A stretch of 64,000 nt of DNA from a virus. The first letter of the stretch is position 1; each line of letters opens with the position of its first letter. The stretch spans positions 9,112-73,111 of the IMG/VR virus record IMGVR_UViG_3300048908_000307; one strand, given 5' to 3'. The notes beneath the pieces were generated by a model. It was not told the DNA's origin, ran no database searches, and was given only the letters and a program-made list of their open reading frames with translations. Both the position numbers and the translations under genes were made by a program. Shown here one piece after another: positions 1 through 64,000 of the stretch.

Positions 1-606
1 AACTGGCCCGCCTCTGACCCGCGGTCGAACCCTGACGAGGAAGAGCGGTACGAGGAGGACCCGGAGCGGTACGGCAAGAGCGATGCCCTGATGCCGGCGA
101 TCCGTGTTGAACGCCAAGTTCAGTACGAAGGCGGCAAGCTCGGGTTCTTTCCTCCGAAGTACGAGAGCTACCGGACGCTCGTCGTGCCTCCGTTCCTGGC
201 CGGCCTGCTGGAGCAGCTGCTCGACTCGCACGACAGCCGGTGGGTGTTCCCGGCGATTCAGGGCGGCAGCCTCGGTGCGGTGAACTTCGACTACAAGTAC
301 TGGCGACCCATCGCCGACGGGGCGAAGGCGCGCGAAGGGGAGCGTGTACGCAAGGAGCGGCCGGAGATCCCGGCCGTGCCGACGTTCGCGGGGAAGCGGC
401 TGTATCTGCTGCGGCATGCCCACAAGGCCTGGCTGGACGAGGACGGCCACAGCAAGTTCGCGGTGGAGTCCCGGATGGGCCACGAGGTGCCGGGGGTTGA
501 GGGGATCTACAGCAGCGTGACGGTGCCGATGGAAGGTGCCATCATGAAGACGTTGCAGGAGCGTTGGGACGGGCTACAGGAGCGGTTGAGGCGGTCGGAA
601 AGCTAG
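1..606 (+). CDS. int: Tyrosine recombinase (integrase), C-terminal part; 5' end lies outside the window
   Basis: Frame is open from base 1. Catalytic motifs YLLRH (HxLRH-like), MGH and downstream Tyr (GIYS). Confidence 0.9.
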   Translation, partial: NWPASDPRSNPDEEERYEEDPERYGKSDALMPAIRVERQVQYEGGKLGFFPPKYESYRTLVVPPFLAGLLEQLLDSHDSRWVFPAIQGGSLGAVNFDYKYWRPIADGAKAREGERVRKERPEIPAVPTFAGKRLYLLRHAHKAWLDEDGHSKFAVESRMGHEVPGVEGIYSSVTVPMEGAIMKTLQERWDGLQERLRRSES

Positions 607-610
607 ATCC

Positions 611-853
611 TTTCCCACTCGTTTCCCACTCCCCCTCGTTGGATCAAGGGACTTGCAGGTCAGAGAGATCGATAGGTCCAATCCCCCGACTTCCAAATGA
701 AGATGAACCCCCAGAATTTCCCATCGCCCTCGCCAGCGACAACATCAGCCACTAGGCGTTCTACCTGGCACTTCGTGCGGATAGTTGGGCTCTAGTTCGT
801 TCTGGTTGGGTGCTGGTTAGGGCGTTCCTATCCCACTTGTTTCCCATTTCCCA
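611..853. other. Candidate attP: arm-type direct repeats flanking a central region
   Basis: TTTCCCACTC at 611-620 and 622-631; related ATCCCACTTG, TTTCCCATTT and TTTCCCA at 830-853; directly downstream of the integrase stop. Core sequence not identified. Confidence 0.6.
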
Positions 854-936
854 AACCAGGGCAGTACCGGGACGCGACTAGGTCAGCCTCGAGGTTGATG
901 CCGTCGGGGTTCGCCTTGCGGTAGACAACACAACAG

Positions 937-985
937 GCCGGAGCCGGCCCCCTTGCACCCTTGGAGGCGGGGGGCCGGCTCCGGC
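937..985. terminator. Perfect 16-bp GC-rich hairpin
   Basis: GCCGGAGCCGGCCCCC (937-952) pairs with GGGGGCCGGCTCCGGC (970-985). Confidence 0.6.
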
Positions 986-1024
986 TGTCTATGGGTGGGG
1001 CCGCCGGGTAAAAGCGAGTGGAAC

Positions 1025-1040
1025 TCGAACATGCGTTCGA
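1025..1040. promoter_or_regulatory. LexA (SOS) box
   Basis: TCGAACATGCGTTCGA matches the actinobacterial consensus TCGAAC-N4-GTTCGA exactly. Confidence 0.8.
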
Positions 1041-1238
1041 TGTCTGACACTACCCGCACCCTGCGGCATATGCCAGAGCGTCGCAGGACTCGCACGTTGT
1101 GTAGCGAGGCGCCACCCGAGGTGGGCACCCACCTGTTCTACGGGGAGGAGTGGGCCGTCCGTCGCGCGAGTTTCATGATCAAAGAATGCCGCAATTCTGC
1201 TGCTGACTTATGATCATGGTCCGTAAAGCGTTGTCGGC

Positions 1239-1469
1239 GTGCCAGCCGATCAGCCCGAGTGGGTCCTCGACGCCCGCCGCTGTGTCGGCGACCGCATCCG
1301 GATACGCCGCCTCCGCCAGAACATGACGCAGGAGACCCTCGCCTACACCAGCGGGCTCGACCGGTCGACGATCCAACGCATGGAAGCTGGCCAGGAGATG
1401 AAACTCAGCCACCTGCTGCTGGTTGCCGAGGCGCTGAGACTGCACGTCACTGACCTCCTTCACGGCTAA
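1239..1469 (+). CDS. Small XRE-family HTH regulator
   Basis: VGDRIRIRRLRQNMTQETLAYTSGLDRSTIQRMEAG is a typical HTH_3 pattern. Confidence 0.85.
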   Translation: MPADQPEWVLDARRCVGDRIRIRRLRQNMTQETLAYTSGLDRSTIQRMEAGQEMKLSHLLLVAEALRLHVTDLLHG

Positions 1470-1659
1470 ACGGTTTACGCGGTGCAACGGTTGATCGCGC
1501 GACTGAACCTGAGTCAACAGCACTACAGGTTGTAGGGGAAGTGCGAAGGCCACATAGATCTATGCGTTTTCTGTGCACCCCGCACGTTTCTGTTACCGCA
1601 GGTCAGGCGCTGGCCACGGTTTACCTGGGAGACAAGTTCAAGGTCCAGGCCAACGGCGG

Positions 1660-1935
1660 TTACGGGGTCTCCTCGGACAGTCGCCGGTACGCCTCGTCCC
1701 CCTGTGCCCGGTAGGCGCTCCACAGCCGCTCGGAGTCCTTGCACCTGCCGAGGTCGATGTCCCGGCAGACGTCGCAGGTCGTGGTGTGGGCGACGTAGCG
1801 GCTGTAGGCCTGCTGGAGCGGGGAGAGTTTCCCGGCGACCGAGGCTATGACCGGCGGGCGGGTTACGGGCTTGGGTGGGGGTTCTCTACGCTCGTCCACG
1901 TCGACGCTCCACTCACCGGCTGGTTCCCCGGCCAT
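1660..1935 (-). CDS. Hypothetical protein with HxxxCxxC...C motif (start uncertain)
   Basis: AHTTTCDVCRD...GRC; divergent from the GntR gene. Confidence 0.65.
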   Translation of the reverse strand: MAGEPAGEWSVDVDERREPPPKPVTRPPVIASVAGKLSPLQQAYSRYVAHTTTCDVCRDIDLGRCKDSERLWSAYRAQGDEAYRRLSEETP

Positions 1936-2040
1936 GTGTGGTCGCGGGGGCTTCGTTTCAGCAGCTTAGACATAGCATGCTATGGCGTGCCACGTATGCG
2001 ACATCTCGCGTGGCATGGGATGGCGTGTCACGTTGACGGA

Positions 2041-2286
2041 GTGATCGAATTCGAGGCGGATGTGCCGAGGTGGAAGCAGGTAGCGGACGTGATCCGGGAG
2101 CGGATCGCCGATGGCACGTACCCGCCTCGCACTCGCGTCCCGTCGGTCATCCAGCTGGCTACCGAGTTCGGGATCGCGCAGGCGACCGCGCAGAAGGTGC
2201 ACCGCGGGCTGCGCGACGAGGGGCTCATCTACACGGAGCCGGGCCTCGGTAGCTTCGTAGCACGACAGCCGCTCGCCGAGGGCTGA
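2041..2286 (+). CDS. GntR-family winged-HTH protein (DNA-binding domain only)
   Basis: WKQVADVIRERIADGTYPPRTRVPSVIQLATEFGI...GLIYTEPGLGSFV; GTG start inside track ORF 1573..2286. Confidence 0.85.
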   Translation: MIEFEADVPRWKQVADVIRERIADGTYPPRTRVPSVIQLATEFGIAQATAQKVHRGLRDEGLIYTEPGLGSFVARQPLAEG

Positions 2287-2295
2287 CCGCTGACA

Positions 2296-2508
2296 GTGCC
2301 CCGCCCTAAACTGATCACCATGCCTCCCACTCCCCCAGACCCGGGCCCCGCACGGCCGTCTGCTGTGGTGAATGAGGAGATCCGCGCCCTGGTCGTAGGG
2401 GCTGGCGGCTGGCTGTACGGGGAGACGCGGCGGCGGTACGAGGTGCTGCGGCTGGAGTGGGCGATCGCCGACGCGGCGGAGAAACGGGACGTCGTCGAAG
2501 CGGCGTAG
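2296..2508 (+). CDS. Hypothetical protein
   Basis: Follows the GntR gene in the same orientation; plausible codon usage. Confidence 0.55.
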   Translation: MPRPKLITMPPTPPDPGPARPSAVVNEEIRALVVGAGGWLYGETRRRYEVLRLEWAIADAAEKRDVVEAA

Positions 2509-2589
2509 TGCGACGGGTTCACCGTTTCGGGTACCCATAACCCTCGGAGTGGTGTACGTTTTAGGTACCCAAAACCCCGAGGGGGAGCA

Positions 2590-3147
2590 ATGAGCGACGA
2601 CAAGGGCGGACGCCCCGCCATCGGACCCAAGGTCCCCATCAACTTCCCGGCAGGCCTCCTCCGCGACATCGACAGCGCCGCCGACACCGCAGGGCTCAGC
2701 CGGGCCGCATGGGTCCGCCGCGCCACCGCCCGCGCCTGCCCCGAGACCTTCGAAGGCGCCATCCTGCCCGACCAGATGGGCCGATACCTGCGCGGCTCCG
2801 CCATGGGCGAAGACCTCGACAACCCCGACCGCGCAGTCCACGTCGACGCCGAAACCACCCAGCGCATCCTCCGGGCAGTCGACGACGGCGACCTCGACAT
2901 CGGCATGGTCGAGACCAAATCGACCAGCCGCGAGACCAAGGGCGTCCGGCTCAGCCTCAGCTTCATCACCCGGGAGCTCACCGTCGGCCGCGAGCACATC
3001 ACGCTCTACCAGGTCACGTACACGACCGTCAGCCTCCCGCACATCGGTGAAGCCGAGGGCGTCTACCACCACCAGCGCACCCTCTATCTCGACGGCGCCG
3101 CCGCCGAGGTCTTCCACGAGGAGATGCGCGAAACGCACCTGAGCTGA
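2590..3147 (+). CDS. Ribbon-helix-helix (CopG-like) N-terminal domain fused to an unknown domain
   Basis: GRPAIGPKVPINFPAGLLRDIDSAADTAGLSRAAWVR; GGAG RBS; GGTACCCA repeats upstream at about 2529 and 2563. Confidence 0.7.
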   Translation: MSDDKGGRPAIGPKVPINFPAGLLRDIDSAADTAGLSRAAWVRRATARACPETFEGAILPDQMGRYLRGSAMGEDLDNPDRAVHVDAETTQRILRAVDDGDLDIGMVETKSTSRETKGVRLSLSFITRELTVGREHITLYQVTYTTVSLPHIGEAEGVYHHQRTLYLDGAAAEVFHEEMRETHLS

Positions 3148-3165
3148 AGAACGTAGGATCCTGCG

Positions 3166-3378
3166 GTGACTATCGAACTACCCGACCATCTGATCGCGCT
3201 GGAACGCCAGGCCTGGGCTGAGATCCAGGCCGGGGCGCTGACCGTGGACACGGCCCGCGCCGTCCACGACGGCATCGCCGCCTACGTCGCCGAACGGCAG
3301 GCGGCGGGCGATGAGGTGCGGCGGATGGACGTCGAGCTCGGGCTGAAGACGCTCGTGCGGTACGAGACGGCGGCCTGA
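3166..3378 (+). CDS. Hypothetical protein
   Basis: High GC3 codon usage; followed by a GC hairpin. Confidence 0.65.
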   Translation: MTIELPDHLIALERQAWAEIQAGALTVDTARAVHDGIAAYVAERQAAGDEVRRMDVELGLKTLVRYETAA

Positions 3379-3525
3379 CAGCAGCGAGCCCCGCACCGGG
3401 CGCTGTTCCGGGCGGGGCATCAGCAACAACCCGACTAGATCGTTGGGATGTTGACGTCCACTCTACGAGCCGCCACTGACAACGAGGCGCCCCTCGGCGA
3501 CGGGGATGACAACCGAGGGGCGGGA

Positions 3526-3738
3526 TCAGTCTCGCAGGCCGCCCGCCTCGTCGGGCCAGGACGCGAGGACCCGCTGTTCCTCCTCGTCGACGAGTACGAC
3601 CCGGGCGCCCTCAACGCTGCCGTGCTCGCGCTTCCACGCTGCGTGCTTGCGCTCGGCCGTCGCTCGCTCGGCCCACCAGCCCTGCATGACGACCTCGTCG
3701 CTGGTGTACAGGGTCAGGTGATACCGCTGGTCGTTCAC
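3526..3738 (-). CDS. Hypothetical protein
   Basis: Compact ORF coupled to 3743..4081. Confidence 0.65.
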   Translation of the reverse strand: MNDQRYHLTLYTSDEVVMQGWWAERATAERKHAAWKREHGSVEGARVVLVDEEEQRVLASWPDEAGGLRD

Positions 3739-3742
3739 GTGG

Positions 3743-4081
3743 TCAGCCTGTCATTCCGTCGTCGGTGAGGATCGTCAGCGGGGCGCCCGCATCCCTGGCC
3801 GCCGCGCGCAGGTCGGCGACGATGCCCTCGAGCGTCGACGGCATCCGAGACGGCAGCAGTCGGGTTACGGCGAGGAAGTGGGTGCGGCAGGTGTCCAGCC
3901 AGCGGAGGCCGAGGCCGGGCACGTCGACGACCCGGGTCGCGCGCGCCGGCTGGCCGCATCGGGCGCAGCGGTGGCCGCCGTCGAGTCGCTCCACAGCCGT
4001 GCCGCGCCAGGGCGCCCATGGCGGGGCCGGGTCGAGGGCGGCCGGGTCGATGCCGAGGGTGCGCAGCAGGTCAGCGTCCAT
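3743..4081 (-). CDS. Hypothetical protein with CxxC...C/H zinc motif
   Basis: HRCARCGQPA...WLDTCRTH; GGAG RBS upstream. Confidence 0.65.
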   Translation of the reverse strand: MDADLLRTLGIDPAALDPAPPWAPWRGTAVERLDGGHRCARCGQPARATRVVDVPGLGLRWLDTCRTHFLAVTRLLPSRMPSTLEGIVADLRAAARDAGAPLTILTDDGMTG

Positions 4082-4124
4082 ACGGTCCTCTCTCCCCCGG
4101 GGATGCGGAGGGAAGCCTAACGCC

Positions 4125-4145
4125 TACAATCGAACACGTGAACGA
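4125..4145 (+). promoter_or_regulatory. -10 element overlapping a degenerate LexA box at a probably leaderless start
   Basis: TACAAT (4125-4130), then TCGAACACGTGAACGA (4130-4145, 2 mismatches to consensus) covering the GTG start at 4138. Confidence 0.55.
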
Positions 4146-4476
4146 CAGCTCGCCGTCCAGACTCGACCAGCTCCTCTTCCTCAAACGCGTCCAGGAGCAG
4201 GATCTTGAGCGCACCCGCAGGTGGATTGCAGCAGAGGAACGACGGCAGGCAGAGCAGCGGCGCGGGGAGCAGGCCCGGCCGCCCGAGCCGGACTGGCTGC
4301 TCGAGCAAGGCCTCGACGGGCGGCAGGCGGTGTACGTCCACGTCGGCGGCTGCCACATGGCCGGGAAGAGGAGCCGCGGCGTGCAGCGGGACCAGGCGCT
4401 CCGGGCACTCGCCGACGGGATCGCCGCCTGCACCCACTGCCGGCCCGACTCGGAGCTCGGCTACCTGGAGGGATAG
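4138..4476 (+). CDS. DUF6233-like protein
   Basis: VYVHVGGCHMAG...ALADGIAACTHCRPDSELG pattern. Confidence 0.75.
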   Translation: MNDSSPSRLDQLLFLKRVQEQDLERTRRWIAAEERRQAEQRRGEQARPPEPDWLLEQGLDGRQAVYVHVGGCHMAGKRSRGVQRDQALRALADGIAACTHCRPDSELGYLEG

Positions 4477-4569
4477 CAGCAACGATCACAAGGTCGTCAC
4501 TGTGCTTACACAGCCCACACAACTCCCGCTACCGTCATCCCCTCAGAAAGCACGACAAGGGGGGACGCC

Positions 4570-5043
4570 ATGAGCAACCCGTACACCAGGCCGCCCGTAC
4601 CGCCGCAGCCGTCCCGGCCCGCACCGAAGTGGGCCCGCAAGCGCTACGTACTTCCCGCGCTCGGCTTCGCCTTCTTCATCGGCATCGGGGCCGGCGGCAG
4701 CAACCAGGACAGCAGCAGCGACGCCAAGCCGACCGCGGCCAAGGTGCAGCCCACCGCTACCGTCACCGCGACGGCCACGGCGACGCCGAAACCCGCGCCG
4801 ACGGTGACGAAGACCGTCACGAAGACGGTCAAGGTGAAGGTGACCGTCACCGCGGAGGCCCCGTCCGGCAGCGGCAGTTCGTCCGGCGGATCGTCCGGGG
4901 GCAGCGGGTCGGGTTCCTCGGGCAGCTCCAGCGTTGCGGGGGGCGGGGCCACCGCCCAGTGCAATGACGGCACCTACTCGTATGCCGCGCACCACCAGGG
5001 CGCCTGCTCCCACCACGGAGGCGTGGCCGTCTTCTACAAGTAG
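4570..5043 (+). CDS. Membrane-anchored protein with Thr/Ser-rich linker and C-terminal DUF3761-like domain
   Basis: TM segment VLPALGFAFFIGIG; TVT repeats; ATAQCNDGTYSY..HHQGACSHHGGV. Confidence 0.8.
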   Translation: MSNPYTRPPVPPQPSRPAPKWARKRYVLPALGFAFFIGIGAGGSNQDSSSDAKPTAAKVQPTATVTATATATPKPAPTVTKTVTKTVKVKVTVTAEAPSGSGSSSGGSSGGSGSGSSGSSSVAGGGATAQCNDGTYSYAAHHQGACSHHGGVAVFYK

Positions 5044-5239
5044 GCCGACCGTTCACGCACGAGCGCCCCTCGGCAACCATCGGTCGGGGGGCGCAAGGCT
5101 GGACGCTGGTTCATGAGGCCAGCAGCGGCAGCCGATCGGACGGCCCCAGGGGACCGCACTGCCGCAGCCAGTCTGGCACGAGGGGCTGACAGGCGGGCGG
5201 AGTTCTCCTACCGTGGCCGCACCCGACATAGGAGGGGAC

Positions 5240-5287
5240 ATGAGCGACGACACGACCTGGGGCAACAGCGACACCGCCTGGGGCTGA
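5240..5287 (+). CDS. 15-aa microprotein MSDDTTWGNSDTAWG
   Basis: AGGAGG at 5230-5235, ATG at 5240, TGA at 5285-5287, hairpin downstream; below the ORF-track cutoff. Confidence 0.5.
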   Translation: MSDDTTWGNSDTAWG

Positions 5288-5319
5288 ACCCCGCACGGTA
5301 GATCGGTACGCTGACGCAG

Positions 5320-5354
5320 CGACGCCCCGCCCACTTACTCTGGGCGGGGCGTCG
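5320..5354. terminator. Hairpin between convergent genes
   Basis: CGACGCCCCGCCCA / TGGGCGGGGCGTCG perfect 14-bp stem. Confidence 0.7.
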
Positions 5355-5372
5355 TTCTGCAGGCAGTCTCTA

Positions 5373-5633
5373 CTACAGGTCGCCGCCGTACTTGCGATCC
5401 TTCGCGGCGGCTTCTTCCCACGTCATGGCGGACTGGTAGTAGGCCGCGCGTGAGTCTCCGGCGAGTACCTTCTCCAGTTCACGGCGAGTCTGCTCGCGTG
5501 CTCGCTCAGCCGCCTCCTCTGCCCGCCACTCGACGAGTTCCTCCGGGGTGGCGTCGACGACGATGAACGTGTCCGTGACGCTGGAGAAGACGGCGAGCTT
5601 CCCGTCAGGCTGCTGGATGATCTGCTGGCCCAT
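5373..5633 (-). CDS. Hypothetical protein
   Basis: Downstream member of the resolvase operon. Confidence 0.7.
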   Translation of the reverse strand: MGQQIIQQPDGKLAVFSSVTDTFIVVDATPEELVEWRAEEAAERAREQTRRELEKVLAGDSRAAYYQSAMTWEEAAAKDRKYGGDL

Positions 5634-5639
5634 GGGTCC

Positions 5640-5924
5640 TCACTTCTCGGTGACGGTGGCGGTCTTCGCCGTGCTGTGGACGAACCCGACGGCGGCAAGT
5701 TCTACTCCGTTGACGGTGTCCGAAGCGACCGCCCGGAACAACTCCTCGCAGATCCCGCTCGACGTCCGGTCTACCCACTCCGGGGCGACGTGGTGCAGCC
5801 ATGCCGTCCAGTCGCCGCCGTAGTTGCCGATGTGCCAGGGGTACACCTCGACGTCCCCCTCGAAGAACGGGTTACCGTTCCGCATGATCCGAACGTTGAC
5901 GGTCTGAGCTTCAATCACGGTCAC
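5640..5924 (-). CDS. Hypothetical protein
   Basis: Start overlaps the resolvase stop (GTGA). Confidence 0.6.
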   Translation of the reverse strand: MTVIEAQTVNVRIMRNGNPFFEGDVEVYPWHIGNYGGDWTAWLHHVAPEWVDRTSSGICEELFRAVASDTVNGVELAAVGFVHSTAKTATVTEK

Positions 5925-6493
5925 TTCTCCCTTTCGAGGTATCGGTAGATGGTGGTGCGGGCGACGCCGAGTTCGTTGGCGATGTCCTGCACGGTGTGCT
6001 TGCGCTTGCCGTCGCCGCCGAGCTCGTCGTACATCTGCTGGGCCAGCTCGACCTGTCGACCGCGCAGGGCCTTCTTCCTACCGCCGACTCGGCCGCGCGC
6101 GCGTGCGGCGGCGAGGCCGTCGTGCGTGCGCTCGACCATCATCGCGTGCTCGAACTCGGCGATGGCGCCAAGGATGGTGAAGAAGAGGACGCCACCTGGG
6201 GTGGAGGTGTCGATGCCCTGGTCGAGGACGACGAGCGTGATGCCGTTGCCGCGTAGTCGCTCGGACAGCTCCAGGAGGTTCTTTGTGGAGCGGCCGAGCC
6301 GGTCGAGTTTGGTGATGACGAACTCGTCGCCCTCGCGCGCGGCGATGAGGGCCTTGTCGAGTTCGGGTCGGGAGGCGAGCTTGCCGGACGCCTTGTCTAC
6401 GTAGATCTGGTCGCAGTCCGCCTTATGGAGGGCGTCCTCCTGCGCTTCGGGGTTCTGGTCGCGCGTGGAGACGCGCCCGTATCCAATCCTCAT
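5921..6493 (-). CDS. Small serine recombinase (resolvase/invertase family) with C-terminal HTH
   Basis: MRIGYGRVST, ITKLDRLGRS, GAIAEFE, GRVGGR, ELGVARTTIYRYL. Confidence 0.95.
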   Translation of the reverse strand: MRIGYGRVSTRDQNPEAQEDALHKADCDQIYVDKASGKLASRPELDKALIAAREGDEFVITKLDRLGRSTKNLLELSERLRGNGITLVVLDQGIDTSTPGGVLFFTILGAIAEFEHAMMVERTHDGLAAARARGRVGGRKKALRGRQVELAQQMYDELGGDGKRKHTVQDIANELGVARTTIYRYLEREK

Positions 6494-6499
6494 GACTGG

Positions 6500-6616
6500 A
6501 GCGTAGCGCAAAGGGGGGTTAGCGCAACATAGTTAAGGACACGAGTTTGCGTCACATCTGGCCTGCGGCAACGGAGTTGGGCTCACTGTGTCGCCAAAAC
6601 GATCGTTTGCGGACAC
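6500..6616. other. res-like site upstream of the resolvase
   Basis: 29-bp dyad GTGTCGCCAAAACGATCGTTTGCGGACAC (6588-6616), with further TGCG/CGCA-type half sites at about 6505-6555. Confidence 0.65.
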
Positions 6617-6707
6617 CCGCTTTGAGCTGCCAAGCGGTGAGGCCCTACTGACAGCACGCCCCGCCTTCGGCAGACTCTCGGCCCTGGCAGGCGACGAAGG
6701 GGTGGGC

Positions 6708-6890
6708 ATGACGGAGCGACGGTACGACCAGCTGCAGGCGCGAGCGGTCAACAACCTGGACAACACGTACTCCGGGGATGTCGGCACCCCCGACCAAGCG
6801 GCACAGCTCGCAAGGGCTCAGGTGTATGCCCTGTTGGCGGTCGGAGCCGCGATCAAGGATCTGGCGGCGGCGCTCCGCGAGGGCCGCTAA
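6708..6890 (+). CDS. Hypothetical protein
   Basis: ATG at 6708 within track ORF 6588..6890; ends before a terminator. Confidence 0.5.
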   Translation: MTERRYDQLQARAVNNLDNTYSGDVGTPDQAAQLARAQVYALLAVGAAIKDLAAALREGR

Positions 6891-6898
6891 AACGAACA

Positions 6899-6938
6899 GC
6901 GCCCCCGCTCCCTGCCGGTTGGCAGGAAGCGGGGGCGC
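6899..6938. terminator. Bidirectional hairpin ending the lysis cassette
   Basis: GCGCCCCCGCT ... AGCGGGGGCGC. Confidence 0.7.
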
Positions 6939-6950
6939 AGTTGTGTGGTC

Positions 6951-7673
6951 TCAGTCGGTGCGGCGTCCGGTGGGGTCGAGGCGCCGGTATGCGGCCATGG
7001 CGAGCAAACCGGCCACGGTGACCGCGCCCTTGGCGGGGTTGTTGGATTTCAGCGGCGCCGGACCGGACGCGGGCGTGCACGTGTAGTGCGTCGAACCGTC
7101 GCCGTCGGGCGTGCAGTCGTAGGTGGTGCCGGTCCCGTCGGTGTACGTCCAGCCGGACGGCGGTGGCCCAGCCTCGCCGCGGTCGCCCTGCGGTCCCTGC
7201 TCACCCTGCGGCCCGGCTACTCCGGGATCGCCCTGGGCACCCTGCGGGCCCTGGGGACCGGTGACGCCGTTGGAGCCGGCCGAGCCTGGCGCCCCGGACG
7301 CCCCGGGCGACGGGGTGATCGTGGGTGCGGCCCTCCCAGGATCGCCCTTGTCGCCCTTCGGTCCGGGCGGTCCGGGGATAGGCACGGGCACTTCGGCGCG
7401 GTCGGGCAAGTTTTTGACGGCCTTGGTGGGGTCCGGAGCCACTGGTGTCCCGCCCCGGGCTTTTACCTGCTCCCGCAGGGCCCGGACATCTCCGGCGAGG
7501 GTGGAGACGGCGTTGCCTCGGAGGTCGGCTTCGGTGGCGAGCTGGTTGGCGCGTGCCGCTTCGGTCTGGACGCGTACATAGACCAGGAGCACCGCGCCCG
7601 TCAGCGCGAGCAGCGCGGCGACTATCCACAGCAGGTGGCGGCGGCGGGCGAACGCCCTCTCGGCCCGGGTCAC
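6951..7673 (-). CDS. Collagen-repeat membrane protein of the lysis cassette
   Basis: N-terminal TM, coiled coil, Gly-X-Y runs (GPPGPKGDKGDPG; GPQGPQGAQGDPG), hydrophobic C-terminus. Confidence 0.85.
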   Translation of the reverse strand: MTRAERAFARRRHLLWIVAALLALTGAVLLVYVRVQTEAARANQLATEADLRGNAVSTLAGDVRALREQVKARGGTPVAPDPTKAVKNLPDRAEVPVPIPGPPGPKGDKGDPGRAAPTITPSPGASGAPGSAGSNGVTGPQGPQGAQGDPGVAGPQGEQGPQGDRGEAGPPPSGWTYTDGTGTTYDCTPDGDGSTHYTCTPASGPAPLKSNNPAKGAVTVAGLLAMAAYRRLDPTGRRTD

Positions 7674-7936
7674 GGCTGGCCTCCGAGCTGCAGCACGAGC
7701 AGCTTCAGGCGCGCCGTCTCCGCCTTCTCTGTGGCCAGCTCCAGGCGCAGCGCGGCCAAGTCGGCTCGCAGCTCCTTGCGTTCTTCCTGGAGCTGGTCCG
7801 TGAGGCTGTTGTATCCGCCGATGACTCCGCCCTCCCGCTGGGTCCGCCCGGCGATCCGGGAGCCGTACATGGCTGCCAGTCCGGCCACCAGGGCGCTACC
7901 GAGAACGCCTATGGCCGTGACCGTGGCGGCATCCAT
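7670..7936 (-). CDS. Single-TM coiled-coil lysis-cassette protein
   Basis: VTAIGVLGSALVAGLAAMYG followed by heptad repeats; overlaps the next gene by 4 nt. Confidence 0.8.
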   Translation of the reverse strand: MDAATVTAIGVLGSALVAGLAAMYGSRIAGRTQREGGVIGGYNSLTDQLQEERKELRADLAALRLELATEKAETARLKLLVLQLGGQP

Positions 7937-7970
7937 GTGGCGCCCTCCCGGTCGCGCAAGGTGGGCAGAC

Positions 7971-8300
7971 TCAGGCGCCCTGAGTGGTGCGGGGACCGGC
8001 GGTTATGAGGCTGTCCTGCGCCTTGCCGCTGACGCCGGTCGGCTTCCACAGGCCGAAGTGGGAGAGCACCGCGGTGCCGAAGGAGACGAGCGTCAGGACG
8101 ATGGCGGTGCCGAGGCTCCAGCCGTCGGGGTGCGGGCCGGCGAGTTCGACGAGGAATCCGTTCGCCGCGGTCAGCGCGAGGAGCAGGACGGCCTTGACGC
8201 CGGCCGAGGTGACGCGGGTGGTGACGAGGCCGACGAGGACCGGGAGGACGACGCTTATCGCGAGGCCCAGCCAGTAGGCGGAGTCGAGGTTGATGTTCAT
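7971..8300 (-). CDS. Holin-like protein (3 TM segments)
   Basis: MNINLDSAYWLGLAISVVLPVLVGLVT...SHFGLWKPTG; directly after the endolysin. Confidence 0.8.
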   Translation of the reverse strand: MNINLDSAYWLGLAISVVLPVLVGLVTTRVTSAGVKAVLLLALTAANGFLVELAGPHPDGWSLGTAIVLTLVSFGTAVLSHFGLWKPTGVSGKAQDSLITAGPRTTQGA

Positions 8301-8322
8301 GGCGGGTTCCTTCGTGGTTGGG

Positions 8323-9210
8323 TCAGTCGATGACGGTGAAGCCGTGGGCGTTGCCGAGCCGGGTGAGCGAGCTCTTGCCGGGGATGCCGTCGGCGGCAGC
8401 TCCGGAGTAGCCGTAGCGGCGCTGGAGGGCGGCGTATGCGGTGACGGACCTGGTGCCGAAGCTGCCGTCGACGTACTGCGTCGCCAGGAGGCCCTCGGCG
8501 TGCAAAGCCTTCTCGACCACCAGGACTTCGTCCCGGTAGGTGGTGTGGCCCTGCGCTGCGGCCGGGTCGTGCCGGGCCGCGTATACGAGGTGCGCGACGC
8601 TGACCTTCGGCTTCGCCGGGGTCGGCGGCTTCGGCGGGGTGACCGGGGTGGTTCCGAACAGGTTGGGCATCGGCCCGGGGTCGACGTGCGAGTTGCCCGG
8701 GATCTGGTTGTGTCCGTAGTGCCCGCCGAGCTTCGTCCAGACGTCGAGGGACACGGTGTCGCGGACGAACCCGGTGGGGGCGCCGCCGGGCCAGACGTCG
8801 GCGATGCCGAGGCTCCGCAGCCACGCCACGATCTTGTCGAGGTTCTTGCAGGGGGTGTCCCGCACCGTCGCGTACTTCTTGCCGCCGACGGTCTCGCCCT
8901 CGGTGAAGACGGTCTCGATCTGGATGCAGTAGGCGCCGGTGCGGTTCGTCCGGACGTCGCCCGCGTTCTGCAGCGACAGCGAACGGGAGTCGGCGGGGAA
9001 CATCTGCGCGATCTCTCCGGTAAACGGCTCCCACAGCAGGTGGGGGGCCACGTCGGCGCCACCGGACGTGAACCAGCCGAGTTCGTTCTTGAACGTCCAG
9101 TCCGTCGCGTTGGACGTGATGTGCCAGACGGCCCGCGCCGGCCCGCCGTTCATCGCGCCGACGTTTCCGACGGCGTGCCGGGCGGCTCCCGGCATCCACA
9201 GGTCGACCAT
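8323..9210 (-). CDS. Endolysin: amidase-2-like domain, Pro linker, peptidoglycan-binding C-terminus
   Basis: AVWHIT, PHLLW, CIQIE, GHNQIPGNSHVDPG; C-terminal DGSFGTRSVTAY...ADGIPG. Confidence 0.85.
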   Translation of the reverse strand: MVDLWMPGAARHAVGNVGAMNGGPARAVWHITSNATDWTFKNELGWFTSGGADVAPHLLWEPFTGEIAQMFPADSRSLSLQNAGDVRTNRTGAYCIQIETVFTEGETVGGKKYATVRDTPCKNLDKIVAWLRSLGIADVWPGGAPTGFVRDTVSLDVWTKLGGHYGHNQIPGNSHVDPGPMPNLFGTTPVTPPKPPTPAKPKVSVAHLVYAARHDPAAAQGHTTYRDEVLVVEKALHAEGLLATQYVDGSFGTRSVTAYAALQRRYGYSGAAADGIPGKSSLTRLGNAHGFTVID

Positions 9211-9212
9211 GG

Positions 9213-10043
9213 TCAGGCTCCCGTCACGTTGTTGTCGTGCGCCCACGCCTGCATCAGAGCCACGACCTCAACCAGTCGAGGATCCGGAGCAGGAGCGGGC
9301 GCCGGAGGAGGGGTGGGCACCGGCGTTGGAGTAGGCGTCGGCGCCGTGATCCAGGCGGGGACGGTCACGTCGCCCTGCTGCGAGAGGAGCCACTGGACGT
9401 CCGACTCCTTGAACCAGGCGGATCCGCGCACACCCCAGGAGTCGCCCCAGCTGTTGTCGATGCGGAACGCCTGCCGGGTGGCGTCGTAGGCGGAGAGCAC
9501 GTACTCGTGGCCGCCAGCGACTTGGCTCTTGCGGTCGACTGTCACGAACCCGGTCGTCGGGTCGGGGTCGAACATCGACTCCAGCCAGACGGTGCCGGCC
9601 ATGACCGGGCCTGTCTGGAGTGCGGACTTGAGGGCGTCGAGGCTGAACGCGTGGGTGTAGGACGCGGCGAGGCCGAGCTTCTTCAGGGCCTTCGCTGCGC
9701 CGATGCCGCTGGAGCCGGTGTCGTCGGGCGGGTAGGTGCCGGTGATGCTGTCCAGTTGCGTGGCCAGCTCGTACACCTTTACGGCGAGGTCTTCGTCGAC
9801 GGGGACGACGTTGTTGCCGATCGTCGTCGAGGTGAGGCCGGTGCGGGTTGCGCTGTCGGTGCCGAGGAGTCCGGCCGCCGCGTTGCCGGTGCAGGAGCCG
9901 AGTTGGCCTTGGTCGAAGATCGGGGCCCGGCGGGTCCAGTCGACGGTCTTGATGGCGGTTTTCGGTAGGACGCCGTGGGCGAACTGGAGGCTGCGGGGGT
10001 CGTGTTCGACGTGGCGGCCGAGCGGTCTGTGCTGTGTGGCCAT
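9213..10043 (-). CDS. Papain-like (C1 family) cysteine peptidase
   Basis: DQGQLGSCTG (Gln, Cys), GGHE (His), DNSWGDSWG (Asn). Confidence 0.9.
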   Translation of the reverse strand: MATQHRPLGRHVEHDPRSLQFAHGVLPKTAIKTVDWTRRAPIFDQGQLGSCTGNAAAGLLGTDSATRTGLTSTTIGNNVVPVDEDLAVKVYELATQLDSITGTYPPDDTGSSGIGAAKALKKLGLAASYTHAFSLDALKSALQTGPVMAGTVWLESMFDPDPTTGFVTVDRKSQVAGGHEYVLSAYDATRQAFRIDNSWGDSWGVRGSAWFKESDVQWLLSQQGDVTVPAWITAPTPTPTPVPTPPPAPAPAPDPRLVEVVALMQAWAHDNNVTGA

Positions 10044-10236
10044 GCGGGTTCCCCTCACGACGGGCCTTTACCTTGGAATCGTAGCTCCAACCCCTCAATT
10101 CACCTACGAATCACAGGTAAGCTGTGAGTAGGTTCTTTGCTCAGAGGGCCTGTGGCAGGGGTGTGGCCGTGCGGGTCTGCACCCCTGCCGCTCAAATCCC
10201 GCGCCAACCCGCACACGCACCCGCACAGGAGCACCC

Positions 10237-10428
10237 ATGAGCAGCGACCTCACGATCCCCGCCCAGCGCGGACCCGCCCTGTTCTACGCATCCACGGAAC
10301 GCGGCGACGGCACGAGCACGGTCACCCGAATCGACATCACAGCGGTGGACGATCCCCGCGAACGCGCCCTCTGCCGGGGCCTATTGCTCCACGCGCTCGC
10401 CGTACTCGACGCCGGGAGTACCTCGTGA
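10237..10428 (+). CDS. Hypothetical protein, first gene of the plus-strand operon
   Basis: AGGAG RBS; overlapping chain of ORFs continues to 14445. Confidence 0.7.
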   Translation: MSSDLTIPAQRGPALFYASTERGDGTSTVTRIDITAVDDPRERALCRGLLLHALAVLDAGSTS

Positions 10429-10532
10429 ACGCCCTTTGCGCCGCCCTGGCCTGCCTGTTCGCGTTCGTCGCGCTCACGCAGCCGGTCGAGGCGCGCATCG
10501 ACTACACGCCAGCCGCCCGGAGTTCGCGATGA
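10425..10532 (+). CDS. Small hydrophobic peptide
   Basis: GTG start overlaps the upstream stop; MNALCAALACLFAFVALTQPVEA. Confidence 0.45.
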   Translation: MNALCAALACLFAFVALTQPVEARIDYTPAARSSR

Positions 10533-10828
10533 GCGGCCCGTGCACGCGCCCGGAGTGCGGCGGCGAAGTCCACACCGACGGCTGGGGCACGCCGATCCAG
10601 TGCCCGGCCCGCCGCTGCCCCCGCTGCGACTGCCCCGACGGCGCTGAGCAGTGCGAGCACTGCAAGGTCTGCCCCCACGCGGACCGGGCGGACGGCAGCA
10701 ACCCCTCTACGGCCGTCGAGCTCGGCGCCGCCCTGCGCGCCGCGCGCGGCCACCTCGACTACTGGCAGCAGCGCGTCGACCAACTCGACCGGCAAGTCGG
10801 CAGGTTCATCGACCGGGAGGCGCCGTGA
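10529..10828 (+). CDS. Cys-rich hypothetical protein
   Basis: CTRPECGG...CPRCDCPDG..QCEHCKVC; ATGA coupling. Confidence 0.6.
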   Translation: MSGPCTRPECGGEVHTDGWGTPIQCPARRCPRCDCPDGAEQCEHCKVCPHADRADGSNPSTAVELGAALRAARGHLDYWQQRVDQLDRQVGRFIDREAP

Positions 10829-10974
10829 ACACTGCCATCGCCATCACGGCGATCATCGCCGTGCTGCTCCTCGCCAGCACCATCGTCACCGCCGTCCGCG
10901 ACGTGGCCAAGGCCAAGCACCAGGCCGCCGCGCACTGCAAGACCTGCACCTGCGACAAGAGGGCAGAGTCGTGA
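10825..10974 (+). CDS. Small membrane protein
   Basis: MNTAIAITAIIAVLLLASTIVTAV; GGAGG RBS. Confidence 0.6.
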   Translation: MNTAIAITAIIAVLLLASTIVTAVRDVAKAKHQAAAHCKTCTCDKRAES

Positions 10975-11426
10975 CGGACCTGCACGGCTGGATCACCCAG
11001 CAGGTCGACAACGCGGAGACGCTCGCCGACCGGTGGCACGACATCGAATGCGACGTGCACCGTTCCCATCTCGACGCCCCGATCAGCAGCCTCAGCGATG
11101 CCCTATGCCGCTGCGGAGGCCCAACCGCAGCTCGGCGCCGCTGTGCCGCCGACCGGAAGATCCTCGGTGATCACACCACCTTCGGTGACGACAGTGTCCA
11201 CTGCATCGGCTGCGGGATCGACTACGAGAGCGGCCCGCTCGTCGACAACGTCAACGACTGCCCGACGCTCCTCGCGCTCGCGGAGGGCTACGGACTGACG
11301 CCGGAAATCCTCGCCGGACTCGACCGGCCACAGGCGCCCGAGCCCAAACGACGCGGGCCCACGCCCGACACCCGCCGTGTCCCGCCCGCCCTGCGCGGCC
11401 CCAATTGGAAAGGCACCACAGCATGA
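10971..11426 (+). CDS. DUF6221-like hypothetical protein
   Basis: LHGWITQQV...RRCAADRKIL..H...CPTLLALAEGYG pattern. Confidence 0.65.
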   Translation: MTDLHGWITQQVDNAETLADRWHDIECDVHRSHLDAPISSLSDALCRCGGPTAARRRCAADRKILGDHTTFGDDSVHCIGCGIDYESGPLVDNVNDCPTLLALAEGYGLTPEILAGLDRPQAPEPKRRGPTPDTRRVPPALRGPNWKGTTA

Positions 11427-12376
11427 AGACGCTCGTGACCGGCGGCGCCGGGTTCATCGGTACATGGATCAGGCGAGAGCTTCTCTCGCGCGGCCACACG
11501 GTCCTCGTCATGGACCACCAGGACCGCCGCCAGCAGCTGGCGCCCGGCGAGGAGTTCTTCCTCGGCGACGTCCGCGACGCCACCGCCGTAACGGAGGCTG
11601 CCGCGCACTGCGAGGGAATCATCCACCTCGCCGCCGTCCTCGGCACCCAGGAGACGATCAGCAACCCGCGCCCATCGGCGGAGACGAACATCCTCGGCTC
11701 GCTGAACGTCTTCGAGGCTGCCACGCAGTACAACCTGCCCGTCGTCTACGCAGGGGTGGGCAACCACTTCATGCGGCTCCAGGGAACCGGCTGCTACACG
11801 ATCACCAAGAGCGCCGCCGAGGATCTGGCGAGGATGTACAACCTCTACCGGGACGGCGGTCGGATCACCATCGTCCGCCCCGTCAACGCCTACGGCCCCG
11901 GCCAGAGCGTCGCCGCCCCCTACGGCACCAGCAAGGTTCGCAAAATCGCGCCCTCCTTCGCGTGCCGCGCCCTCGTCGGCAGCCCCATCGAGGTGTACGG
12001 GGACGGCACCCAGATCTCCGACTGCGTGTACGTCGCCGACGTCGCCCGCGCGTTCGTCACCGCGCTCGAGCACACCGCCGTCAACGGGCCCACCGAACAC
12101 CCCGTCGAGGTCGGGCCGCTGGAATCCCTCACCGTCAACGACATCGCCCGCCTCGTCGCCGAGGAAGCCACCCGCTACACGGGCCGCGAGCCGGTCGCGA
12201 TCAAGCACCTGCCGATGCGGCCCGGCGAGATCCCCAACGCGGTCGTCACCTCCGACACGTCCACGCTCCAGCAGATCGGCATGACCGCCGCCGACTTCGT
12301 GCCGTTGGACGAGGGCATCCACCACACCGTCCGCTACTACGCCGAGCAGTGGCTCCCCGGGTATCTGGCGGCCTGA
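11423..12376 (+). CDS. NAD-dependent nucleotide-sugar epimerase/dehydratase (extended SDR)
   Basis: MKTLVTGGAGFIG, IIHLAA, YTITK (YxxxK), NAYGPGQ, YVADVA. Confidence 0.92.
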   Translation: MKTLVTGGAGFIGTWIRRELLSRGHTVLVMDHQDRRQQLAPGEEFFLGDVRDATAVTEAAAHCEGIIHLAAVLGTQETISNPRPSAETNILGSLNVFEAATQYNLPVVYAGVGNHFMRLQGTGCYTITKSAAEDLARMYNLYRDGGRITIVRPVNAYGPGQSVAAPYGTSKVRKIAPSFACRALVGSPIEVYGDGTQISDCVYVADVARAFVTALEHTAVNGPTEHPVEVGPLESLTVNDIARLVAEEATRYTGREPVAIKHLPMRPGEIPNAVVTSDTSTLQQIGMTAADFVPLDEGIHHTVRYYAEQWLPGYLAA

Positions 12377-12377
12377 C

Positions 12378-13394
12378 GTGCGCATCCACATGTGGTCGGC
12401 CGACGAGGCAGGTTCCGCCCTGTACCGGGCGATCCTGCCCGGCATGAGCCTGCAGTGGCTCGGGCACGCCGTGTCCGCCGGGATGCGGCTCCCGAAGGAC
12501 TGGCCCGCCCTGGACGTCGTCGCCGGCTGCCGCGTCGCCAAACCGGAGCCGACCATGATGTGGCAGCGGCTGAAGGACGACGGGAAGAGGTTGATTCTCG
12601 ACCTCGACGACGACTACTTTCACCTCGACCCCGCCAACCAGGCCGCCGTCCGCACCTGGGACAAGGCGATGCTGCAACGCCTCGCCGACAACATGGCGCT
12701 CGCCGACGTCGTCACCTGCTGCTCCGAACCGCTGGCCGCCGTCCTGCGGGACTACGCGGTCGACGTCCGGGTCATCCCCAACGGGCTGCCCGCGCAGTAC
12801 CTCGGCACGCCCCGCGACTACCAGGCGAAGGACCGGCCGCTGTCCGTGGGCTGGGCCGGCACGTCGTCCACGGTCGCCGAACTCCCGGAGGCGGTCCGGG
12901 CTCTGAACCGGATCTCCCACTACCCGCGGCCCGGTGGCGTGCAGGTCCGCATCGTCGGCATCAGCCCCGAGCACGCGATGGCGCTCGGTCTCCGCGGCAG
13001 GCAGATCGGTGCGTTGGGCTGGGTGGAGCGGCACGAGCACTACATGCAGGCGGTCGGCGAGTGGGACGTGTGGGTGGCGCCATACCGGGACATCCCGTTC
13101 AACCGGGCGAAGTTCGCAACCAAATTCCTCGAGGCGTCGATCCTCGGCATCCCGCTGATCGCGTCGGACATCGAGCCGTACCGGCGGGTGATCCGGCATG
13201 GGGAGAACGGGTTCCTCGTCCGGTACGAGCACGAGTGGGGGCGCCTGCTGAAGCAGTTGGCGGACGACCCTGAGCTGCGGCAGCAGATCGGCATGACGGC
13301 CCGCGGGGAAGCGTCCGGGTCGATCCTTCAGGCACTCAACCGACAGTGGGAAGCGGCGCTCTCTGCGCCCGCGGCAGAGAGGACAGCAGCATGA
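12378..13394 (+). CDS. Glycosyltransferase, GT-B fold (GT4-like)
   Basis: DLDDDY, VRVIPNGLP, VGWAG, FNRAKFATKFLEASILGIPLIASD..PY, ENGFLV. Confidence 0.88.
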   Translation: MRIHMWSADEAGSALYRAILPGMSLQWLGHAVSAGMRLPKDWPALDVVAGCRVAKPEPTMMWQRLKDDGKRLILDLDDDYFHLDPANQAAVRTWDKAMLQRLADNMALADVVTCCSEPLAAVLRDYAVDVRVIPNGLPAQYLGTPRDYQAKDRPLSVGWAGTSSTVAELPEAVRALNRISHYPRPGGVQVRIVGISPEHAMALGLRGRQIGALGWVERHEHYMQAVGEWDVWVAPYRDIPFNRAKFATKFLEASILGIPLIASDIEPYRRVIRHGENGFLVRYEHEWGRLLKQLADDPELRQQIGMTARGEASGSILQALNRQWEAALSAPAAERTAA

Positions 13395-14239
13395 TTGACG
13401 GTCACAAGGTGGCTTGTTGGACCCCGTTCGGCCGGGAAAATACCGTGTCGATCCTGGTGAAGTACATCGAGCGGGAGGTGAAGCGCGGCATCGTCGATGA
13501 GTACATCCTGTACATGAACACCGACGACAGCCAGGTCAGCGACCGCGCCTACGGCTACCAGCTCGCCGAGCAGTACGACTGGATCCGCATCATCGAGCGC
13601 CCGATGAAGCACCCCGGGCCGAAGCAGCGCTCGACCGGATACGCGTACCGGTCCTTCACCGACCTCGAAACGATCTACGTCCGTTTCGACGATGACGTGG
13701 TGTTCGTGGACGACGCGGCCATCGAGAACCTCGTCCGCAAGAAGATCGAGATGGAGCCGTCGAAGGCGATCTTCCCGATCATCTGGAACAACGCGCTCGT
13801 CTCCTGGTACCTCCAGCAGTGCGGCACCATCCCCCGCGAATGGGGCGAGGTCTCCCCGTACTGCATGGACCCGGTTGGCTGGGCCAACGGCCCGTTCGCG
13901 GTGAAGATGCACGAACTCCTGCTCGGCCACATCGAGGCCGGAACCGTCGAGCAGGTCTACATGTACCAGGACTTCCCGATCAAGCTCGGAGAGCAGTTCT
14001 CCGTGTCCTGCTTCGCCTCCGCCGGGAAGGACTACGCGGCCCTCGAACAGCCCGGCGTCCTCGTGCCGGACGAGGAGGAAAACTTCCACACCGTGCACTG
14101 GCCGCGCGTGACCGGCCAGCCGAACATCCTCATCGGCAACGCCGTGGTCTCCCACTTCTCATTCTTCCCGCAGAGGCCCTTCCTGGACGCCTCGGGCGTC
14201 CTCGACCGGTACCGCGAACTCGCAGACAAGGTGGCGTGA
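13391..14239 (+). CDS. Glycosyltransferase, GT-A-like fold
   Basis: WTPFGR, YVRFDDDVVFVD (DxD motif). Confidence 0.75.
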   Translation: MIDGHKVACWTPFGRENTVSILVKYIEREVKRGIVDEYILYMNTDDSQVSDRAYGYQLAEQYDWIRIIERPMKHPGPKQRSTGYAYRSFTDLETIYVRFDDDVVFVDDAAIENLVRKKIEMEPSKAIFPIIWNNALVSWYLQQCGTIPREWGEVSPYCMDPVGWANGPFAVKMHELLLGHIEAGTVEQVYMYQDFPIKLGEQFSVSCFASAGKDYAALEQPGVLVPDEEENFHTVHWPRVTGQPNILIGNAVVSHFSFFPQRPFLDASGVLDRYRELADKVA

Positions 14240-14445
14240 TGGGCACGCAAATCAGCGTCGAGGACGCCTTCCCCGTCTACCGGAAGCGGTGCGGCGAGCT
14301 GTTCGACGAGACCCTCGTCCTGCGTGCGCAGGTCGAGGTGCTGGAGCGGCGCGTGAAGGAGCTCGAAGACGACGCGCAGCAGCCGCCGGCTGGCGGCCCG
14401 GATCTGGCCGCGCAGCCGCCGTACCCGGAGGTCGAGCCGGGTTAG
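14239..14445 (+). CDS. Small coiled-coil protein, last gene of the glycosylation operon
   Basis: TGATG coupling; ELFDETLVLRAQVEVLERRVKELE. Confidence 0.7.
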   Translation: MGTQISVEDAFPVYRKRCGELFDETLVLRAQVEVLERRVKELEDDAQQPPAGGPDLAAQPPYPEVEPG

Positions 14446-14522
14446 GGCCGCCGCATGCCGAGGAGGCTGCCGATGGCGATGATGCCGACCTCGATGAGCA
14501 GGATGACTTCGAACGTGGACAT
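14442..14522 (-). CDS. 26-aa single-TM microprotein MSTFEVILLIEVGIIAIGSLLGMRRP
   Basis: AGGAGG RBS right after the tail-fibre stop; below the ORF-track cutoff. Confidence 0.6.
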   Translation of the reverse strand: MSTFEVILLIEVGIIAIGSLLGMRRP

Positions 14523-14534
14523 GGCGGTTTCCTC

Positions 14535-15482
14535 CTATGCGATGCGTTCGGCGTAGTAGCCGAGGCAGGTCAGGGTGTTGGCGGCGTTGGCGGTGCCCCA
14601 GGTGGCGGTGAGGCAGATTTGCTGGCTGGCGGTGGAGTCGCGGGTGCCGGGGGTGGTGCCGTCGAGGAGGGGGGCGGGGGTGACGATGGGGGGGCCGCCG
14701 GTGACGCTCCATCCTTCGGTGGTGAGTAGTGATCCTTGGAAGGATCCTGAGGCGCCGGTGGCGAGGCAGACGACTTCGCCGACGCACTGCCAGGCGCGGG
14801 TGCTGGCTCCGGCGGCGCCTGCGGTGCGGTTTTGGCTTTGTGCCATCTGGTAGCCGCCGGTTCCGCCGATCTTCCATTTCCAGTTCATGGTGGGGGTGGT
14901 TGCGGCGGCGGCGGAGATGGTGCCCCAGGCTTTGATGCGGTAGACGGCGCCGACGACGGCGTCGTTTGCGGGGACGGTCATGGATGCGATGACTGTCTCT
15001 GTGACGGTGTTGGCGACGGTGGTCTGTGCGCTGAGCTGGTTGCGGTAGGTGGTGGTGCCGCCGACGAGTTTGAGGTCGCCGCCGACGGTGACGTTGCCGA
15101 CTGTGACGAGGGCGTCGTCGGTCTTTAGGACGTTGGCGGCGCTGCGGTAGAGGTTGGTGTCGGCGCCGATGAGGAGTTGTACGCCGGAGGCGAGTTTCAG
15201 GTTGGAGCCGAAGGTCGAGCTGCTGTTGGGGATTTCGACCCAGGACGCGGACGCGGGCGCGGTGCCGTTGGAGAAGAACGTGCTGTAGGCGGTGTCGGAC
15301 TGGGCGATGGGCTTGCCCGCATACGGGGTCGCGGGGCGGGTGCCGGAGGTGACGACCTGGTAGCCGACGGCCGTGTCGACCTTGTCCCAGTTCTGGCCGA
15401 GGTCTTGGGTGTAGTTGACCAGCTCGGACCCGTCCGACTTGGACTTGTACAGGGCCAGCCTGGTGGTGGACGGATCAGGCAC
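14535..15482 (-). CDS. Tail fibre / receptor-binding protein
   Basis: MPDPSTTRLALYK..DGSELVNY..D...NWDKVD N-terminus; Thr/Gly-rich beta-strand body; last large tail gene. Confidence 0.7.
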   Translation of the reverse strand: MPDPSTTRLALYKSKSDGSELVNYTQDLGQNWDKVDTAVGYQVVTSGTRPATPYAGKPIAQSDTAYSTFFSNGTAPASASWVEIPNSSSTFGSNLKLASGVQLLIGADTNLYRSAANVLKTDDALVTVGNVTVGGDLKLVGGTTTYRNQLSAQTTVANTVTETVIASMTVPANDAVVGAVYRIKAWGTISAAAATTPTMNWKWKIGGTGGYQMAQSQNRTAGAAGASTRAWQCVGEVVCLATGASGSFQGSLLTTEGWSVTGGPPIVTPAPLLDGTTPGTRDSTASQQICLTATWGTANAANTLTCLGYYAERIA

Positions 15483-16053
15483 GGGGGGCGCTCCTTTCGG
15501 CGCGGGACAGTTCCCGGGCTTCGGTCTCGGTGAGTTGGCCGCGTAGCGCTCGCCGGTGCAGGTCGACCTCGCGCGCTCTGGAGACGACCCCGGCCATGGT
15601 GACGCCGTGTTCGGCGCGGATTCGGTCGAGCGGGTCGGGCCCCTTGGCGGGAGGGTGCACGCGTCCTCGGGTCTTCTTGGCGTGTGCGACCCGTGCGAGG
15701 TGCGCATCGCGCGCGTGTTTGATCGTTGGCGCGTTGAACAGGTCGGTGGGAACCATCTGACCCCTCCGTGCCGCCCCGTTGGAGACAAGCGCGGGCGAGA
15801 GCATGCCTTGCGCTGCCGCTGCGTCCTCGATCTCTCCGCCTGGGGAGTGGACGAACTGCTCGTGTAGCACGATGTCGAGCAGCGTTTCGACGTCGGCGGG
15901 GTCGAAGCCGTACTCGGCGGCCCGCTGCTCGAGCGTGATTTTGGGGAAGACGTAGGCGTGTTTCGAGCCGTCGGGGCGGGTCATGACGACCGCCCAGCAC
16001 TCGATATGGGGATTGGGGAAGTACGTGTCCACCGATTCGACGGTGAAGTCCAT
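15475..16053 (-). CDS. Tail-region hypothetical protein
   Basis: Between the large minor tail protein and the fibre, with overlapping ends. Confidence 0.75.
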   Translation of the reverse strand: MDFTVESVDTYFPNPHIECWAVVMTRPDGSKHAYVFPKITLEQRAAEYGFDPADVETLLDIVLHEQFVHSPGGEIEDAAAAQGMLSPALVSNGAARRGQMVPTDLFNAPTIKHARDAHLARVAHAKKTRGRVHPPAKGPDPLDRIRAEHGVTMAGVVSRAREVDLHRRALRGQLTETEARELSRAERSAPRA

Positions 16054-16065
16054 GAGCCCTCCTTT

Positions 16066-18981
16066 TCAAACTCGGAATGACCAGAAGTAGACGCCCCCAG
16101 CCCCGTTCAGGGCGGGGCTGATGGTGACCGTGAAACCGGTCGTCGAGTTGGCGCTGAGGCAGTCGGAGTGGACGATGTCGTCCTCGACGGTGTGCACCAT
16201 GCGCGTAATCGACGCCCGCGTGGCGCCGTAGCCGACGCTTAGAGATGTTGCTCCGGAGAATCCGACGCGGCCCATCATCAGACCCTGCGTCGCCCCGAGA
16301 TCTGAAAAGTCTTCCCATCGGCCATAGTGGCGCGTTTGGCCACCACTCATGAAGTACATTTGGTTTGTGGCCGACGTGGAATTATCGAAGCCCACCCACG
16401 CGAAGTTGGCGTCACCATAGAACTTCCCACCGCTTGGGAAATTTGCGTTCACCTGGTTGATGTCCGCATAGACGCTGCCGCCGTCTACCCCGCCGCGGTT
16501 GAACCCGGCGAGAAGCGATGCTGTTTGCGCCCACACGAAGCCGCCTCGACGAGTCTGGTCATCTGCGCGGATGACGGCCAGCTGCGCCGCACCGGTGCCG
16601 AGATAGTTGCGGGAGATGACCTGTGTGCCGGTGCCGTCGTCGTAGGGCGACGAGTTCATGCCGAGATTGACGTCCGTGCCTGACGAAACCGCGTTGATGT
16701 AGCCGTAGTCAGTGCCGGTGTTGGCGTACCAGCGGATCTCGGGCAAGTAGGTGCTGGTCGGGTTGATCTCGATGCGCTTGCCGGAGGTGCCGGACTTGAG
16801 CTGGCCGATGATGGACACGGAACCGTCGGCAGCGGCGATGGAGACGGTCTGATCCCCGGCAGCGTTCCACGCCCCGATGCCGCCGCTGTTGAGCTCGACG
16901 CGGGACCCGGTGTCGGAGGTCTTGATGCGGGCGGCGACGACCCAGTCGGCGTTGATCTGCCCTGCGGTGACCTTGGAGACGGTCAGGTCGGAGATGTGAG
17001 CGTCGTCGATGAGCAGGGCCGTCGAGCTTGCCGCGTCTGACGGCCCGCTCTTGTTGCCGGTCATATCGACGGCCACGACCCGCACGTAGCGGGTACTGAC
17101 CTCCTCGACCTGCACGGTGGCGACGACGGGAATCTGCGCCTGAATCATGCCCGCCGTCGCGGAGACTTTCGCCTTGAGGGTCGTAGCGGACGGTGTGAAC
17201 GTGGGCTCGTAGTCGACGTGGATCTCCAGATGATGGAGGTCCGATTCCAAGTTGTACGTGCCGCCACTCGACTTGCCCAAGGTGTGGGTGACCTGCACGG
17301 CGATCCGTGACGCGGCCACCGACGGGGCAGCCGGGGTGCTGGGCGGAATGTTGTCGGCGCTGGCCACGAACGTCGTCGTGCCCGACCAGGCCCCCGTGTT
17401 GCCCGTCTTGTCGACAGCCCGGATCTGTACGTCGTAGCCGATGCCCGGGGACAGGTCCGTGAGCTGCGCCGTGGTATCGCCCCACGCCGCGTACACCGTC
17501 AACCACTTGCCGGTGGGGGCGGCGAACGGTTGCCGCCACAGCTGCATGTCCTGCCACCGGATCTGCGACACCTGCGACCACGTCGCCGGATAGATCATGT
17601 CCGTGTCGACGGCATACCGGATCTCGTAGTGATCCCCGTCCAAGACGGTGCTGCCGTCGACGTTCAAGGGCGCGTTCCACTGGACGATCGTCCGCGCCCG
17701 GGTGAAACCCCGCCCGTCTAGGTAGGCGGCACCCGAGAACGGGGTCACGAACACCGGCGTGCCGGGGATGCTCGTGTCGGCGTTCGGCCTGCTCCCGACG
17801 GGCTCCGTCGACGAGTTCGCGAGCTGGCGGGAGAAATCGCCGACCGTCACCGTGTTGGTGCCGTCGGTCTCCCACTCCATGTACTGGGTGAGGTCGATCC
17901 AGGTCCCGGTAGCACTGCGGTAGGCGACCGTGTATCCGGTGGTGATCGCCCAGCTGGTTTCGGTGACCTGGAGTTTCAGCGGGTTGAGGCGCAGCCCACG
18001 GAACGTGATCTCGGTGCTGGTGTCGACGAGCCCGGAGTCTGGGTCGTACACCCACACCCGGTCGCCGACCTGGAAAGACCCGTGGACGTCGTAGTCGGCT
18101 GTCGACAGCGTCAGCGCGTTGCGGGTGGAGACGAACTGCGACAACGCCAACTGCGCCCGCGTCGCCGCGTTCCCGGTCGCCGTGTCCGACTCGGAGACAA
18201 GGCGTGTGAGCTTCAGGGCGTTGCCGTGGATGTCCCGGTACGGCGTCGCCGGGGAAATATCCGCCGCCCCCGTAGCAATGCTGGTGCCCTGCCCCTCCGC
18301 GAGGAGGACCACGCGGGTGCTGTAGTCCTCCATGTCGCGGGTGACGTCCATCGAGCCGGGGAGCGCCCGCAGCGCCATGTCTTCGCCGGCGCCGTTCGCG
18401 AGGATCACGCACGTCGGGTTGGTGACGAACAGCTGGCTGTCGGGGCCCGCATCCAGGGTGCCGTTGCCGTTGACGCGCCAGGACACGGGCACCGAGGTGG
18501 TGGACATGGTGTCGCACACGTAGCCGATGGCGGACCGCGGGGATTCGTACTGGTGGTGGCCGGTGTACTGGCCTGCCACGGAGTAGATGGTGCCCGCGGT
18601 GACGGCGCCCGCCCCGGACGCGGGGAGCAGCATGTTGATGGTGGTGGCGAATGAGGCGGACGCGGGCGTGACCGCGTTTTCGTAGACGGCGCCTTTGCCG
18701 TCTTCGTCGCCGAGCCACATGGCCATGCCGACGCCGCCGATGGCGAGGTCGTCCTGAGGGGCGCTGGTGCGGCCGTCGTCGCCAATCGTCTTAGTGCGCA
18801 GCACGCCGACGTAGCGGGCGGTCGTGAGCAGGTTGTCGCCGTACTGCAGCGGGTCCAGCCGCCCGGGGACGATCGCGACATGGCCGAAGTAGTCGAGCGC
18901 GTCGAGGACGTCGCGGGGTGTCCCGGGCTGGAGTTTGATCCCCCACGAGCCGAGTGCTTTGAGAACTTCCTGAACAGCCAT
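16066..18981 (-). CDS. Large minor tail protein (Tal/hub-like) with fibronectin-III-like domains
   Basis: 971 aa; LSPGIGYDVQIRAVDKTGNTGAWS and YVRVVAVDMTGNKSGPS FN3 patterns. Confidence 0.85.
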   Translation of the reverse strand: MAVQEVLKALGSWGIKLQPGTPRDVLDALDYFGHVAIVPGRLDPLQYGDNLLTTARYVGVLRTKTIGDDGRTSAPQDDLAIGGVGMAMWLGDEDGKGAVYENAVTPASASFATTINMLLPASGAGAVTAGTIYSVAGQYTGHHQYESPRSAIGYVCDTMSTTSVPVSWRVNGNGTLDAGPDSQLFVTNPTCVILANGAGEDMALRALPGSMDVTRDMEDYSTRVVLLAEGQGTSIATGAADISPATPYRDIHGNALKLTRLVSESDTATGNAATRAQLALSQFVSTRNALTLSTADYDVHGSFQVGDRVWVYDPDSGLVDTSTEITFRGLRLNPLKLQVTETSWAITTGYTVAYRSATGTWIDLTQYMEWETDGTNTVTVGDFSRQLANSSTEPVGSRPNADTSIPGTPVFVTPFSGAAYLDGRGFTRARTIVQWNAPLNVDGSTVLDGDHYEIRYAVDTDMIYPATWSQVSQIRWQDMQLWRQPFAAPTGKWLTVYAAWGDTTAQLTDLSPGIGYDVQIRAVDKTGNTGAWSGTTTFVASADNIPPSTPAAPSVAASRIAVQVTHTLGKSSGGTYNLESDLHHLEIHVDYEPTFTPSATTLKAKVSATAGMIQAQIPVVATVQVEEVSTRYVRVVAVDMTGNKSGPSDAASSTALLIDDAHISDLTVSKVTAGQINADWVVAARIKTSDTGSRVELNSGGIGAWNAAGDQTVSIAAADGSVSIIGQLKSGTSGKRIEINPTSTYLPEIRWYANTGTDYGYINAVSSGTDVNLGMNSSPYDDGTGTQVISRNYLGTGAAQLAVIRADDQTRRGGFVWAQTASLLAGFNRGGVDGGSVYADINQVNANFPSGGKFYGDANFAWVGFDNSTSATNQMYFMSGGQTRHYGRWEDFSDLGATQGLMMGRVGFSGATSLSVGYGATRASITRMVHTVEDDIVHSDCLSANSTTGFTVTISPALNGAGGVYFWSFRV

Positions 18982-18986
18982 CCGTG

Positions 18987-20651
18987 CTACCTCCGGACTC
19001 CGTAGACGGCTTCCGGCATGCAGGCGATGTACTGGTTCCGCAGGTCTGTGGCGGCGTCCCCTGAGGCGACTGGCAGGCGCAGGCGGACTTCGTCGACGAC
19101 GATCACGTCCGTGACGGGCGGGAAGTTCGCGACAGTCGGCGCGATCGTTGCGGTGGCGGCGTTGGCAGGCGCGGTGACGGTGCCGTCATAGAAGGTGTAC
19201 GTGTTGGCCGCGAGTGCGTTGGTGAGGGTGCTTGTCGACAGGTAGGCGGCGGCGGCATTGAACCAGTTGATGTTCAAGTCGACGCTGCGGGCGGTGGCGC
19301 AGCGAATCCACGCGGACGCCCGGTAGATGGTGCCCGCAGTGACGGGGACCGGGTTGGATTCGATGCTGGGGAACTGGGCGACGCCATTGGGCGTGAACTG
19401 GGCTGCTCCCGTGCCGACCTTGACGGGGGTGGTGACGCGGACGCCGGTGCCGCCATTGGAATTCCAGCCGGTGATGTTGGTGTCGAAGTCCGGGTTGGCG
19501 TTGAGGGTGCCGCCGCCTCCCGCCGCAGCAGACACGCCGAGCCAGAAGTCGAGTGTCGTCGTGGTGTTCTTCTGTACACCGCCGTTGGCGTGGGCAATGA
19601 AGGTCCGAGCGGAACCGCAGGCGAAACGGTTGCCATCACTGTCGTCGTTGGTGGCGGTCAGGTAGCCCTGCGCGGACGTGTCGACGAACGCCTCCGCCGT
19701 ATTGAGGCGGATCTTCAGCTGGTCAGCGGCCGTGCCGACCTGCATGTAGCCCTCGACGATGCGGGAACCGCGCCGGAGAGTGAGGTCGATCGTAAACCGG
19801 CCCGGATTGAGGGCTTTGACCAGGCGGAGGATCGCCATTTCGGGGTCGTTCCGCAGCAGGGTGGCTGCGTCCCAGGCGCCGCCGACGAGTCCGCTGGACG
19901 AGTAGAAGGGGCTCCATAGCTTCGACCGGTAGGCGCCGCCCGTGTAAGCCTGCACGTCAAAGCTGCCGCCACCGGTCGCCGACCAGGTGACGTTGATCAG
20001 GCCGTTGGTAATGGACCAGCCGGTCGCGGCAAGGGGCACGTCGACGCCGTACACCTCCTGCCCGCCGGTGGTCGTCGCGCGGACTCGGCCGGCGAGGTAG
20101 GCGGTGGGGAGGCAGCCCCAGCGGGGCGAGACGTTGGCGGGGACGGTCCGGTAGACGGTGATGGTGCCGTCGGCGCCGGTGCGGGTCATCGTGGTCGGGT
20201 TGGTGGCGCCGGTGTAGTAGCCGTAGTGGCCGATCGGCGGGGCGTGCCAGCGCTCCCCGGTGAGGGCGAAGTCGTTCAGTCGGACGGCGCCGGTGAGCCT
20301 GCTCTGCAGATCGGTTTCGGCGTCGGAACCGACCCGGTCCAGGGAGACCTTCCAGGAGCTGGTGACGGCCTCGTTGAGGTACTCGGTGTAGGTCGCCCCA
20401 GAGCTCTTCACCGCGTAGTAGCCGTTCCGCTCGGGCTTGTCGGTGAAGGTGACCGGGATGACGGCGCCGGGGATCAGGGAGTTGATGCCGTCGTGCCGGG
20501 CGATGACCTGCGCCCGGGTGAGCGGCGGATACGACTCCTGGCCTTCGAGGTCGAGGCCACGGCCGTCACCTCCGCCGGACTCGGTAGCGACGAACGTCTC
20601 GCGGAGGGGAATGCGGCCGAGCTGGAGGTCGCCCCAGTTGAACAGGCTCAT
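18987..20651 (-). CDS. Distal tail (Dit-like) protein with C-terminal carbohydrate-binding-module-like domain
   Basis: Position after the TMP; NANPDFDTNITGW...YRASAWIR...WFNA...VDEVRL CBM4/9-like pattern. Confidence 0.7.
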   Translation of the reverse strand: MSLFNWGDLQLGRIPLRETFVATESGGGDGRGLDLEGQESYPPLTRAQVIARHDGINSLIPGAVIPVTFTDKPERNGYYAVKSSGATYTEYLNEAVTSSWKVSLDRVGSDAETDLQSRLTGAVRLNDFALTGERWHAPPIGHYGYYTGATNPTTMTRTGADGTITVYRTVPANVSPRWGCLPTAYLAGRVRATTTGGQEVYGVDVPLAATGWSITNGLINVTWSATGGGSFDVQAYTGGAYRSKLWSPFYSSSGLVGGAWDAATLLRNDPEMAILRLVKALNPGRFTIDLTLRRGSRIVEGYMQVGTAADQLKIRLNTAEAFVDTSAQGYLTATNDDSDGNRFACGSARTFIAHANGGVQKNTTTTLDFWLGVSAAAGGGGTLNANPDFDTNITGWNSNGGTGVRVTTPVKVGTGAAQFTPNGVAQFPSIESNPVPVTAGTIYRASAWIRCATARSVDLNINWFNAAAAYLSTSTLTNALAANTYTFYDGTVTAPANAATATIAPTVANFPPVTDVIVVDEVRLRLPVASGDAATDLRNQYIACMPEAVYGVRR

Positions 20652-23600
20652 CGGGCGCGCTCCTTGTTCCACTTGCGGATGGCTTCATTGATGTCGCTGG
20701 CCATCGCGGTGGCGAACTGCTTGCGCTCCGACGGGCTCGGCATCGTGAGGCTGTTCACGGTCATGTTGACGATGACGTCTCCAACTCCTGGGCCGCCGCT
20801 CGCCAGGAGCGCGTCGAGCCTGGCCGTGTGGTCCGCGGACAGGACCCGCTCGGGGCGGCCGGTGGCGTTGACGGACATCGTCGCCCCGGGCTGGAGCAGG
20901 CCGCCGCTGTCGAACTTGGCGGCGGGGGCGAAGCCGTACCGGTCGGTGAACAGACCATCGTTGTAGCCGCGCGCGGACTTGCCCATGTGGACGCCGGCGC
21001 CGCCGCTGGACTCGACGTTCATGCCGCCGAGGGTGCCCGCCGTGTGGCCCACGCCCGCATTCGTGATGCCGATCATGAACGGGGAGTTCAGGTTCCGCAC
21101 CCAGCCGGCGGGAGCCGTGTTGCCGGAGAACGATCCGGTCGCCCACCGGCGGTGCGGACGCTCCCCGCGGATCACGGACTCGATGGCGGACATCAGACCG
21201 GAGCAGTTGTGGCTGATGAGTCCGTCCGAGACGAACGAGTGCGAGTCCTGGACCTCGATGTCCCAGGTCTCCTCCATGCCGTCTGGTTCCACGGAGAGCA
21301 CTCGCTGCACCGACATGCTCTCGGTCCTCAGCTGCGCCATGAGGCGGAGCAGGCCGGGGCGGTGGCCAGCGCCAGTTGTCTGGTTGGCGCCCCGTCCCGG
21401 TGCAACCTCAATGCTGTGGATCGGACGGGCGTTCTCGATCTTCTTCCCGCCGATATAGACGTCCTTGGTGCGCGCCCGGGTGTTGGTCACCGAGACACGG
21501 TCGCCGCGGCGCAGATGCATCTCCCGGACGCCCTCGATGAGTTCGCGGGACGTGGCCTTGTACTCAATGAGTTCTGCCGTCTCGAAGGTGGCGCCGTTCT
21601 TGCCGTTCTTGTACGAGCCGTCACCGTCGGCGTACCCCCGGAGGAAGGCATCTTGTGCGCCCTGGCTCCATTCCATGACGACGGGCGGGATCGTGCGCTC
21701 GTGGGACTTGCCATGGAACCCGTTGCGGATCATCCATCGAACCCGCTGGACGTCGCTGATCATCACGCCATGGCGCGGGTGGTGGGTGACCCTCCGGTTC
21801 GGCGAGTACTTGCGGAGCACGGCCATCGCCTTCTCGGCGAGATCGTCGTACACGCAGATCCGGATGCCGCTGTTCTGATTGACGCTGCCGTCGGCCAGCC
21901 AGAGCCCCATCAGCCAGGCCAGGTCCTCCGGTACTTCCTCACCGCCTTCCTTCGGTGAACCGGTGTAGGTGACCAAGTAGTCGGTCGGGGTGAGGTCGCG
22001 GACTTCCTTCCACTCCGTGCCCCACTCGGCCCCGGCGACGCGCTCGTCCACGTCCATCATCGGCCGCTTGACGGGGGCAGCAACGAGCACGCGGTGCCCA
22101 GCAGTTGCCCGGATGGAACGGTTACGGGTGCGGACCTTGAACAGCTCCTGCTCCCCAGTGTTCCACTTGGCCAGCACCTTGGACGCGACGAGCTTGCCGT
22201 CTTGGTAGGCCATCACTTCCATGCCGGGGTGAAGGTCGCGAAGTTCGGTGTGGCCCTGCGGAGTTGTAATCATGGACGAAAGAGTAAGGCAGTCCCATGA
22301 TGGGTTTCCGTTTCCGGCCCACTGATAGGGCAAGCCGTCCTGGGTCTTCACCCACGACATCGCCCGCTGTACGGCCGGCCCGCCCACGGCTTTTTTGTCC
22401 TCGTTGCCGAACCAGCCGAGCATCCCGTCGACGCCTTTGTTGACGAGGTCGCGCATGAGGTTGCCGATGCCGCTGTTCGGGATCTGGCCGATGAGGGGGC
22501 GGACGAGGGCGCTGAGGGCCTTCTGTGCGGCAGCCTTCAGCCCGCCGAGGACGAGGTCTTTCGTCCAGGAGGCGGCGGAGCTGATCGCGCCGCCTATCGC
22601 GTCCGTGACGGTGCCGATGATCCCGCCGCCCGCGAAGCCCTGTGCGGGCTGGTGCATCTTGCGTTCTTGCTGGCTGGTCGGATTGCCGCCGGTTTTGGTG
22701 GGGCGGTCTTGGCCGAGCAAGGCGTCGATGCCGCGGTGGCCGCCAAGCTTGGCGACTTGGCTGTTGGAGAGGATGCGTTCGCCGGGGGTGAGCATGGCGG
22801 GGACGGTGTCCCGGTTGCCGCTGCCGGGGACGACGCCGCCCTTGTTGAAGCCGAGGCTGATCGACGGGAGGGTGATCTTCGAGCTGATCTTTCCCGCGAT
22901 GGAGTTCCACATGCGGCGGATGCCGTTGTTGTAGACGGTGTTCACTACGAACCGCACGGGGCTAGCGATCTTCGACTTCACGCCGTCCCAGATCGTGCCG
23001 AGCGCGTCCTTCAGCGTGGAGAATGCCGTCTTCATCGCCGACTTGAAGGTGTCGATCTTCGTGCGGATCGTGGAGAAGATCCCGCTGATCTTGTCGCTCG
23101 CCCCGTTCCATAGCGCGTTCCATGTGGTCGTGACCGCGGTCTTCACGCCGGCGACGCCGTTCTTCACCGCCGTCCAGGCGTTGGAGATCGCGGTGCGCAG
23201 ACCGGTCCAGAAGGAGTCCCACTTCGTGCGGACCTTGTCCCAGAGGGTGTTCCACGTCGTCACAACCCAGTTCTTCAGGTCGGTAAAGATCTTCTTCGTG
23301 CCGGTCCACAGCGACCCGAACCAGCTGATGATGGCGTTGACCAGGTCCGGGATGATCGAGTGGCCGACGAGCTTGTCGTAGAGCCACTGGAAGGCGTCGA
23401 CAATCCAGCCCACCACCTTCTTCACCCCGTCAGCGAGAGCGGTCAGCCAGCCGATCACCGTCGTGATAGCAGGTACCAGCAGGTTGACCGCCCCAGCCAG
23501 TACGGTCGCCAGCAGCGTCGCCAGCCCGGTGATCAGCGGCATCAGCGGAGTGATCACCTGCATGGCCAGCTGCAACAGAGACGCGATGAGCTGACTGATC

Positions 23601-26368
23601 GGCGGGAGCAGCGGCGTCAACGCCGTCAGCAGCTGCGGGAAAAGAGGCGCCATCGCACCCAGGAACTGGCCCACGAGCTGCACCGCCGGCAGCAGGGCCG
23701 TGATGACCGGGGTCAGCCCCTTCGCCAGGGCCGCGATGAACGGCACCAGGGAGTCGAGCAGGGTCTTGATGAACGGTGCGATGGCCTTGATGACGGTGGC
23801 GATCAGGTTGCCGATGGGCTGCAGTAGCGGCATGACCGCCTGCACCAGGCCGACGAGGACGCTGCCGACGTCCTTCACGACGGGCAGCAGGGCGGTGATG
23901 ATCGGCATCAGGGCTTTGCCGAGCGCGCCAGCCAGTTCTGCGAGGACCGGCCCGAACTTTTCGGCGAGGTCGGTCACCACGGGCGCCAGTGCAGCGAGCA
24001 GCGGAAGCGCTGCCTGGATGACCGCGCCGAGTGTTCCCGCGACCAGTTTGGCGATGGCGTTGATGGCCGTAAAGATCGAGGTCAGGGCCTTCTGCACTTC
24101 AGGCATTGCGGTGATCTTGCGGAGTTCCTTGAACACCGCGCCGATCCCGCCCAGCGCGTCACCGCCCGCAGCCCCGGCGGCTTTCATGATGTTGCCGAGG
24201 GTCCCGAAAATGTCCCCGGCCAGGTGCCCGAACTGCTTGGCGATGTCGACGGCCTGGTCGATGATCTTTTCCAGGTGGCCGGACTTGAACGCCTGAGTGA
24301 GCTGCTGGGAGAACCGGTCGAACACCCCTCCGGCCGCCGTCGTGATCCTCTTGAACGCCGGGGACGCGGCAATAGATACCTGCGCGAGGCCCTTGATGAA
24401 CTGACCCGGGATCCGACTGAGGGGCTTCAGCCCGCCGTTCAGGCCGTCGAACATCCGCCGCAGCATGCCGGTCTTACCAAGCTCGGTGACTGCGCTCGCG
24501 GCGTTCTTCGCCATACCGTTCAGAACCGTCGCCGTGCCCGTCAGCCCGGTCTTCAGGGACGGCAGGACGGCCGACGACATGGTCGTAAACGTCTGCCCTA
24601 GGCCAGCGAACAATGCGTTCTGTACATCGAGCTTGAGGCCGCGCCAGGCCTCGCGCTGAGCGAGGACCGCGTTGACGAACGCCCGCGCATTCGGGGCGAG
24701 CTTTGCCAGGGCGTTGCCGACCTTGTTCGTCGCCACGGCGCCGGCCGTCTGCGCTTCCGCCAGGGCGCGTGCCGCGTCTGCGGCGGCGGCCTGCGCGTCG
24801 GCGATCTGTCGGGCGCCGTCGACGGCAGCCTTCGCGGCAGCGGCGCGCGCATCGGACAGATCCCGCTGAGCCTTTGCGATCTTCTGGGCGCCGTCGACCT
24901 GCTGCCGTGCCGCCTCGATCTCGGCGTCTTTCAACGCCTGCGTCTTGTCCTTGACCGTCTGGTTGGCGTCGGCAATGTTCTGCTTGGCCTGGGTGACCTT
25001 GGCGCTGCCTTCGACACCGGCTTTGTTTGCGGCGTCGGCCTGGTCCTGCAACCGCTTCGTTTCGGTCTGCTGCTCGCTGAGGGCCTGGAGTGCCTGGTCG
25101 TAGGCGAGTTGGTCCTTGGCGAGCTGCTCGGCGGACACGTTCGCGCCTGCGGCCTTGTCGGCGGCGAGCCTCTTCTCGGCGTCCTGGAGGTTGAGGACGT
25201 CCTGCCGTTCGTTGAGGCGGGCGTCCTTCAGCCTGTTGTCGAGGTCCTCGAGTTCCATGGCCGCGTCTTTGCGGGCCTGGGTGAGGTCGAGCTGTGCCTG
25301 CCGGGATGCGCGCTGGGCGGTGGCGAGGTCCCGCTCCGCGTTGGCGACAGATTCGGCTGCCCGCCGGTTGGCGTCGGCGACGTCGGACACCGTGTTCTTG
25401 AGGTTGAGCTGGGCGTCCTGGATCTGCCGGGCAGCCTGCACGCGGGCCGCGGCGGCGGCAACCTCTGCGTCCTTCACGCCCTGCTGGGCCTTGGCCAAGC
25501 TGCGCTGGGCGTTCTCGACCTGCCGGATCGACTTGCTGGCCGCGCCCGCACTGGATGTGGCCGGCGCGAAGGCCGCCTTGAAGGCATCGCCAATGCCGCT
25601 CGTGCCGATCTTGATTGCGGCGAAGGCCGCGCCGAGCGACAGCACGGCGGGGGCCGCGACAGCAGCAGCGGGCCCCATCTGGATGATGGCCTGCCCCAGC
25701 GAAGCCACGGTGGGCAGCGCGCCGACGGCGATGCTGGACAGGCTGGTCAGGCTGGAGACGAGCCCGCCAAGCCCTCCCCCGCCGCCCCCGAGGCTGGACA
25801 GGGCCGACCGGTCGACGTCGACGCGCACGTTGGCGTGGCGGTCGCGGGTCAGGGCGTCGAGGCGGGCGCGTGCGGCGGCGTCATTGAGGTTGACGCCAAC
25901 GGTCATGTCCCGGCGGCGGGTGAGGTTGGCGAGGGAGTCGGCGGCGACGCGGGTGTCGACGTCGACACCGATACGGACCTGGCGCCGCTGGATCAGGTTG
26001 CGGATCTCCGCCGCGGCGACCCGGGTGTCCACGCTGGCCCGGATGTTGACGACGCGCTCGGCGGTGAGCCGGTCGAGCTGGGCTTGGACACGCCGGAGTG
26101 CCGTGTCGTTCATCTTCGGCGTGACGGTGACGTCAAGGTCTCGCAGGCGGAGGCGTGACAGTGCCGTCTCGTCGACCTTGATCCTCGCGGTGATGATGCG
26201 TTCGCGGGCGAGGCGGTCCAGTTTGGCGATGGCGGCCCGGTCATCCAGGTCGACGCCGACCTTGACCTTCTGGTCCTTGGACTTGAGGCGGGACATGGCG
26301 CGGTCGTAGGCGGACTCGTCGGCCGTAACCTCGACATAGCCCTCAGCGATCCTGAAGCTACCCGCCAC
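20648..26368 (-). CDS. Tape measure protein with intein-interrupted NlpC/P60 domain
   Basis: 1906 aa, Ala-rich coiled-coil and amphipathic repeats, follows the tail chaperone; PYQWAG..WD|CSG..GHTAG. Confidence 0.93.
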   Translation of the reverse strand: MAGSFRIAEGYVEVTADESAYDRAMSRLKSKDQKVKVGVDLDDRAAIAKLDRLARERIITARIKVDETALSRLRLRDLDVTVTPKMNDTALRRVQAQLDRLTAERVVNIRASVDTRVAAAEIRNLIQRRQVRIGVDVDTRVAADSLANLTRRRDMTVGVNLNDAAARARLDALTRDRHANVRVDVDRSALSSLGGGGGGLGGLVSSLTSLSSIAVGALPTVASLGQAIIQMGPAAAVAAPAVLSLGAAFAAIKIGTSGIGDAFKAAFAPATSSAGAASKSIRQVENAQRSLAKAQQGVKDAEVAAAAARVQAARQIQDAQLNLKNTVSDVADANRRAAESVANAERDLATAQRASRQAQLDLTQARKDAAMELEDLDNRLKDARLNERQDVLNLQDAEKRLAADKAAGANVSAEQLAKDQLAYDQALQALSEQQTETKRLQDQADAANKAGVEGSAKVTQAKQNIADANQTVKDKTQALKDAEIEAARQQVDGAQKIAKAQRDLSDARAAAAKAAVDGARQIADAQAAAADAARALAEAQTAGAVATNKVGNALAKLAPNARAFVNAVLAQREAWRGLKLDVQNALFAGLGQTFTTMSSAVLPSLKTGLTGTATVLNGMAKNAASAVTELGKTGMLRRMFDGLNGGLKPLSRIPGQFIKGLAQVSIAASPAFKRITTAAGGVFDRFSQQLTQAFKSGHLEKIIDQAVDIAKQFGHLAGDIFGTLGNIMKAAGAAGGDALGGIGAVFKELRKITAMPEVQKALTSIFTAINAIAKLVAGTLGAVIQAALPLLAALAPVVTDLAEKFGPVLAELAGALGKALMPIITALLPVVKDVGSVLVGLVQAVMPLLQPIGNLIATVIKAIAPFIKTLLDSLVPFIAALAKGLTPVITALLPAVQLVGQFLGAMAPLFPQLLTALTPLLPPISQLIASLLQLAMQVITPLMPLITGLATLLATVLAGAVNLLVPAITTVIGWLTALADGVKKVVGWIVDAFQWLYDKLVGHSIIPDLVNAIISWFGSLWTGTKKIFTDLKNWVVTTWNTLWDKVRTKWDSFWTGLRTAISNAWTAVKNGVAGVKTAVTTTWNALWNGASDKISGIFSTIRTKIDTFKSAMKTAFSTLKDALGTIWDGVKSKIASPVRFVVNTVYNNGIRRMWNSIAGKISSKITLPSISLGFNKGGVVPGSGNRDTVPAMLTPGERILSNSQVAKLGGHRGIDALLGQDRPTKTGGNPTSQQERKMHQPAQGFAGGGIIGTVTDAIGGAISSAASWTKDLVLGGLKAAAQKALSALVRPLIGQIPNSGIGNLMRDLVNKGVDGMLGWFGNEDKKAVGGPAVQRAMSWVKTQDGLPYQWAGNGNPSWDCLTLSSMITTPQGHTELRDLHPGMEVMAYQDGKLVASKVLAKWNTGEQELFKVRTRNRSIRATAGHRVLVAAPVKRPMMDVDERVAGAEWGTEWKEVRDLTPTDYLVTYTGSPKEGGEEVPEDLAWLMGLWLADGSVNQNSGIRICVYDDLAEKAMAVLRKYSPNRRVTHHPRHGVMISDVQRVRWMIRNGFHGKSHERTIPPVVMEWSQGAQDAFLRGYADGDGSYKNGKNGATFETAELIEYKATSRELIEGVREMHLRRGDRVSVTNTRARTKDVYIGGKKIENARPIHSIEVAPGRGANQTTGAGHRPGLLRLMAQLRTESMSVQRVLSVEPDGMEETWDIEVQDSHSFVSDGLISHNCSGLMSAIESVIRGERPHRRWATGSFSGNTAPAGWVRNLNSPFMIGITNAGVGHTAGTLGGMNVESSGGAGVHMGKSARGYNDGLFTDRYGFAPAAKFDSGGLLQPGATMSVNATGRPERVLSADHTARLDALLASGGPGVGDVIVNMTVNSLTMPSPSERKQFATAMASDINEAIRKWNKERAR
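21206..22291 (-). mobile_element. Intein (362 aa) with LAGLIDADG homing endonuclease
   Basis: Starts CLTLSS, block B RATAGH, LMGLWLADG and FLRGYADGDG, block F TWDIEV, ends ISHN followed by Cys. Confidence 0.95.
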
Positions 26369-26723
26369 CTGCGCTTCCTCCGCTCACGATCCCGGGGAAC
26401 ATGACCCGGAATGCCGTCAGCGAGACCTCACGGTTCTCGCCGCCGCCCTGCTGGGCGGGCTGGGTACTGCTAGTGCGGGTGGTTGTGCTGGTCGTTCGGT
26501 CTTGCTCCTCGCGTTCCGCTTCGACCCGGGCGGCAATCACGCCCTGATAGGCGTTCAGCCGGTGGGCGAGGGCGAAGTAGCGGGGCCCATCAACCTCCTG
26601 CTCACGGAGGTCGATGCCGTAGATGGCGAGGAAGTCGGCGTCGATGTCTGCTTCGTGATCGAGGACCCAGACGATCTGTTCCAGCCGTTCGGCGAGACCA
26701 GATGTCCACGTCAGTCGGCTTTT
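26358..26723 (-). CDS. Tail assembly chaperone -1 frame extension (gpGT-like)
   Basis: The -1 frame after the slippery site is open: SRLTWTSGLAERLEQIVWVLDHEADIDADF... to the stop at 26358. Confidence 0.8.
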   Translation of the reverse strand, partial: KSRLTWTSGLAERLEQIVWVLDHEADIDADFLAIYGIDLREQEVDGPRYFALAHRLNAYQGVIAARVEAEREEQDRTTSTTTRTSSTQPAQQGGGENREVSLTAFRVMFPGIVSGGSAGGG

Positions 26724-27112
26724 CCCCCCTTGACCTCGGCCTTACCGAAGGCGATCTTCTGCGCCATGTCGAGGATCTTCTGCATCTTCTTGTCGTCCAG
26801 CGTCGGGCACTGCTCCAGCGCCAAGTACGGCTCTGGGCCGAGAAGCCGCTCCAGCAGGCGGACAGCGGCGGCTTCCTCGCCGTACTCGCGGCCGATCCTC
26901 ACAAACTCCAGGGAGATGCCCTGCGGTACGACCTTGGGGATCGTGTAGACCTGCCCGTCGATTGAGAACAGACCAACACGCTCTTCGTCGAGGACTTCAC
27001 TGGACAGTTCAACGAGCTCGAACTCCTCGTCCACGACTGGTGCAGGCTTGGCCGCGACCCTCTTGCGGGCCGCGGCTCCCTGGCGGGTTCGGTTAGGGGT
27101 GGTGGGTGCCAT
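26711..27112 (-). CDS. Tail assembly chaperone (gpG-like)
   Basis: Between the major tail gene and the TMP; ends at the slippery site. Confidence 0.85.
   Translation of the reverse strand: MAPTTPNRTRQGAAARKRVAAKPAPVVDEEFELVELSSEVLDEERVGLFSIDGQVYTIPKVVPQGISLEFVRIGREYGEEAAAVRLLERLLGPEPYLALEQCPTLDDKKMQKILDMAQKIAFGKAEVKGGKAD
26720..26726 (-). promoter_or_regulatory. Programmed -1 frameshift slippery heptamer G GGA AAA
   Basis: AAG GGG GGA AAA GCC GAC TGA at the end of the chaperone ORF. Confidence 0.8.
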
Positions 27113-27147
27113 GGGTGGTGCTCCTCGATCGTGCAGGCGGGTTGGGG

Positions 27148-27711
27148 CTAGCTGGTCTGATCGACCACGTGGATCGGGCTGATCGACGCGGACACGTAGT
27201 GGCCGCTGAACTTCACGGCGTACATGGTCTTCTTCTCCTTGGTGTAGTCCAGGTCGATGGCGTCCGTGGACAGGGCCTTGCGGACGATGACGCGCCGGTT
27301 GAAGGTGCCGCCCGGCGCCCAGCCGTCGAACAGGAGCGCCTTGTAGGTCGGCTGGGTGGCCGAGCTCGCGAAGCTGGGCTCGAACGAGGCGTAGCCCGCA
27401 GCCGAGGCGCTGGTGCCGCCGTTGAGGGCCAGCGATAGGTTCGCGAGGGTCGGCTCGGCCATCGACGTCTCGACGGTGAAGTCCCGCTTCGTCAGGCGGC
27501 TGCCGACGCGGTCGACGATCTGGTCGACGTCGAGCTCGGTGTACGACTGGGCGATGGTCAACTTGACGCCGCCGTCAGTGCCGCCGACATCCGTCCACGA
27601 CGAGGCGGGCGGCGTGGTGTTGACGGCAGCGTCGGCCGGTTCGGTCGCGCCGAAGGCTCCGCTGTACAGGGTCGCGGGGCCCTGAACAAGATTGGTCGCA
27701 GTCACCGACAT
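27148..27711 (-). CDS. Major tail (tube) protein
   Basis: NLVQGPATLY...WTDVGGTDGGV..TI...ELDVDQ; canonical position. Confidence 0.88.
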   Translation of the reverse strand: MSVTATNLVQGPATLYSGAFGATEPADAAVNTTPPASSWTDVGGTDGGVKLTIAQSYTELDVDQIVDRVGSRLTKRDFTVETSMAEPTLANLSLALNGGTSASAAGYASFEPSFASSATQPTYKALLFDGWAPGGTFNRRVIVRKALSTDAIDLDYTKEKKTMYAVKFSGHYVSASISPIHVVDQTS

Positions 27712-27714
27712 GGG

Positions 27715-27888
27715 TCAGCTCTCCTTGGTGGTGGCCGCCGGGGTGGCGGACTTCTTCGGCGCCGGCGCGGGCGCGGCCGGTTCGTTGTCCTCGACGAGGA
27801 GCCCGTCGCGCTGGAGGTCGAGGTACTCGGCTTCGCCGACCTCGATAACCTGGTCGGGCCGCATGGTGGTGCGAATCTTGTGGGTCAC
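27715..27888 (-). CDS. Small tail-region protein
   Basis: MTHKIRTTMRPDQVIEVGEAEYLDLQRDGLLVE; GTG start overlaps the upstream stop. Confidence 0.65.
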   Translation of the reverse strand: MTHKIRTTMRPDQVIEVGEAEYLDLQRDGLLVEDNEPAAPAPAPKKSATPAATTKES

Positions 27889-28109
27889 CGGAACTGCTCC
27901 TTGGTCAATGGCCACGTCACGGAGGCGAAGTTGGGGTGGTAGCGGATCTCGATGGTCTGCTCGGGCGGGATGTCGCGGGGGCAGTCGATGACGCGGACGT
28001 CTCCGGTGAACAGGAACTCCATCTCCGCGGCGTTGTCGTGTACGAGGACGCGTCCGTTCCAGGTGAGGAGGTCCCGGCTGAGGGCGCCTTGGAGGGCGTA
28101 GCGGCTCAT
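27885..28109 (-). CDS. Small tail-region protein
   Basis: MSRYALQG...; overlapping start and stop codons on both sides. Confidence 0.65.
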   Translation of the reverse strand: MSRYALQGALSRDLLTWNGRVLVHDNAAEMEFLFTGDVRVIDCPRDIPPEQTIEIRYHPNFASVTWPLTKEQFR

Positions 28110-28555
28110 GACGGCACCTCCACCCAGGCGATGGCCAGGCCGGGAATGCTGTACCGGGCATACGAGGACGGGTCGTCGGGGATGCGGCGTGGCTCGCCCG
28201 TCGTGTACGCGGACTTGACCTGTGCGGCCGGATATCCGGCGGGCAGGGTGACGGTCTGCGGAATGCCGGGGTGGTCGTAGCAGGCGGCCTGGATCGCCTC
28301 GGCCAGCGCGGCGGCAATGCTCCACGGGGGCTTCTGCGAGCTCCCGCTGTTGGCCCAGCAGTCCACGCCGATGACCGGCTCCCGCAACGGCACGTACAGA
28401 TTGGGGCTGCCGCCGGCGACTACGAGCGTGCAGAACCCGGACGCCGCCCAGCTGCTGTTGTCCTTCGGCAGGGTGGTGGCGACGCGGTCGCCGACAACCG
28501 TCTTCAGCCAGGCTTCAGCCACGAGTTCGGGGGTGGCGCGCAGCAGGAGGCTCAT
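28106..28555 (-). CDS. Tail terminator-like protein
   Basis: VAEAWLK...VATTLP...PVIGVDCWA; position before the tube gene. Confidence 0.7.
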   Translation of the reverse strand: MSLLLRATPELVAEAWLKTVVGDRVATTLPKDNSSWAASGFCTLVVAGGSPNLYVPLREPVIGVDCWANSGSSQKPPWSIAAALAEAIQAACYDHPGIPQTVTLPAGYPAAQVKSAYTTGEPRRIPDDPSSYARYSIPGLAIAWVEVPS

Positions 28556-28923
28556 GCCGTCCTCCGCTGGAACAGTGCCGGACGGAGGTATGGAAATGGC
28601 GGGGTGCCAGGGTGGTTGACCTTGGCGACGGGGTGGTCGGCGCCGGGCCAGTACAACGCCTTCTTGTTGGTCGGCCTGATGACGTGGGCGCTGGTGCCCA
28701 TCTCCACGTCCGTGGCGTAGTTGCAGTCCAGGGAGCCGACTCGGAGCACTTTGTCGTGGACCTCGGCCCGCAGCGAGTCGCGAAGGCGGCCGGTGCGCTT
28801 GTGCACGAGGTACTGGGCGTCGCCGAGGATGGCGCGGCCAATGGTCTCGCCGAGCCACCGGTTGATGGCGGCGTCGACGTGCGTGCGTGCGGACGGGTCG
28901 ATCCGCATGCTGGATCGTGCCAT
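28552..28923 (-). CDS. HK97 gp10-like neck/tail completion protein
   Basis: RTGRLRDS...YATDVEMGT...HPGT...PYLRPAL. Confidence 0.8.
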   Translation of the reverse strand: MARSSMRIDPSARTHVDAAINRWLGETIGRAILGDAQYLVHKRTGRLRDSLRAEVHDKVLRVGSLDCNYATDVEMGTSAHVIRPTNKKALYWPGADHPVAKVNHPGTPPFPYLRPALFQRRTA

Positions 28924-28997
28924 GGCCGCCCTCCTCTCCGGTGGGTGGTCGTCGTACCGGCCCGCCCGGTCTCCCCGGGCATTGCGGGCCTGTGCTG

Positions 28998-29327
28998 TTA
29001 GGTGGTGCGCCGCAGGTCGAGCCGCAGATCGGCGGCCACGGCTGCGGAGTTCATGGAGGACACGGCTTCGACGATGTAGATCGCGCTGGTGCGTTCGTCG
29101 CGGATGCGGTCCTGGTCGGTGACGTCGGTGCCTGCGGTGACGCGGCCGACGGCGTAGCGGACGATCCTGGGGGTGGGGTCGTCGCGGGTGGTGACGCGGC
29201 GGTTCTGCTCGACGAGGGAGGCGGGGATGCCGGTGTGGACGGGGGTGTCGGTGTCGACCTCGTCGCCCCACGCGTTCGTGGCTGTGCCACGGAGCACGGC
29301 GATGGTGGTGGTGGCGGTGGCGATCAT
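28998..29327 (-). CDS. Head-to-tail stopper-like protein
   Basis: VLRGTATNAWGD...DRIRDE...YIVEAV; position. Confidence 0.7.
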   Translation of the reverse strand: MIATATTTIAVLRGTATNAWGDEVDTDTPVHTGIPASLVEQNRRVTTRDDPTPRIVRYAVGRVTAGTDVTDQDRIRDERTSAIYIVEAVSSMNSAAVAADLRLDLRRTT

Positions 29328-29776
29328 GCGGGGCCACTCCCCTGCCAGCGCGGGTCGTTGTCGTCCATGACCGCGCTGATGATGTTCATGCGGCGGGGCG
29401 GGAACGCAGAACCGTAGGCGGGCCGGACACGCAGCGGGCGGATACGCCGCCACGACACCCGGTCGATGCAGCGCTTCGCCAGCGGGGCGAGAACCCCGGC
29501 GTTGGCGTGCGCCCACGTCGCCGACACCTGGTCCTGGCTGACGTTGGTGGTGTCCATATTGGTCGCCCAGTCCGGATGCTGGGTGATCCACGCAGCCTGG
29601 TAGGCGACCGCCATCTTCAGCAGCCGCAGGTTCTTCTGCGAGATCAGCCCCACAGTGGAGGCGACCTCGGTCGTGTCGACGAACAGCTCGACGACGGCCT
29701 GCGCCTGGTCGACCTGCGCGTCAGTCACCGTGATGCCCGTGAGGGTGGCGACGTCGCTGCTGGTAGCCCACGTCAC
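29324..29776 (-). CDS. Head-to-tail adaptor-like protein
   Basis: MTWATSSDVATLTG...LKMAVAYQAAW...LAPLA; position after the capsid genes. Confidence 0.75.
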   Translation of the reverse strand: MTWATSSDVATLTGITVTDAQVDQAQAVVELFVDTTEVASTVGLISQKNLRLLKMAVAYQAAWITQHPDWATNMDTTNVSQDQVSATWAHANAGVLAPLAKRCIDRVSWRRIRPLRVRPAYGSAFPPRRMNIISAVMDDNDPRWQGSGPA

Positions 29777-30213
29777 GTCGGGTCACCGCCTCCGGTGGCA
29801 ACCTCGTACAGTTCGCGGCCGTCGACGGTTCCGGTGCGGTAGGCGTCGCCGCGCGGCACGAGCCCGGCTTCGACGGCGGCCTGGAGGGTGGCCTGCCGGT
29901 AGGCGAGGTGCGATTCCTCATCGGGCCCGCCGGCTTCGGCCTCGAAGTCGAGGCGAAACACGCCTGGCGGAACCGGCGCGGCAGGCGGGGCGCTTGCGGG
30001 CTGGACGGGCTCGGGGTCTGCGGTCTCGTCCGCGGCGTCCGTCGAGTCGGCGGGGGGTGCGTCGTCGGCGAAGTCGTCGTCTGCGGACACAGTCTCGCCG
30101 GCGTCCGCGTCGGTGAGGCGCTGTACGAGCTCGGCCTTGACGCGGCCGGAGGGCAGGCTTCGGCGACGGCACTCCTCTTGGAGTTCCCTCGTCGACATCT
30201 GCTCGTAGTCCAC
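29773..30213 (-). CDS. SAP/HeH-motif protein
   Basis: YEQMSTRELQEECRRRSLPSGRVKAELVQRL. Confidence 0.75.
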   Translation of the reverse strand: MDYEQMSTRELQEECRRRSLPSGRVKAELVQRLTDADAGETVSADDDFADDAPPADSTDAADETADPEPVQPASAPPAAPVPPGVFRLDFEAEAGGPDEESHLAYRQATLQAAVEAGLVPRGDAYRTGTVDGRELYEVATGGGDPT

Positions 30214-30294
30214 AACGCCCTCATTTCGTGGTTCGGGTTCACCGGTGCCGCCGGGGTGGCACCCACCAGTCCCCGGCGGCGGTCCGTGGGCCGG

Positions 30295-31356
30295 TCAGAT
30301 CCGCTCGAGAATGGCCAGCGCCTTCTCGTGGCCGACGCCGAATCCGCGGCGCACGCGGAACTTGACCGCGGTGTCGTCGGTGGAGTCCTGCGCGCGGGCC
30401 TGGTCGACGAGGCTCTCGGGGTTGGATCGGTCGCCGCGCTTGAGGAACTGCCGGTTGCCGAAGATCAGCAGGTCGTTGCCGGTGGGGGCGCCGGTCATGG
30501 TCGCGGCGACCTTGAGGCCACGGCTCCAGGTGACGGGCACGTTGAACAGGGTGTCCGGGGTTCCGGCGGTGCCCTGGATGAAGATGGGGCGGCCCTGGGC
30601 GTCGGTGGCGAGGCGGAGGGCATCGCGCCAGCCGGGGGCAGCGATGACGATGGAGTCCGCGAGGCTCCAGTACTTGCTGGTTTCGACCTTCTTCAGGGTG
30701 CCGGACAGCTTCTCGTACAGCGACGTGCCGTCAGGGGTCGTCTTGATGGCGGTGTTGGTGTTCACCCAGGACGCGTAGTTGTCGTCGGCGTTGTAGCCGG
30801 TTGCCGCGTTGGTGGTGCGCAGCGCCTTGTAAACGCTGGTGAAGGGGACCGTGGTGCCGTTCTCGGCGCCGGACACGGCGAGGCAGGCGTTGTCGAACGA
30901 GTCCGCGTAGGAGACGGCCCAGTCCATGCCCTTGGTCTTGATCGTGTCGATGATGCTGTCGGCGTCGGCGAGGTCGTCCTCGTCCACCACGAACTGCGCG
31001 AGGAACCTGCGCGCGGTGAGCGTGATGTAGTCGTTCGTCGACGCGTCCGGGGTGTACGTGGTGCCCGCGCTGACGGTGAGACCGCCACTGCGGAGGACGC
31101 GCTTCGTGGCGGTGCGCATCGGGTGGGGGCGTCCGTGCCGCTCGACCGCCGAGTCCATGAGGACGCGGGTGATGACGTCGGAGTCCCACTCGATGGGGAT
31201 CCACGAGTCGATGATGTCGGTGCTCGCAGCGCCGGCGATCTGGTAGACGGGGTACAGCTTTCCGGGCTGCTCGCCGCTGCCGAGGCGGGCCTTGCGGAAG
31301 CCGATGATGGAGCCGGGCTCGGGGATGGACGTGATGGGCACGCGCGTCGGGCGCAT
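30295..31356 (-). CDS. Major capsid protein (HK97 fold)
   Basis: WIPIEWDSDVI, DAQGRPIF, LFNVPVTWS, LIFGNRQ; ATG at 31356 has a GAGG RBS. Confidence 0.9.
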   Translation of the reverse strand: MRPTRVPITSIPEPGSIIGFRKARLGSGEQPGKLYPVYQIAGAASTDIIDSWIPIEWDSDVITRVLMDSAVERHGRPHPMRTATKRVLRSGGLTVSAGTTYTPDASTNDYITLTARRFLAQFVVDEDDLADADSIIDTIKTKGMDWAVSYADSFDNACLAVSGAENGTTVPFTSVYKALRTTNAATGYNADDNYASWVNTNTAIKTTPDGTSLYEKLSGTLKKVETSKYWSLADSIVIAAPGWRDALRLATDAQGRPIFIQGTAGTPDTLFNVPVTWSRGLKVAATMTGAPTGNDLLIFGNRQFLKRGDRSNPESLVDQARAQDSTDDTAVKFRVRRGFGVGHEKALAILERI

Positions 31357-31492
31357 AGCAACCTCAGGAAGGGCAAGGGGGCTCACGGCCCGCACGGTTG
31401 GGTGGGTGCCCTACCTGGGCGGACCTGTGAGCGTCCCGCTCGTCCCTGCTACGGGCCCCGGAGGGTCCGGTGGTGCGTGTGCCCTGCCTGGG

Positions 31493-32257
31493 CTAGCTGC
31501 GAAGCGCGCGATTCGCGAGTTGGTCGACCCAGGACTTGGGTTCGGCCTTCGGCGCGGGCTTGTCGGCTGCGTCCACCTTAGCTGCCGGTACACCATTCTG
31601 GCCAGAACCACCAGCCCCACCGGACGTTCCGGCAGAGTTGCGGGTGCGCTTGAACAACTCGGGGAAGTCCGCCTTCACCTGGTCGATCTGCTCGGCGAGG
31701 CCGGTGATCTCCCCGTCGTCGTCGATGTCGACCTCGTCGAGGTCGACGAGCTTCATCAGCGAGCCGAGGCGGGTGCCGTTCCATCCGGCCTCCGAGAGTG
31801 CCGCGTTGACGCCGGTGACGAGGGACTTTGTCTTCCGCATCCCCCGCAGCTCGGCCTCGGCGGCGGCCTTCTCGACCTGGCGGCGGATCTCTGCCTGTGA
31901 CGGCCCGCGCGGCTCGTCCTTCGCCACGGCCGGCTCGTCGGGCTCCGGTTCGGGGTCCGGGTTGAGCTTGTTGCCGGTCTTGGGGTCGATGCCGTGCTGC
32001 CGCAGGTACTTGCGGCGGGCGGCGGCTTCGGCGTCGGCCTTCTTCTTCGCTTCGACGAGCCGCTCGTACTCGTCGCGGCTGGGCGGCGTCCAGTCGTCCT
32101 CCGGCTCGTCGGCCGGTTCGTCGTCGGGCTCCGGCTCAGCCGCCAGAGGCTCCCCGCCGTCGGCGTAGAAGACGGGCGAGAACGGGCCGCTGCCGTACCA
32201 GGCGGGGCGTGCCCAGCCGGTGTGGATGCGGGAGCGGGCGAGGGTCTTGGGTGCCAT
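31493..32257 (-). CDS. Capsid scaffolding protein
   Basis: Acidic/Pro N-terminus, coiled coil, DFPELF motif; directly upstream of the capsid gene; GGAGG RBS. Confidence 0.85.
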   Translation of the reverse strand: MAPKTLARSRIHTGWARPAWYGSGPFSPVFYADGGEPLAAEPEPDDEPADEPEDDWTPPSRDEYERLVEAKKKADAEAAARRKYLRQHGIDPKTGNKLNPDPEPEPDEPAVAKDEPRGPSQAEIRRQVEKAAAEAELRGMRKTKSLVTGVNAALSEAGWNGTRLGSLMKLVDLDEVDIDDDGEITGLAEQIDQVKADFPELFKRTRNSAGTSGGAGGSGQNGVPAAKVDAADKPAPKAEPKSWVDQLANRALRS

Positions 32258-32277
32258 CTGGTCCTCCATGGTTGTGC

Positions 32278-33285
32278 TCAGAAATGGCCTGCGGCGACAG
32301 CCGATTGGGCGTGCCGTCGAAGCCGGTCAGGGATGCTGCTGCGCCGCGCCAGCAGGTAGCGGGCTGCCCGGATGCGGGCAGCGTTCGATTCGGACGGGCG
32401 TCTGCGGCCCATCGCGACGCTGCGCAGCGCCTGCGCCCGCAGCAGATCCGGCAGGGCGGTGCGGCCGTGCGTCCACTCGTCCAGCCACGGGACCAGTCGG
32501 CAGCGGCAGTTCGGGTGCAGCGGCGGCCCTTCGATCGCGGCCCGCCGCGTTGTGCGTGATGCCGGGTCCATGGAAAGTCCGCCAGGAAACTGGCCGTCGC
32601 GGTCGGTCAGCTGCCCGGAGTAGGCGAGGCAGCGGACGCACGCATCCGGTTCGCTCACCCACAGCCCGCGCGCCCCGAGTACCGCGGTGGCCTGCGCGGC
32701 ACCGTCGTTGACGGCCCGGTGCACGGACCAGGCCACCGCCGAGCGCACTATCGACACCGCCCTGCGGGCCGCGCCCAGCGCCGTCACCACACCCCGCCAG
32801 CCGGTCACAGACACCATGTGCGGGGACAGCAGACGGCCCGCGAGGCGCAGCTGCTCCCCCACGGTCCCGGCCAGCGCGCGGGCGGCATCCAGGGCGTCAC
32901 GGGACACGTCGACACCCGGTACGCCTTGGCGGCGGCCGGATGCGCGGTGTGCGAAGGCGGTGGCGTGTCGGGCACCCAGCCGTGCCGCATCGGGCAGCGC
33001 CCGCTCAATCACCCTGCCGGCCCGGCGGCCGAGGCCGCCAGTCGCCCGGTCCGTGTCGGCCCGCACCTGCGCCAGATAGGCGGCCAGCTCTACGCCCGCC
33101 CCGGCTGCGGTGAGCGATCCGAACGTGGCGATCCATGCGGCGAGGGCGGCGGTCAGGGCTGCGGCGAGGGCGGCGTCGGTTCCTGCGTCGGCTTCGGTGG
33201 CGGTGGCGTCCTCGAGCCGGGCCGCCTCGTCTGCCTGCTGCTGTTGGGTGAGGTCGGCGAGCTGCTGGGCGGTGGCGGGGCTCAA
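32278..33285 (-). CDS. Minor head protein (Mu gpF / SPP1 gp7-like)
   Basis: DACVRC...PPLHPNCRCRL; directly after the portal. Confidence 0.8.
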   Translation of the reverse strand: MSPATAQQLADLTQQQQADEAARLEDATATEADAGTDAALAAALTAALAAWIATFGSLTAAGAGVELAAYLAQVRADTDRATGGLGRRAGRVIERALPDAARLGARHATAFAHRASGRRQGVPGVDVSRDALDAARALAGTVGEQLRLAGRLLSPHMVSVTGWRGVVTALGAARRAVSIVRSAVAWSVHRAVNDGAAQATAVLGARGLWVSEPDACVRCLAYSGQLTDRDGQFPGGLSMDPASRTTRRAAIEGPPLHPNCRCRLVPWLDEWTHGRTALPDLLRAQALRSVAMGRRRPSESNAARIRAARYLLARRSSIPDRLRRHAQSAVAAGHF

Positions 33286-34799
33286 TCGGTCACCTCCGGT
33301 ACGTTCATCTGGGTGGCCGCGCCGACGACGACGTCGAGGAGTACGGCGACCTGCTCCTGGGAGATGGAGCCGAGCTGTACGGCGGTGCCGAGGGATTGCA
33401 CGGCGGTGCCGAGGGAGCCGAGGAGCTCGATGCGGCGCTGGAGTTCACCGTCGTCGTCGAGGTCGGCGAGCCACGCGTCGACCTGGGCGGGGTCGTATCC
33501 GGCTTCGACGAGGGCTTGTTCGCGCGGCACACCGGCTGTGATCTTTGCGGCGACGGTGGCCCAGCCCTCGGCGTCGGACACGGTTTCGGCGGCAGCCCAC
33601 TGGATGTCGACGGTGACGTCCTCGTAGCCGAGGAGACGGAGCGCGAACTGCCATGCCGCCTTCCATGTGCCGCCGAACGACCGCTGCCTGGCCTGCACCT
33701 TTTCTGTGAGCGGGCCGTTGGCCTCACGCCTCGACTTGCCTGAGATCTGCTCACCGGTGGCGTCGAAAATGTGCATGGGCGTGTCCGTGACCTGCGCCAT
33801 CGCTTTGACGTACCGGTCGATGGGCTTGAGGTACACGTCCGGGTCGGCGGCCTGGAACTGGCCGACGCCCTTCAGTCCTTGCAGGAGCCAGACTTCGCCG
33901 GGGTCGTTGCGGAGCTGGCTGGCGTTGAGGGGGGATTCGGGGTCGCCGCCCGCATCTTCCGGGAACTCGGGGTCCCAGTCGGACTGGGTTCCGGCCTGGT
34001 CGACGGCCGGGTCGATCAGGCCGTAGCGCTGCGGCAGGGACTGGAAGTCGACAGTCGCCGCGTGCGACATGACCAGCTTGTTGATCAACGCCTGTGGCCC
34101 GTAAGCGGCATAGTGCTCAGGACGGCCGTAGGGGCGGGACGTCCGGAAATGAAAGAAGGGCACCTCGCCCCACGGGTTCGGCAGCACGGGCTGCTGCTCG
34201 TCTCCGCTGTACGGCAGCCACTTGTTCTGCCTGCCCGACCACTTGCCCTGCCAGTACCAGCGTTCGATGCGGTCCGGGTAGTACAGGTCCGCGCGGATCG
34301 TCTGGTCCTTCGCCGTGCCGGTCGTCCACGACTTGATCGCGAACGCCTTCCGTAGCGGGTTCTCCGCGTCGTAGATGATCCGCACGACGGACGCCGAGTT
34401 GACGAACATGTCGACACTGCTGGGTTCGCCGTCCTCGCCGACGTCGGGCCACACCATCAGATAGGCGTCGCCCTGCGAGCACGCCCGCGCGTGGAGACCG
34501 GGCCCTTCTTCCTCGAGCTCGTTGCGCTCGATCAGGTCCGTGATCTCGGCGTCGGTGTCCGGGTTCCCTGTGGTGATCGACGAAATGTGCAGGCGGTGCA
34601 CCACCGCATCCACCGGGATCCGGGCGAAGTTGACATCGTCCAGCTCGCCCAGGTTGGACTTGGCGAGCATGCGGGCAACCTTGTCCGACGCGAAGATCTC
34701 CTCCGCTTCGCCCTCGTAGTAGGCGTTGGCCCGCGCATACCCGGGCCGCGCCTCACACAGCTCGTGATAGGCGGCGACCAGATCGGGAGTACCAGCCAT
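33282..34799 (-). CDS. Portal protein (SPP1 gp6-like)
   Basis: 505 aa; NFARIPVD, GDAYLMVW, NPWGEVPFFHF, ISGKSRR; between TerL and the head genes. Confidence 0.9.
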   Translation of the reverse strand: MAGTPDLVAAYHELCEARPGYARANAYYEGEAEEIFASDKVARMLAKSNLGELDDVNFARIPVDAVVHRLHISSITTGNPDTDAEITDLIERNELEEEGPGLHARACSQGDAYLMVWPDVGEDGEPSSVDMFVNSASVVRIIYDAENPLRKAFAIKSWTTGTAKDQTIRADLYYPDRIERWYWQGKWSGRQNKWLPYSGDEQQPVLPNPWGEVPFFHFRTSRPYGRPEHYAAYGPQALINKLVMSHAATVDFQSLPQRYGLIDPAVDQAGTQSDWDPEFPEDAGGDPESPLNASQLRNDPGEVWLLQGLKGVGQFQAADPDVYLKPIDRYVKAMAQVTDTPMHIFDATGEQISGKSRREANGPLTEKVQARQRSFGGTWKAAWQFALRLLGYEDVTVDIQWAAAETVSDAEGWATVAAKITAGVPREQALVEAGYDPAQVDAWLADLDDDGELQRRIELLGSLGTAVQSLGTAVQLGSISQEQVAVLLDVVVGAATQMNVPEVTD

Positions 34800-34806
34800 C
34801 AGAAGC

Positions 34807-36387
34807 TCACCTCGGGCTCACAGAGCGGACCGCAGCCCGCGGCTTGGACGGGGGCTTCAGGAAACGCAGGACGGCGTTGCCGACCGTGTCGACGAGGTCG
34901 TCGTTGGGGGCCTTCGGGAAGGCGACCATCTGCTCTTCGAGGGCGGGCAGCGGCTCGGCGTGCATGACCCGGGTGGGGATCAGCTGGTACAGGTTCAGGA
35001 GACGCTCGGCGCGGGTCTCTTTCTTCTCGCTGTTGGAGAAGGTGACGACCTTGACGGGCAGGTCGTGGAACACCTCGTGCCACAAGTCCCCGCCCTGGTT
35101 CGACTCAACGAGGATCGCCCCGACCTCGGGGAAGCTCTCCAGGATCTGCAGGACGCGGGCGCGCAGCGGCTTGCCCTTCAACTTCACGGCCTGCGCGAAC
35201 TTCACCAGGCAGCGGGCCGGGTGGGCGGGGCCGGCGGGCGACCAGCTGACGACGGACAGGCCGGTGAAGTCGCTGGTCTTCTTGGTGGTGACGGCGCCGT
35301 CGACGGACAGGTATGTGCGGGCGGTCGGGAAGGTGCCGTAGGTGAAGTCGCCCTCTGACCAGTAGGCGCCGTCGGCGGCCATCGGGTCGTTGAGGTAGTT
35401 CTTGCGGTAGCTGCGCGTGTGCTCGATCTTCTTCAGGAAGGAGAGCGGCCACTTCGACGGCCACATCGACCGCTCGCGGCCGTAGTCGTCGCGGACGATC
35501 GGCAGGTGGTGGTGGACGCGGAACTGCTGCTCCCCCACCCACGCGTTCGACTCGTCACGCTCCCCCTTGCCCCACTTCACCAGCTGGTGCGTGACGCTCC
35601 CCGGCAGCGTTACCGTCCCGGACAAGATCGCTCGTGCGTAGATATTGAGGGGCAGGATCGCGTCCGTAATGGTCTTGAGTCGCTTGCCCGCCTGGTAGAC
35701 CGAGTACTGCGCCTCATCTGGCTCAACATCATCTAGCAGCAGAAGGTCGGGGCGCTGCGATCCGACCTTCATGCCAAGGCTGGATGCGTCGATACCCTTC
35801 GCCGCGAACACGAACCCATTGGCGCGGATCACCATGTGCTTGGCGTCCGACTCGGAGGCGCCCGACGGACGCCGGCCGGCGGTGCACAGGTCGGGGAAGT
35901 CGCGGCGCAGAGCGGTGTTCTGGTCGACTTCCTTCCGGAACGTGCCGAGGTGCATCTCGGCCTGCGGACCGGAATCTGCGAACACCGCGGCGAACTTCAC
36001 GTGCCCGTGCGCAGCGGCCCAGAGCGGCAGGATGAACAGCATCCACGTGCTCTTGCCGGTGTCGCGGGGCGCGAGGAACGCGTCGCGCTGCTCCATCGGC
36101 CCGGCGGGCGGGATAGCCCACTGGCGGGCGAGGCGCACCCATTCGAGGTGGGCGTCGGCGAAGGTGATGCTGCCGTCGGGGGCGCGAAGGTGGTGCAGGC
36201 AGTAGAGGACGGCGAAGAGCAGGGGGTCGAGGCGGGTGGCTTCGATACGCGCGTCGCGGTAGTCGGGGCTGCCGTCGAGGAGGCGCGCGTCGATGCCGGC
36301 GACCCAGGCGCCGAAGTCGAACGTGTCGGCGTTCGCTGCGTCGCCATACGGGTCGGTGATGCGCGCCTGGTTGACGGCGGTGGTCAC
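34807..36387 (-). CDS. terL: Terminase large subunit
   Basis: Walker A APRDTGKST, Walker B LLLLDDVE, nuclease VDGA and PNDDLVD. Confidence 0.92.
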   Translation of the reverse strand: MTTAVNQARITDPYGDAANADTFDFGAWVAGIDARLLDGSPDYRDARIEATRLDPLLFAVLYCLHHLRAPDGSITFADAHLEWVRLARQWAIPPAGPMEQRDAFLAPRDTGKSTWMLFILPLWAAAHGHVKFAAVFADSGPQAEMHLGTFRKEVDQNTALRRDFPDLCTAGRRPSGASESDAKHMVIRANGFVFAAKGIDASSLGMKVGSQRPDLLLLDDVEPDEAQYSVYQAGKRLKTITDAILPLNIYARAILSGTVTLPGSVTHQLVKWGKGERDESNAWVGEQQFRVHHHLPIVRDDYGRERSMWPSKWPLSFLKKIEHTRSYRKNYLNDPMAADGAYWSEGDFTYGTFPTARTYLSVDGAVTTKKTSDFTGLSVVSWSPAGPAHPARCLVKFAQAVKLKGKPLRARVLQILESFPEVGAILVESNQGGDLWHEVFHDLPVKVVTFSNSEKKETRAERLLNLYQLIPTRVMHAEPLPALEEQMVAFPKAPNDDLVDTVGNAVLRFLKPPSKPRAAVRSVSPR

Positions 36388-36989
36388 TCGCCCTGCCCTC
36401 GCTTCGCGCGCAGCCTGTCGGCGACGTTGGCGTTCTTGGCCCGCATCTCGGCGACCATTTCCTGCAGTTCGATGTCCTGCTGGGTGGTTTCGGTGACGGT
36501 CGCGTCGACCTTGGTAGGCGCGTCGAGGCCGAGGAGTTTGCGCTGTTCGGCGTTGTTCTTGCGGCGGGCGTCTTCGATCCTGACGAGGCGGTCGATCGCC
36601 TGGAGGACGGGTCCGTCGTCTTGGAGGGGTTCGCCGTCGATGGCGATGACGCGGCCGTTGTTGACGGTGATGTGGTGCCGGTCGAGTACCTGCTTGGCGC
36701 GGGCTTCGAGTTCGCCGAGGCGGACCAGCTCGCCTTCGAGGCGTTCGAGGTGGAGGGCCCGGTAGGCGTCGATCTTCGGGTCGACTCGGCGTGCGAGCTC
36801 TTCGCGCAGGAGGTCGCGGGCGGTGGTCCACGGGATGCGGTCGCCGCGAGTGGGTCCGTCGGGGGCGGCGGTGATCGCTTCGATGGCGCGGAAGCTGTGG
36901 CCGTCGAGCTTCAACTGGAAGACGATCGCGGCCTTCTCGGCTTGCTCGGCCGGGTTCTTCCGGTTGTACGGTGCGGGTCCGCCAGCCAT
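36384..36989 (-). CDS. terS: Terminase small subunit (HTH)
   Basis: VFQLKLDGHSFRAI...RKLLGLDAP; overlaps the TerL start. Confidence 0.8.
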   Translation of the reverse strand: MAGGPAPYNRKNPAEQAEKAAIVFQLKLDGHSFRAIEAITAAPDGPTRGDRIPWTTARDLLREELARRVDPKIDAYRALHLERLEGELVRLGELEARAKQVLDRHHITVNNGRVIAIDGEPLQDDGPVLQAIDRLVRIEDARRKNNAEQRKLLGLDAPTKVDATVTETTQQDIELQEMVAEMRAKNANVADRLRAKRGQGE

Positions 36990-37011
36990 CGTCCGCCCTC
37001 CTCAGGCTCTG

Positions 37012-37101
37012 GATTGGAGTCAGAATCCAATCCGCACCTTCGAATCGTAGGACATTGGCGCGGAATAGTCGCCACTTCCCTACCGCAACCCGTGTTGCGG
37101 G
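37012..37101. promoter_or_regulatory. Late-operon control region with dyads and a TACGAT -10-like element (minus strand)
   Basis: GGATTGGA-N7-TCCAATCC near 37012-37034, CCTTCGAATCGTAG at 37037-37050, CCGCAAC...GTTGCGG near 37084-37101. Confidence 0.5.
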
Positions 37102-37133
37102 GGCACCATTGAAGGTAGGCGAGAGGAGCAGGG

Positions 37134-37322
37134 ATGGTCTCCGACAGAGGCGGACGCGCCGGCTTCGTGTACCGATCCCGCCAGTCCGTGTACCGCGCGC
37201 TGCGTCGGCAGGGCGCCAGCAAGTCCAAGGCGGCGCGCATCAGCAACGCCGGCCGGACGTTCCCGCAGCGCAGCGCCATGGCGCGTAAGGCCAGCAGGAC
37301 CCGACGTCGTCACGGCCGTTAG
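37134..37322 (+). CDS. Small, very basic protein
   Basis: VYRALRRQGASKSKAARISNAG; AGGAG RBS. Confidence 0.65.
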   Translation: MVSDRGGRAGFVYRSRQSVYRALRRQGASKSKAARISNAGRTFPQRSAMARKASRTRRRHGR

Positions 37323-37403
37323 CCGATCGGGGGACATTCCGCCGACATCTCCCCAAGTCGCCGGTGCGGCCCTACAGTCGGCTCACTGCGACAAGAGGGG
37401 GCT

Positions 37404-37610
37404 GTGATGGCTGGGGGATGTCGGGACTGCAACACGTGCACGAAGCCGGGCTTTGCGCGTGCGGGTCAGAACCTGGGTGCCGGATTCGCGCACCTGATGA
37501 CAGCGGGGATTAGCTGGGTGATCAAGCGGGGTGCGATGTCGCACTGCCCGCAGTGCAAGCACCTGCGGTCGAACCACCGCACCCGACGCGACGGCTCGTA
37601 CATCGACTGA
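37404..37610 (+). CDS. Small Cys-rich protein
   Basis: CRDCNTC...CPQCKH..SNH. Confidence 0.65.
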   Translation: MMAGGCRDCNTCTKPGFARAGQNLGAGFAHLMTAGISWVIKRGAMSHCPQCKHLRSNHRTRRDGSYID

Positions 37611-37620
37611 CGGCACGTCG

Positions 37621-37654
37621 AAGGGCCCGCTCCTGACGGTGGGAGCGGGCCCTT
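37621..37654. terminator. Bidirectional hairpin
   Basis: AAGGGCCCGCTCC / GGAGCGGGCCCTT between convergent genes. Confidence 0.75.
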
Positions 37655-37666
37655 TCGGCGTTGCGT

Positions 37667-37864
37667 TCAGCAGTAGTAGTGGTCGGACGGGTCGTCGTAG
37701 TCGCCGTCCCAGTCGCGGTCGACCCAGTAATCGCGGTCGGCGCGCCCGGCGGCGGTCGGCGTCTCATCCCAGTCCCGGCGGGGTTCGGTGAGCGGCTCCG
37801 GCACGTCGACGGCCGGGGCAGGCTCGGACGGGGCCGGGACGGTGGATGGCGGGGGGGCGATCAC
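37667..37864 (-). CDS. Hypothetical Pro/Asp-rich protein
   Basis: GTG start overlaps the upstream stop; DYWVDRDWDGDYDD. Confidence 0.5.
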   Translation of the reverse strand: MIAPPPSTVPAPSEPAPAVDVPEPLTEPRRDWDETPTAAGRADRDYWVDRDWDGDYDDPSDHYYC

Positions 37865-38220
37865 TGCGGGGCTCCGTCGTACCAGTCGGCGGGCAGCTCG
37901 CACAGGTGCCAGTCGGCGGGCAGCGGGGCGAGGGGTTCGACGTCGGCGGAGCAGGGGGCGGCCCAGGTGCGCCGCCAGCTGCGCGCATGCCGGACACGCT
38001 CACCGGCGAGGGGGTTCCAGCAGTAGATCTCGATGGTCGAGATGCGGGTGAAAGAGCGCGGATGCCCGAACTCGTCGGTAAACGCTACGGGGCTACCTGC
38101 CTCCGCCGTCGCCAGGTAGGAGTGGGCCATCTTGTAGGCCTCGCCGGCGGTGGCGTAGCGGCCGATCCGGGCGGAGTTGACGTCCACGATGAACGGCAGG
38201 GTCTCGTCGAGGTTTGGCAC
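37861..38220 (-). CDS. Hypothetical protein
   Basis: GGAG RBS; part of a coupled operon. Confidence 0.65.
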   Translation of the reverse strand: MPNLDETLPFIVDVNSARIGRYATAGEAYKMAHSYLATAEAGSPVAFTDEFGHPRSFTRISTIEIYCWNPLAGERVRHARSWRRTWAAPCSADVEPLAPLPADWHLCELPADWYDGAPQ

Positions 38221-38230
38221 GGCGGGCTCC

Positions 38231-38362
38231 TTACGGGGTGGTGACGGTGACGGCGGGCTGCGGGGTTTGGTAGTGCACGTCGTGCGGGGCGAGGACGCAC
38301 CACGCGAACAGCAGCGACAGGAGCGACATCAGCAGGCACAGGCCAGACGTCTGGGGTTTCAT
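38231..38362 (-). CDS. 43-aa single-TM protein
   Basis: MKPQTSGLCLLMSLLSLLFAWCVLAP; AAGGAG RBS. Confidence 0.55.
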   Translation of the reverse strand: MKPQTSGLCLLMSLLSLLFAWCVLAPHDVHYQTPQPAVTVTTP

Positions 38363-38371
38363 CGCGGCTCC

Positions 38372-38725
38372 TTACGCGGCGAGGCTGAGGATGTGGGCGG
38401 CAATGCGGTGCTTGCAGGGGTGGAGACCCTTGATCCCTGCCGGACACGAGCAGGCGGTGCGGTGGGCCTTGTAGGTGCGCTCGCCGTCGGAGGAGGGAGC
38501 GAGGTAGATGCCGCTACGGAGGGGGATGAGGGCGCCCTGCTCAATGAGCTCTTCGGCCTTGGCGATCTGGTGGGGCTTGTAGATGGCGATGATCTCGGCC
38601 TTGGCGGCGGCCCTGACCTTGCGGGTGCAGGTCGGGCCGTAGCCCGTCGCGACCGACTTGGCGGACCGGAGGGCGCGACCGCAGCGGAGGCAGTTCGAGT
38701 GCTGGTGGGTGGCGGTGGCGTTCAT
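38372..38725 (-). CDS. DUF6011-like zinc motif plus SWIM zinc finger protein
   Basis: CLRCGRALRS..S...GYGPTC and CSCPAG....CKHRIA. Confidence 0.8.
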   Translation of the reverse strand: MNATATHQHSNCLRCGRALRSAKSVATGYGPTCTRKVRAAAKAEIIAIYKPHQIAKAEELIEQGALIPLRSGIYLAPSSDGERTYKAHRTACSCPAGIKGLHPCKHRIAAHILSLAA

Positions 38726-38766
38726 CGGGTCCCCCTTGGTGCTTGCCGGGGAGGTTCCCCCGACTT

Positions 38767-38881
38767 CCTTACGAACCTTACAGTTCAATCCGAGAGGTTC
38801 GCAAGGTTCTTGCAGACCTTACAGATAAGGATCTTCGTAAGGTTGCCGCCTAGCATTCCTTACAGACCTGACGCGTCTTAC
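38767..38881. repeat. Cluster of CCTTAC/GTAAGG half-sites (probable operators)
   Basis: CCTTAC at 38767, 38776, 38817, 38858; GTAAGG at 38837; variants at 38801, 38825, 38876. Confidence 0.6.
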
Positions 38882-38890
38882 ACTCCTCAC

Positions 38891-39118
38891 ATGAAGAAGC
38901 CGCAGAGCGTCCCCGTCGAGCAAGCACGTAAGGAGTTCGCCGACCTCCTGGACGGCAGCCAGCACAAAGGCGAGTTCGCCGAAATCACGCGCAGAGGGAA
39001 GCGCTCCGGCGTCCTCGTACCGCCCGACTGGTATGACGCCGCCATTGCCGCCATCAGCGAAAACCGAGAGCTGAAGCGCCAACTGGCCGAGGTGCAGGCT
39101 GGCGAGGAGTCCACATGA
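38891..39118 (+). CDS. Phd/YefM-family antitoxin-like DNA-binding protein
   Basis: VPVEQARKEFADLLD...EITRRGKRSGVLVPPDWY. Confidence 0.85.
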   Translation: MKKPQSVPVEQARKEFADLLDGSQHKGEFAEITRRGKRSGVLVPPDWYDAAIAAISENRELKRQLAEVQAGEEST

Positions 39119-39435
39119 CGGAAGCGGTTCCAGCTCCCGGCACGACCCGCTACCTCTGCCCGCTCGAATGCGGCTGGCACCACGACGTCCCACCGCCCAG
39201 CGTCGACCGTGCCATCGAACTCGGCGCGACCGCCGACCCGGCTGCCCGGGACATTCACGAGGCGATCAGCTCGGTCGCGACCCGGGCCAGCTTCGCCGAG
39301 GCCGAGCGGACGGAGACCGCGTTGCGGGAGCATCTGGCCACGCACACCACGGAGCAGTTCGTGCGGACCATCCAGAGTTTGCGTGCGAAGGTGGCCCAAC
39401 TACAGGCCGCAATGCCCGAGGCCGCCACCGAGTAG
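39115..39435 (+). CDS. Hypothetical protein (YLCPLECGWHH)
   Basis: ATGA coupling to the Phd-like gene. Confidence 0.65.
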   Translation: MTEAVPAPGTTRYLCPLECGWHHDVPPPSVDRAIELGATADPAARDIHEAISSVATRASFAEAERTETALREHLATHTTEQFVRTIQSLRAKVAQLQAAMPEAATE

Positions 39436-39489
39436 CCCGCTTCCCGCATTCCGCCCCGTCTCCCCCACCGCCCCGGGCACACTGCGATT

Positions 39490-39690
39490 ATGGCGATCCG
39501 GGTGGGCGTACAGGCGGACAGCGAGGACGAATGCGCGGAAGGACTCGCGCAGCTGGTCGACGCCGGGTTCGTGCCCGTGATGCTGCCCCGGCTGCTGACC
39601 GACAACCGGTGGATGGCGCGCGCCGTCCCCGCCCGCACGACAAAGGCCCCGACCGCCGAGGATGGCGGCCGGGGCCCTTCTGCTGGCTGA
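39490..39690 (+). CDS. Hypothetical protein
   Basis: Plausible codon usage; converges on the transfer operon. Confidence 0.55.
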   Translation: MAIRVGVQADSEDECAEGLAQLVDAGFVPVMLPRLLTDNRWMARAVPARTTKAPTAEDGGRGPSAG

Positions 39691-40185
39691 TCAGGCGCGC
39701 GTCTTGTTGTTGGTCTTCACCCACACGCCCTTGTTCTCGGTGTGGGTTTCGCTCCGGTCCTGGTAGACGGGCCCGTTGTAGTGGTTGTGGATCTCGTCCG
39801 GGACAGCCTCTTTGACTCGCTTGACGAGCCGGCTGACGGCGAGGGCGAGGACGGCGGGGGCGCCGAACACGATGCCGACGACGGTCGGGTCGGCATGCCC
39901 GGACACCCAGAGGATGGCGGTGACGGATCCGCCGGCGACTGCGGTGAGGACGCTCCCGGACAGCATCAACGCGCTGGCGTCGGTGGCCTTCTGCGACATC
40001 GGCGGACGGCCAGGCTGGGCGACGGGCGGTGCGCCGCCGATCAGCGGCACGGGTGCGTCGTCGCGGTACGAGGTCGGCGTGCGCATCGCCTCCTCGACGG
40101 CGGCGAGCAGCTGGCGGGCTTGGGTATCGAGGTGGGCCTGCCCGGCCGCGGGGGCGGTGGGCGTCGGCTCGGGCAGGACGGTCAT
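39691..40185 (-). CDS. Spread (Spd)-like two-TM membrane protein
   Basis: Two TM segments then HNHYNGPVYQD..ETH...GVWVKTNN; last gene of the transfer operon. Family call from memory of Streptomyces plasmid genes. Confidence 0.55.
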   Translation of the reverse strand: MTVLPEPTPTAPAAGQAHLDTQARQLLAAVEEAMRTPTSYRDDAPVPLIGGAPPVAQPGRPPMSQKATDASALMLSGSVLTAVAGGSVTAILWVSGHADPTVVGIVFGAPAVLALAVSRLVKRVKEAVPDEIHNHYNGPVYQDRSETHTENKGVWVKTNNKTRA

Positions 40186-40198
40186 GGGGTCGGGTCTC

Positions 40199-40804
40199 CT
40201 AGTCGATTTCACCAGTGCCGGTGCACACGGTGCAGAAGACGCGTTCGGCGTCGTGGATGTGGGTGTCGAGGTCGATGTAGCCGTTGTCGCAGAACGGGCA
40301 GGCGTTGATCGGTTCGGGCGTGTAGTCGGGGTCGGGTTCGTGGCCGCCGGCTTGGAGGCCCCAGGCGGCGCCGATGGCTGCGGCTTTGGCGGCTGCGGCG
40401 GCGTTGCTGACGGGCTTCTTTGCGGCGCGCAGGGCTTTGCGCTTGTGCCGCCTCAGGGCGGCCTTGATCAGCCGCTTCCAGTACACGTCGCGGACGGCCC
40501 GCTTCAGGTCGTCGACGATGACGTCGGGGTGGAGGATCCCGGCGAAGACCGCGCCGCCGACTTCGATCTCGAAGACGTCGTCGTCCTCGGCGCGCTGGCG
40601 GCCGCTGCTCGCGGCCTGGATCTCCTTGAGGATGCCGATGGTGATGAGGGGCTCTTCCCAGCTGTGGGACTGCCAGCAGTTGCCGCGGACGGGCAGTCCG
40701 TCGATGAACCCGGCGCCGTCGAGGGTGTAGGCCTCGGAGCCGCACTCGGGGCACAGGTTGGGGTGCCCGTCGACCGTCATCTGCTGGATCTTCAGGGTGA
40801 GCAT
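40199..40804 (-). CDS. Zinc-finger hypothetical protein
   Basis: CPECG...CWQSH and CPFCDNG...CTVCTGTG. Confidence 0.7.
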   Translation of the reverse strand: MLTLKIQQMTVDGHPNLCPECGSEAYTLDGAGFIDGLPVRGNCWQSHSWEEPLITIGILKEIQAASSGRQRAEDDDVFEIEVGGAVFAGILHPDVIVDDLKRAVRDVYWKRLIKAALRRHKRKALRAAKKPVSNAAAAAKAAAIGAAWGLQAGGHEPDPDYTPEPINACPFCDNGYIDLDTHIHDAERVFCTVCTGTGEID

Positions 40805-40829
40805 CGGACCGGGACCTTCCTCTCTTTTC

Positions 40830-40991
40830 GGTCTGCCTGAGGTCTGCCATGGGGGGTAAACGTGCAGGTGGGGGGTCTGCCAGAGGTCTGCCACGGCCTG
40901 CCGCCCAAAGGGTCTTCCGGCACTGGCTGGCAGACCTGCGGCAGACCTGCGACCTGCGACTATCCGTCCGCTGGCAGACCTGTGTCAGACC
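40830..40991. repeat. clt: clt-like array of 8-bp repeats (candidate TraB recognition sequences)
   Basis: GGTCTGCC at 40830, 40841, 40874, 40885 (variants 40895, 40911); GGCAGACC at 40929, 40940, 40973 (variant 40984); abuts the traB stop codon. Confidence 0.75.
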
Positions 40992-43088
40992 TCAGTTGCG
41001 GACATTCCGGGCTGCGGTGATGTCGGTGAGGAGATAGCCCGGGGTGCGCTCCCCGTCCGCCCCGGTGACCCTCTTGACGTCGAGACCGACGCCGAGCGCC
41101 TCTATCTCGTCCTTGAGGACCTTGCCGACGCGGGTGGTCCAGCCGCGGTCCGTCTCACCGTCCTGCTGCCCGTACTTGGCCGGGGTGGTGGCAGCGAGCG
41201 CGGCGAATACCTCGGCGTTCGTTACTCCTCCGCGGCCGGTCGAACGGGCGAGGATTTCCAGCCGCTCCAGCAAGGTCACGCGGACGATGCGGCCGTTGCC
41301 GCGCTCTCCGCCGGCCGCCGACGAGACGCCGGTCCAGGCCAAGAGCTTGGCCTCGATCGGATCGTGCCACTGGCCAGGCAGGCGGCCCGCGGCCTTCCGC
41401 ATCTCGTAGGCGTCGGCAATGATCGGTGCCTTGTCGTCGTCGTCGATGAAGAACGACCGCAGCGAAACGGTGCCGAGGTCGGGCGACTTGAACCAGAACC
41501 GTCCGGGCTGGTCGAGCGGAATCAGCGACGCGTCGTACCCCTGGCCCGCCATGCCGTCGCCGAGGATCGTGTTGGAGGCGTTCGGAGACTCGGTGTTCAT
41601 GGCGGCGCGCGAGATCAGGTTCTGGCGGAGCCGACCGCGGACAACGTCGACCTCGGGCACCTGGGTTGCCGCCACGAGAAGCACGCCGAGGCCGGCGCCG
41701 ACGGCGCCGATCTGGGCCAGGCTCTCGACGATCTCATCGACGTAGGGGCTCGTCCCCTTGGCCGTGTACGTGGCCAGCTCGTCGATGTCGATGAGCTCGA
41801 TGCCGCCGATGGCCTCGATCAGATCCTCGGTGAGCTTGGCCTTGCCGCGCTCGTCGAGGAAGTCCGCCCGCCGGTCCAGATCCTCCAGGACGGCCCGCAG
41901 GAACAGGGCGAGCCTCTCGGGGTTCTTCTTGACGAACGTGGACAGCAGGCCAGCGAACGCGTTGTGCTCGCCGGACGCCTTGCCGTCGAAGAGGCGCAGG
42001 TTGACCCGCACGTCCTTGGTCGCGCCGAGGTTGAGGTTGGCCAGCAGTACGCCCTTGCCGCGGCGGGTGGCGCCGCCGACGAGCATCATCGTGTCGCGGA
42101 CGCGGACGAGGACGGCGTTGCCTCGCTTCCCGAAGGCGAGCGGGGCGCCGTCATTCCACAGGTCGAGCTTGCCCTTGTGGCCAATAAGCGGGGAGACCTG
42201 GGCACTGGCGAACGGGTCGGCGCTGGCCACCCAGATCTCCAGACGGGACTCGCTACTGCCCGCGCCGCGGCCGACGCTTAGGTCGAGCCAGTCGCTGTGG
42301 ACAGCGAGCGCTGAGGCGATCTCCTTCTTCTTACCGAGGGCGATCATGGCGGGCATGCCGGAGGGCAGGTCGACTGCGAACGCGATGCCGGGCCCTTCGG
42401 TGTGCGGCAGGCCCACGCCGCGGATCTCCGCCGCCCGCTTCTCGGGTACGACGCCGGCCTCGACGAGGACGCGCCGCATGGTCTCCTCGCCCAGGTGGGA
42501 GGTGCGGGTCGGGGCGGACACCGGGGCGACGGCGGGCTCTTCGGGCCGACCGAAGTAGCCGCCGATGACGACGAAGGCCAGCGCAAGCAGCAGCTGAATC
42601 CACCAGCTGCCTATCGTGAATGCAGCCGTGGCCCCGCCAGCGATGATCAGGCCGCTGATGCCGGTGCGGATCCAGTGCCGCTTCTTGTGGGCCTTGAACT
42701 CGGTGCGCCGTACCTCCAGGAGGGCGCGCGCCTTCGACTCGTCCGCGGCCCGCGCGCTGCCCCGCGGCTGCTCCTTGGCCTGGCGCAGCATCAACTTGGC
42801 GGTGGCGATCTGCTGCCGGTAGTCGTCGTGCCGCGCCTCCCACCACCGCAGGCACAGCCGGCGGTAGCCGCGCAGCGACCAGCCGAGGTAGTACGGCGAG
42901 TGGGTGACGTGGAAGCGGATCGCGTCGACCGCGTTGTCGCAGATGTAGACGAGGCGGTGCCGCAGCTGCTCGCCGGACAGGATCCAGGCGGCGCGCGGGC
43001 GGGGCTCGATGGCGAGCGGTGCGGCCTGTGCGGGCTCGTCCTTGACGAGCTTCAGCGGGGTGCGCTCGTCGGTCAGCGGGGTGGCCAT
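40992..43088 (-). CDS. traB: TraB-like FtsK/SpoIIIE DNA translocase
   Basis: Two N-terminal TMs, VGGATRRGKG (Walker A variant), LFDGK, IDIDEL (Walker B), AATQVP, GQGYDAS, C-terminal wHTH-like tail. Confidence 0.88.
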   Translation of the reverse strand: MATPLTDERTPLKLVKDEPAQAAPLAIEPRPRAAWILSGEQLRHRLVYICDNAVDAIRFHVTHSPYYLGWSLRGYRRLCLRWWEARHDDYRQQIATAKLMLRQAKEQPRGSARAADESKARALLEVRRTEFKAHKKRHWIRTGISGLIIAGGATAAFTIGSWWIQLLLALAFVVIGGYFGRPEEPAVAPVSAPTRTSHLGEETMRRVLVEAGVVPEKRAAEIRGVGLPHTEGPGIAFAVDLPSGMPAMIALGKKKEIASALAVHSDWLDLSVGRGAGSSESRLEIWVASADPFASAQVSPLIGHKGKLDLWNDGAPLAFGKRGNAVLVRVRDTMMLVGGATRRGKGVLLANLNLGATKDVRVNLRLFDGKASGEHNAFAGLLSTFVKKNPERLALFLRAVLEDLDRRADFLDERGKAKLTEDLIEAIGGIELIDIDELATYTAKGTSPYVDEIVESLAQIGAVGAGLGVLLVAATQVPEVDVVRGRLRQNLISRAAMNTESPNASNTILGDGMAGQGYDASLIPLDQPGRFWFKSPDLGTVSLRSFFIDDDDKAPIIADAYEMRKAAGRLPGQWHDPIEAKLLAWTGVSSAAGGERGNGRIVRVTLLERLEILARSTGRGGVTNAEVFAALAATTPAKYGQQDGETDRGWTTRVGKVLKDEIEALGVGLDVKRVTGADGERTPGYLLTDITAARNVRN

Positions 43089-43097
43089 GGCGGGGTC

Positions 43098-43571
43098 TCA
43101 GTCCTTCTTCCAGGGGGCGAGTCGTTCAAGACGGGCTTGGGTGCGGGCCATGCGGCTGTAGGGCAGGGTTTGGCCGCTAACGCGGCGGGGTGGGGTCCCG
43201 CCGTTGTTCCGCCGACCGTCTGGCGGCCGGCCGATGCTCGGAGCCATCTGGATCAGTGCGGCCTGCTGGCAGACGACCTCCCAGACCTCTGTCGCGCTGA
43301 TCAATGCGAGGCTCGACGTCTCGGTCCATCCATCGATTCCCAGCAGCTGCTCTCTGGACAGATGGGGCGGTACGTAGAGGCGGAAGCGGATATCGAAGAG
43401 GGCGGCCTGCTCGATCTCGCGAGCGAGCGTCGCCGACTTGGTGTGGAGGCGGCGGTATGGCGTCCAGCCTCGCCGTGTCAACTCTCGGAGCCGGTTTGCG
43501 GAGAGGGTCGTGTAGCCGACCTTGACGGACTGGAAGCCGGGGTGGATGAAGACGTAGGTGATCCCCGTCAT
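43098..43571 (-). CDS. GIY-YIG / T5orf172-like nuclease-domain protein
   Basis: ITYVFIHPGFQSVKVGYT...NRLRELTRRGW...AREIEQ...GWTET. Confidence 0.7.
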   Translation of the reverse strand: MTGITYVFIHPGFQSVKVGYTTLSANRLRELTRRGWTPYRRLHTKSATLAREIEQAALFDIRFRLYVPPHLSREQLLGIDGWTETSSLALISATEVWEVVCQQAALIQMAPSIGRPPDGRRNNGGTPPRRVSGQTLPYSRMARTQARLERLAPWKKD

Positions 43572-44872
43572 TCGGTGGCCTCCCCCGACTTTCGGGCGGC
43601 CGTCTCGCGGCCGATCTGACGCCTGGCCCCTTCGCTGTACGACGGGGTGTCACCGGGGCGACGAACGGGCGGCGTGCCGCCGTTGTTGCGGCGTCCGTCG
43701 GGGGCGTCGGGATCCTTCTTCTGGCGGGGCTTGATTTGGGAACTGATCAGCGCCTGAGGGCCCCAAACGGGGGCGTCGGTGACGGTCCGCATGTGGGCCT
43801 GCGCGGCGCGCGACTGCGCCTCGATTTCGGCGCGGATTCCGACCGTTTTGCAGCCCGTCACGAGGAACCAGGCCTCGGCCCAGATCTGCTCGGTGACGTA
43901 CTGCGAACCGCGGGCTGCGCGGAGGGCGTTGGCCACCTTCCACACGTCATCGTGGTCGGCCTTGCGGTCCGCGTCCTTGCGGGCCTGCTCCTCCTCGACG
44001 GCCTTCTCTCGGGCCGCCTTCTCGGCCGCGGCCTTCGCCTCCGCCCCCGCCTTGGCCTTGTCCGCGCTTGCGCGGGCAGCCGCCTCCGCTTCGGCCTGCT
44101 TCTCGGCTGCGCGCTTCTCCCGCCACGACGGGATGCCGTCGGCTTTCTGGGCGATGCCGTGCTCGTAGGCCATCAGCACGATCGGCCCGCCGAGGGAGGC
44201 GATAGCGCCGATCAGGCCGGCGTTGAAGCCGATCCGCGGATCGGACAGACCCCCGTACATGTTGATGCCGGCGGCGATCACGGCGCCGAGCATGATGCCG
44301 ACGCGGTACGGGGCGACGTCCCGGCGGTGGGCGACCGCCCACGCGGCGCCGAACGCCAACACGAGGGCGAGGCCTTCGAGGAGCGCAGGCGCTGCGATCA
44401 GGAACGGGCGGGCCCGGTCCCAGAAGTGCATGAACTGGACCGGTGCGGCGATGACCAGGCCGACGGCGTAGATGCCGCGGGCACCCCACTTCCACCAGCG
44501 CTCGGTGCGCTGCTGCTCGGCATCCCGCTTCGCCTCGGCAGCCTCCTTCTCGGCGGCAGCCTTGTTCGCCTTCTCCTTCTCGGTGTTGGACTTGGCGGTC
44601 TCGGCGTTCTTCTTCGCGAGGTACGCCTGGTGGTCGACCTTCTCCTTCTCCAAGCGCATGGCGGCGCGGTCGTTGGCGATCCGCTCCTTCTCGGCCTTCT
44701 CGACGGCGAGGATCTTCTCGGCCTCAGCCTTGCCCGCCGCTTCGGTGCGCAGGGCGTCGGCTTCGGCGGCGGCTCGGGTACGGATCGCCTCCGCCTCGGC
44801 CAGCGCGCGCGGATCGAACCGCGGCTCGGGCGAGGCCACGGGTGTGCCGTTGACCTTCTTCTCGACGGACAT
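43568..44872 (-). CDS. Coiled-coil, four-TM transfer/spread protein (DUF2637/SpdB-like)
   Basis: EK/A-rich coiled coil, four TM segments, IASLGGPIVLMAYEH; upstream of traB. Confidence 0.7.
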   Translation of the reverse strand: MSVEKKVNGTPVASPEPRFDPRALAEAEAIRTRAAAEADALRTEAAGKAEAEKILAVEKAEKERIANDRAAMRLEKEKVDHQAYLAKKNAETAKSNTEKEKANKAAAEKEAAEAKRDAEQQRTERWWKWGARGIYAVGLVIAAPVQFMHFWDRARPFLIAAPALLEGLALVLAFGAAWAVAHRRDVAPYRVGIMLGAVIAAGINMYGGLSDPRIGFNAGLIGAIASLGGPIVLMAYEHGIAQKADGIPSWREKRAAEKQAEAEAAARASADKAKAGAEAKAAAEKAAREKAVEEEQARKDADRKADHDDVWKVANALRAARGSQYVTEQIWAEAWFLVTGCKTVGIRAEIEAQSRAAQAHMRTVTDAPVWGPQALISSQIKPRQKKDPDAPDGRRNNGGTPPVRRPGDTPSYSEGARRQIGRETAARKSGEATE

Positions 44873-44925
44873 GGCGGTCACAACCGCTCCCTTCAGGGGT
44901 CAGTGGGTGATCAGGTAGGTGGTCG

Positions 44926-45120
44926 TCAGCGGGGCCGGCGGCGGGTGCTGCGCCAGCCGAACGGGCCGGGCAGGTTGAGCGAGGTGGTGTCGCGGCCGGT
45001 CGAACTTCGGGTGTGCTGCAGCCCGTTCCGGGACCCGACGGTGATCGACCAGCTGCGGCGGTTGATGTTCAACCGGACGCCGGGGAAGATCCGGATGCTC
45101 TTGCGGAACGTGATCGGCAT
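44926..45120 (-). CDS. DUF4236-like protein
   Basis: MPITFRKSIRIFPGVRLNIN..SWSITVG...TGRDTTSLNLPG. Confidence 0.8.
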   Translation of the reverse strand: MPITFRKSIRIFPGVRLNINRRSWSITVGSRNGLQHTRSSTGRDTTSLNLPGPFGWRSTRRRPR

Positions 45121-45329
45121 CAGCGCCTCCCGGCAGGCACAGGAGCGGGCTTGCGGCGAGCGGACGCGATCAGGCCGACGGCTGCGGCGAGCAGCAGCAC
45201 GGCCGGCTGCGCCAGCACGGTGAACGCGCCCGTCGCAGCCAGCTCGACCGGGGTCGCAGCCGCAGGCCACAGGCCCACGACCAGCAGGTACGTTCCGGCG
45301 AGCAGCCAGAGGATGGGGTGACGACGCAT
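45120..45329 (-). CDS. Small two-TM protein
   Basis: ILWLLAGTYLLVVGLWP...VLLLAAAVGLIA. Confidence 0.7.
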   Translation of the reverse strand: MRRHPILWLLAGTYLLVVGLWPAAATPVELAATGAFTVLAQPAVLLLAAAVGLIASARRKPAPVPAGRR

Positions 45330-45431
45330 GACGGCCTCTCTCAAAGGTTGGGGGGATGGGGCTGGCCGGTTCTCCTTGGGCCCCGGGCGAGCCGGGGACC
45401 GCGGGCAGCCGGTCAGCTGCAGGGATTGGGG

Positions 45432-45617
45432 TCAGCCGCCGTAGTGGAGGTCGACGTCGACCTGCTCGGTGGGGCTCTTCCGCACGTGGTTGGTGACGTC
45501 GGTGCGGGCGCGCGCCTGCTCGTATGCGGGGCTCGGGTGGGAGACGGTCCCTGACTCGGTGCGGGTGGCGCCGGTGGCCTTGTCGGTGGCGGTGGCGGTG
45601 TAGCGGAACTTGCCCAT
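45432..45617 (-). CDS. Small hypothetical protein
   Basis: MGKFRYTATATDKATG; GAGG RBS. Confidence 0.6.
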   Translation of the reverse strand: MGKFRYTATATDKATGATRTESGTVSHPSPAYEQARARTDVTNHVRKSPTEQVDVDLHYGG

Positions 45618-45702
45618 GAGGGTTCCTCTCGGTGGGGGTTGGAAGCGCTGGCGCGGTTCCCCTCGACCGGGCCCGTGCGAGACGGGCCCGGCGGGCAGCC
45701 GG

Positions 45703-45870
45703 TCAGCGCTTGGTCTTCGCCCCGAAGAAGCCGTTGCCGGGGGTGGTGGTGTGGCTCTTGTGGATGCGGGCGTCGCTGTCCTTGGTGCGGACGGCCGGGT
45801 CTTGCTGGGTGGTCTCGTGGCCGCACGCCTGGCAGGGCTTGCCGGTCTCGTTCTTGCTGAACAGGCCCAT
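45703..45870 (-). CDS. 55-aa hypothetical protein
   Basis: MGLFSKNETGKPCQACGH; AGGAG RBS; below the track cutoff. Confidence 0.6.
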   Translation of the reverse strand: MGLFSKNETGKPCQACGHETTQQDPAVRTKDSDARIHKSHTTTPGNGFFGAKTKR

Positions 45871-45909
45871 GACGGGCTCCTCTCGGGTTGGGGTGGTCGG
45901 ATCGGTCGG

Positions 45910-46098
45910 TCAGGCCTGGCGGAGCTGGTCTTCGGTGAAGGTGGGCAGGCCGATCGCGAGGTCGAGGTGCGGGTCGCGGATGCCGTCGACCTGCACCCGC
46001 CCGTCACCGGTCGGCCAGGCCTCGCCGGTCCGGCCGACCAGGCCGGGCGCGTCCGGGCTGGACGTGACGGTCACCTGGTCACGCTTCTTGATCGCCAT
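45910..46098 (-). CDS. Small hypothetical protein
   Basis: AAGGAG RBS. Confidence 0.65.
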   Translation of the reverse strand: MAIKKRDQVTVTSSPDAPGLVGRTGEAWPTGDGRVQVDGIRDPHLDLAIGLPTFTEDQLRQA

Positions 46099-46240
46099 GG
46101 GTCTCCTTCGATGCGGTGGACGGGTGGTGGCGCGCGCCCCGGGTTGCGTTCGCGGCTACGTCCGTGGTGACCGAGGCCGGGGCTGGGCCGTGGCGGCGGG
46201 GCCGCGGGGGACGAATCCCACCGCCACGGGGATCAGGTGG

Positions 46241-46498
46241 TCAGGCGTTGCGGCGTCGGGCGGCCTCGTCCATGACGTCCTGGCCGCCGAAGCCGTGCGC
46301 CTCCGCGATACCAGCGAGGCGGTGGCTTTCGACGACGGCCGCCGTATGGGTCAGGTCGCCGTGGTGGTCGCGGCCCTGGGCGTGAAGGCCGTCCGCGATG
46401 GCCCGGCAGGCGTTGGCTTGATCGGCTGCCGCACCGAGGGCGTCGGCGGAGCGGGCGCGGTCGGCGAGCTGGCTCTGCAGCCAGGCAGGCTGGGGCAT
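46241..46498 (-). CDS. Small hypothetical protein
   Basis: AAGGAG RBS. Confidence 0.65.
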   Translation of the reverse strand: MPQPAWLQSQLADRARSADALGAAADQANACRAIADGLHAQGRDHHGDLTHTAAVVESHRLAGIAEAHGFGGQDVMDEAARRRNA

Positions 46499-46509
46499 GA
46501 CGTTCTCCT

Positions 46510-46707
46510 TCAGTCGATTCGAGTGATGTCGCTCGGGGTGGGGTCGAGCACGGTGTTGCCCCGGTTGAGGCGGTGGTGCAGCCGGTCGGCTTTGACGGCG
46601 GACTTCTCGACGGCTTCCTCAGCGCTGTCGGCGCGGGCGCTGTACGTGTACTGGCCTCCGACGCCAGGGCCGGACATTCCGCGACGCGTCACCGTGAAGC
46701 GGCCCAT
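46510..46707 (-). CDS. Small hypothetical protein
   Basis: TGATG coupling. Confidence 0.6.
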   Translation of the reverse strand: MGRFTVTRRGMSGPGVGGQYTYSARADSAEEAVEKSAVKADRLHHRLNRGNTVLDPTPSDITRID

Positions 46708-46925
46708 CAGGCGGCAGCCGGGTAGTCGAAGCCGTCGAGTTCGGCGGCCAGCGGCGGCTCGTCCGGGTGACGCAGGTCGTACTCCTCGGCGAGCTTCTTG
46801 ACGCGTCGCATGGCGAGCTCGTCGGCGGCGTCAAGGGCGATCTCGTAGCGGGCCTGCAGGTCCAGACGGGCACGCTGCGCGGCCTCGTAGGCATCCAGGT
46901 CGGCGGCGATCAGGTAAAGCGGCAT
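46707..46925 (-). CDS. Small hypothetical protein
   Basis: GAGG RBS. Confidence 0.65.
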   Translation of the reverse strand: MPLYLIAADLDAYEAAQRARLDLQARYEIALDAADELAMRRVKKLAEEYDLRHPDEPPLAAELDGFDYPAAA

Positions 46926-47032
46926 GGCAGTGGTTCCTCACTGGTCAGGTGGGTCTGGGATGGGGGTGGAAAGCCGCGCTGGCGGAGGCCGCGGGGGATT
47001 TGGGCTTCCCCGCCAGCGCGGCGGTCTTGGGG

Positions 47033-47146
47033 TCAGCCCCGCTGCTGGGCGAGGAGCTGGCGTGCAGCCTCGGCAGCCAACGCGGCGGCTGTCGCCTCGG
47101 CGATGCGCTGCTGGGCGAGAGCGTCAGCGGCTTCCTGCTCGGTCAC
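47033..47146 (-). CDS. 37-aa Ala/Gln-rich helical peptide
   Basis: MTEQEAADALAQQRIAEA; GGAGG RBS; overlapping start. Confidence 0.5.
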   Translation of the reverse strand: MTEQEAADALAQQRIAEATAAALAAEAARQLLAQQRG

Positions 47147-47313
47147 GACTTCACCTCCTCGCCCGAAGCGATGACGAGGAACCGGTCGTTGCGGATGTCC
47201 TGCACGACGGTCGCCGGGATGCCGTTGTCGCGGAACGCCTTCGCCTGCTCCTCCGCCGGCCAGCTGCCGCGCGGGTGGCCGGCCTGGGTGGAGGCGAGGA
47301 TCTTCTGCGGCAT
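47143..47313 (-). CDS. Small hypothetical protein
   Basis: MPQKILASTQAGHPRGSWPAEEQA; coupled. Confidence 0.6.
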   Translation of the reverse strand: MPQKILASTQAGHPRGSWPAEEQAKAFRDNGIPATVVQDIRNDRFLVIASGEEVKS

Positions 47314-47633
47314 CACGACACCTCGACCAGGTGCAGCATTCCGGCGGCGGCCAGCTGGCAGCGGCACATCGCCATCTCGTCCTGCAGGCGCAGGCAGCCG
47401 TCGTAATCGGCAGCAGCCGACAGGCGGCTACAGCGAGCCGACGCCCACCGGTGACGGGTCAGGAGGTCGGCAACCTGCAGGGAGACGCCGGTACAGGTCA
47501 CGCCGTTGATGACAGCGGACTCACCCGGAGCCAGAGCAGCCAGGCGGCGCTCCAGGCTTAGGAGCGCGTCGACGGCCGGCTGCGGGAGCGGAGCGGTGGG
47601 GGCGGTAGCGGGGGTCGGGGTTGCGGTGCTCAT
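47313..47633 (-). CDS. Hypothetical protein
   Basis: GGAGG RBS; follows the Xis-like gene. Confidence 0.6.
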   Translation of the reverse strand: MSTATPTPATAPTAPLPQPAVDALLSLERRLAALAPGESAVINGVTCTGVSLQVADLLTRHRWASARCSRLSAAADYDGCLRLQDEMAMCRCQLAAAGMLHLVEVS

Positions 47634-47635
47634 GA

Positions 47636-47866
47636 TCACGCCACCTCCGAGGTGGGCTTGTCGGAAGAGTTGCGGAGCGCCATGACGACATCCCGCGAGA
47701 TTCGGATCGCGCCCCCGCGTCGGGAGTCGCCTTCGGCTCGCGGCTGTCCGTAGCGGATGGCCGGCAGATCGCCGTTGTCGATCCAGCGGTAGACCGTCGG
47801 CTTGGAGATCCGCAGCAGCACTGCGGTCTCTTGCACGGTGAGCAGGTCTTGAGCCGCAGGCAGCAT
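47636..47866 (-). CDS. Excisionase-like HTH (HTH_17) protein, first gene of the transfer operon
   Basis: LLTVQETAVLLRISKPTVYRWIDNGDLPAIR...IRIS. Confidence 0.85.
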   Translation of the reverse strand: MLPAAQDLLTVQETAVLLRISKPTVYRWIDNGDLPAIRYGQPRAEGDSRRGGAIRISRDVVMALRNSSDKPTSEVA

Positions 47867-48053
47867 CTAGCTCTCCAATCCAGGAGTTGGGGGTTGGGCT
47901 GACATGACCAACTGTGGCAGGTCTCTTGAGAGGTTGCAATGTTCTCGCCCGATCGAAGCGGTCTCGTATGCCCCGCCGCCCCTCGTGAACTGGGCTTATG
48001 GTTGGGAAATTGATGGATGACTCAAGAGACGTTGCGAACTGGAGGAGTCGCGA

Positions 48054-48587
48054 GTGACGGAAGCGCAGTGGAGCGGGTCATCGACGCCCTATCTAGGCAG
48101 TGGCCAGGGAGACGCGTGGGGAAAGGAAGCCGCAGACCAGGGGCGCACCGGCAGCCAGCGGATCCTGAAGGCGGGGCCGATCGCGGCAAGCGGGGAGGTC
48201 GCCCGGCGACTCGGACTGCCCGAGGGCGCGGCGGTCATCGAGCGGCAGCGCCTGATCCTGCTGGACGGCCGGCCCGTCGAGTTGGCGATCTCCTACTGGC
48301 CAGCCAGCTGGGCGGCCGAGACCGCACTCGCGCAGCCCGGCAGGATCCGCGGCGGCGCCGTATCGCTACTCGTGGAACTTGGCTACACGCCCGGCCGCGT
48401 CGACGAAGACGTCACCACGCGACCGCCCACCAGCGAGGAGTTCCAGACCCTGAACCTTGCCACTGGCGAGTGGATCCTCTCGATGGCCCGCACGATCACC
48501 ACGCCTGGCGGTCGCCCCTACGAGGTGTCAGTCATGGTCAGCCCCGGCCGCATTGGACGGCTCCACTACTCAATGAAGGTCGACTGA
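48054..48587 (+). CDS. Stand-alone UTRA domain protein (no HTH)
   Basis: VARRLGLPEGAAVIERQRLILLDGRPVELAISYWP...GRPYEVS. Confidence 0.85.
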   Translation: MTEAQWSGSSTPYLGSGQGDAWGKEAADQGRTGSQRILKAGPIAASGEVARRLGLPEGAAVIERQRLILLDGRPVELAISYWPASWAAETALAQPGRIRGGAVSLLVELGYTPGRVDEDVTTRPPTSEEFQTLNLATGEWILSMARTITTPGGRPYEVSVMVSPGRIGRLHYSMKVD

Positions 48588-48588
48588 C

Positions 48589-49350
48589 ATGCCAGAACAG
48601 CCCGAAGAAGAGACCGTCTGGCCCGTCCAGGACCAGATCGCCGCCTACCTCCGCGACGGAATCCTCAACGGCGACTTCCTGCCCGACAAGGCCCTCCCGT
48701 CAAGCCGCAAGCTGCATGACCAGTTCGGCGCCGCGGCGCAGACCATCAAGAACGCGATGGAAATCCTGGAGCGAGAGGGCCTCGTCTACACCCGCAGAGG
48801 CGCCGGGGTCTTCGCCCGCGGGCACCGCCAGCGCACCATGACGCCGGCCGAGTACAAGAATCCGCCGACGGATGGCGGCAAGTACCAGTGGATCGCCGCG
48901 GCCGAACGGAAGGGTATGACGGGGAGGTCGGAACTCCTCGACGTCGAGGAAGTCGTTCCGCCGCGCCTGGTCCGCAATGCGTTCGGACTCGGCGACGATG
49001 GGACCGCGATCTTGCGCCGCCAGGTGATGTACCTCGACGACGAGCCTTGCGAGTTGGTGGAGGTCTACTTCCCGCTCGACTTGGCCAGGGGAACGCCGAT
49101 CGCCGAGCGTCGGCGCATCAAGGGTGGGGCGGGGCGAGTGCTGGCCGAGGCGGGGCTCCCGTCTCTCCGGTGCGTTGACAAGGTGGCTGCCCGGTGGCCG
49201 ACTCCGCAGCAGCAGAAGGCGCTGAAGATGCCGACGAAGCTGCCCGTGCTGCGCCAGTTCCGCGTGACGTACAGCGTGGACGATCGCCCCATCCAGGCGG
49301 AGTTCATGATCAAGGCGGGTCATCTGTACGAGCTGGAGTATGAGTTCTGA
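48589..49350 (+). CDS. GntR/HutC-family regulator (TraR/KorSA-like)
   Basis: QIAAYLRDGILNGDF....LPS...FG....GLVYTRRGAGVF plus UTRA; divergent from the transfer operon. Confidence 0.88.
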   Translation: MPEQPEEETVWPVQDQIAAYLRDGILNGDFLPDKALPSSRKLHDQFGAAAQTIKNAMEILEREGLVYTRRGAGVFARGHRQRTMTPAEYKNPPTDGGKYQWIAAAERKGMTGRSELLDVEEVVPPRLVRNAFGLGDDGTAILRRQVMYLDDEPCELVEVYFPLDLARGTPIAERRRIKGGAGRVLAEAGLPSLRCVDKVAARWPTPQQQKALKMPTKLPVLRQFRVTYSVDDRPIQAEFMIKAGHLYELEYEF

Positions 49351-49364
49351 TCACCCCGCCCACC

Positions 49365-49391
49365 AGCCCCGACGCGGACGGCGTCGGGGCT
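49365..49391 (+). terminator. Hairpin after the GntR gene
   Basis: AGCCCCGACGC / GCGTCGGGGCT followed by TT. Confidence 0.65.
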
Positions 49392-49493
49392 TCGTTGCGT
49401 CTGGATGCAAACGAGAGACTTGCGAACCTCTCAACAAACCTCTTACAGTCGCTCCCGAGAGTGGCTCACGCCACACGCTCAGTTAGGAGCGGC

Positions 49494-50051
49494 ATGCCCG
49501 AAACTCCCGAACGAACCGCGCTCTACCGATACTTCGACGCCAACGACGAGCTGCTCTACGTCGGGATCTCGATCGACCCAGACGGCCGGCTGAAGGCCCA
49601 CCGCGACAACCACGAGCCGTGGGTCGGTGAGGCCACCAAGCGCACCGACGAATGGCACGACTCCCGCTCGCTCGCCCTCAGGGCCGAGGCGGAGGTGATC
49701 AAGGCGGAGCGCCCGCGCTACAACGTGAAGCTCAACTACGACGACGCGCCCTTCGATCCCGCCTCGTGGCCCGAGATCGCTGACTTCCACAAGGTGCCCG
49801 GCATTGCGGAACTGATGCGCACCGAGATCACCAGCGGACGGTGGGCGCCGGGCCAGCGCATCCCATCGCTCCGCACCCTGGGAGAGGCGGCGGGCGCAAG
49901 CATCCGAATCGTCAGCAAGGCCTCGACTCAGCTGCAAAACGAAGGGCTTCTCGACTTGCAGCCGGGGCACGGCGTCTTCGTCGCCCGTCCCCAGGAGCCT
50001 CGCCCGAAGCTGCCGCACAACTTCTTCTGGGAGCTCGGCTTCCCCGGATAA
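49494..50051 (+). CDS. GIY-YIG nuclease domain fused to a GntR wHTH
   Basis: TALYRYFD...LLYVGIS..P..R...H...AEAEVIKAERPRYN, then EITSGRWAPGQRIPS...GHGVFV. Confidence 0.85.
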   Translation: MPETPERTALYRYFDANDELLYVGISIDPDGRLKAHRDNHEPWVGEATKRTDEWHDSRSLALRAEAEVIKAERPRYNVKLNYDDAPFDPASWPEIADFHKVPGIAELMRTEITSGRWAPGQRIPSLRTLGEAAGASIRIVSKASTQLQNEGLLDLQPGHGVFVARPQEPRPKLPHNFFWELGFPG

Positions 50052-50591
50052 GCGAACGGCCGGGCGCCCACCCGCCGACTTCCGGCCGTCCCGGACTGCA
50101 CTCCACCGTCTGGCCGCTTTACCGCGAGGGGTAGCGCATCCTATCGCTTCCGCCAAACCGCGTGTTTGCACAGGTGGGAGGCGTCGGGCACGGGGGCTGG
50201 TTCGTAATCCATTGGCCTGGCCGGCGGCGCGTTTTGATCTAGCGTCATACCCGGTCGACCTCACGACGCCCGCGATTTGGGGGCGCCATCGACGAGATCA
50301 AGACATCCGCGAGGAGGGGGGAATCGTGATTGGTGAACACGTTCCGATTCGGGCCGAAGCGGAACCCCGAGGCCACAGGCCACATGGGCCACTCGTTCGA
50401 TTTCGTCAGTCCGAATCACCTACCCCATCGCTGGGGTAGACACCGGCTTCCGATTCTGACCCTAGTACCCGTTCTGACCAGCTAGGTTCCATGAAACGCG
50501 AACGGCCGGGTGCGTCAACACCCGGCCCGTTCTTCAACCAGCGGTAGCACCCGCTGATCTTCAACCCACTCACGCCAGAGAGAGGTTTCCC

Positions 50592-51008
50592 ATGACCTTA
50601 GCAATCCCTGCCCCCGCCGTCGCCACCTCCGCACCTGCGGCGTCCGTCACGCCGCGCATCTCCCCCGCTCTCGTGAACGGCCAGCGCGTCTGGCTGGAAT
50701 GTCCGTCGTGGTGCACCGAAGATCATGTTGCGGCGAACGAGCGGCACCTGGAGGACGTCTGCCACGGCTCCCGGGCTGCCGATCTGATCGTGCCGCGGCA
50801 GGACGGTTCGGCGCGATTGATGCTGCTGACTCGCCTGATTGCCGGCGACTACGGTTCGGACGAGGACCGTGAACCTCTGGTGACGGTCGACGTCGACGAC
50901 GTGCAGGGCATGTACCTGTCGCCCAAGGAGGCGGACGACTTCGCCGACGGCCTGGTGGCGTTCGCTGAGGAGATCCGGGCGCTGGCCCGGACTGCGAGGG
51001 GCCTGTAG
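50592..51008 (+). CDS. DUF6907-like protein with a TTA codon at position 3
   Basis: CPSWCTEDH...EDVCH pattern; ATG ACC TTA. Confidence 0.75.
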   Translation: MTLAIPAPAVATSAPAASVTPRISPALVNGQRVWLECPSWCTEDHVAANERHLEDVCHGSRAADLIVPRQDGSARLMLLTRLIAGDYGSDEDREPLVTVDVDDVQGMYLSPKEADDFADGLVAFAEEIRALARTARGL

Positions 51009-51025
51009 TCGCCGCAAGCACGGAA

Positions 51026-51058
51026 GCACCCCCGACTCCGCACTGGAGTCGGGGGTGC
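51026..51058 (+). terminator. Hairpin
   Basis: GCACCCCCGACTCC / GGAGTCGGGGGTGC. Confidence 0.7.
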
Positions 51059-51181
51059 TGTGCTGTCTAGACCGCCTCGTCGGCCGCGCCCGCCGCGGCG
51101 TGTGGGTTTGCCAGCGGCAGGCCGTGCCCCGGGTGCCGCTCCAGGACCGGACTGTCGCACACGTCCCGTCTGGTTCGCAGC

Positions 51182-51613
51182 GTGTGGCGTGGGGGCTTGG
51201 GCCCGCACGCTCGCTACATGGGGGTCATCGAGGAGGGGCCGCGGCGGATCGGCGCCGGGCAGACGTTCACGTGCCCGTTTTGCGGGCTGCCGCAGGATCG
51301 GGTGCCGACACTGGACCACGACTGGGTGCTACTCGAGCCCGACGTCACCGTACTGGCGCACCTCGTGCCGGCGGAACACCGGTGGATCGTCGTGTCGGAC
51401 GGCCGGGTCACGGTGTACGGGGTGTGTCCGCCGGTGGCGGAGCAGCGCTGCCGGGTCGAGCACCGGCTGGCGTGCCCGGGGCAGGAACTGCCGGACCTGT
51501 GGCCTTGGCTGACGACGTTGCGGGGCGAGAACAGGCGGGCCTCGGAGCGCCGGGACGACGGGGAGCAGCCGCCAGAGGTGCCGCCGGACATCGAACTGCC
51601 GGACGTCGGGTAG
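51182..51613 (+). CDS. DUF6083-like zinc-binding protein (start uncertain)
   Basis: CPFCG....RVPT....WVLLEP...HRW...CRVEHRLACP. Confidence 0.7.
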   Translation: MWRGGLGPHARYMGVIEEGPRRIGAGQTFTCPFCGLPQDRVPTLDHDWVLLEPDVTVLAHLVPAEHRWIVVSDGRVTVYGVCPPVAEQRCRVEHRLACPGQELPDLWPWLTTLRGENRRASERRDDGEQPPEVPPDIELPDVG

Positions 51614-51861
51614 GGGTCCGCAGGCTGTTCCGACTTGCGTGGACGGCTGGCCCTGGAAGCGCCGCTCTCACCCCATCTATCCACACATTCGTTCGACTAG
51701 TCACGCGTTGTCCAGACCTTCACCCGGCCTCTTCCGGCCCCTACCGGAAGCCCGATAGCCTGGTCTATCTGGGGGAAGCGCCGCATGCCCGTAGATCCGC
51801 CGAGTCGCGCCAGGGGGTGGCTCATCTACGGTGAGGGCAGGCGCGAAAGGGGATACTGATC

Positions 51862-52314
51862 ATGGCAACCGTGCGGGATGTCGCGGCTTACATACTGGCG
51901 AAGGAAGCGCCGATGTCCGCCATGAAGCTGCAGAAGCTCTGCTACTTCGCCTACGGGTACCACCTCGCATGGGAGGACCGGCAGCTGTTCCCGGAACGCT
52001 TCGAAGCGTGGGCGAACGGGCCGGTCGTGAAGGAGCTGTACGCCCGGCATCGCGGCCGGTTCAACCTGGACCGCGGCGACATTGCCGGCGACCCGACGGC
52101 CCTGAGTGACGACGAGCGCGACTCGGTCAACGTGGTTCTCGAGAGCTTCCGCGCCTTCGACGCCCACGAGCTGTCGGCAATGACGCATCAGCCGGGCCCG
52201 TGGCTGGACGCCCGGACGCGGGCCGGCGCGACGGATCTGCAGCGCAGCAACGAAGAGCTGCGGGACGAGGAGATCGCCGACTACTTCGGCGCGCTTGTGG
52301 GCCGCGAGGACTGA
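51862..52314 (+). CDS. Panacea-domain (DUF4065/SocA-like) antitoxin
   Basis: DVAAYIL...MSAMKLQKLCYFAYGYHL...LF...FEAWANGPVV...LSAMTH...PW. Confidence 0.92.
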   Translation: MATVRDVAAYILAKEAPMSAMKLQKLCYFAYGYHLAWEDRQLFPERFEAWANGPVVKELYARHRGRFNLDRGDIAGDPTALSDDERDSVNVVLESFRAFDAHELSAMTHQPGPWLDARTRAGATDLQRSNEELRDEEIADYFGALVGRED

Positions 52315-52318
52315 CCGA

Positions 52319-52792
52319 GTGGCCAAAGGGGGAAAACCGAAGAAGAAGCTGCAGGTCCCTTCAGCTCGGGTTGCCGAGCAGAAGCGGACTGGCAATCCGT
52401 CCTCGCTGCTGCCGAGCTCATCGAGTTCCGACGAGCGGATCTGTTGGCGGTTCACGCATCTCGACCGCGAGGGACCGTGGGGCCTGGCTCCCCTCGATCA
52501 CGAGAAAATCCAGGCACTGATCGCCGACATGGTGAAGTTCGAGAACCAAACGATCCACGAGCTGTTCCATCAAGGCGAATGGCCAGGCAAGTGTCACGAC
52601 GTGGCGCAGCTACCGAACAAGGTCGCCCTCGATCGGCTTACCGAGCTTGGCCTCCCCGACATGACGAAGATCTGGAAACTCCGCATCGGCGGCCCCGGTC
52701 GTCTCTGGGGCTTCCTGGTTGGACACGTCTTCCACATCATCTGGTGGGACCCGGGCCACGAGGTGTGGCCGTCCAAACTGAAGAACACGTGA
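52319..52792 (+). CDS. Putative RelE-like toxin partner of Panacea
   Basis: Coupled to the antitoxin; IWKLRIGGPGRLWGFLVGHVFHIIWWDPGHEV beta-rich C-terminus. Confidence 0.65.
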   Translation: MAKGGKPKKKLQVPSARVAEQKRTGNPSSLLPSSSSSDERICWRFTHLDREGPWGLAPLDHEKIQALIADMVKFENQTIHELFHQGEWPGKCHDVAQLPNKVALDRLTELGLPDMTKIWKLRIGGPGRLWGFLVGHVFHIIWWDPGHEVWPSKLKNT

Positions 52793-52798
52793 CGAAAG

Positions 52799-52826
52799 CG
52801 CCCCCGCCGGATCCCGGCCGGGGGCG
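52799..52826. terminator. Hairpin between the TA operon and the convergent early operon
   Basis: CGCCCCCG ... CGGGGGCG. Confidence 0.65.
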
Positions 52827-52834
52827 TCGTCGTG

Positions 52835-52987
52835 TCACGCCTGCTCCCCGTGGACGGCCGCGTGCACCTCGGCCCATTCGCTGTGGCAGAGGGCGCAGCC
52901 GTCGGTGAGTTCATCGTGGCCGTGTTCCCAGCGGGCGGCGATTTCGTTGAGGCGGTCGACGGCGTCGGGCTCCTCGTCGCCGATCAC
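52835..52987 (-). CDS. 50-aa hypothetical protein, last of the early operon
   Basis: MIGDEEPDAVDRLNEIAARWEHGH...CALCH; coupled start. Confidence 0.5.
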   Translation of the reverse strand: MIGDEEPDAVDRLNEIAARWEHGHDELTDGCALCHSEWAEVHAAVHGEQA

Positions 52988-53211
52988 GCGACCTCCAGGG
53001 TGTCGTGGGCGAGGCTGATGACGATGCGCAGGCCGCAGACGGCGGCGATGGCTTCGGCCCAGCCGAGGGTGAGGGTGGCGCGCCCGGTGAGCATGTGGCT
53101 CAGATGCTTGGGCGTGAGGTTGAGGCGCCGAGCGATTTCGGCCTGGCTGATCTGGGCGGCGGCGATAGCGGCACGGACTTGGGCGCGGAGGTCGTCCTCG
53201 GCCGTGTTCAC
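52984..53211 (-). CDS. XRE-family HTH protein
   Basis: ISQAEIARRLNLTPKHLSHMLTGRATLTL. Confidence 0.8.
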   Translation of the reverse strand: MNTAEDDLRAQVRAAIAAAQISQAEIARRLNLTPKHLSHMLTGRATLTLGWAEAIAAVCGLRIVISLAHDTLEVA

Positions 53212-53948
53212 GTCCGCTCCCCCGCCGCCGCCTCGAGCTCCCCGACCTGCGCCACGACCCGCTCCAGCTTCCCCAGCAGCACCGGGTCGGCGAGTCGGAG
53301 CCGGGGCCGGTGCGCGGCGATGAGCAAGCGGATCTGGGCGAGGGCGGCCTGATCGCGGATGAGGGCGGCGCGGGTGGCGAGCTGCTCCCCCGACTCCTGC
53401 TCGGCTGCCGCCTGCAGCACGGCCTGCCACCGGTCGTAGCTGGCCGGGGGGATGACGTTGACGGTCTGGTAGCCGATGAGGCTGCCGCCGACCCGTTCGA
53501 GCGAGTACAGGTAGCCGAGGGCCTCGGCGAGGGCGGCGGCGAGCTGGTCGCGGTGCTGCTCGGCTTCCTCGGCGCGTCCGGCGTAGCTGCCAGCTGCGGC
53601 GTCGGCGGACTCGGCTGCCGCCCAGTTGGCGAGGTCGGCGTCGGCGAGTTGGAGGCGCTGCCGCAGTTGGGCGAGGTGACGGTCGCGGACGAACAGGACC
53701 GTGTCGGCGATCTCGCGGGCTCGGGTGGCAGCGATGGGCTTGGGTAGGTTGTCCATGAGCAGCGGCTGGATGGCAGCGGCGTACTGCTGCCGGAGCCATT
53801 CCGGGTCGGTAATGGTGGCGGGCTCGGTCGCTTCGGTCACGGGTTGGCCTTCCTGAGAGCTCTGTTCGGGTTCTGACGGCCTTTGGGGGCCGGGTTGGGG
53901 TCCTGGTGCTCCGTGCGCCTCCTGGGCGCTCTGGCGGCCGTCTGTCAC
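53208..53948 (-). CDS. Hypothetical coiled-coil protein
   Basis: Coupled on both sides in the early operon. Confidence 0.65.
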   Translation of the reverse strand: MTDGRQSAQEAHGAPGPQPGPQRPSEPEQSSQEGQPVTEATEPATITDPEWLRQQYAAAIQPLLMDNLPKPIAATRAREIADTVLFVRDRHLAQLRQRLQLADADLANWAAAESADAAAGSYAGRAEEAEQHRDQLAAALAEALGYLYSLERVGGSLIGYQTVNVIPPASYDRWQAVLQAAAEQESGEQLATRAALIRDQAALAQIRLLIAAHRPRLRLADPVLLGKLERVVAQVGELEAAAGERT

Positions 53949-54316
53949 GCCGCCACCTCCCCTCGCGGCCCTGAGCGGCCCTGTGCGGCTCTCGCGGCCC
54001 CCCGGACGTCCCGAGCGCCGCCCGCGGCCTCCTGGGCGCCCTGAGGGCCGTCTGAGCCCGTTCGCGGGGGTTCGACGGCCCGCACACCCGATCCGCCAGC
54101 GATAGCCGCGAGTTCAGCGAGGGTGATGTGGCCGTGGAAAATCGCCAGCGCCACAGCGTGGGCACGGTCCTGGGCGCCGAGCACCTTGTACGCCTCACCG
54201 AGATGGCGGGCGACCGTGTCCGCGCGGATACCGAGACGGCTGCCGGTTTGGGTGCTGGTGCACCCGGCTGCGGCCAGGATGAGAACCTCCCGCTGCCGGG
54301 CAGTCAGCGCCCTCAC
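53945..54316 (-). CDS. LuxR-type HTH protein
   Basis: LTARQREVLILAAAG...LGI..DTV..HL..AYKVLGA.DRAHAVA. Confidence 0.85.
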   Translation of the reverse strand: MRALTARQREVLILAAAGCTSTQTGSRLGIRADTVARHLGEAYKVLGAQDRAHAVALAIFHGHITLAELAAIAGGSGVRAVEPPRTGSDGPQGAQEAAGGARDVRGAARAAQGRSGPRGEVAA

Positions 54317-54492
54317 GGCCGGCCCCCCTCGCGCAGCGCCTTGCGTGCCGCCCGCATGTCGGCCGCCGCCATCCGCCGCAGCGCCCGCTCGATCACCGCG
54401 GCCGGCACCTGCCCGGCGTAGCAGGTGGCGAGGATCCGCTCCGACTGGACGGTGAGGAGCTGGCGGGCCTGCGGGCGACGCTGCGGGCTCAT
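54313..54492 (-). CDS. Small hypothetical protein
   Basis: MSPQRRPQARQLL; coupled. Confidence 0.55.
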   Translation of the reverse strand: MSPQRRPQARQLLTVQSERILATCYAGQVPAAVIERALRRMAAADMRAARKALREGGRP

Positions 54493-54839
54493 CGGGTGCC
54501 GCCGTTGATCGCACGGGCCGCGGCGAGGGCGTGTTCGGTTCTGCCGCGCGTTGCGGCTGCCCGGCCCATCAGCTCGATCAGGCCTGCTTCGTAGTCGAGC
54601 CAGTCGGCGAGGACGAGGCCGACGCCGGGGTGCATAGCGGCGATGTACGCGGCGCACTGGGGGCTCGCTGCATCGGCGACCGGGTAGACGGGCTCTCCGG
54701 TGTCGGGGTAGGTCCCTTGCGTCACGGTGGTGCCGTCGGCGGCCCAGTCGTTGGAGATGCCGGGGGCGGATCCGACTCCTGAAGCGGTGGCTCGCAACTT
54801 GGCGGCTGCGATGCGCAATTCGTCGGCGGGTGTGGTCAC
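54489..54839 (-). CDS. Hypothetical protein
   Basis: MTTPADELRIAAAKLR...AAYIAAMHPGVGLVLADWL. Confidence 0.65.
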   Translation of the reverse strand: MTTPADELRIAAAKLRATASGVGSAPGISNDWAADGTTVTQGTYPDTGEPVYPVADAASPQCAAYIAAMHPGVGLVLADWLDYEAGLIELMGRAAATRGRTEHALAAARAINGGTR

Positions 54840-55114
54840 GGCTTGGCCTCCGGGTCGATGAGGGCTAGTTCGGCGTACTTCTGTGCGGCCCGGATGTCGT
54901 GGCAGGGCCAGTCGTCGCCGTCGCGTTCGCACTGCCGCCCGCTGCAGTCCGGGACGTGGATGGCAGCGGTGTCGCGGAGCCACCATCCGAGGGCATTCCC
55001 TGCTGACGTGTCGGCGGCAAACGCGATGAGCGACGCGGCTTGGAGGTGCTCGGCTGGCGTGCGGGGTGGCACGCTCGCGGCGGGCGCGGCGTACAAGGCT
55101 TCGAGGTCGGTCAT
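54836..55114 (-). CDS. Hypothetical protein
   Basis: GGAGG RBS; coupled. Confidence 0.65.
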   Translation of the reverse strand: MTDLEALYAAPAASVPPRTPAEHLQAASLIAFAADTSAGNALGWWLRDTAAIHVPDCSGRQCERDGDDWPCHDIRAAQKYAELALIDPEAKP

Positions 55115-55168
55115 GGTGTTCCTCCAGGCGGGCGGCGGCCGGAACCACCGCCCGGGGTCGGGATGGGG

Positions 55169-55471
55169 TCAGGGGGTGGGCTGCCACTGCGGGCAGTGGC
55201 TGATCGGGAAGGTGGCGCCGCGGGGTGCGGCGTCGACGTCGCAGGCCTCCGGGTAGTCGCCACACGCGCACCACTCGCCCGGGTTGCAGGACTCGGTGCC
55301 CTGGACGGCTGGCAGGTGGTGCTCGCACGTCTTGCAGTTCCGCAGGCCCGGGTTCCGCCAGCAGCGCGTCATGTGGTCGCGGATCGCGGCCGGGTCGGCG
55401 CGGGTGTAGCGGCGGCAGAACGGGCACTGATGCCGCTGCACGACGATCGGGTCTGGGAGGTCGACGCTCAT
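55169..55471 (-). CDS. Cys-rich zinc-finger hypothetical protein
   Basis: CPFCRR...HMTRCWRNP..RNCKTCEH. Confidence 0.65.
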   Translation of the reverse strand: MSVDLPDPIVVQRHQCPFCRRYTRADPAAIRDHMTRCWRNPGLRNCKTCEHHLPAVQGTESCNPGEWCACGDYPEACDVDAAPRGATFPISHCPQWQPTP

Positions 55472-55821
55472 CGGCGCTCCCCCGCCCTGGCGTGATCGAC
55501 CGGCCAGTGCCAACCCATCCGCGCCCGATGCTTGCCGTCGTGTCCAGGCGGCAACTGGCAGGCCCGCGCCGGGTACTGCGAGGGCACGAGGTGCTTCGGT
55601 CCGCCGACCGAACCGCACTCGGGTTCGCCGGGGGTGGCGAAGTCCTTGAAGTGGTCGAGGTGCAGGAGCGTGCTGGCGTCGTCGCGGTAGCAGATGTGGA
55701 TCACGCAGCTGCCACAGAACTCGCACTCGGCGCACTCGTCCAGCAGCCACGGGTCGACGAGGATCCCGAAGTGCGCGGTGTACCGGCGGTTCGCGCAGGG
55801 CGTCTCCCAGGCGCAGGCCAC
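55468..55821 (-). CDS. Cys/His-rich hypothetical protein (start uncertain)
   Basis: CAECEFC...CQLPPGHDGKH. Confidence 0.5.
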   Translation of the reverse strand: MACAWETPCANRRYTAHFGILVDPWLLDECAECEFCGSCVIHICYRDDASTLLHLDHFKDFATPGEPECGSVGGPKHLVPSQYPARACQLPPGHDGKHRARMGWHWPVDHARAGERR

Positions 55822-55823
55822 GG

Positions 55824-56426
55824 TCAGGCCTCCTTGTCGGGCTGGGACGCGGCGGCGGGCCCGGTGCAGGCGCATCGCTGCCAGGCGTCCAGCAGCGCGC
55901 CGCACGGACCATCCCCGTTGCAGCGCCAGTGACGGCAGGTGAGGCAGTCCGGCAGCGGGCGCACCGTGACCGTGGTGGTGCGCTCCGCCATCCGCCAGGA
56001 GAAGTCCGGGTACTTGACGCGCTTCACGGCCAGCCGCTCGGCTGCCCAGTCGAGGGCGTTCATGAAGCTGCTGGCGTCCTCCCAGGTGCCGTCGTCCTGT
56101 TGGGCTTGGAGGAAGTACTCGACGGCGGGCAGCCCGGCGGCGGGCTCGTCCGGCGGGCAGTCGTAGCCGTGCTGGCCGCAGAAGTTGTTACCGCGGGTGC
56201 ACGGGTTGACGGGCTCCCGCAGCACGTCTGCCCGGTCGGTGGTAGCGGGCAGCACGGCCAGCACCGCGTCGGCGATCCGTAGCCGCTCGGGGTCATCGAT
56301 CTCCGGCATGAAGGCGAGCTGGCCGTTCGGGCCGGTGCGGATGTCGGCGCTACATGACAGGTGATCGAGCAGTGCCTGGGCGATGCGGTCGCGCAGGGCG
56401 GCCTGCGGGTCGGTGGTGTCGGTCAT
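55824..56426 (-). CDS. Hypothetical mosaic protein
   Basis: MTDTTDPQAALRDRIAQAL; AGGAG RBS. Confidence 0.65.
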   Translation of the reverse strand: MTDTTDPQAALRDRIAQALLDHLSCSADIRTGPNGQLAFMPEIDDPERLRIADAVLAVLPATTDRADVLREPVNPCTRGNNFCGQHGYDCPPDEPAAGLPAVEYFLQAQQDDGTWEDASSFMNALDWAAERLAVKRVKYPDFSWRMAERTTTVTVRPLPDCLTCRHWRCNGDGPCGALLDAWQRCACTGPAAASQPDKEA

Positions 56427-56516
56427 GCGATGTCTCCTTGATCGATGTGATGGACTAGCCGGGCCGCCGCCCTCCTGGTTGCGACAGGAGGGCGGCCGGT
56501 GCCGGGGGTCACGGGG

Positions 56517-56864
56517 TCAGCGGTCCAGGGCGCGGGCGAGGATGCCGCGCAGCGTGACGGCCACGGCCGGGTCGATGCCGTCCCGGTCGTCGAGGTAGTC
56601 CGCCAGACCCTCCAGCTCGTGCCGGTACCGCGACGCCTCGCTCTCGTTGCTTCGGGCCTGGTGGGCGTGCGGGCAGTCGCCCTCAGCGCACGCGTCGGCG
56701 CGCTCGCGAAGGCTGTCGGTGCCAGCCTCGGCGTGGACGCGGGCCTCGACGGTGTCGCGGTAGGCGTCCAGGAGTTCACGGCGGCGGAGGGGCGACAGGT
56801 TGCCGTCCATGGCGGCGTCGAGGTTGAGACGCAGGTCGTTCTCGGTGAGCTTCGGGTCGGTCAT
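56517..56864 (-). CDS. Hypothetical protein
   Basis: GGAG RBS. Confidence 0.65.
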   Translation of the reverse strand: MTDPKLTENDLRLNLDAAMDGNLSPLRRRELLDAYRDTVEARVHAEAGTDSLRERADACAEGDCPHAHQARSNESEASRYRHELEGLADYLDDRDGIDPAVAVTLRGILARALDR

Positions 56865-56970
56865 CGGGTTCTCCATTCACTGGCCACCTAGGTGGGGTTT
56901 CTGCTGGTCAGGCACGCGTCATGCCGCAGGCCGGGTGCCGGGTGGGGGCGGGCGGGGAACAACGGGCGGA

Positions 56971-57219
56971 TCAGGCGGCCTGCGGGTCGATGAGGTCGGC
57001 CAACTCCCGGCCGTACTCGGCGAGCGCGGTCTCGCCTTCGGCTGCACGCAGGCCGGCGTCGGTGCGCTGCTGGCCGGACAGGGTGTGCGCGTGCCGGTCC
57101 TTGATCTGCTGCAGCAGGCGTTCAGCTTCGGCCCGGCCGCCGGTCATCACCTGGCTGCTGGTGAAGAGTTCGAGGGCGAGCTCGTCGGGCGTCATGGTCA
57201 CGCGGGGCTTGTCGGTCAT
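56971..57219 (-). CDS. Hypothetical protein
   Basis: MTDKPRVTMTPDELALELF; AAGGAG RBS. Confidence 0.65.
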   Translation of the reverse strand: MTDKPRVTMTPDELALELFTSSQVMTGGRAEAERLLQQIKDRHAHTLSGQQRTDAGLRAAEGETALAEYGRELADLIDPQAA

Positions 57220-57254
57220 TGGTGCTCCTTCTCGGGGTTGGTGGTGCGGGCGGG

Positions 57255-58211
57255 TCAGGCGGCGGTCGCTGCCCGTGCGAGGGCTGCGGCGAGCGGGGGC
57301 GGGCAGGCGTTCCCGAGTTGCTGCGAGATGTCGCCGCCGGACCAGGGCCAGTCGGCAGGGAAGCCCTGCAGTACGCCGGCCTCCGCCGCGGTGAGGCGCG
57401 GGAGTTCGCGGCCGTCGGCGTCCACGAGTCGCAGCCGCGAGATCTTGCCGGTGACGGTGAACGCCGGCTCGGCGCTCGTCCGCCGGCCGCGGTTCTTGGG
57501 GTCGCCGCCGGTGCCGTAGTTGGAGATCACGGTGAACGGGCCGCGGTGCGGGAGCGCGTCGCCCATCGACACCCACGGCGCCAGGCGGCCGTCTCCCGCG
57601 TCCTGGGGGATTCCCCGGCGGTACGGGCGCCTCGTCGGCTCCGGAAGCGCCACAGGCCCGTCCAGGCGCGCCACGAGCACCGCCCGACGCCGGGTCTGCG
57701 GCAACCCGAACTGCTCCGTCCGCAGCACGCCGGTCGCCACCGAGTAGCCGTCGGCGCGAAGGACTTCCGCGTAGGCGTCCCACACGGGCTGCACCTGCTG
57801 CACCTGCTCCAGCACGATCGCCTCGTAGGGCCGGCCCATGTCCGCGGCCTGCAACGCCCAGCGCAGCGGCTCCAGGACGAGCCCGGTCCGCGGGTCGCCG
57901 AACGTCGCGGCGTCGACGGTCTCCCGGGCGCCCATCCGCTTCACCGCGTCGACGATGTCGGCGAGCGCGGCACGGCCCGCTCCCCCACCGGCGACGGTGA
58001 ACGTCTGGCAGGGCGGCCCGCCGGTGAGCACGGTGGCCGGAATGTCGGCGGGCCCGTAGCGGGTGACGTCGCCGTGCACCGTCGCCAGGCCGGCGGCGAC
58101 CCGGGTGGCGACCGCGGATCGGTCCAACTCGATCCCGACACCAGGCAGGCTGGCGCCCCACTCCAGACCACCCGGGCCAGCGAAGAGGTGAACGGCGAAG
58201 GGGCCGGTCAT
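57255..58211 (-). CDS. DNA (cytosine-5)-methyltransferase, orphan
   Basis: HLFAGPGG (I), GGPPCQ (IV), EQV (VI), QTRRR (VIII), QQLGNACPP (X). Confidence 0.92.
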   Translation of the reverse strand: MTGPFAVHLFAGPGGLEWGASLPGVGIELDRSAVATRVAAGLATVHGDVTRYGPADIPATVLTGGPPCQTFTVAGGGAGRAALADIVDAVKRMGARETVDAATFGDPRTGLVLEPLRWALQAADMGRPYEAIVLEQVQQVQPVWDAYAEVLRADGYSVATGVLRTEQFGLPQTRRRAVLVARLDGPVALPEPTRRPYRRGIPQDAGDGRLAPWVSMGDALPHRGPFTVISNYGTGGDPKNRGRRTSAEPAFTVTGKISRLRLVDADGRELPRLTAAEAGVLQGFPADWPWSGGDISQQLGNACPPPLAAALARAATAA

Positions 58212-58378
58212 GCGGCTTCTCCCTCTTGCGCGCTCCAGCCGCAGGTCCAGATGTCGCCGCAGTCGGGGCAGCGGTAGGTGGCGACGATGGCGCCGGGCCC
58301 GCTGGGCGTGATCTTGACGGGGGGTATGGCGGGGCTGTCTACGGTGAGGCAGCGGTTGCAGGTGTCGAGGTAGGGCAC
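58208..58378 (-). CDS. 56-aa zinc-ribbon protein
   Basis: DTCNRCL...YRCPDCGDIWTCGW; coupled to the methyltransferase. Confidence 0.6.
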   Translation of the reverse strand: MPYLDTCNRCLTVDSPAIPPVKITPSGPGAIVATYRCPDCGDIWTCGWSAQEGEAA

Positions 58379-58396
58379 GGGTGGTTCTCCTTTCGG

Positions 58397-59758
58397 TCAG
58401 GTCTGGGCCATATCGACGAATCGGGCATAGTGCCCTTGGAAGGCGACGGTGATGGTGGCGGTGGGCCCGTTGCGGTGTTTGGCGACGATCAGGTCCGCTT
58501 CGCCGGCGCGAGGGGATTCCTTGTCGTAGGCGTCCTCGCGGTGGAGCAGGATGACGATGTCGGCGTCCTGCTCGAGGGAGCCGGACTCTCGGAGGTCGGA
58601 GACCATCGGCCGCTTGTCCTGGCGTTGTTCGGGGCCGCGGTTGAGCTGGGACAGGGCGACGACGGGGATCCCGAGCTCCATGGCGAGCTTCTTGAGGCCG
58701 CGGCTGATCCTCGAGACCTCTTGCTGCCGGTTGTCGTTCTTGCCGGTGGACTCGCCGCCCATCAGCTGCAGGTAGTCGATGACGACGAGGCCGAGCCCGT
58801 GCTGGCGTTGGATGCGCCGGCAGTGCGAGCGGATCTTGGCGAGCGTGATGCCGGTGTCGGTGACGATGAACAGCGGCGAAGCCTGCATGTCCTTGCCCGC
58901 CTCGACCAAGTCCATGATCTTGTCGTCGTCGAGGGGGCCCTTGCTCTTCATCCAGTGCAGCGGGTAGGTGGCGTGAGCGGAGAGGAACCGCTTCTCGAGC
59001 TCCTTGCGGCCCATCTCGAGCGAGAAGAACGCGGTGGGAATGTCGTTGCGGATCGAGGTGTAGCGGGCGAAGTCGCCGCCGAGGACGGACTTGCCCATGG
59101 CGGGACGGGCCGCGATGAGCACGAACTGGCCGGGCTGGAGGCCGCCGGTGAGGGAGTCGAAGTCGGTGAACCCGGTGAGGAGGCCTTCCTTGGGCCCGTT
59201 CTCGCGGATGTCGACGACTTCGGCGACGGTGTCCATGATGTCGACGCCGATGGACAGGTCTTCGTCTCCGGCGTCGGTGAGGCCGGCGAGTCCTTCGAGG
59301 GTGTCGTAGGCGCCCTGGATGATCTCGTCAGGTGTCTGCTCACGGCTGTGGACGCCCTGAGCCATGCCGGTGCCGGCGGCGAGGACTTTCCGCAGGACGG
59401 CTTTCTCGCGGACGATCTCGGCGTGGGACCGGGTGCTGCCGATGGTCTGGTAGGCGTTGACGATCTCGAAGAGGTAGGGGCGGTCGCCGCAGCGGATGAG
59501 GTCGCCGCTGCGCTCGAGCTGGTCGCCGAGGGCGATGGGGTCGTGGCCCTTGCCGGCGGTGTGGAGGTCGACGAGCGTGCGGTAGATCGTTTCGTGGGCG
59601 GGGCGGTAGAAGTGGCTGGGCTCGAGGATGTCGACGGCGTCGTCGATGGAGCGGCTGGACCGGATCATCGAGCTGAGGACGGCCTGTTCGGCGGGAATGT
59701 CGAACGGCGGGAGCTTCTTCTCGTCGTCGGCGGGCGGCTCGTCGTAGTCGTGGGTCAT
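58397..59758 (-). CDS. dnaB: Replicative DNA helicase DnaB
   Basis: PFDIPAEQAVL, IAARPAMGKS, FFSLEM, VVIDYLQL, LSQLNR, DLRESGSLEQDAD, AKHRNGPT. Confidence 0.96.
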   Translation of the reverse strand: MTHDYDEPPADDEKKLPPFDIPAEQAVLSSMIRSSRSIDDAVDILEPSHFYRPAHETIYRTLVDLHTAGKGHDPIALGDQLERSGDLIRCGDRPYLFEIVNAYQTIGSTRSHAEIVREKAVLRKVLAAGTGMAQGVHSREQTPDEIIQGAYDTLEGLAGLTDAGDEDLSIGVDIMDTVAEVVDIRENGPKEGLLTGFTDFDSLTGGLQPGQFVLIAARPAMGKSVLGGDFARYTSIRNDIPTAFFSLEMGRKELEKRFLSAHATYPLHWMKSKGPLDDDKIMDLVEAGKDMQASPLFIVTDTGITLAKIRSHCRRIQRQHGLGLVVIDYLQLMGGESTGKNDNRQQEVSRISRGLKKLAMELGIPVVALSQLNRGPEQRQDKRPMVSDLRESGSLEQDADIVILLHREDAYDKESPRAGEADLIVAKHRNGPTATITVAFQGHYARFVDMAQT

Positions 59759-60342
59759 GCGCTCTTCCTGAAGTCGGTGCCGGTGAAGGTCGCGAAGACG
59801 GAGCCGCCGTCGGCGAAGCGGGACTTGGTTCGCGGGCCGAGCGGCTCGAGCGTCGGCAGGTTCGTGGAGATCAAGGTGGGGAGCTGGTTCTGCCAGCGGG
59901 CGTCGATCAGCTGGGCGATCGCGTCGACGGTCCACGGGTACAGCTGGGTCGCGCCGAGGTCGTCGAGGGCGAGGAGCGGGGCCTCGCGCCAGGTCTGCAG
60001 CTTTTCGGTGTTGACGGGCCGGTCCGCGGCGGCCTTGAACTCGAAGTCGGAGACGAGGTAGTAGCGGCCGAACCAGCCGCGCTGGATCAGGAGTTCGCCG
60101 ATCTTCCACAAATGCCAGGTCTTGCCGGTGCCGGGCTCACCGAGGAGCAGCAGCGAGGCGTGGGAGCCGGTCAGGTAGCCGTCGATCCACTTCTCAACTT
60201 CGGGCCTGACGGGGGCGTCTTCGTCGAAGGCGGCGGGCCGGCGGGCGAGGTAGCGCTCGAGAGTCTGGCTGCGGATCTCGGCGCGGGCCGCGGCTTGCGC
60301 GGCGTCGTGCCGGGCCCGCCGGTCGGCGGCGCTGGTGGTCAT
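59755..60342 (-). CDS. DnaC/IstB-like AAA+ helicase loader
   Basis: LLGEPGTGKT, LALDDLG, TLISTNL, SRF. Confidence 0.9.
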   Translation of the reverse strand: MTTSAADRRARHDAAQAAARAEIRSQTLERYLARRPAAFDEDAPVRPEVEKWIDGYLTGSHASLLLLGEPGTGKTWHLWKIGELLIQRGWFGRYYLVSDFEFKAAADRPVNTEKLQTWREAPLLALDDLGATQLYPWTVDAIAQLIDARWQNQLPTLISTNLPTLEPLGPRTKSRFADGGSVFATFTGTDFRKSA

Positions 60343-61304
60343 CAGAAGGGCCTCGCATTCTTGTAGTCCTCGGCGGTGGGTGTGGGCGCAGCGGCGCCTG
60401 TGGCGGGGTGAGGACGGTTCGGGCCGGTCCAGCCGCCAGGCACAGCGCGGAGTTGAGGGCGGCCAGCGGATGTCGACTCGGGCTCCGGGTGCAGCGACTC
60501 CCATCGGCCGATCCAGGCGGTGACGCTGTCCGGCTCGCCTCGGAGTTCTGCGGCATTGGCAGCGGAGCGGACCATGAGGTCGACTCCCAGGCGTTCGACT
60601 TGGATGCGGATGCGCTCCCAGTCGGTGAACTTCTTGATGTCCCAGGCGACTGCTCCGAGCCCAGCTGCTGCCAGCGCGTTGGCGAGAGGCTGAAGCGCGT
60701 CGGGGAAACCGTTCTTGCGCTCGGCCCAGCTAGCAGCAGTAGCTACGTCAGTAGCTACTGCTTGGGTCGGGGCGGGCCGGGACGCCCGCGCGTGAGTCGG
60801 AGCGGAGTCCCCGGGGGACACGGATCCCTGAGCTGGGGCTTTACTTGAAACTGGCGAAGAAAAACCGCCGAAAAACTCCTCTTTTTCTCGAGTTTTTGGC
60901 GCCGAATCGGATCCGTTTTGCTGGCCGTTTCGCGGCGGAGGCGGTCCGGCGGGCCCTCCACCAGCCCTCTGGTTGCGCTTCTTCTCTGCCTCGCGATCGC
61001 GCTCGGCAGTCACCCGGACGCGGCTCGGGTTGTAGCGGAGGTAGTCGTGCATCACGTAGTCGCCGGGCATCGGCTGAGCGCAGCGCGAGCAGCCGTGACC
61101 GTGCTCGTGCCACAGGCCGGACTTCAGGAGTTTGGCGATCTGCGTCTCGGTGCCCTCGGCCGCGGTCTCGGCCGGGATGATCCCGTCGGTGAGGTATGCC
61201 GCGGCATAGGAGCCGCACATCACCCACAGGCCGATGGCAGCCTTGCCGGCGCGACGCATCTTCGGGTGCGCGTGCGCCGTGTCGTCAACCTTGAACCAGG
61301 GCAT
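60342..61304 (-). CDS. Phage replication initiator (replisome organiser)
   Basis: MPWFKVDD....HPK...AG.AAIGLW...GSY...LTDG, YVMHDYLRYNPS; upstream of loader and helicase. Confidence 0.8.
   Translation of the reverse strand: MPWFKVDDTAHAHPKMRRAGKAAIGLWVMCGSYAAAYLTDGIIPAETAAEGTETQIAKLLKSGLWHEHGHGCSRCAQPMPGDYVMHDYLRYNPSRVRVTAERDREAEKKRNQRAGGGPAGPPPPRNGQQNGSDSAPKTREKEEFFGGFSSPVSSKAPAQGSVSPGDSAPTHARASRPAPTQAVATDVATAASWAERKNGFPDALQPLANALAAAGLGAVAWDIKKFTDWERIRIQVERLGVDLMVRSAANAAELRGEPDSVTAWIGRWESLHPEPESTSAGRPQLRAVPGGWTGPNRPHPATGAAAPTPTAEDYKNARPF
60737..60897. other. Candidate replication origin inside the initiator gene
   Basis: Perfect dyad CAGTAGCTAC-GTCA-GTAGCTACTG (60737-60760); A5/T5 tracts at 60860, 60871, 60882, 60893. 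Confidence 0.5.
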
Positions 61305-61398
61305 CGGGACTTCTTTCGAACGGTGTTGTCAGGGGTCTTTGGGCGCACGGAACCAGGCCTTTCACGGCGGTCGGTTTCGCGGCTGGCGCGAACCCATA

Positions 61399-61460
61399 TA
61401 GCCAACATACACTTGGCCACATGAATGTTGGCTACTGTTGTGCAACTGGATGTGGCCACA
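61399..61460. promoter_or_regulatory. Nested dyads upstream of the inverted HTH/GIY-YIG pair
   Basis: GCCAACAT...ATGTTGGC and TGGCCACA...TGTGGCCA. Confidence 0.5.
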
Positions 61461-61481
61461 TCGCCGTGGGACCATGCCGCC

Positions 61482-61745
61482 ATGACCGAGGAGGAAGTCG
61501 TGACCCGCCTGAAGCAGGCAGCCGTCGCCAAGAAGAAGGCCGAAGAGTCCGCAGCCGAAGCGTTTGCCGCAGCTGTCGTCGAGGCCTTGGAAGCCGGCCT
61601 GAAGCCGAAGACAGTCGCCGATGCGACTGGCTACAGCTACGAGACCATCCGCCGCATTGCCAGGAAGAACGACATCGGCCGCCTCCGCGAGCCGACCGTC
61701 ACCAGCAGGAAGAAAGCCCAGCCGGGAGGCGACTCCCCGGCCTGA
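61482..61745 (+). CDS. Small HTH protein
   Basis: AVVEALEAGLKPKTVADATGYSYETIRRIAR. Confidence 0.75.
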   Translation: MTEEEVVTRLKQAAVAKKKAEESAAEAFAAAVVEALEAGLKPKTVADATGYSYETIRRIARKNDIGRLREPTVTSRKKAQPGGDSPA

Positions 61746-61760
61746 CCGAGGAGACCAGCC

Positions 61761-62273
61761 TTGCCCCGTCGCGGCGTATCCATCGACTTCCGTCGGCGTA
61801 CCGCCCTCTACCGCCTCTTCGATGCGGAGGGGCGGCTGCTCTATGTCGGCATCGCCTTCAATCCGCGTGCCCGATGGCTCGGCCACTCGTCCACGAAGTC
61901 GTGGTGGAAGCAGGTCGACCGCAGTGAGGTCGAATGGCACGAGACGCGGAGTGCCGCCCTTGCTGCGGAAGCTGAAGCGATCGTCAACGAGCGTCCGCTG
62001 TACAACATCGCCGGCGCCGAGGAGCTCCCGCCGCCCGTCCCGCCCAAGCAGCGAAAGACCCGCCCGGCCGTTTCGGACGCGGCCGACAAGGAGCTGACGG
62101 CGGCCGGCAAGAGGTGGCACCAGTCCAAGGCGGCGCTGAAGGAGGCCGACGCCGAACTTCGCGCCCTGCTCGTAGAGGGGCGACGACAAGGCATCCCAGT
62201 GGGCAGGCTCGCCGAGCTCTCGGGCTTCACCCGCGAGTGGGTTGCGAAGATCGCCCCGGCGCCGAAGTCCTAG
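61761..62273 (+). CDS. GIY-YIG nuclease domain fused to an HTH
   Basis: TALYRLFDAEGRLLYVGIAFNPRARW..H...AEAEAIVNERPLYN, then GIPVGRLAELSGFTREWVAKI. Confidence 0.85.
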   Translation: MPRRGVSIDFRRRTALYRLFDAEGRLLYVGIAFNPRARWLGHSSTKSWWKQVDRSEVEWHETRSAALAAEAEAIVNERPLYNIAGAEELPPPVPPKQRKTRPAVSDAADKELTAAGKRWHQSKAALKEADAELRALLVEGRRQGIPVGRLAELSGFTREWVAKIAPAPKS

Positions 62274-62340
62274 CTGCGTCACGTCCCCTCCTCCTTCTCC
62301 TCCAGGCCCCGCCATCGGCGGGGCCTTCGTCGTGTCCGGG

Positions 62341-62772
62341 CTAGGCAGCTGCGCCGAAGATCGCCGCGTACTGGTCGGCCAGCTGCTCGCGCATCGGCTG
62401 GTCTTCGACGTGCTCGGGGTGGACGCAGCCGTCGTATTCGCAGCCGGACTTGACCCGCCCGACGGGTTCGCGTCCCCAGCGGATGCGGAAGGCGATGCGG
62501 CCGGCCGTATACATGCGGCCGGTGGTGTGGACGACGGGCACACCGGTGTTGTTGCGGTGTCCGGTCCAGGCGAGGTGGCCGCCCTCGACGGGTTCGACGC
62601 GCCGCCAGAACAGGTCTTCCGGGCCGCTCGAGCCCTTGATCGTGCGGGCGTCGGGCAAGCCCAGGGCGGCCCTCCTGGCGGCGACAGTCCGACGGTCGAT
62701 GCCGATCTCGGTGGCGATGTCGTGGTTGGACACCCCGGCGTACAGGAGTTCGGTGATCGCGCGGGTGCTCAT
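62341..62772 (-). CDS. HTH plus degenerate HNH-like (His-Me finger) domain
   Basis: HDIATEIGIDRRTV; FWRRV...WTG...AGRIAF...GC...CVHPEH. Confidence 0.6.
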   Translation of the reverse strand: MSTRAITELLYAGVSNHDIATEIGIDRRTVAARRAALGLPDARTIKGSSGPEDLFWRRVEPVEGGHLAWTGHRNNTGVPVVHTTGRMYTAGRIAFRIRWGREPVGRVKSGCEYDGCVHPEHVEDQPMREQLADQYAAIFGAAA

Positions 62773-63617
62773 GCGGCCACCTCGATCGCGTACTCGGGGT
62801 GGTCGCGGAACGCGTGGTCGACGTAGGACTTGTCGACTCCGAGGCGTTCGGCGGCTGCGGCCTTGTCGATGCCGGTGGTCCGCATGATCAAGTTGGCGTC
62901 CTGGGCGATGATTTCCCGGCGGGTGATCCCGTACATGGACTCGAAGTAGGGGTCATCGATGGCGTCGGCGTGCTGGTCCCAGTAGCTGGGCGGGGCCCAT
63001 CGCTTGGCCTTGGCTATGCCGCGGATGCGTTTGACGACTCGGGGCTCGATGCCGTGCCGGGCGGGGTTCTGGTTCTTGAGCGCGTCGTAGGCGCGGGCCA
63101 CCTTGTCGGCGGTGAAACCGAAGACGGGCCGGTCGGTGCGCCGGAGCAGCTCGCCGACGTAGGTGGGGTTGATGTCCAGGTGTTCGGCCATGCGCCGCAG
63201 CGGCCAGCCGAGGGCGGACAGGGCCTGGATCCGGCGCCGGGTTCCGGTGCCATCCACGTAACCGAGGTCAACTTGCTCGGCGGTTACGGACAGGATTTTG
63301 CGTGCGACCTCCGGGGTGACGCGGTGCTTCCTCTGGGTCTTTCCCGACGGGGAGGGCAGGAAGTTGCGGAGGGTCCATTCGTCGAGCCCGGCCGCGCGGG
63401 CTGCGGCGTTGATGCTGACGCCGTTCGCCTGCAGTGCCATGAGGTGGCGTCGGACGGGTTCGGCGTCGATGAGGGCGGGCTGTCCTTCGCGCTGCTTGCG
63501 GCGGAGTTCCCGCTGCCACTGGCGCCTGCGGTCGAGGCACTCGGGCCGCCGGCACTTGTAGTCGGTGACGCAGGTGAGGTTGCGGTGGTGGGGGGCTTCG
63601 CGGTCGGCGGTGGTCAC
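62769..63617 (-). CDS. Hypothetical protein with zinc motif and several HTH-like segments
   Basis: YKCRRPEC; EPVRRHLMAL; GTRRRIQALSALGW; AAAERLGV. Confidence 0.7.
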   Translation of the reverse strand: MTTADREAPHHRNLTCVTDYKCRRPECLDRRRQWQRELRRKQREGQPALIDAEPVRRHLMALQANGVSINAAARAAGLDEWTLRNFLPSPSGKTQRKHRVTPEVARKILSVTAEQVDLGYVDGTGTRRRIQALSALGWPLRRMAEHLDINPTYVGELLRRTDRPVFGFTADKVARAYDALKNQNPARHGIEPRVVKRIRGIAKAKRWAPPSYWDQHADAIDDPYFESMYGITRREIIAQDANLIMRTTGIDKAAAAERLGVDKSYVDHAFRDHPEYAIEVAA

Positions 63618-63928
63618 GGCTGCGGCTTCTCCTCTCGGTGCTGGTTGATGGCGTTGTGGAGTCGGTCGAGTCCGGCGGGCCCGTAGTAGGCGAGGGCTGC
63701 GTCGAGGAGCAGGTCGCTGTCGGTGCCCGGCTGGGTGTCGATGGCGGGCGGGTCGGTGCGGAGGATGGCGTCGGCGACGATCCGGTCGGCGCCGCGCAGG
63801 GCGTGGATGCTGCGGCGCATGGCCCAGGCGGCGAAGACGAGCAGGCCGGCGGCGATGGCGAGGTTGGGCCAGTTGGCGACGACCCAGTCGCCGGCGGTGA
63901 GCCAGGCGTGGCGGACTTCGGGGCTCAC
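63614..63928 (-). CDS. Hypothetical single-TM protein
   Basis: WPNLAIAAGLLVFAAWA; GGAGG RBS. Confidence 0.65.
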   Translation of the reverse strand: MSPEVRHAWLTAGDWVVANWPNLAIAAGLLVFAAWAMRRSIHALRGADRIVADAILRTDPPAIDTQPGTDSDLLLDAALAYYGPAGLDRLHNAINQHREEKPQP

Positions 63929-64000
63929 GTCCGCCTCCCGGTGATGCAGGCGTAGGCGACGGCGGCGATCCCGGCCATCAGGGCGAGGCAGGCGAGGAAG

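What the first reader, a model, noticed from the sequence alone, without database searches (positions are those of the whole stretch)
21206..22291. LAGLIDADG intein inserted at the catalytic cysteine of an NlpC/P60 domain in the tape measure protein
Seen: the TMP reads GLPYQWAGNGNPSWD|CLTLSS...(362 aa)...ISHN|CSGLMSA...GHTAG, with intact splicing blocks and two LAGLIDADG motifs. Removing it restores the NlpC/P60 DCSG motif and gives a 1544-aa TMP. Known: inteins favour active-site residues, and the phage inteins I know are mostly in terminase, portal, helicase and methylase genes; I do not recall one in a tape measure. Inference: the +1 nucleophile is the hydrolase's catalytic Cys, so splicing gates both cell-wall penetration and the correct tail-length ruler. 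It could act as a conditional (redox, temperature, metal) switch on infectivity, and it defines a homing site in a virion gene.
Basis: partly seen in the sequence, partly recalled or inferred. Interest (0 to 1): 0.82.

Follow-up and report, generated by a model that had tools for sequence, protein, structure and literature searches.

The report
Mobile intein splitting tape-measure cell-wall hydrolase
A self-splicing, self-copying protein element (an intein with a homing endonuclease) sits exactly at the catalytic cysteine of a cell-wall-cutting domain in a Streptomyces phage's tail tape measure protein. It is real and recently mobile, but it is an ordinary selfish intein in a little-described location, with no sign that it acts as a regulatory switch.

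Summary
Observation confirmed to the base. The tape measure gene (window 20648-26368, minus strand, 1906 aa) carries a 362-aa class 1 intein at 21206-22291. It has Cys1, a TxxH block B, blocks F and G ending in HN, Cys+1 and two LAGLIDADG motifs.

Removing it gives WDCSG and a 1544-aa protein. Phage Kromp and over 100 Streptomyces prophage tape measure proteins have exactly this uninterrupted form.

The flanks belong to a divergent NlpC/P60 domain. Pfam scores it just below cut-off, but an AlphaFold model of an empty allele matches only NlpC/P60 peptidases, and Cys, His and Glu are invariant in 86 relatives.

The intein is mobile. It is 93-98% identical in DNA between tape measure genes whose flanks are 45-65% identical, and it is scattered on the extein tree. 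dN/dS is about 0.07, including the endonuclease domain.

A homologous intein (35% identity) sits one codon downstream (DC|SG, Ser+1) in other Streptomyces alleles and in Gordonia phage BearBQ.

A 2025 preprint already lists tape measure inteins, BearBQ included, without noting the hydrolase site. This scan had also found tape measure inteins on other DNA.

Nothing supports the "conditional switch" idea. Verdict: new member of a known kind, of moderate interest.

The parts
20648..26368 (-). Tape measure protein precursor gene (1906 aa plus stop), GTG start
   Evidence: Open frame. The N-extein matches PHROG tape measure families (phrog_6090, E 2.8e-133). It lies between a major-tail-protein-like ORF (27148-27711) and minor-tail-protein-like ORFs (18987-20672, 16066-18981).
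22292..26368 (-). N-extein (aa 1-1359); its last ~30 residues (22292-22381) are the N-terminal part of the NlpC/P60-like domain, ending ...PYQWAGNGNPSWD
   Evidence: Empty alleles continue directly into CSG.
21206..22291 (-). Class 1 intein, 362 aa (aa 1360-1721): Cys1 ... His-Asn
   Evidence: Coordinates. Pfam and NCBIfam intein models score above cut-off. Foldseek top hits are the TliVMA, PI-SceI and PI-PfuI inteins. Splicing residues are invariant in 15 alleles.
22085..22111 (-). Intein block B (RATAGHRVL; T63-x-x-H66)
   Evidence: H66 is invariant.
21392..21937 (-). LAGLIDADG homing endonuclease domain (intein residues ~119-300)
   Evidence: AlphaFold pLDDT is 75-92 over this part. Foldseek matches I-DmoI, I-Tsp061I and PI-SceI. 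dN/dS is 0.04-0.06.
21881..21919 (-). LAGLIDADG motif 1 (AWLMGLWLADGSV; D134 and G135 invariant)
21614..21649 (-). LAGLIDADG motif 2 (AFLRGYADGDGS; D224 and G225 invariant)
21206..21268 (-). Intein blocks F and G (TWDIEVQDSHSFVSDGLISHN), ending in the penultimate His and terminal Asn
   Evidence: D344, H351, H361 and N362 are invariant. The stretch aligns to the C-termini of the DnaB and DnaX mini-inteins.
21203..21205 (-). Cys+1 (aa 1722): C-extein splicing nucleophile and predicted catalytic Cys of the NlpC/P60-like domain
   Evidence: It is the invariant C71 of alignment A2. It sits at the N-terminus of helix 71-82 in the model. It aligns to the DCSG of the solved NlpC/P60 autolysin 7cfl.
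20921..21205 (-). C-terminal part of the NlpC/P60-like domain in the C-extein, with predicted His1775 (21044-21046) and Glu1786 (21011-21013)
   Evidence: H124 and E135 are invariant in 86 relatives. Model pLDDT is above 92. All top 50 Foldseek hits in the PDB are NlpC/P60 peptidases, except rank 48, endolysin LysIME-EF1, whose title does not say. Coordinates.
20648..21205 (-). C-extein (aa 1722-1906 plus stop)
   Evidence: It is 49-77% identical to the C-exteins of other alleles.

Best explanation
The insert is a canonical class 1 intein carrying a double-motif LAGLIDADG homing endonuclease. It lies in the tape measure gene of a temperate Streptomyces siphophage, between Asp and Cys of the DCSG motif of a divergent NlpC/P60-type cell-wall peptidase domain.

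Shown here:
- The element is in frame and exactly delimited against many uninterrupted alleles.
- All splicing and endonuclease residues are intact and under strong purifying selection.
- The same intein DNA (93-98% identical) sits in tape measure genes that are otherwise 45-65% identical.
- Short donor-type flanks travel with it.
- It is scattered among intein-less sisters on the extein tree.

Inferred:
- After translation the intein splices itself out. Cys1 makes the thioester, Cys+1 (the future catalytic Cys) attacks it, and Asn362 cyclises. This leaves a seamless 1544-aa tape measure protein with an intact Cys-His-Glu hydrolase.
- The freed 362-aa protein cuts intein-less DCSG-coding sites in co-resident phages or prophages. 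Repair then copies the intein in.
- It persists at this site because the DNA encoding the catalytic motif is the most conserved stretch of an otherwise fast-evolving gene.
- Splicing has to be efficient. An unspliced precursor would lack hydrolase activity. It would also be a longer, bulkier ruler inside the tail tube.

Overall it is a selfish element. I see no sign that it is a regulatory device.
For: Boundaries and length.

Intein and LAGLIDADG profile matches above cut-offs.

Invariant residues in 15 alleles: C1, H66, D134/G135, D224/G225, D344, H351, H361, N362.

Structure: the endonuclease part of the model is confident, and Foldseek hits are HEN-bearing inteins and I-DmoI.

Empty alleles:
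- Kromp, AbbeyMikolon and 109 of the 123 other proteins classified (120 database hits plus three phage tape measure proteins) are uninterrupted.
- All 27 uninterrupted tape measure hydrolase loci found when 301 Streptomyces genomes were sampled read WDCSG at the site.

NlpC/P60 fold and triad.

Mobility:
- Intein versus N-extein protein identity is 95% vs 34% for P0009 and 84% vs 30% for P0012.
- DNA identity is 93-98% inside the intein and 45-64% outside for S. kaempferi, changing within 12 nt on the 5' side and 9 nt on the 3' side of the junctions.
- The rare-codon flank CCATCATGGGAC is shared by 3 of 4 occupied alleles and by 0 of 27 empty ones.
- Type A inteins sit at five separate positions among empty sisters on the extein tree.
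- dN/dS is 0.07-0.10 overall and 0.04-0.06 in the endonuclease domain.
Against: - No experiment shows splicing or DNA cleavage.
- The Hint part of the AlphaFold model has low confidence (pLDDT below 50 in many segments), probably because only 15 sequences were aligned.
- The hydrolase domain scores below Pfam's NlpC/P60 gathering cut-off (19.7-21.1 vs 23 bits) and only over profile positions 1-23. No enzymatic activity of this domain family has been shown.
- The S. kaempferi genome keeps an empty allele beside an occupied one. So homing is not happening between those two copies. The late gene may be silent in lysogens, or the target may differ (4 mismatches within 9 nt of the site).
- The extein tree is biased, because divergent intein-bearing alleles were retrieved through the intein itself.
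Confidence: 0.9

Rival explanations
1. The intein would be retained because splicing responds to redox state, temperature or metal ions. One route is a Cys1-Cys+1 disulfide trap. Such control would time or gate maturation of the tape measure hydrolase and tail assembly, and so infectivity.
For: Cys1 and Cys+1 flank the intein, and Cys+1 is the hydrolase nucleophile. The precursor therefore cannot be an active hydrolase. Redox-trapped inteins with Cys1/Cys+1 exist elsewhere (general knowledge, not tested here). In TM4, a tape measure hydrolase motif matters for infecting stationary-phase cells and counts toward tail length (PMC1796659).
Against: - The intein is absent from the window's closest allele (P0016, 92% identical), from 109 of the 123 other proteins classified, and from all 27 uninterrupted loci found in 301 sampled Streptomyces genomes.
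- Its DNA moves between unrelated tape measure backgrounds.
- The endonuclease is under purifying selection, as expected for a homing element.
- The homologous type B intein at the adjacent position uses Ser+1, with the catalytic Cys at -1.
- Splicing would occur in the reducing cytoplasm before tail assembly.
Confidence: 0.06
2. Decaying or splicing-dead intein. The insertion would have inactivated the hydrolase, or the whole tape measure protein, in a defective prophage.
For: Embedded tape measure hydrolase motifs can be dispensable for plaque formation (TM4 mt3, PMC1796659). Some carriers are prophages in genome assemblies whose activity is unknown.
Against: - All 15 alleles keep an open frame and every splicing and endonuclease residue.
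- dN/dS is 0.07-0.10.
- The host record is an 88%-complete virus contig with a complete tail module around the gene.
- A 362-aa globular insert in each of three copies inside the tail lumen is hard to reconcile with assembly. This is an inference from the trimeric tape measure protein in the tube of phage Douge (PMC13033339).
Confidence: 0.03
3. Bacterial intein-like (BIL) or Hint autoprocessing domain. It would cleave the tape measure protein rather than splice it, producing two fragments as a maturation step.
For: Hint domains that only cleave exist in secreted and phage proteins. This scan noted a BIL-type insert in another phage's tape measure protein (e1-3262578; not tested here).
Against: - The element has the full canonical set: Cys1, TxxH, HN and Cys+1.
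- It has a homing endonuclease domain, which BILs lack.
- It interrupts a single globular domain whose two halves are contiguous in hundreds of homologues. Only ligation gives a sensible product.
Confidence: 0.01

Closest known systems
Gordonia phage BearBQ gp17 tape measure intein (class 1, LAGLIDADG; intein cluster 53 in Gosselin, Arsenault and Gogarten, bioRxiv 10.1101/2025.01.02.630785)
   Same: The two inteins are homologous over their full length, 35-38% identical, including both LAGLIDADG motifs. Both sit in a tape measure protein and in the same DCSG motif. It is the only homologue among 50,697 deposited phage genomes.
   Different: The BearBQ intein is inserted one codon downstream: GDC|C...HN|SG. 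It therefore uses Ser+1, and the hydrolase Cys is the -1 residue (preprint supplementary files 8 and 11). The host is Gordonia. The extein is only 21-36% identical. The preprint tabulates the site but does not mention NlpC/P60, peptidoglycan or an active site.
Type B tape measure inteins in Streptomyces prophages (P0015, P0017, P0019, P0207)
   Same: Same tape measure family: the P0015 extein is 68-73% identical to the window's. Same motif and same architecture, with about 35% intein identity.
   Different: The insertion point is WDC|C...VVHN|SG, with Ser+1. Intein DNA identity to the window's is only 51%.
Classical homing-endonuclease inteins (PI-SceI/VMA1, TliVMA, PI-PfuI) and phage inteins in terminase, portal, RNR and DnaB
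   Same: Hint splicing domain split by a double-motif LAGLIDADG endonuclease. Insertion at a catalytic motif of a conserved domain. Sporadic distribution and homing signature.
   Different: The host here is a virion structural protein with an embedded cell-wall hydrolase, not a nucleotide-handling enzyme. Sequence identity to those inteins is 20-26%.
Cell-wall hydrolase motifs embedded in actinophage tape measure proteins (TM4 mt3, Barnyard Rpf motif; Piuri and Hatfull 2006, PMC1796659) and the homologous domain of mycobacteriophage Douge gp16 (PDB 8zdo)
   Same: A peptidoglycan-hydrolase-type domain lies inside the C-terminal third of a long tape measure protein. Douge gp16 residues 1249-1424 align to this domain with E 2e-12.
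   Different: None of those carries an intein. TM4 mt3 is a different motif family. The Douge domain is not resolved in the cryo-EM map; only residues 1658-1699 are.
Gordonia phages Twinkle and Mcklovin tape measure inteins (intein cluster 104 of the same preprint)
   Same: LAGLIDADG class 1 inteins in tape measure proteins.
   Different: They show no detectable sequence similarity to this intein at E 1e-3. The Twinkle insert begins near aa 1466, upstream of an intact SLT transglycosylase domain and not in an NlpC/P60 motif. Its exact boundaries were not worked out here.

Membership tests
Class 1 (canonical) intein | Cys or Ser at intein position 1 | tested here: met
   Cys1360 (codon 22289-22291), invariant in 15 alleles
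Class 1 (canonical) intein | Block B TxxH | tested here: met
   T63-A-G-H66 within RATAGHRVL. H66 is invariant. Type B alleles have SxxH.
Class 1 (canonical) intein | Blocks F and G with a conserved Asp and His, a penultimate His and a terminal Asn | tested here: met
   D344, H351, H361 and N362 are invariant. The stretch aligns to the C-termini of the DnaB and DnaX mini-inteins.
Class 1 (canonical) intein | Cys, Ser or Thr at +1 of the C-extein | tested here: met
   Cys1722 (21203-21205)
Class 1 (canonical) intein | Match to curated intein/Hint profiles above cut-off | tested here: met
   PF14890 scores 38.6 bits (cut-off 35.8), TIGR01445 28.2 (24.5) and TIGR01443 18.9 (15.6). The Hint part of the AlphaFold model is low-confidence, but the top Foldseek hits are inteins.
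Class 1 (canonical) intein | Precise in-frame insertion relative to intein-less homologues | tested here: met
   Removal gives WDCSG, as in Kromp and more than 100 other alleles. The alignment to P0016 is gap-free and 92% identical.
Class 1 (canonical) intein | Protein splicing actually occurs | not testable with these tools
   Needs an expression assay or virion mass spectrometry
LAGLIDADG homing endonuclease (single-chain, two motifs) | Two LAGLIDADG helices, each ending in a catalytic acidic residue | tested here: met
   GLWLADG (D134) and GYADGDG (D224), invariant across type A and type B alleles. PF14528 E 2.5e-12.
LAGLIDADG homing endonuclease (single-chain, two motifs) | LAGLIDADG fold | tested here: met
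   pLDDT is 75-92 for residues 121-300. Foldseek matches I-DmoI and I-Tsp061I (TM 0.53-0.59 by target) and PI-SceI.
LAGLIDADG homing endonuclease (single-chain, two motifs) | Mobility: homing into empty alleles | tested here: met
   Indirect evidence only. Intein DNA is 93-98% identical against 45-65% in the flanks. Donor-type flank codons are shared. The intein is scattered on the extein tree. Cleavage itself was not testable.
NlpC/P60 (Pfam PF00877, MEROPS C40) peptidoglycan peptidase | Match to PF00877 at the gathering cut-off | tested here: not met
   Empty alleles score 19.7 and 21.1 bits against a cut-off of 23, and only over profile positions 1-23. The split halves in the window give no hit. 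phmmer against the PDB finds the NlpC/P60 autolysin 7cfl at E 0.001 across the whole domain.
NlpC/P60 (Pfam PF00877, MEROPS C40) peptidoglycan peptidase | Papain-like NlpC/P60 fold | tested here: met
   The model of empty allele P0016 has pLDDT above 92 for residues 41-160. Its top 50 PDB hits are NlpC/P60 domains (MepS, LytE, CwlO, SagA, RipA/B and others) with probability 0.92-1.00 and TM by target 0.54-0.64 for single-domain targets. The exception is rank 48, endolysin LysIME-EF1, whose title does not say.
NlpC/P60 (Pfam PF00877, MEROPS C40) peptidoglycan peptidase | Conserved Cys-His-polar triad, with the Cys at the N-terminus of a helix | tested here: met
   C71, H124 and E135 are invariant in 86 diverse relatives. 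Helix 71-82 starts at the Cys, and His and Glu lie on consecutive strands. In the window these are Cys1722, His1775 and Glu1786. Distances within the triad were not measured.
NlpC/P60 (Pfam PF00877, MEROPS C40) peptidoglycan peptidase | Peptidoglycan endopeptidase activity | not testable with these tools
   Needs a zymogram or muropeptide analysis
Siphophage tape measure protein | Sequence family, and position between the tail tube/chaperone genes and the distal tail genes | tested here: met
   phrog_6090 E 2.8e-133 plus about 18 further PHROG families annotated as tape measure protein among the 22 matched. A major-tail-like ORF lies upstream and minor-tail-like ORFs downstream. Homologues are annotated as tape measure protein in Kromp, AbbeyMikolon and others.

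The most novel reading that the evidence does not exclude
Splicing at this site would be conditional. Cys1 and the catalytic Cys+1 could form a reversible disulfide, or splicing could otherwise respond to the host's redox or growth state. Production of assembly-competent, hydrolase-active tape measure protein, and therefore of infectious tails, would then be tuned to host physiology. A related, more modest novelty is that types A and B would document an intein that moved its insertion point by one codon within one motif, swapping its +1 nucleophile between Cys and Ser.
Probability: 0.06. Interest if true: 0.7.

Novelty: new member of a known kind. Interest (0 to 1): 0.36.

Why it matters
It adds a well-delimited, recently mobile intein allele to a host class, virion tape measure proteins, that was recognised only in a 2025 preprint. 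It also shows what the preprint did not say: the target is the catalytic Cys motif of an NlpC/P60-type cell-wall hydrolase embedded in the tape measure.

The finding offers a natural system with three states in one gene family: occupied type A, occupied type B one codon away, and many empty alleles. That makes it useful for studying homing-site choice, co-conversion and +1 nucleophile switching in phages.

There are practical consequences too. NCBI names several of these tape measure proteins "LAGLIDADG family homing endonuclease", and tail length predicted from gene length would be too long by 362 residues. A Cys+1 intein that splices in actinobacteria may also interest protein engineers.

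Tried and rejected
- Megablast of the whole tape measure gene against 50,697 phage genomes found nothing.
- A scan of IMG/VR viral contigs with the intein found no relative other than the window's own record.
- Pfam on the two separated extein halves gave no NlpC/P60 hit. The domain had to be tested on intein-less homologues.
- Pfam and NCBIfam on those homologues gave only sub-threshold NlpC/P60, RipC and p60 hits over the Cys motif. The fold assignment therefore rests on the structure model and PDB searches.
- The AlphaFold model of the intein is poor for the Hint part. I use it only for the endonuclease domain.
- I checked whether the record holds other inteins. It does not.
- I checked whether the Twinkle and Mcklovin tape measure inteins are the same element. 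They are not.
- The literature has no paper linking inteins to NlpC/P60.
The 92%-identical natural empty allele P0016 was used instead.
- I rejected a pseudogene reading, a BIL-type cleavage domain and a regulatory switch as main explanations (see rival explanations).
Full report
**1. The observation**

The window is most of a 75.5-kb IMG/VR virus record estimated 88% complete. It has about 68% G+C.

On the minus strand, 20648-26368 is a single 1906-aa open frame. Its first 1359 residues match PHROG tape measure families (phrog_6090, E 2.8e-133). It lies between a major-tail-like ORF and minor-tail-like ORFs.

The insert runs from Cys1360 to Asn1721, which is 362 aa at window 21206-22291. Removing it leaves 1544 aa. 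All motif coordinates were re-derived by translation.

**2. It is a canonical intein with a homing endonuclease**

The excised segment scores above the curated cut-offs of four models:
- Pfam Intein_splicing, 38.6 bits against 35.8.
- Pfam LAGLIDADG_3, E 2.5e-12.
- NCBIfam intein_Nterm.
- NCBIfam intein_Cterm.

It has every residue expected of a class 1 intein:
- Cys1.
- Block B T63-x-x-H66.
- Block F Asp344 and His351.
- Block G His361-Asn362.
- Cys+1.

It also has two LAGLIDADG helices ending in Asp134 and Asp224. All of these are invariant across 15 alleles.

An AlphaFold model is confident only for the endonuclease part (pLDDT 75-92). Only 15 sequences were available for the alignment. Foldseek still returns the HEN-bearing inteins TliVMA, PI-SceI and PI-PfuI first, and then I-DmoI and I-Tsp061I.

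It is the only intein in the virus record.

**3. The flanks are a divergent NlpC/P60 domain, and the +1 Cys is its nucleophile**

The two halves alone give no Pfam hit. Natural intein-less alleles give PF00877 at 19.7-21.1 bits, under the cut-off of 23, and only over the first 23 profile positions. Strict Pfam membership is therefore not met.

Other evidence supports the fold:
- phmmer against the PDB aligns the whole domain to the NlpC/P60 autolysin 7cfl (E 0.001; DCSG to DCSG, His to His).
- The same search finds the equivalent region of mycobacteriophage Douge tape measure gp16 at E 2e-12.
- An exhaustive search finds 1332 representative relatives.
- In 86 diverse relatives, D70, C71, S72, H124 and E135 are invariant.
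- An AlphaFold model of the closest empty allele has pLDDT above 92 for residues 41-160. That allele, P0016, is 92% identical to the spliced junction region without gaps. The Cys opens helix 71-82, and His and Glu lie on the next strands.
- Its top 50 PDB matches are NlpC/P60 peptidoglycan peptidases such as MepS, LytE, CwlO, SagA and RipA/B, apart from rank 48, whose title does not say.

In the window the triad maps to Cys1722, His1775 and Glu1786. Enzymatic activity remains an inference.

**4. Empty alleles and the frequency of the intein**

Streptomyces phage Kromp reads ...NPSWDCSGLVSAIESVIR, and AbbeyMikolon reads ...NPSWDCSGFM....

The following counts describe how often the site is occupied:
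- I classified 123 proteins other than the window's own: 120 database hits and three phage tape measure proteins. Of these, 109 are empty, 10 carry the same intein (type A) and 3 carry a second type (type B); the remaining one, BearBQ, also proved to be type B.
- Among 150 representatives clustered at 50% identity, only 3 have an insert at the site.
- In 301 sampled Streptomyces genomes, 26 carry the domain. All 27 uninterrupted loci read WDCSG at the site. The only occupied copy is in the genome used as the centre of the search.
- That genome, S. kaempferi, holds both an occupied and an empty allele.

**5. The intein is recently mobile**

Protein identity to the window's intein compared with its N-extein:

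| Allele | Intein | N-extein |
|---|---|---|
| P0005 | 97% | 70% |
| P0009 | 95% | 34% |
| P0012 | 84% | 30% |

At the DNA level, the S. kaempferi copy is 93-98% identical inside the intein and 45-64% identical outside. The change occurs within 12 nt upstream and 9 nt downstream of the junctions. P0009 shows 93% inside against 57% and 65% outside.

Three of four occupied alleles share the upstream flank CCATCATGGGAC. It contains two A-ending codons that are rare at this G+C content. None of the 27 empty sites has it. This fits short co-conversion tracts.

On a tree built from exteins only, type A occurs at five separate positions among empty sisters. The window itself is sister to the empty P0016 with 99% support. 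The divergent all-intein clade on that tree is an ascertainment artefact.

dN/dS is 0.07-0.10 overall and 0.04-0.06 in the endonuclease domain. Both splicing and homing functions are therefore being maintained.

The intein is slightly less G+C-rich than its flanks, with GC3 of 84.5% against 89-92%.

**6. A sister intein one codon away**

P0015, P0017, P0019, P0207 and Gordonia phage BearBQ carry an intein about 35% identical over its whole length, endonuclease included. It is inserted as WDC|C...VVHN|SG. The hydrolase Cys is therefore the -1 residue and Ser is the +1 nucleophile.

The P0015 extein is 68-73% identical to the window's, so both types live in the same gene family. I cannot decide whether this reflects a one-codon shift of a single lineage or two invasions by related inteins.

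**7. Mechanism**

Shown: anatomy, conservation, mobility, and the fold of the host domain.

Inferred:
- Standard four-step class 1 splicing gives the 1544-aa tape measure protein with a restored active site.
- The freed endonuclease cuts empty DCSG-coding sites during co-infection or in polylysogens, and repair copies the intein in.

Splicing presumably precedes tail assembly, for three reasons:
- Tape measure proteins are trimers threaded through the tail tube (Douge; PMC13033339).
- Embedded hydrolase residues count toward tail length. Deleting the 114-aa TM4 mt3 motif shortened tails by about 20 nm (PMC1796659). An unspliced precursor would be both inactive and a wrong-sized ruler.
- The TM4 mutant was viable but infected stationary-phase cells less well. 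This gives the likely role of such domains.

**8. The switch hypothesis**

No evidence supports conditional splicing. Three observations argue for a selfish element instead:
- The intein is absent from the closest relatives.
- It shows a horizontal-transfer signature.
- The neighbouring type B intein uses Ser+1.

I keep the switch reading at about 6%.

**9. What is known**

A 2025 preprint surveying PhagesDB lists tape measure protein as a new intein host class. It names three phages: BearBQ, Twinkle and Mcklovin. Its supplement gives BearBQ's site as ...GGGGACTGC|TCCGGAGCC. The text never mentions NlpC/P60, peptidoglycan or an active site.

No paper in the library links inteins to NlpC/P60.

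Among 50,697 deposited phage genomes, only BearBQ has a homologous intein, and none has type A. The Twinkle intein is unrelated and lies elsewhere in its tape measure protein.

NCBI names some type A carriers "LAGLIDADG family homing endonuclease".

This scan had already met tape measure inteins on other DNA. One of them was reported at a transglycosylase motif. I did not re-test those reports.

**10. Verdict**

The intein, the insertion site, the NlpC/P60 assignment and the empty alleles are all supported. The novelty claim is weakened by the 2025 preprint, and the regulatory idea is unsupported.

This is a new member, in practice a new insertion-site allele, of a known kind. It comes with a tidy natural homing system and a curious one-codon-offset sister intein. 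Interest is moderate.

Noticed in passing
L014/L016 (G001:C43) and L012 (G001:C41): The Streptomyces kaempferi genome carries two tape measure genes of this family. One is occupied by the type A intein (98% identical to the window's) and one is empty. The empty site, CCTTCCTGGGAC^TGTTCGGGT, differs at 4 positions within 9 nt of the insertion point from the occupied alleles' flanks. It may be an endonuclease-resistant target, or the gene may simply be silent in lysogens.
   Followed up: partly
L010:1001-6727 (P0015); L001:2422-8991 (BearBQ gp17): A homologous LAGLIDADG intein (about 35% identity) sits one codon downstream of the window's insertion point, at DC|SG with Ser+1 instead of D|CSG with Cys+1. 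It is unresolved whether this is a one-codon shift of one lineage or two separate invasions.
   Followed up: partly
L009:2521-10128 (Gordonia phage Twinkle gp18): The Twinkle tape measure intein is unrelated in sequence. It appears to begin near aa 1466 (...ADH|CVPLDV...), upstream of an intact SLT transglycosylase domain (Pfam hit 1938-2028). No His-Asn followed by Cys, Ser or Thr occurs anywhere in the protein, so its C-terminal junction is not the usual one. Its end was not located.
   Followed up: partly
L005:1-7167: The closest empty allele, P0016 (1388 aa, S. mirabilis), is preceded by a resolvase gene and HTH regulator genes, not by tail chaperone genes. It is also shorter than its relatives. 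It may be an N-terminally truncated tape measure gene in a prophage remnant.
   Followed up: no
window 18987-20672 (-): The ORF just downstream of the tape measure gene (561 aa) matches a PHROG annotated as phosphodiesterase (E 4.5e-15, residues 388-547) as well as a minor tail protein family. It may be a distal tail protein with a teichoic-acid or glycerophosphodiester-degrading module.
   Followed up: no
L011:657-3287: The S. mirabilis prophage carrying allele P0009 has two GT4 glycosyltransferase genes between its capsid and tail genes. This recalls the glycosylation operon that another first-stage note reports in this window at 10237-14445.
   Followed up: no
P0005, P0009: NCBI names whole intein-bearing tape measure proteins of 1869-1942 aa "LAGLIDADG family homing endonuclease". 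This annotation artefact hides them from searches for tail genes.
   Followed up: no

Follow-up and report, generated by a model that had tools for sequence, protein, structure and literature searches.

A predicted plasmid-type double-stranded DNA transfer module in the genome of a temperate siphovirus of Streptomyces

A module of the kind used by Streptomyces plasmids to transfer double-stranded DNA was identified in the 64-kb window (the whole stretch of DNA analysed here), and it is considered probable, though far from certain, that it is a native transcription unit of a temperate siphovirus which pumps phage DNA. In the mechanism envisaged, relief of a GntR-type repressor would switch on the transfer operon and TraB hexamers would load at clt on the circular phage genome, either excised or replicating. 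Together with an SpdB2-like pore protein and small Spd-like proteins, TraB would pump double-stranded phage DNA through hyphal contacts and septal cross-walls, such that neither virions, receptors nor lysis would be needed for it to enter neighbouring compartments or mycelia and there integrate by means of the tyrosine integrase, or replicate. The main use may be conjugation between mycelia or spreading inside one mycelium after infection or induction. The initial annotation had proposed dual spread, by virions and by hyphal DNA transfer; this could be the case, as a native and conserved pump, docking repeats and membrane helpers suggest that the phage may also spread without virus particles. 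If true, this would represent a phage route to new hyphae besides virus particles, for which there is one experimental precedent, pZL12. The observation made in that annotation was confirmed and its interpretation as a whole is partly supported.

Genome context

The window comes from a linear 75.5-kb IMG/VR virus contig of a root metagenome (CheckV completeness 88%) and covers the greater part of it. The record encodes terL, portal, scaffold, major capsid protein, tail tube, tape measure, endolysin and a tyrosine integrase, and is that of a temperate tailed phage (siphovirus) of Streptomyces. The terminase ORF (Table 1) probably takes in upstream sequence, given that relatives (L009, L010) possess terS and a terL of approximately 525 aa. 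The full-length integrase (L057:132-1418) matched phrog_1 (1.2e-30). As the record is linear, metagenomic and 88% complete, the description of the phage as integrative draws on this integrase and on provirus relatives, with att junctions not observed. The earlier statement that no rolling-circle Rep or relaxase is visible held for Pfam scans, which took in every module ORF among the larger called genes and gave neither; RepAM, Prim-Pol, ParA and ParB were likewise not found in the 88% complete record. None of the RNA runs checked contained the sequence.

Table 1. Features of the transfer module and of the flanking phage genes (window positions).
Feature	Position	Strand	Basis or remarks
Tyrosine integrase, C-terminal part	1-606	+	Full protein 428 aa, gene start 680 nt before window
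Portal, minor capsid protein, scaffold, HK97-type major capsid protein	30295-34799	-	Pfam SPP1_portal, Phage_min_cap2, Phage_scaffold, Phage_capsid
HK97-type major capsid protein	30295-31395	-	Within block 30295-34799
Portal	33282-34799	-	Within block 30295-34799
Terminase large subunit	34807-36831	-	phrog_38 3e-56, residues 172-667
Two-TM protein, 173 aa, last gene of module	39691-40212	-	Hydropathy; phrog_19266 2.7e-62
Cys-rich (zinc-ribbon-like) protein, 201 aa, first gene past array	40199-40804	-	Translation; start aligned to relatives
clt-like array, 162 bp, starting at traB stop codon	40830-40991		Repeat sequence
TraB-type FtsK/SpoIIIE dsDNA translocase, 698 aa	40992-43088	-	Pfam PF01580, 24.6 bits; phrog_1358 1.4e-31
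157-aa protein between SpdB2-like gene and traB	43098-43571	-	Translation
SpdB2-like membrane protein, 437 aa	43568-44881	-	Hydropathy
Seven small ORFs, 55-85 aa	45120-47367	-	High third-position GC
Small ORFs, remaining three	45910-46098, 45703-45870, 45120-45344	-	Third-position GC
Small ORFs, first four of operon	47143-47367, 46707-46925, 46510-46707, 46241-46498	-	Third-position GC
HTH_17 (MerR/excisionase-like) DNA-binding protein, first gene of operon	47636-47866	-	Pfam HTH_17 1.6e-14
Divergent control region, regulator unit vs transfer operon	47867-48053		Three (C)AGGTCT-type half-sites, read from sequence
UTRA-only protein (ligand/dimerisation domain without HTH)	48054-48587	+	Pfam UTRA 2e-21
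GntR/HutC-type regulator (wHTH + UTRA)	48589-49350	+	Pfam GntR 7e-15, UTRA 5e-15; phrog_10724 1.2e-37
GIY-YIG nuclease domain fused to GntR-type wHTH	49395-50051	+	Pfam GIY-YIG 5e-07, GntR 1e-11
DnaB	58397-60109	-	Flanks module opposite terminase

TraB-type translocase

The translocase is predicted to consist of N-terminal helices with a TM segment, a RecA-like motor (residues 200-570) and a C-terminal winged-helix domain (606-694), and its Walker A and B motifs were invariant in the homologs (n=34). Its AlphaFold model gave the FtsK motor and TcpA, a conjugation coupling protein, as top Foldseek matches (E 1e-15), with the C-terminal domain weakly resembling winged-helix folds (Foldseek E >= 0.1, VIA Z 5-5.6). 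Taken together, sequence and model point to a membrane-anchored pump in which the FtsK-like motor is intact and a winged-helix domain forms the C-terminus. By profile HMM and phylogeny it groups, as the initial annotation had expected, with Streptomyces plasmid TraB and far from chromosomal FtsK. The clade profile scored plasmid TraBs at 410-515 bits against 36 bits for chromosomal FtsK, and the nearest plasmid TraB relatives matched at E 4e-105. The tree and the NCBIfam FtsK equivalog, which reached 19.5 bits with a cut-off of 1566, likewise set it apart from chromosomal FtsK. A tblastn search with the translocase detected 54 plasmid records, 49 of them from Streptomyces, and no isolated phage, and no protein resembling it at E <= 1e-5 was present among the 50,697 phage records of INPHARED. 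Similarity to the experimentally proven TraB, Tra of pIJ101, was weak and limited to the motor (hhalign, probability 67%, E 5e-5).

FtsK motors, which clear septal DNA, are the closest solved relatives of the pump motor, and the module could be thought of as a device for segregation or spore loading, with the membrane-anchored, clt-loaded pump saving extrachromosomal phage DNA (a carrier state or replicating circles) from entrapment or loss at sporulation or vegetative septa by moving it into prespores or daughter compartments. The gain would be vertical inheritance and spore dispersal and not horizontal transfer. FtsK reads KOPS, a loading site of oriented 8-mers; the half-arrays of the repeat array described below are oppositely oriented, so that loading both ways would be possible, and partition genes were not found in the record. 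However, the nearest sequence relatives and the genes around the pump (a DUF2637/SpdB2-like gene, Spd-like ORFs and GntR) correspond to loci for plasmid transfer and spread and not to chromosomal segregation genes, relatives carry KilB and NUDIX genes that are typical of transfer loci, and an integrating phage in lysogeny needs no segregation device. Segregation is regarded as quite unlikely, and transfer of phage DNA to new hyphae or compartments as the better reading.

clt-like repeat array

Eight exact copies of GGTCTGCC were detected in the 64-kb window, seven of which lie inside the 162-bp array; as 5.2 copies are expected across the whole window, the probability of such clustering by chance is negligible. 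The array comprises four copies of the 8-mer (GGTCTGCC/GGTCTGAC) beside the traB stop codon and four inverted copies distal to it, the copies being paired, 11 bp apart, with conserved spacers between pairs which hold GCAGGTC / ACCTGC. The copy positions (3/14/47/58 forward and 102/113/146/157 inverted) are kept in about 25 relatives, with the 8-mer varying by lineage (GGTCTGCC, CATCGGAC, GGTCGGAC, CCCCTGAC, ACCCTGCC and others). The same architecture was also identified 3' of traB in the plasmids H1 and H2.

Across relatives, sequence comparison indicates that variation in the 8-mer follows that in the winged-helix domain at the C-terminus of TraB. Four relatives (L009, L010, L011, L030) have motors 94-96% identical to that of the window with a C-terminal domain at 63-69% and another 8-mer, whereas three others (L031, L032, L039) have motors at 76-84%, a C-terminal domain at 86-92% and the same 8-mer. 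The partial Spearman correlation of repeat with C-terminus given motor was 0.51, and the reverse was 0.22. It should be noted that the coding region of the winged-helix domain and the array are adjacent, and their joint inheritance could therefore partly reflect linkage and not selection. The earlier designation of the array as clt was supported by the conserved architecture and by this tracking, in both of which it behaves as a cognate clt.

A private clt on the phage genome which co-varies with the DNA-binding domain of the pump points to the DNA of the phage itself as the substrate. This bears on the suggestion that the module is directed at the host or at competitors, through Kil-type effects on the cell (a pock-like growth arrest favouring phage replication), exclusion or hijack of plasmids and AICEs, or chromosome mobilisation from an integrated clt, the phage genome itself not being cargo. 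If DNA recognition played no part, concerted change in eight copies with their spacers conserved would be difficult to account for, and this suggestion is considered unlikely. It is nonetheless in keeping with the plasmid traB/traR pairs, which are Kil-Kor systems whose transfer slows growth (PMC4447253), with the KilB found in one relative, with the PHROGs category of phage FtsK-like proteins ("moron, auxiliary metabolic gene and host takeover") and with the mobilisation of chromosomal DNA by AICE transfer described in PMC11571958.

Operon organization and regulation

All of the module parts listed in the initial annotation were located, with terminase and DnaB flanking them as stated. The minus-strand operon lies between the terminase and the DnaB region, opposite the GntR/UTRA regulators, in the order HTH_17, seven small ORFs, SpdB2-like protein, 157-aa protein, 698-aa translocase, array, Cys-rich protein and two-TM protein. 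The HTH_17 protein also matches PHROG excisionase/HTH families, and the operon of the relative L007 likewise starts with an HTH_17 gene. Small ORFs had been reported to number about 10; their presence stood, with seven found by third-position GC. No recognisable family was found for them in Pfam or PHROG, and they are candidates for spd-like genes, the last (45120-45344) showing two TM helices in its translation by hydropathy.

The 437-aa protein has an N-terminal coiled coil, 3-4 TM helices, a second coiled coil and a C-terminal domain, matching the four-TM coiled-coil protein described earlier. It is similar to the DUF2637 protein preceding TraB on plasmid NZ_CP108495 (BLASTP E 1e-6), and the Atlas cluster "putative SpdB2 protein" scored 0.86, which is a lead only. 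Homologs lie upstream of traB in most relatives. The 157-aa protein, for which no Pfam family was found, shares the C-terminal motif PDGRRNNGGTPP with it and is kept at the same position in many relatives (49-77% identity). Plasmid relatives show a DUF2637 protein, a small ORF, TraB, a gap of ~200 nt and two small genes, and the flanking genes of the module fit this DUF2637/SpdB2-TraB synteny, in line with the TraB-system layout claimed for it. The two-TM gene is present past the array, although not directly after it as had been described, since the Cys-rich gene intervenes. The Cys-rich protein has its true start at ~40804 (MLTLKIQQ, as in relatives), no TM helix and homologs at the same position in most relatives (59-85% identity).

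The GntR/HutC regulator showed 27% identity to KorA of pIJ101 (BLASTP, E 2e-11), in agreement with its earlier description as TraR-like, and is a candidate TraR/KorA-like repressor of the transfer operon. The operon had been described as divergent from this regulator; the regulator was found there, with the UTRA-only ORF opening the divergent unit between the promoter region and the GntR gene. The pair of UTRA-only and GntR/UTRA genes is also present in the relative L006. The control region between the two units is presumed to be the operator region. The GIY-YIG/GntR-wHTH fusion matches PHROG endonuclease families.

Relatives of the module

In the tree, phage TraBs formed a clade with support of 98/100 and a long supported stem, with 25 rows and no plasmid rows. 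Of these rows, 18 were checked and all 18 adjoin capsid or portal genes. The same layout was found beside terS/terL/portal in L009, L010, L032 and others. Capsid was present in nine of ten IMG/VR records checked, terminal repeats in two of the ten and portal in four of five searched. In five of five Streptomyces genomes, an HK97 capsid match on the strand of traB was located 14-25 kb downstream of it (the contig being matched by number in three and inferred in two); four of the genomes had no other such match, and the fifth had one more.

It could be argued that the module is a passenger or decaying remnant, namely an AICE or plasmid transfer cassette that entered a prophage by insertion or recombination and does nothing for the phage, or that it is a mobile element of its own nested in the genome. 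Phage genomes are mosaic, and TraB and portal identity are loosely coupled among relatives (84% and 47%, respectively, for L010). A further two phage-linked TraBs (L017, L025) fell into the sister clade, which is rich in plasmids, a placement suggestive of repeated exchange. However, no integrase, Rep or direct-repeat boundary belonging to the module was found, its genes are all intact, TraB dN/dS was 0.19-0.35 with invariant Walker motifs, and the TraB clade diversified inside phages at at least 18 verified loci on its long supported stem. Contigs tiling both the module and the phage flanks were found in the likely source sample and in two root metagenomes; in the likely source, the depths of the eight longest pieces were 9.6-12.5, and the junction is spanned by one contig. 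Recurrence of the layout in independent assemblies and the phage-specific TraB clade argue against a misassembly or nested separate element. A passenger is judged very unlikely; the cassette appears from these comparisons to be conserved in a phage-specific TraB clade and under purifying selection, as measured for TraB.

Comparison with known systems

The closest known system is pZL12 / phage ZL12 (GQ919031; Zhong et al., 2010, J Bacteriol 192:3747, as cited in PMC4487206 and PMC3583192), which had been put forward as a partial precedent and proved closer than claimed. This Streptomyces phage forms virions, and its tra module matches that of the window in gene order and in its location upstream of terminase: divergent GntR, small ORFs, membrane protein, FtsK-like translocase, two-TM protein of ~170 aa and then terminase/portal/capsid. 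The two-TM protein of the window is, by its similarity (44.6% identity, E 9e-37), an ortholog of pZL12.70c, the gene of which lies directly downstream of the FtsK-like tra gene. Conjugal transfer of pZL12 requires the major tra gene and two neighbouring genes (PMC3583192), and it is kept as a circular plasmid with ParA/ParB (PMC4487206). In contrast, the record of the window has a tyrosine integrase, provirus relatives and no ParA/ParB found. The pumps are non-orthologous, with hhalign aligning the P-loop only, and in pZL12 an extra 766-aa gene precedes the pump while no array of 8-mers follows. The portal of the window phage is unrelated to that of pZL12, and had no match among Streptomyces plasmids.

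The plasmid relatives compared were pSVH1, pWTY27, pIJ101, the unnamed CP075612 and NZ_CP108495, and pZL1 (NC_023316). Plasmid TraB is a lone membrane-anchored FtsK-like pump whose C-terminal wHTH reads repeated 7-9-bp words in clt, which adjoins or overlaps the 3' end of the pump gene; in pWTY27, TraA has 688 aa and clt comprises 16 bp in the gene and 159 bp after it (PMC3583192, PMC4447253). The plasmid loci share the upstream four-TM coiled-coil SpdB2, translationally coupled small spd genes and divergent GntR repressor. The module differs from them in having a tailed phage of 75-85 kb as its replicon, a pump from a separate clade made up of phage-borne pumps, and a symmetric array (4+4, inverted), whereas direct repeats are described for pSVH1 (PMC4447253) and mixed direct and inverted repeats for pIJ101, pJV1 and pWTY27 (PMC3583192). 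Tra of pIJ101 is remotely similar; for pIJ101 SpdB, no similarity was found.

AICEs resemble the module in combining a tyrosine integrase with a TraB-type pump, Spd-like genes and a GntR (KorSA-like) regulator. The gene set of pSAM2 includes pif, and relatives have NUDIX genes at the regulator position in a comparable way. AICEs measure 9-24 kb and are defined by Int, Rep (RepSA, RepAM, Prim-Pol) and Tra, with no virion genes (PMC3218068, PMC2440964), whereas in the window phage the integrase lies ~40 kb from traB, a full virion is encoded and RepAM/Prim-Pol were not found.

Isolated SpdB2 homologs or FtsK/SpoIIIE-like genes occur in the Streptomyces actinophages phiC31, VWB, Jaresh and AndoPrime, and phage FtsK-like genes have been named as noteworthy (PMC13587820). 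Those reports differ from the present case in concerning single genes without a recognised clt or complete cassette; SpdB2 homologs on actinophages were earlier proposed as possible aids to the spread of phage DNA in the mycelium (PMC4447253).

Phage genome

The window corresponds to bases 9112-73111 of a single 75,488-bp IMG/VR virus contig, recorded as 'linear' and with a CheckV completeness of 88%. The source DNA was near-complete in one root metagenome and partial in two others, its GC content was 63–73%, and its relatives were all from Streptomyces or Kitasatospora. A gene map drawn from third-position GC placed terminase, portal, HK97 capsid, tail tube, tape measure, lysis and integrase genes on it, which make it a temperate siphovirus-type genome (Caudoviricetes). 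The contig ends (C1:61-198 and 75351-75488, both outside the window) have in common a 138-nt gene 3' end, 99.3% identical and with different downstream contexts. A break of the assembly in a duplicated gene, leaving the contig unclosed, is therefore probable and fits the CheckV value.

Features of the phage genome and of the putative transfer module (window coordinates)
Feature	Position	Strand	Remarks
Endolysin	8323-9246
Tail proteins with 1906-aa tape measure, tail tube protein	within 14.5-36.8 kb	-	gene map
HK97-type capsid protein, scaffold, minor capsid protein, SPP1-type portal	within 14.5-36.8 kb	-
Large terminase	within 14.5-36.8 kb	-	phrog_38, E 3e-56
Tyrosine integrase, 428 aa	straddles left window edge		phrog_1, E 1.2e-30
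Two-TM protein, 173 aa	39691-40212	-	second gene past array
Cys-rich protein, 201 aa	real start about 40804	-	first gene past array
Repeat array, 162 bp	40830-40991
FtsK/SpoIIIE protein, 698 aa	40992-43088	-
157-aa protein	43098-43571	-
437-aa protein	43568-44881	-	coiled coil, 3-4 TM helices, coiled coil, C-terminal domain
Seven ORFs of 55-85 aa	between HTH_17 gene and 437-aa gene	-	two TM helices in last
HTH_17/excisionase-like gene	47636-47866	-	first in operon
UTRA-only gene, full GntR+UTRA regulator, GIY-YIG/GntR-wHTH fusion	48054-50051	+	divergent from operon
DnaB	58.4-60.1 kb

Organization of the putative transfer module

The initial annotation had described a Streptomyces-type conjugation module in this phage, and every element which it named was found to be present by gene map, Pfam, PHROGs and translations. 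Its layout needed minor amendment: the two-TM protein, which had been placed directly after the array, is preceded there by the Cys-rich protein, and seven small ORFs were counted in place of about ten. The GntR regulator is divergent from the operon as stated, being the second gene of the divergent unit.

Searches of the small ORFs and of the 157-, 201- and 437-aa proteins against Pfam, NCBIfam and PHROGs gave nothing usable. SpdB2 has been described as an oligomeric four-TM membrane protein with an N-terminal coiled coil, and the architecture of the 437-aa protein and its position just upstream of traB fit this description (PMC4447253). BLASTP matched 76 aa of it weakly to a DUF2637 protein from a plasmid (E 1e-6), and an Atlas comparison with SpdB2 scored 0.86; there was no match to Pfam DUF2637 at E < 0.01 and no similarity to SpdB of pIJ101. 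Architecture, position and this weak similarity make the 437-aa protein a candidate SpdB2-like protein. The 157-aa and 437-aa proteins also carry a near-identical C-terminal motif, PDGRRNNGGTPP, followed by an R-rich stretch, and may share in it a peptide for docking to the pump or the cell wall.

The regulator contains a GntR winged helix-turn-helix (wHTH) and a UTRA domain and is 27% identical (E 2e-11) to KorA of pIJ101. Judged by its sequence, it belongs with the GntR/HutC regulators of the Kor/TraR type and is a candidate repressor. It is directly preceded by a UTRA-only protein (177 aa, no HTH; the pair spans window 48054-49350), an arrangement kept in a related locus (L006:4365-5661), and this protein could pair with the Kor-type candidate repressor, acting as a dominant negative or an anti-repressor. 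After the regulator genes lies an unusual architecture, a GIY-YIG nuclease domain fused to a GntR-type winged helix (49395-50051), and a SocA/Panacea-domain antitoxin gene (51862-52314) is located between the regulator unit and the early operon. In two close relatives, the GntR genes are replaced by two NUDIX genes (L009:4270-5315 and L010:4533-5527), which we take to be reminiscent of pif of pSAM2, and a third has a KilB (PF27072) gene among its small ORFs (L007:5550-6960). The NUDIX and KilB genes are further plasmid and AICE (actinomycete integrative and conjugative element) hallmarks in phage-borne cassettes.

The TraB-like pump

The 698-aa protein matched Pfam FtsK_SpoIIIE (PF01580) with 24.6 bits, just above the cut-off of 24, and the PHROGs family 'FtsK/SpoIIIE-like protein' (phrog_1358, 1.4e-31). 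Its Walker A motif G-A-T-R-R-G-K-G (G339..G344-K345-G346) and Walker B residues D436-E437 were invariant in 34 homologs. An AlphaFold model (pLDDT 74.5) consisted of N-terminal helices, a RecA-like motor (200-570) and a compact C-terminal domain (606-694). A hydrophobic stretch at about 143-180 (Kyte-Doolittle 2.06) precedes the motor and was modelled as a long helix at low confidence. Foldseek matched the motor, with E about 1e-15, to FtsK motor domains and to TcpA of pCW3, a coupling protein in conjugation. The pump is a RecA-like FtsK/SpoIIIE motor with intact Walker A and B motifs and a predicted N-terminal membrane anchor.

That the ATPase would group with TraB rather than with chromosomal FtsK, as the initial annotation had supposed, was borne out. 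A profile of the TraB clade scored Streptomyces plasmid proteins at 410–515 bits vs 36 bits for the chromosomal FtsK of a Kitasatospora genome, and the NCBIfam FtsK equivalog scored the pump at 19.5 bits vs a cut-off of 1566. These scores, together with a tree in which chromosomal FtsK was a remote outgroup, rule out a chromosomal FtsK. A tblastn search with TraB returned 54 plasmid records, 49 of them from Streptomyces (best E 4e-105). The plasmid gene order (a DUF2637 protein of SpdB2 type and one or two small ORFs ahead of the pump, then two small genes after a gap of ~200 nt) is the same as that of this module. Against pIJ101 Tra, the sole proven TraB compared, hhalign gave a remote match over the motor only (probability 67%, E 5e-5, 25% identity). 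None of 50,697 phage records matched in a tblastn search with TraB or a megablast search with 39.0-50.5 kb, so that no close isolated phage was found.

Two much less likely explanations bear on the pump. Its role could be to clear septa or to load spores, which the FtsK motors among its structural neighbours favour and its plasmid-type sequence relatives and gene neighbourhood speak against. The whole cassette could also be a functionless passenger, against which stands a dN/dS of TraB of 0.19–0.35 relative to four relatives.

The repeat array and its predicted reader

Seven of the eight exact copies of GGTCTGCC in the 64-kb window fall inside the 162-bp array, which holds eight units when one mismatch is allowed. 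Four units share the orientation of traB and form two pairs with an 11-bp spacing, the first unit overlapping the stop codon; the other four are inverted. The 200 nt past the traB stop were compared among 41 related loci and the window. In ~25 loci the units had the same offsets (3/14/47/58 forward and 102/113/146/157 inverted), and the spacers were conserved (CGCAGGTC... and ...CACCTGCA...). The 8-mer itself differed by lineage, with GGTCTGCC, GGTCGGAC, GGTTGGAC, CATCGGAC, CCCCTGAC, GCCCTGAC, ACCCTGCC and CCGTGATG among the versions found. Within each array all eight copies had changed together while the spacers stayed constant, which is expected of a site read by a sequence-specific protein and not of neutral drift. 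The same array architecture was found past the pump genes of two plasmids (H1 and H2).

Plasmid clt regions are described as 8-bp repeats read by the corresponding TraB via helix 3 of its C-terminal wHTH (PMC4447253, PMC3583192). In pWTY27, the 688-aa TraA binds a clt made up of 16 bp within the gene and the adjacent 159 bp, with 7-bp direct and inverted repeats (PMC3583192). The claim that the 8-bp array is a clt has gained in detail, with eight units starting at the stop codon, a conserved architecture and a lineage-specific word; by sequence, the array is the putative cis-acting recognition site cognate to the pump.

The array is most likely read by the pump's C-terminal domain, as the co-variation of this domain with the repeat suggests. 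The window TraB and that of an S. mirabilis prophage (P0002) are 91% identical overall and 90–100% along most of their length, with 62% in columns 641-680; their arrays carry GGTCTGCC and CATCGGAC, respectively. Loci with the same 8-mer but motors only 76–84% identical had C-terminal domains 86–92% identical. Helix 3 and the wing vary in sequence along with the repeat word: the wing motif KRVxGxDGERTPG pairs with GGTCTGCC, KKVTGPDG(E/Q)RTLG with GGTCGGAC or CATCGGAC, and KRVPxxDGKRxQG with CCCTGAC. When motor distance was controlled for, repeat distance and C-terminal distance had a partial Spearman correlation of 0.51 over 25 loci, compared with 0.22 for the reverse; linkage contributes to the correlation because both features are adjacent on the DNA. 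Modelled in isolation (AF2, residues 589-698), the domain reached a pLDDT of 85.8 with a helix-strand-helix-helix-hairpin-helix order. Its structural neighbours were nearly all winged-helix DNA-binding domains, matched weakly (Foldseek E >= 0.1; VIA Z 5.0–5.6). Comparison with FtsK-gamma gave these generic winged-helix matches and no specific one.

Further features of the array were noted. The spacers contain an inverted pair, GCAGGTC ... GACCTGC, alike in phage and plasmid versions (window 40830-40991; L003:1852-2080; L004:11004-11230), which suggests a second, invariant element serving as a structure or as a binding site for some other protein. A single sigma-70-like promoter match was found within 38.5-50.5 kb; it lies inside the array (40959-40988, minus strand) and faces the two downstream genes, so that TraB binding could also regulate these. 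It may be speculated that the opposed half-arrays allow the pump to load in either orientation.

Association of the cassette with the phage

The same layout recurred in relatives. On the chromosome of S. mirabilis (TraB 91%, portal 99% identical) and on a 72-kb metagenome contig (TraB 84%, portal 47%), the cassette leads through a few small genes to those for terS, terL, portal and minor capsid protein. Seventeen virus contigs of IMG/VR encode a TraB 54–86% identical to that of the window; a portal-based search there returned three short fragments only. Ten of the IMG/VR relatives were examined, eight being proviruses and two having direct terminal repeats, with CheckV values of 86–100%. An SPP1-type portal was found in four of the five searched. 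The phrog_38 terminase had no match in five related virus records; this is taken as a failure of sensitivity because capsid and portal families were found in the same records. In five Streptomyces genomes from a species collection, an HK97 capsid match lies 14–25 kb downstream of traB on the same strand, the sole such match in four of them and one of two in the fifth (contig identity of capsid and traB was matched by number in three genomes and inferred in two). Co-occurrence of traB with HK97 capsid genes, of the kind that the initial annotation had proposed to survey, was seen in 5/5 Streptomyces genomes and 9/10 IMG/VR records.

A maximum-likelihood tree of 46 pumps placed the window in a clade of 25 rows (support 98/100, stem length 0.98). 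This clade contains no plasmid row, and 18 of its rows were verified as phage-linked, the other seven being six IMG/VR contigs or a 4-kb fragment and one chromosomal locus. Plasmid pumps fell outside it, and two phage-linked pumps (L017 and L025) lay within a plasmid-rich sister group.

The possibility that the module is a separate element or a misassembly, raised in the initial annotation, found evidence against it. Independently built Logan contigs from the likely source sample tile 33.5-53.4 kb (the eight longest with depths of 9.6–12.5), and one of them (37607-40669, no differences) joins the pre-terminase phage genes to the cassette. Apparent 'joints' in metagenome contig matches had sides of 20–23 nt and were taken as spurious. 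Within the cassette itself there is neither an integrase nor a Rep gene, and no direct repeat flanks it; Pfam searches on the module proteins returned no Rep family. Given the recurrent layout, the clade free of plasmid rows, the tiling and this lack of its own integrase, Rep and repeats, a misassembly or a separate nested element is therefore unlikely.

Comparison with known systems

Among described cases, the plasmid-phage pZL12 comes closest. Its protein pZL12.70c is the sole match of the 173-aa two-TM protein among all phage records (44.6% identity, E 9e-37). The map of pZL12 follows the same plan: a divergent GntR gene precedes six small ORFs and a membrane protein, and genes for a 766-aa protein, an FtsK-like protein and the two-TM protein lead on to packaging and capsid genes. 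However, pZL12 has a non-orthologous pump (pZL12.71c against the TraB profile), lacks an 8-mer array at that position and has unrelated structural genes, and pZL12.73c showed no orthology to the 437-aa protein. It is also described as being kept as a ParAB plasmid (PMC4487206), whereas no CbiA/ParA or ParB_N was found in this record, which is 88% complete. With virion genes present, no plasmid maintenance genes found in the incomplete record and 8/10 related records being proviruses, the element does not fit a phage-plasmid of the pZL12 type.

An AICE is defined by Int, Rep (RepSA, RepAM-DUF3631 or Prim-Pol) and Tra functions clustered in 9–24 kb (PMC3218068). Int and Tra are present here, but the element exceeds 75 kb, and it is not an AICE by this definition because it encodes a virion and no Rep of the Prim-Pol or DUF3631 type was found in the 88% complete record (the DUF3631 search having no positive control).

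Single SpdB2 homologs occur on phiC31 and VWB (PMC4447253), and FtsK-like genes on some isolated Streptomyces phages (PMC13587820). In the literature searched, outside of which lay most subscription journals, no description was found of a complete TraB-clt-Spd cassette in integrating phages or of clt/wHTH co-variation. The present data point to a cassette which is analogous to that of pZL12, has a recognition site of its own and is conserved throughout a clade of integrating phages. Members of this clade were found in genomes of Streptomyces and in metagenomes of soil and roots.

Possible role of the cassette

Phages are assumed to travel between cells as particles. The genome studied here encodes an intact pump, candidate membrane partners of plasmid type and a regulator unit of Kor type, and it carries a putative private docking site; these parts are conserved within a phage clade. 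It is fairly probable that the cassette serves DNA transfer: on derepression, TraB hexamers would assemble on the clt of the circular phage genome and, aided by the candidate SpdB2-like pore protein, drive double-stranded DNA through cross-walls or into an adjacent hypha, where the genome would then integrate or replicate. Either conjugation between mycelia or spread within one mycelium may be the main use. A host-directed or competition role of the cassette is a further, much less likely rival to transfer.

More tentatively, and with rather more doubt than for transfer itself, a large monophyletic lineage of temperate Streptomyces phages may possess in its private TraB-clt-Spd machine a second, capsid-free infection route. 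By this route double-stranded DNA would cross hyphal walls and cross-walls to reach the next cell, bypassing receptors and surface defences. Rapid turnover of the 8-mer in concert with its reader would keep the pump private from co-resident phages, plasmids and AICEs, and an integrated clt would mobilise the host chromosome. Such capsid-free pumping would have a functional likeness to the movement proteins of plant viruses.

If true, a phage of mycelial bacteria that could also send its bare genome across hyphal walls would have no need of lysis and would evade receptor loss and surface defences, and the line between prophage, AICE and plasmid would be blurred. Large-scale chromosome transfer occurs in Streptomyces, and a chromosomal clt in lysogens could contribute to it. 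The question of DNA transfer is directly testable in cultured lysogens such as that carrying the S. mirabilis prophage, and the co-variation of 8-mer and winged helix offers a natural series of specificity variants for DNA choice by FtsK-like pumps. Conjugation of a Streptomyces phage-plasmid has been shown once, for pZL12 (PMC3583192).

Other features of the phage genome

The tape measure gene (20648-26368) contains an intein with a LAGLIDADG endonuclease (Pfam Intein_splicing, LAGLIDADG_3). At 5921-7673, a collagen-repeat protein and a small serine recombinase resembling DNA invertases (phrog_125, E 9.5e-65) are encoded side by side and may represent an invertible tail-fibre switch. Amid the tail and lysis genes, a sugar epimerase/dehydratase and a GT-B glycosyltransferase are encoded on the plus strand (11405-14239), which may form a module for glycosylation of the virion or the host.
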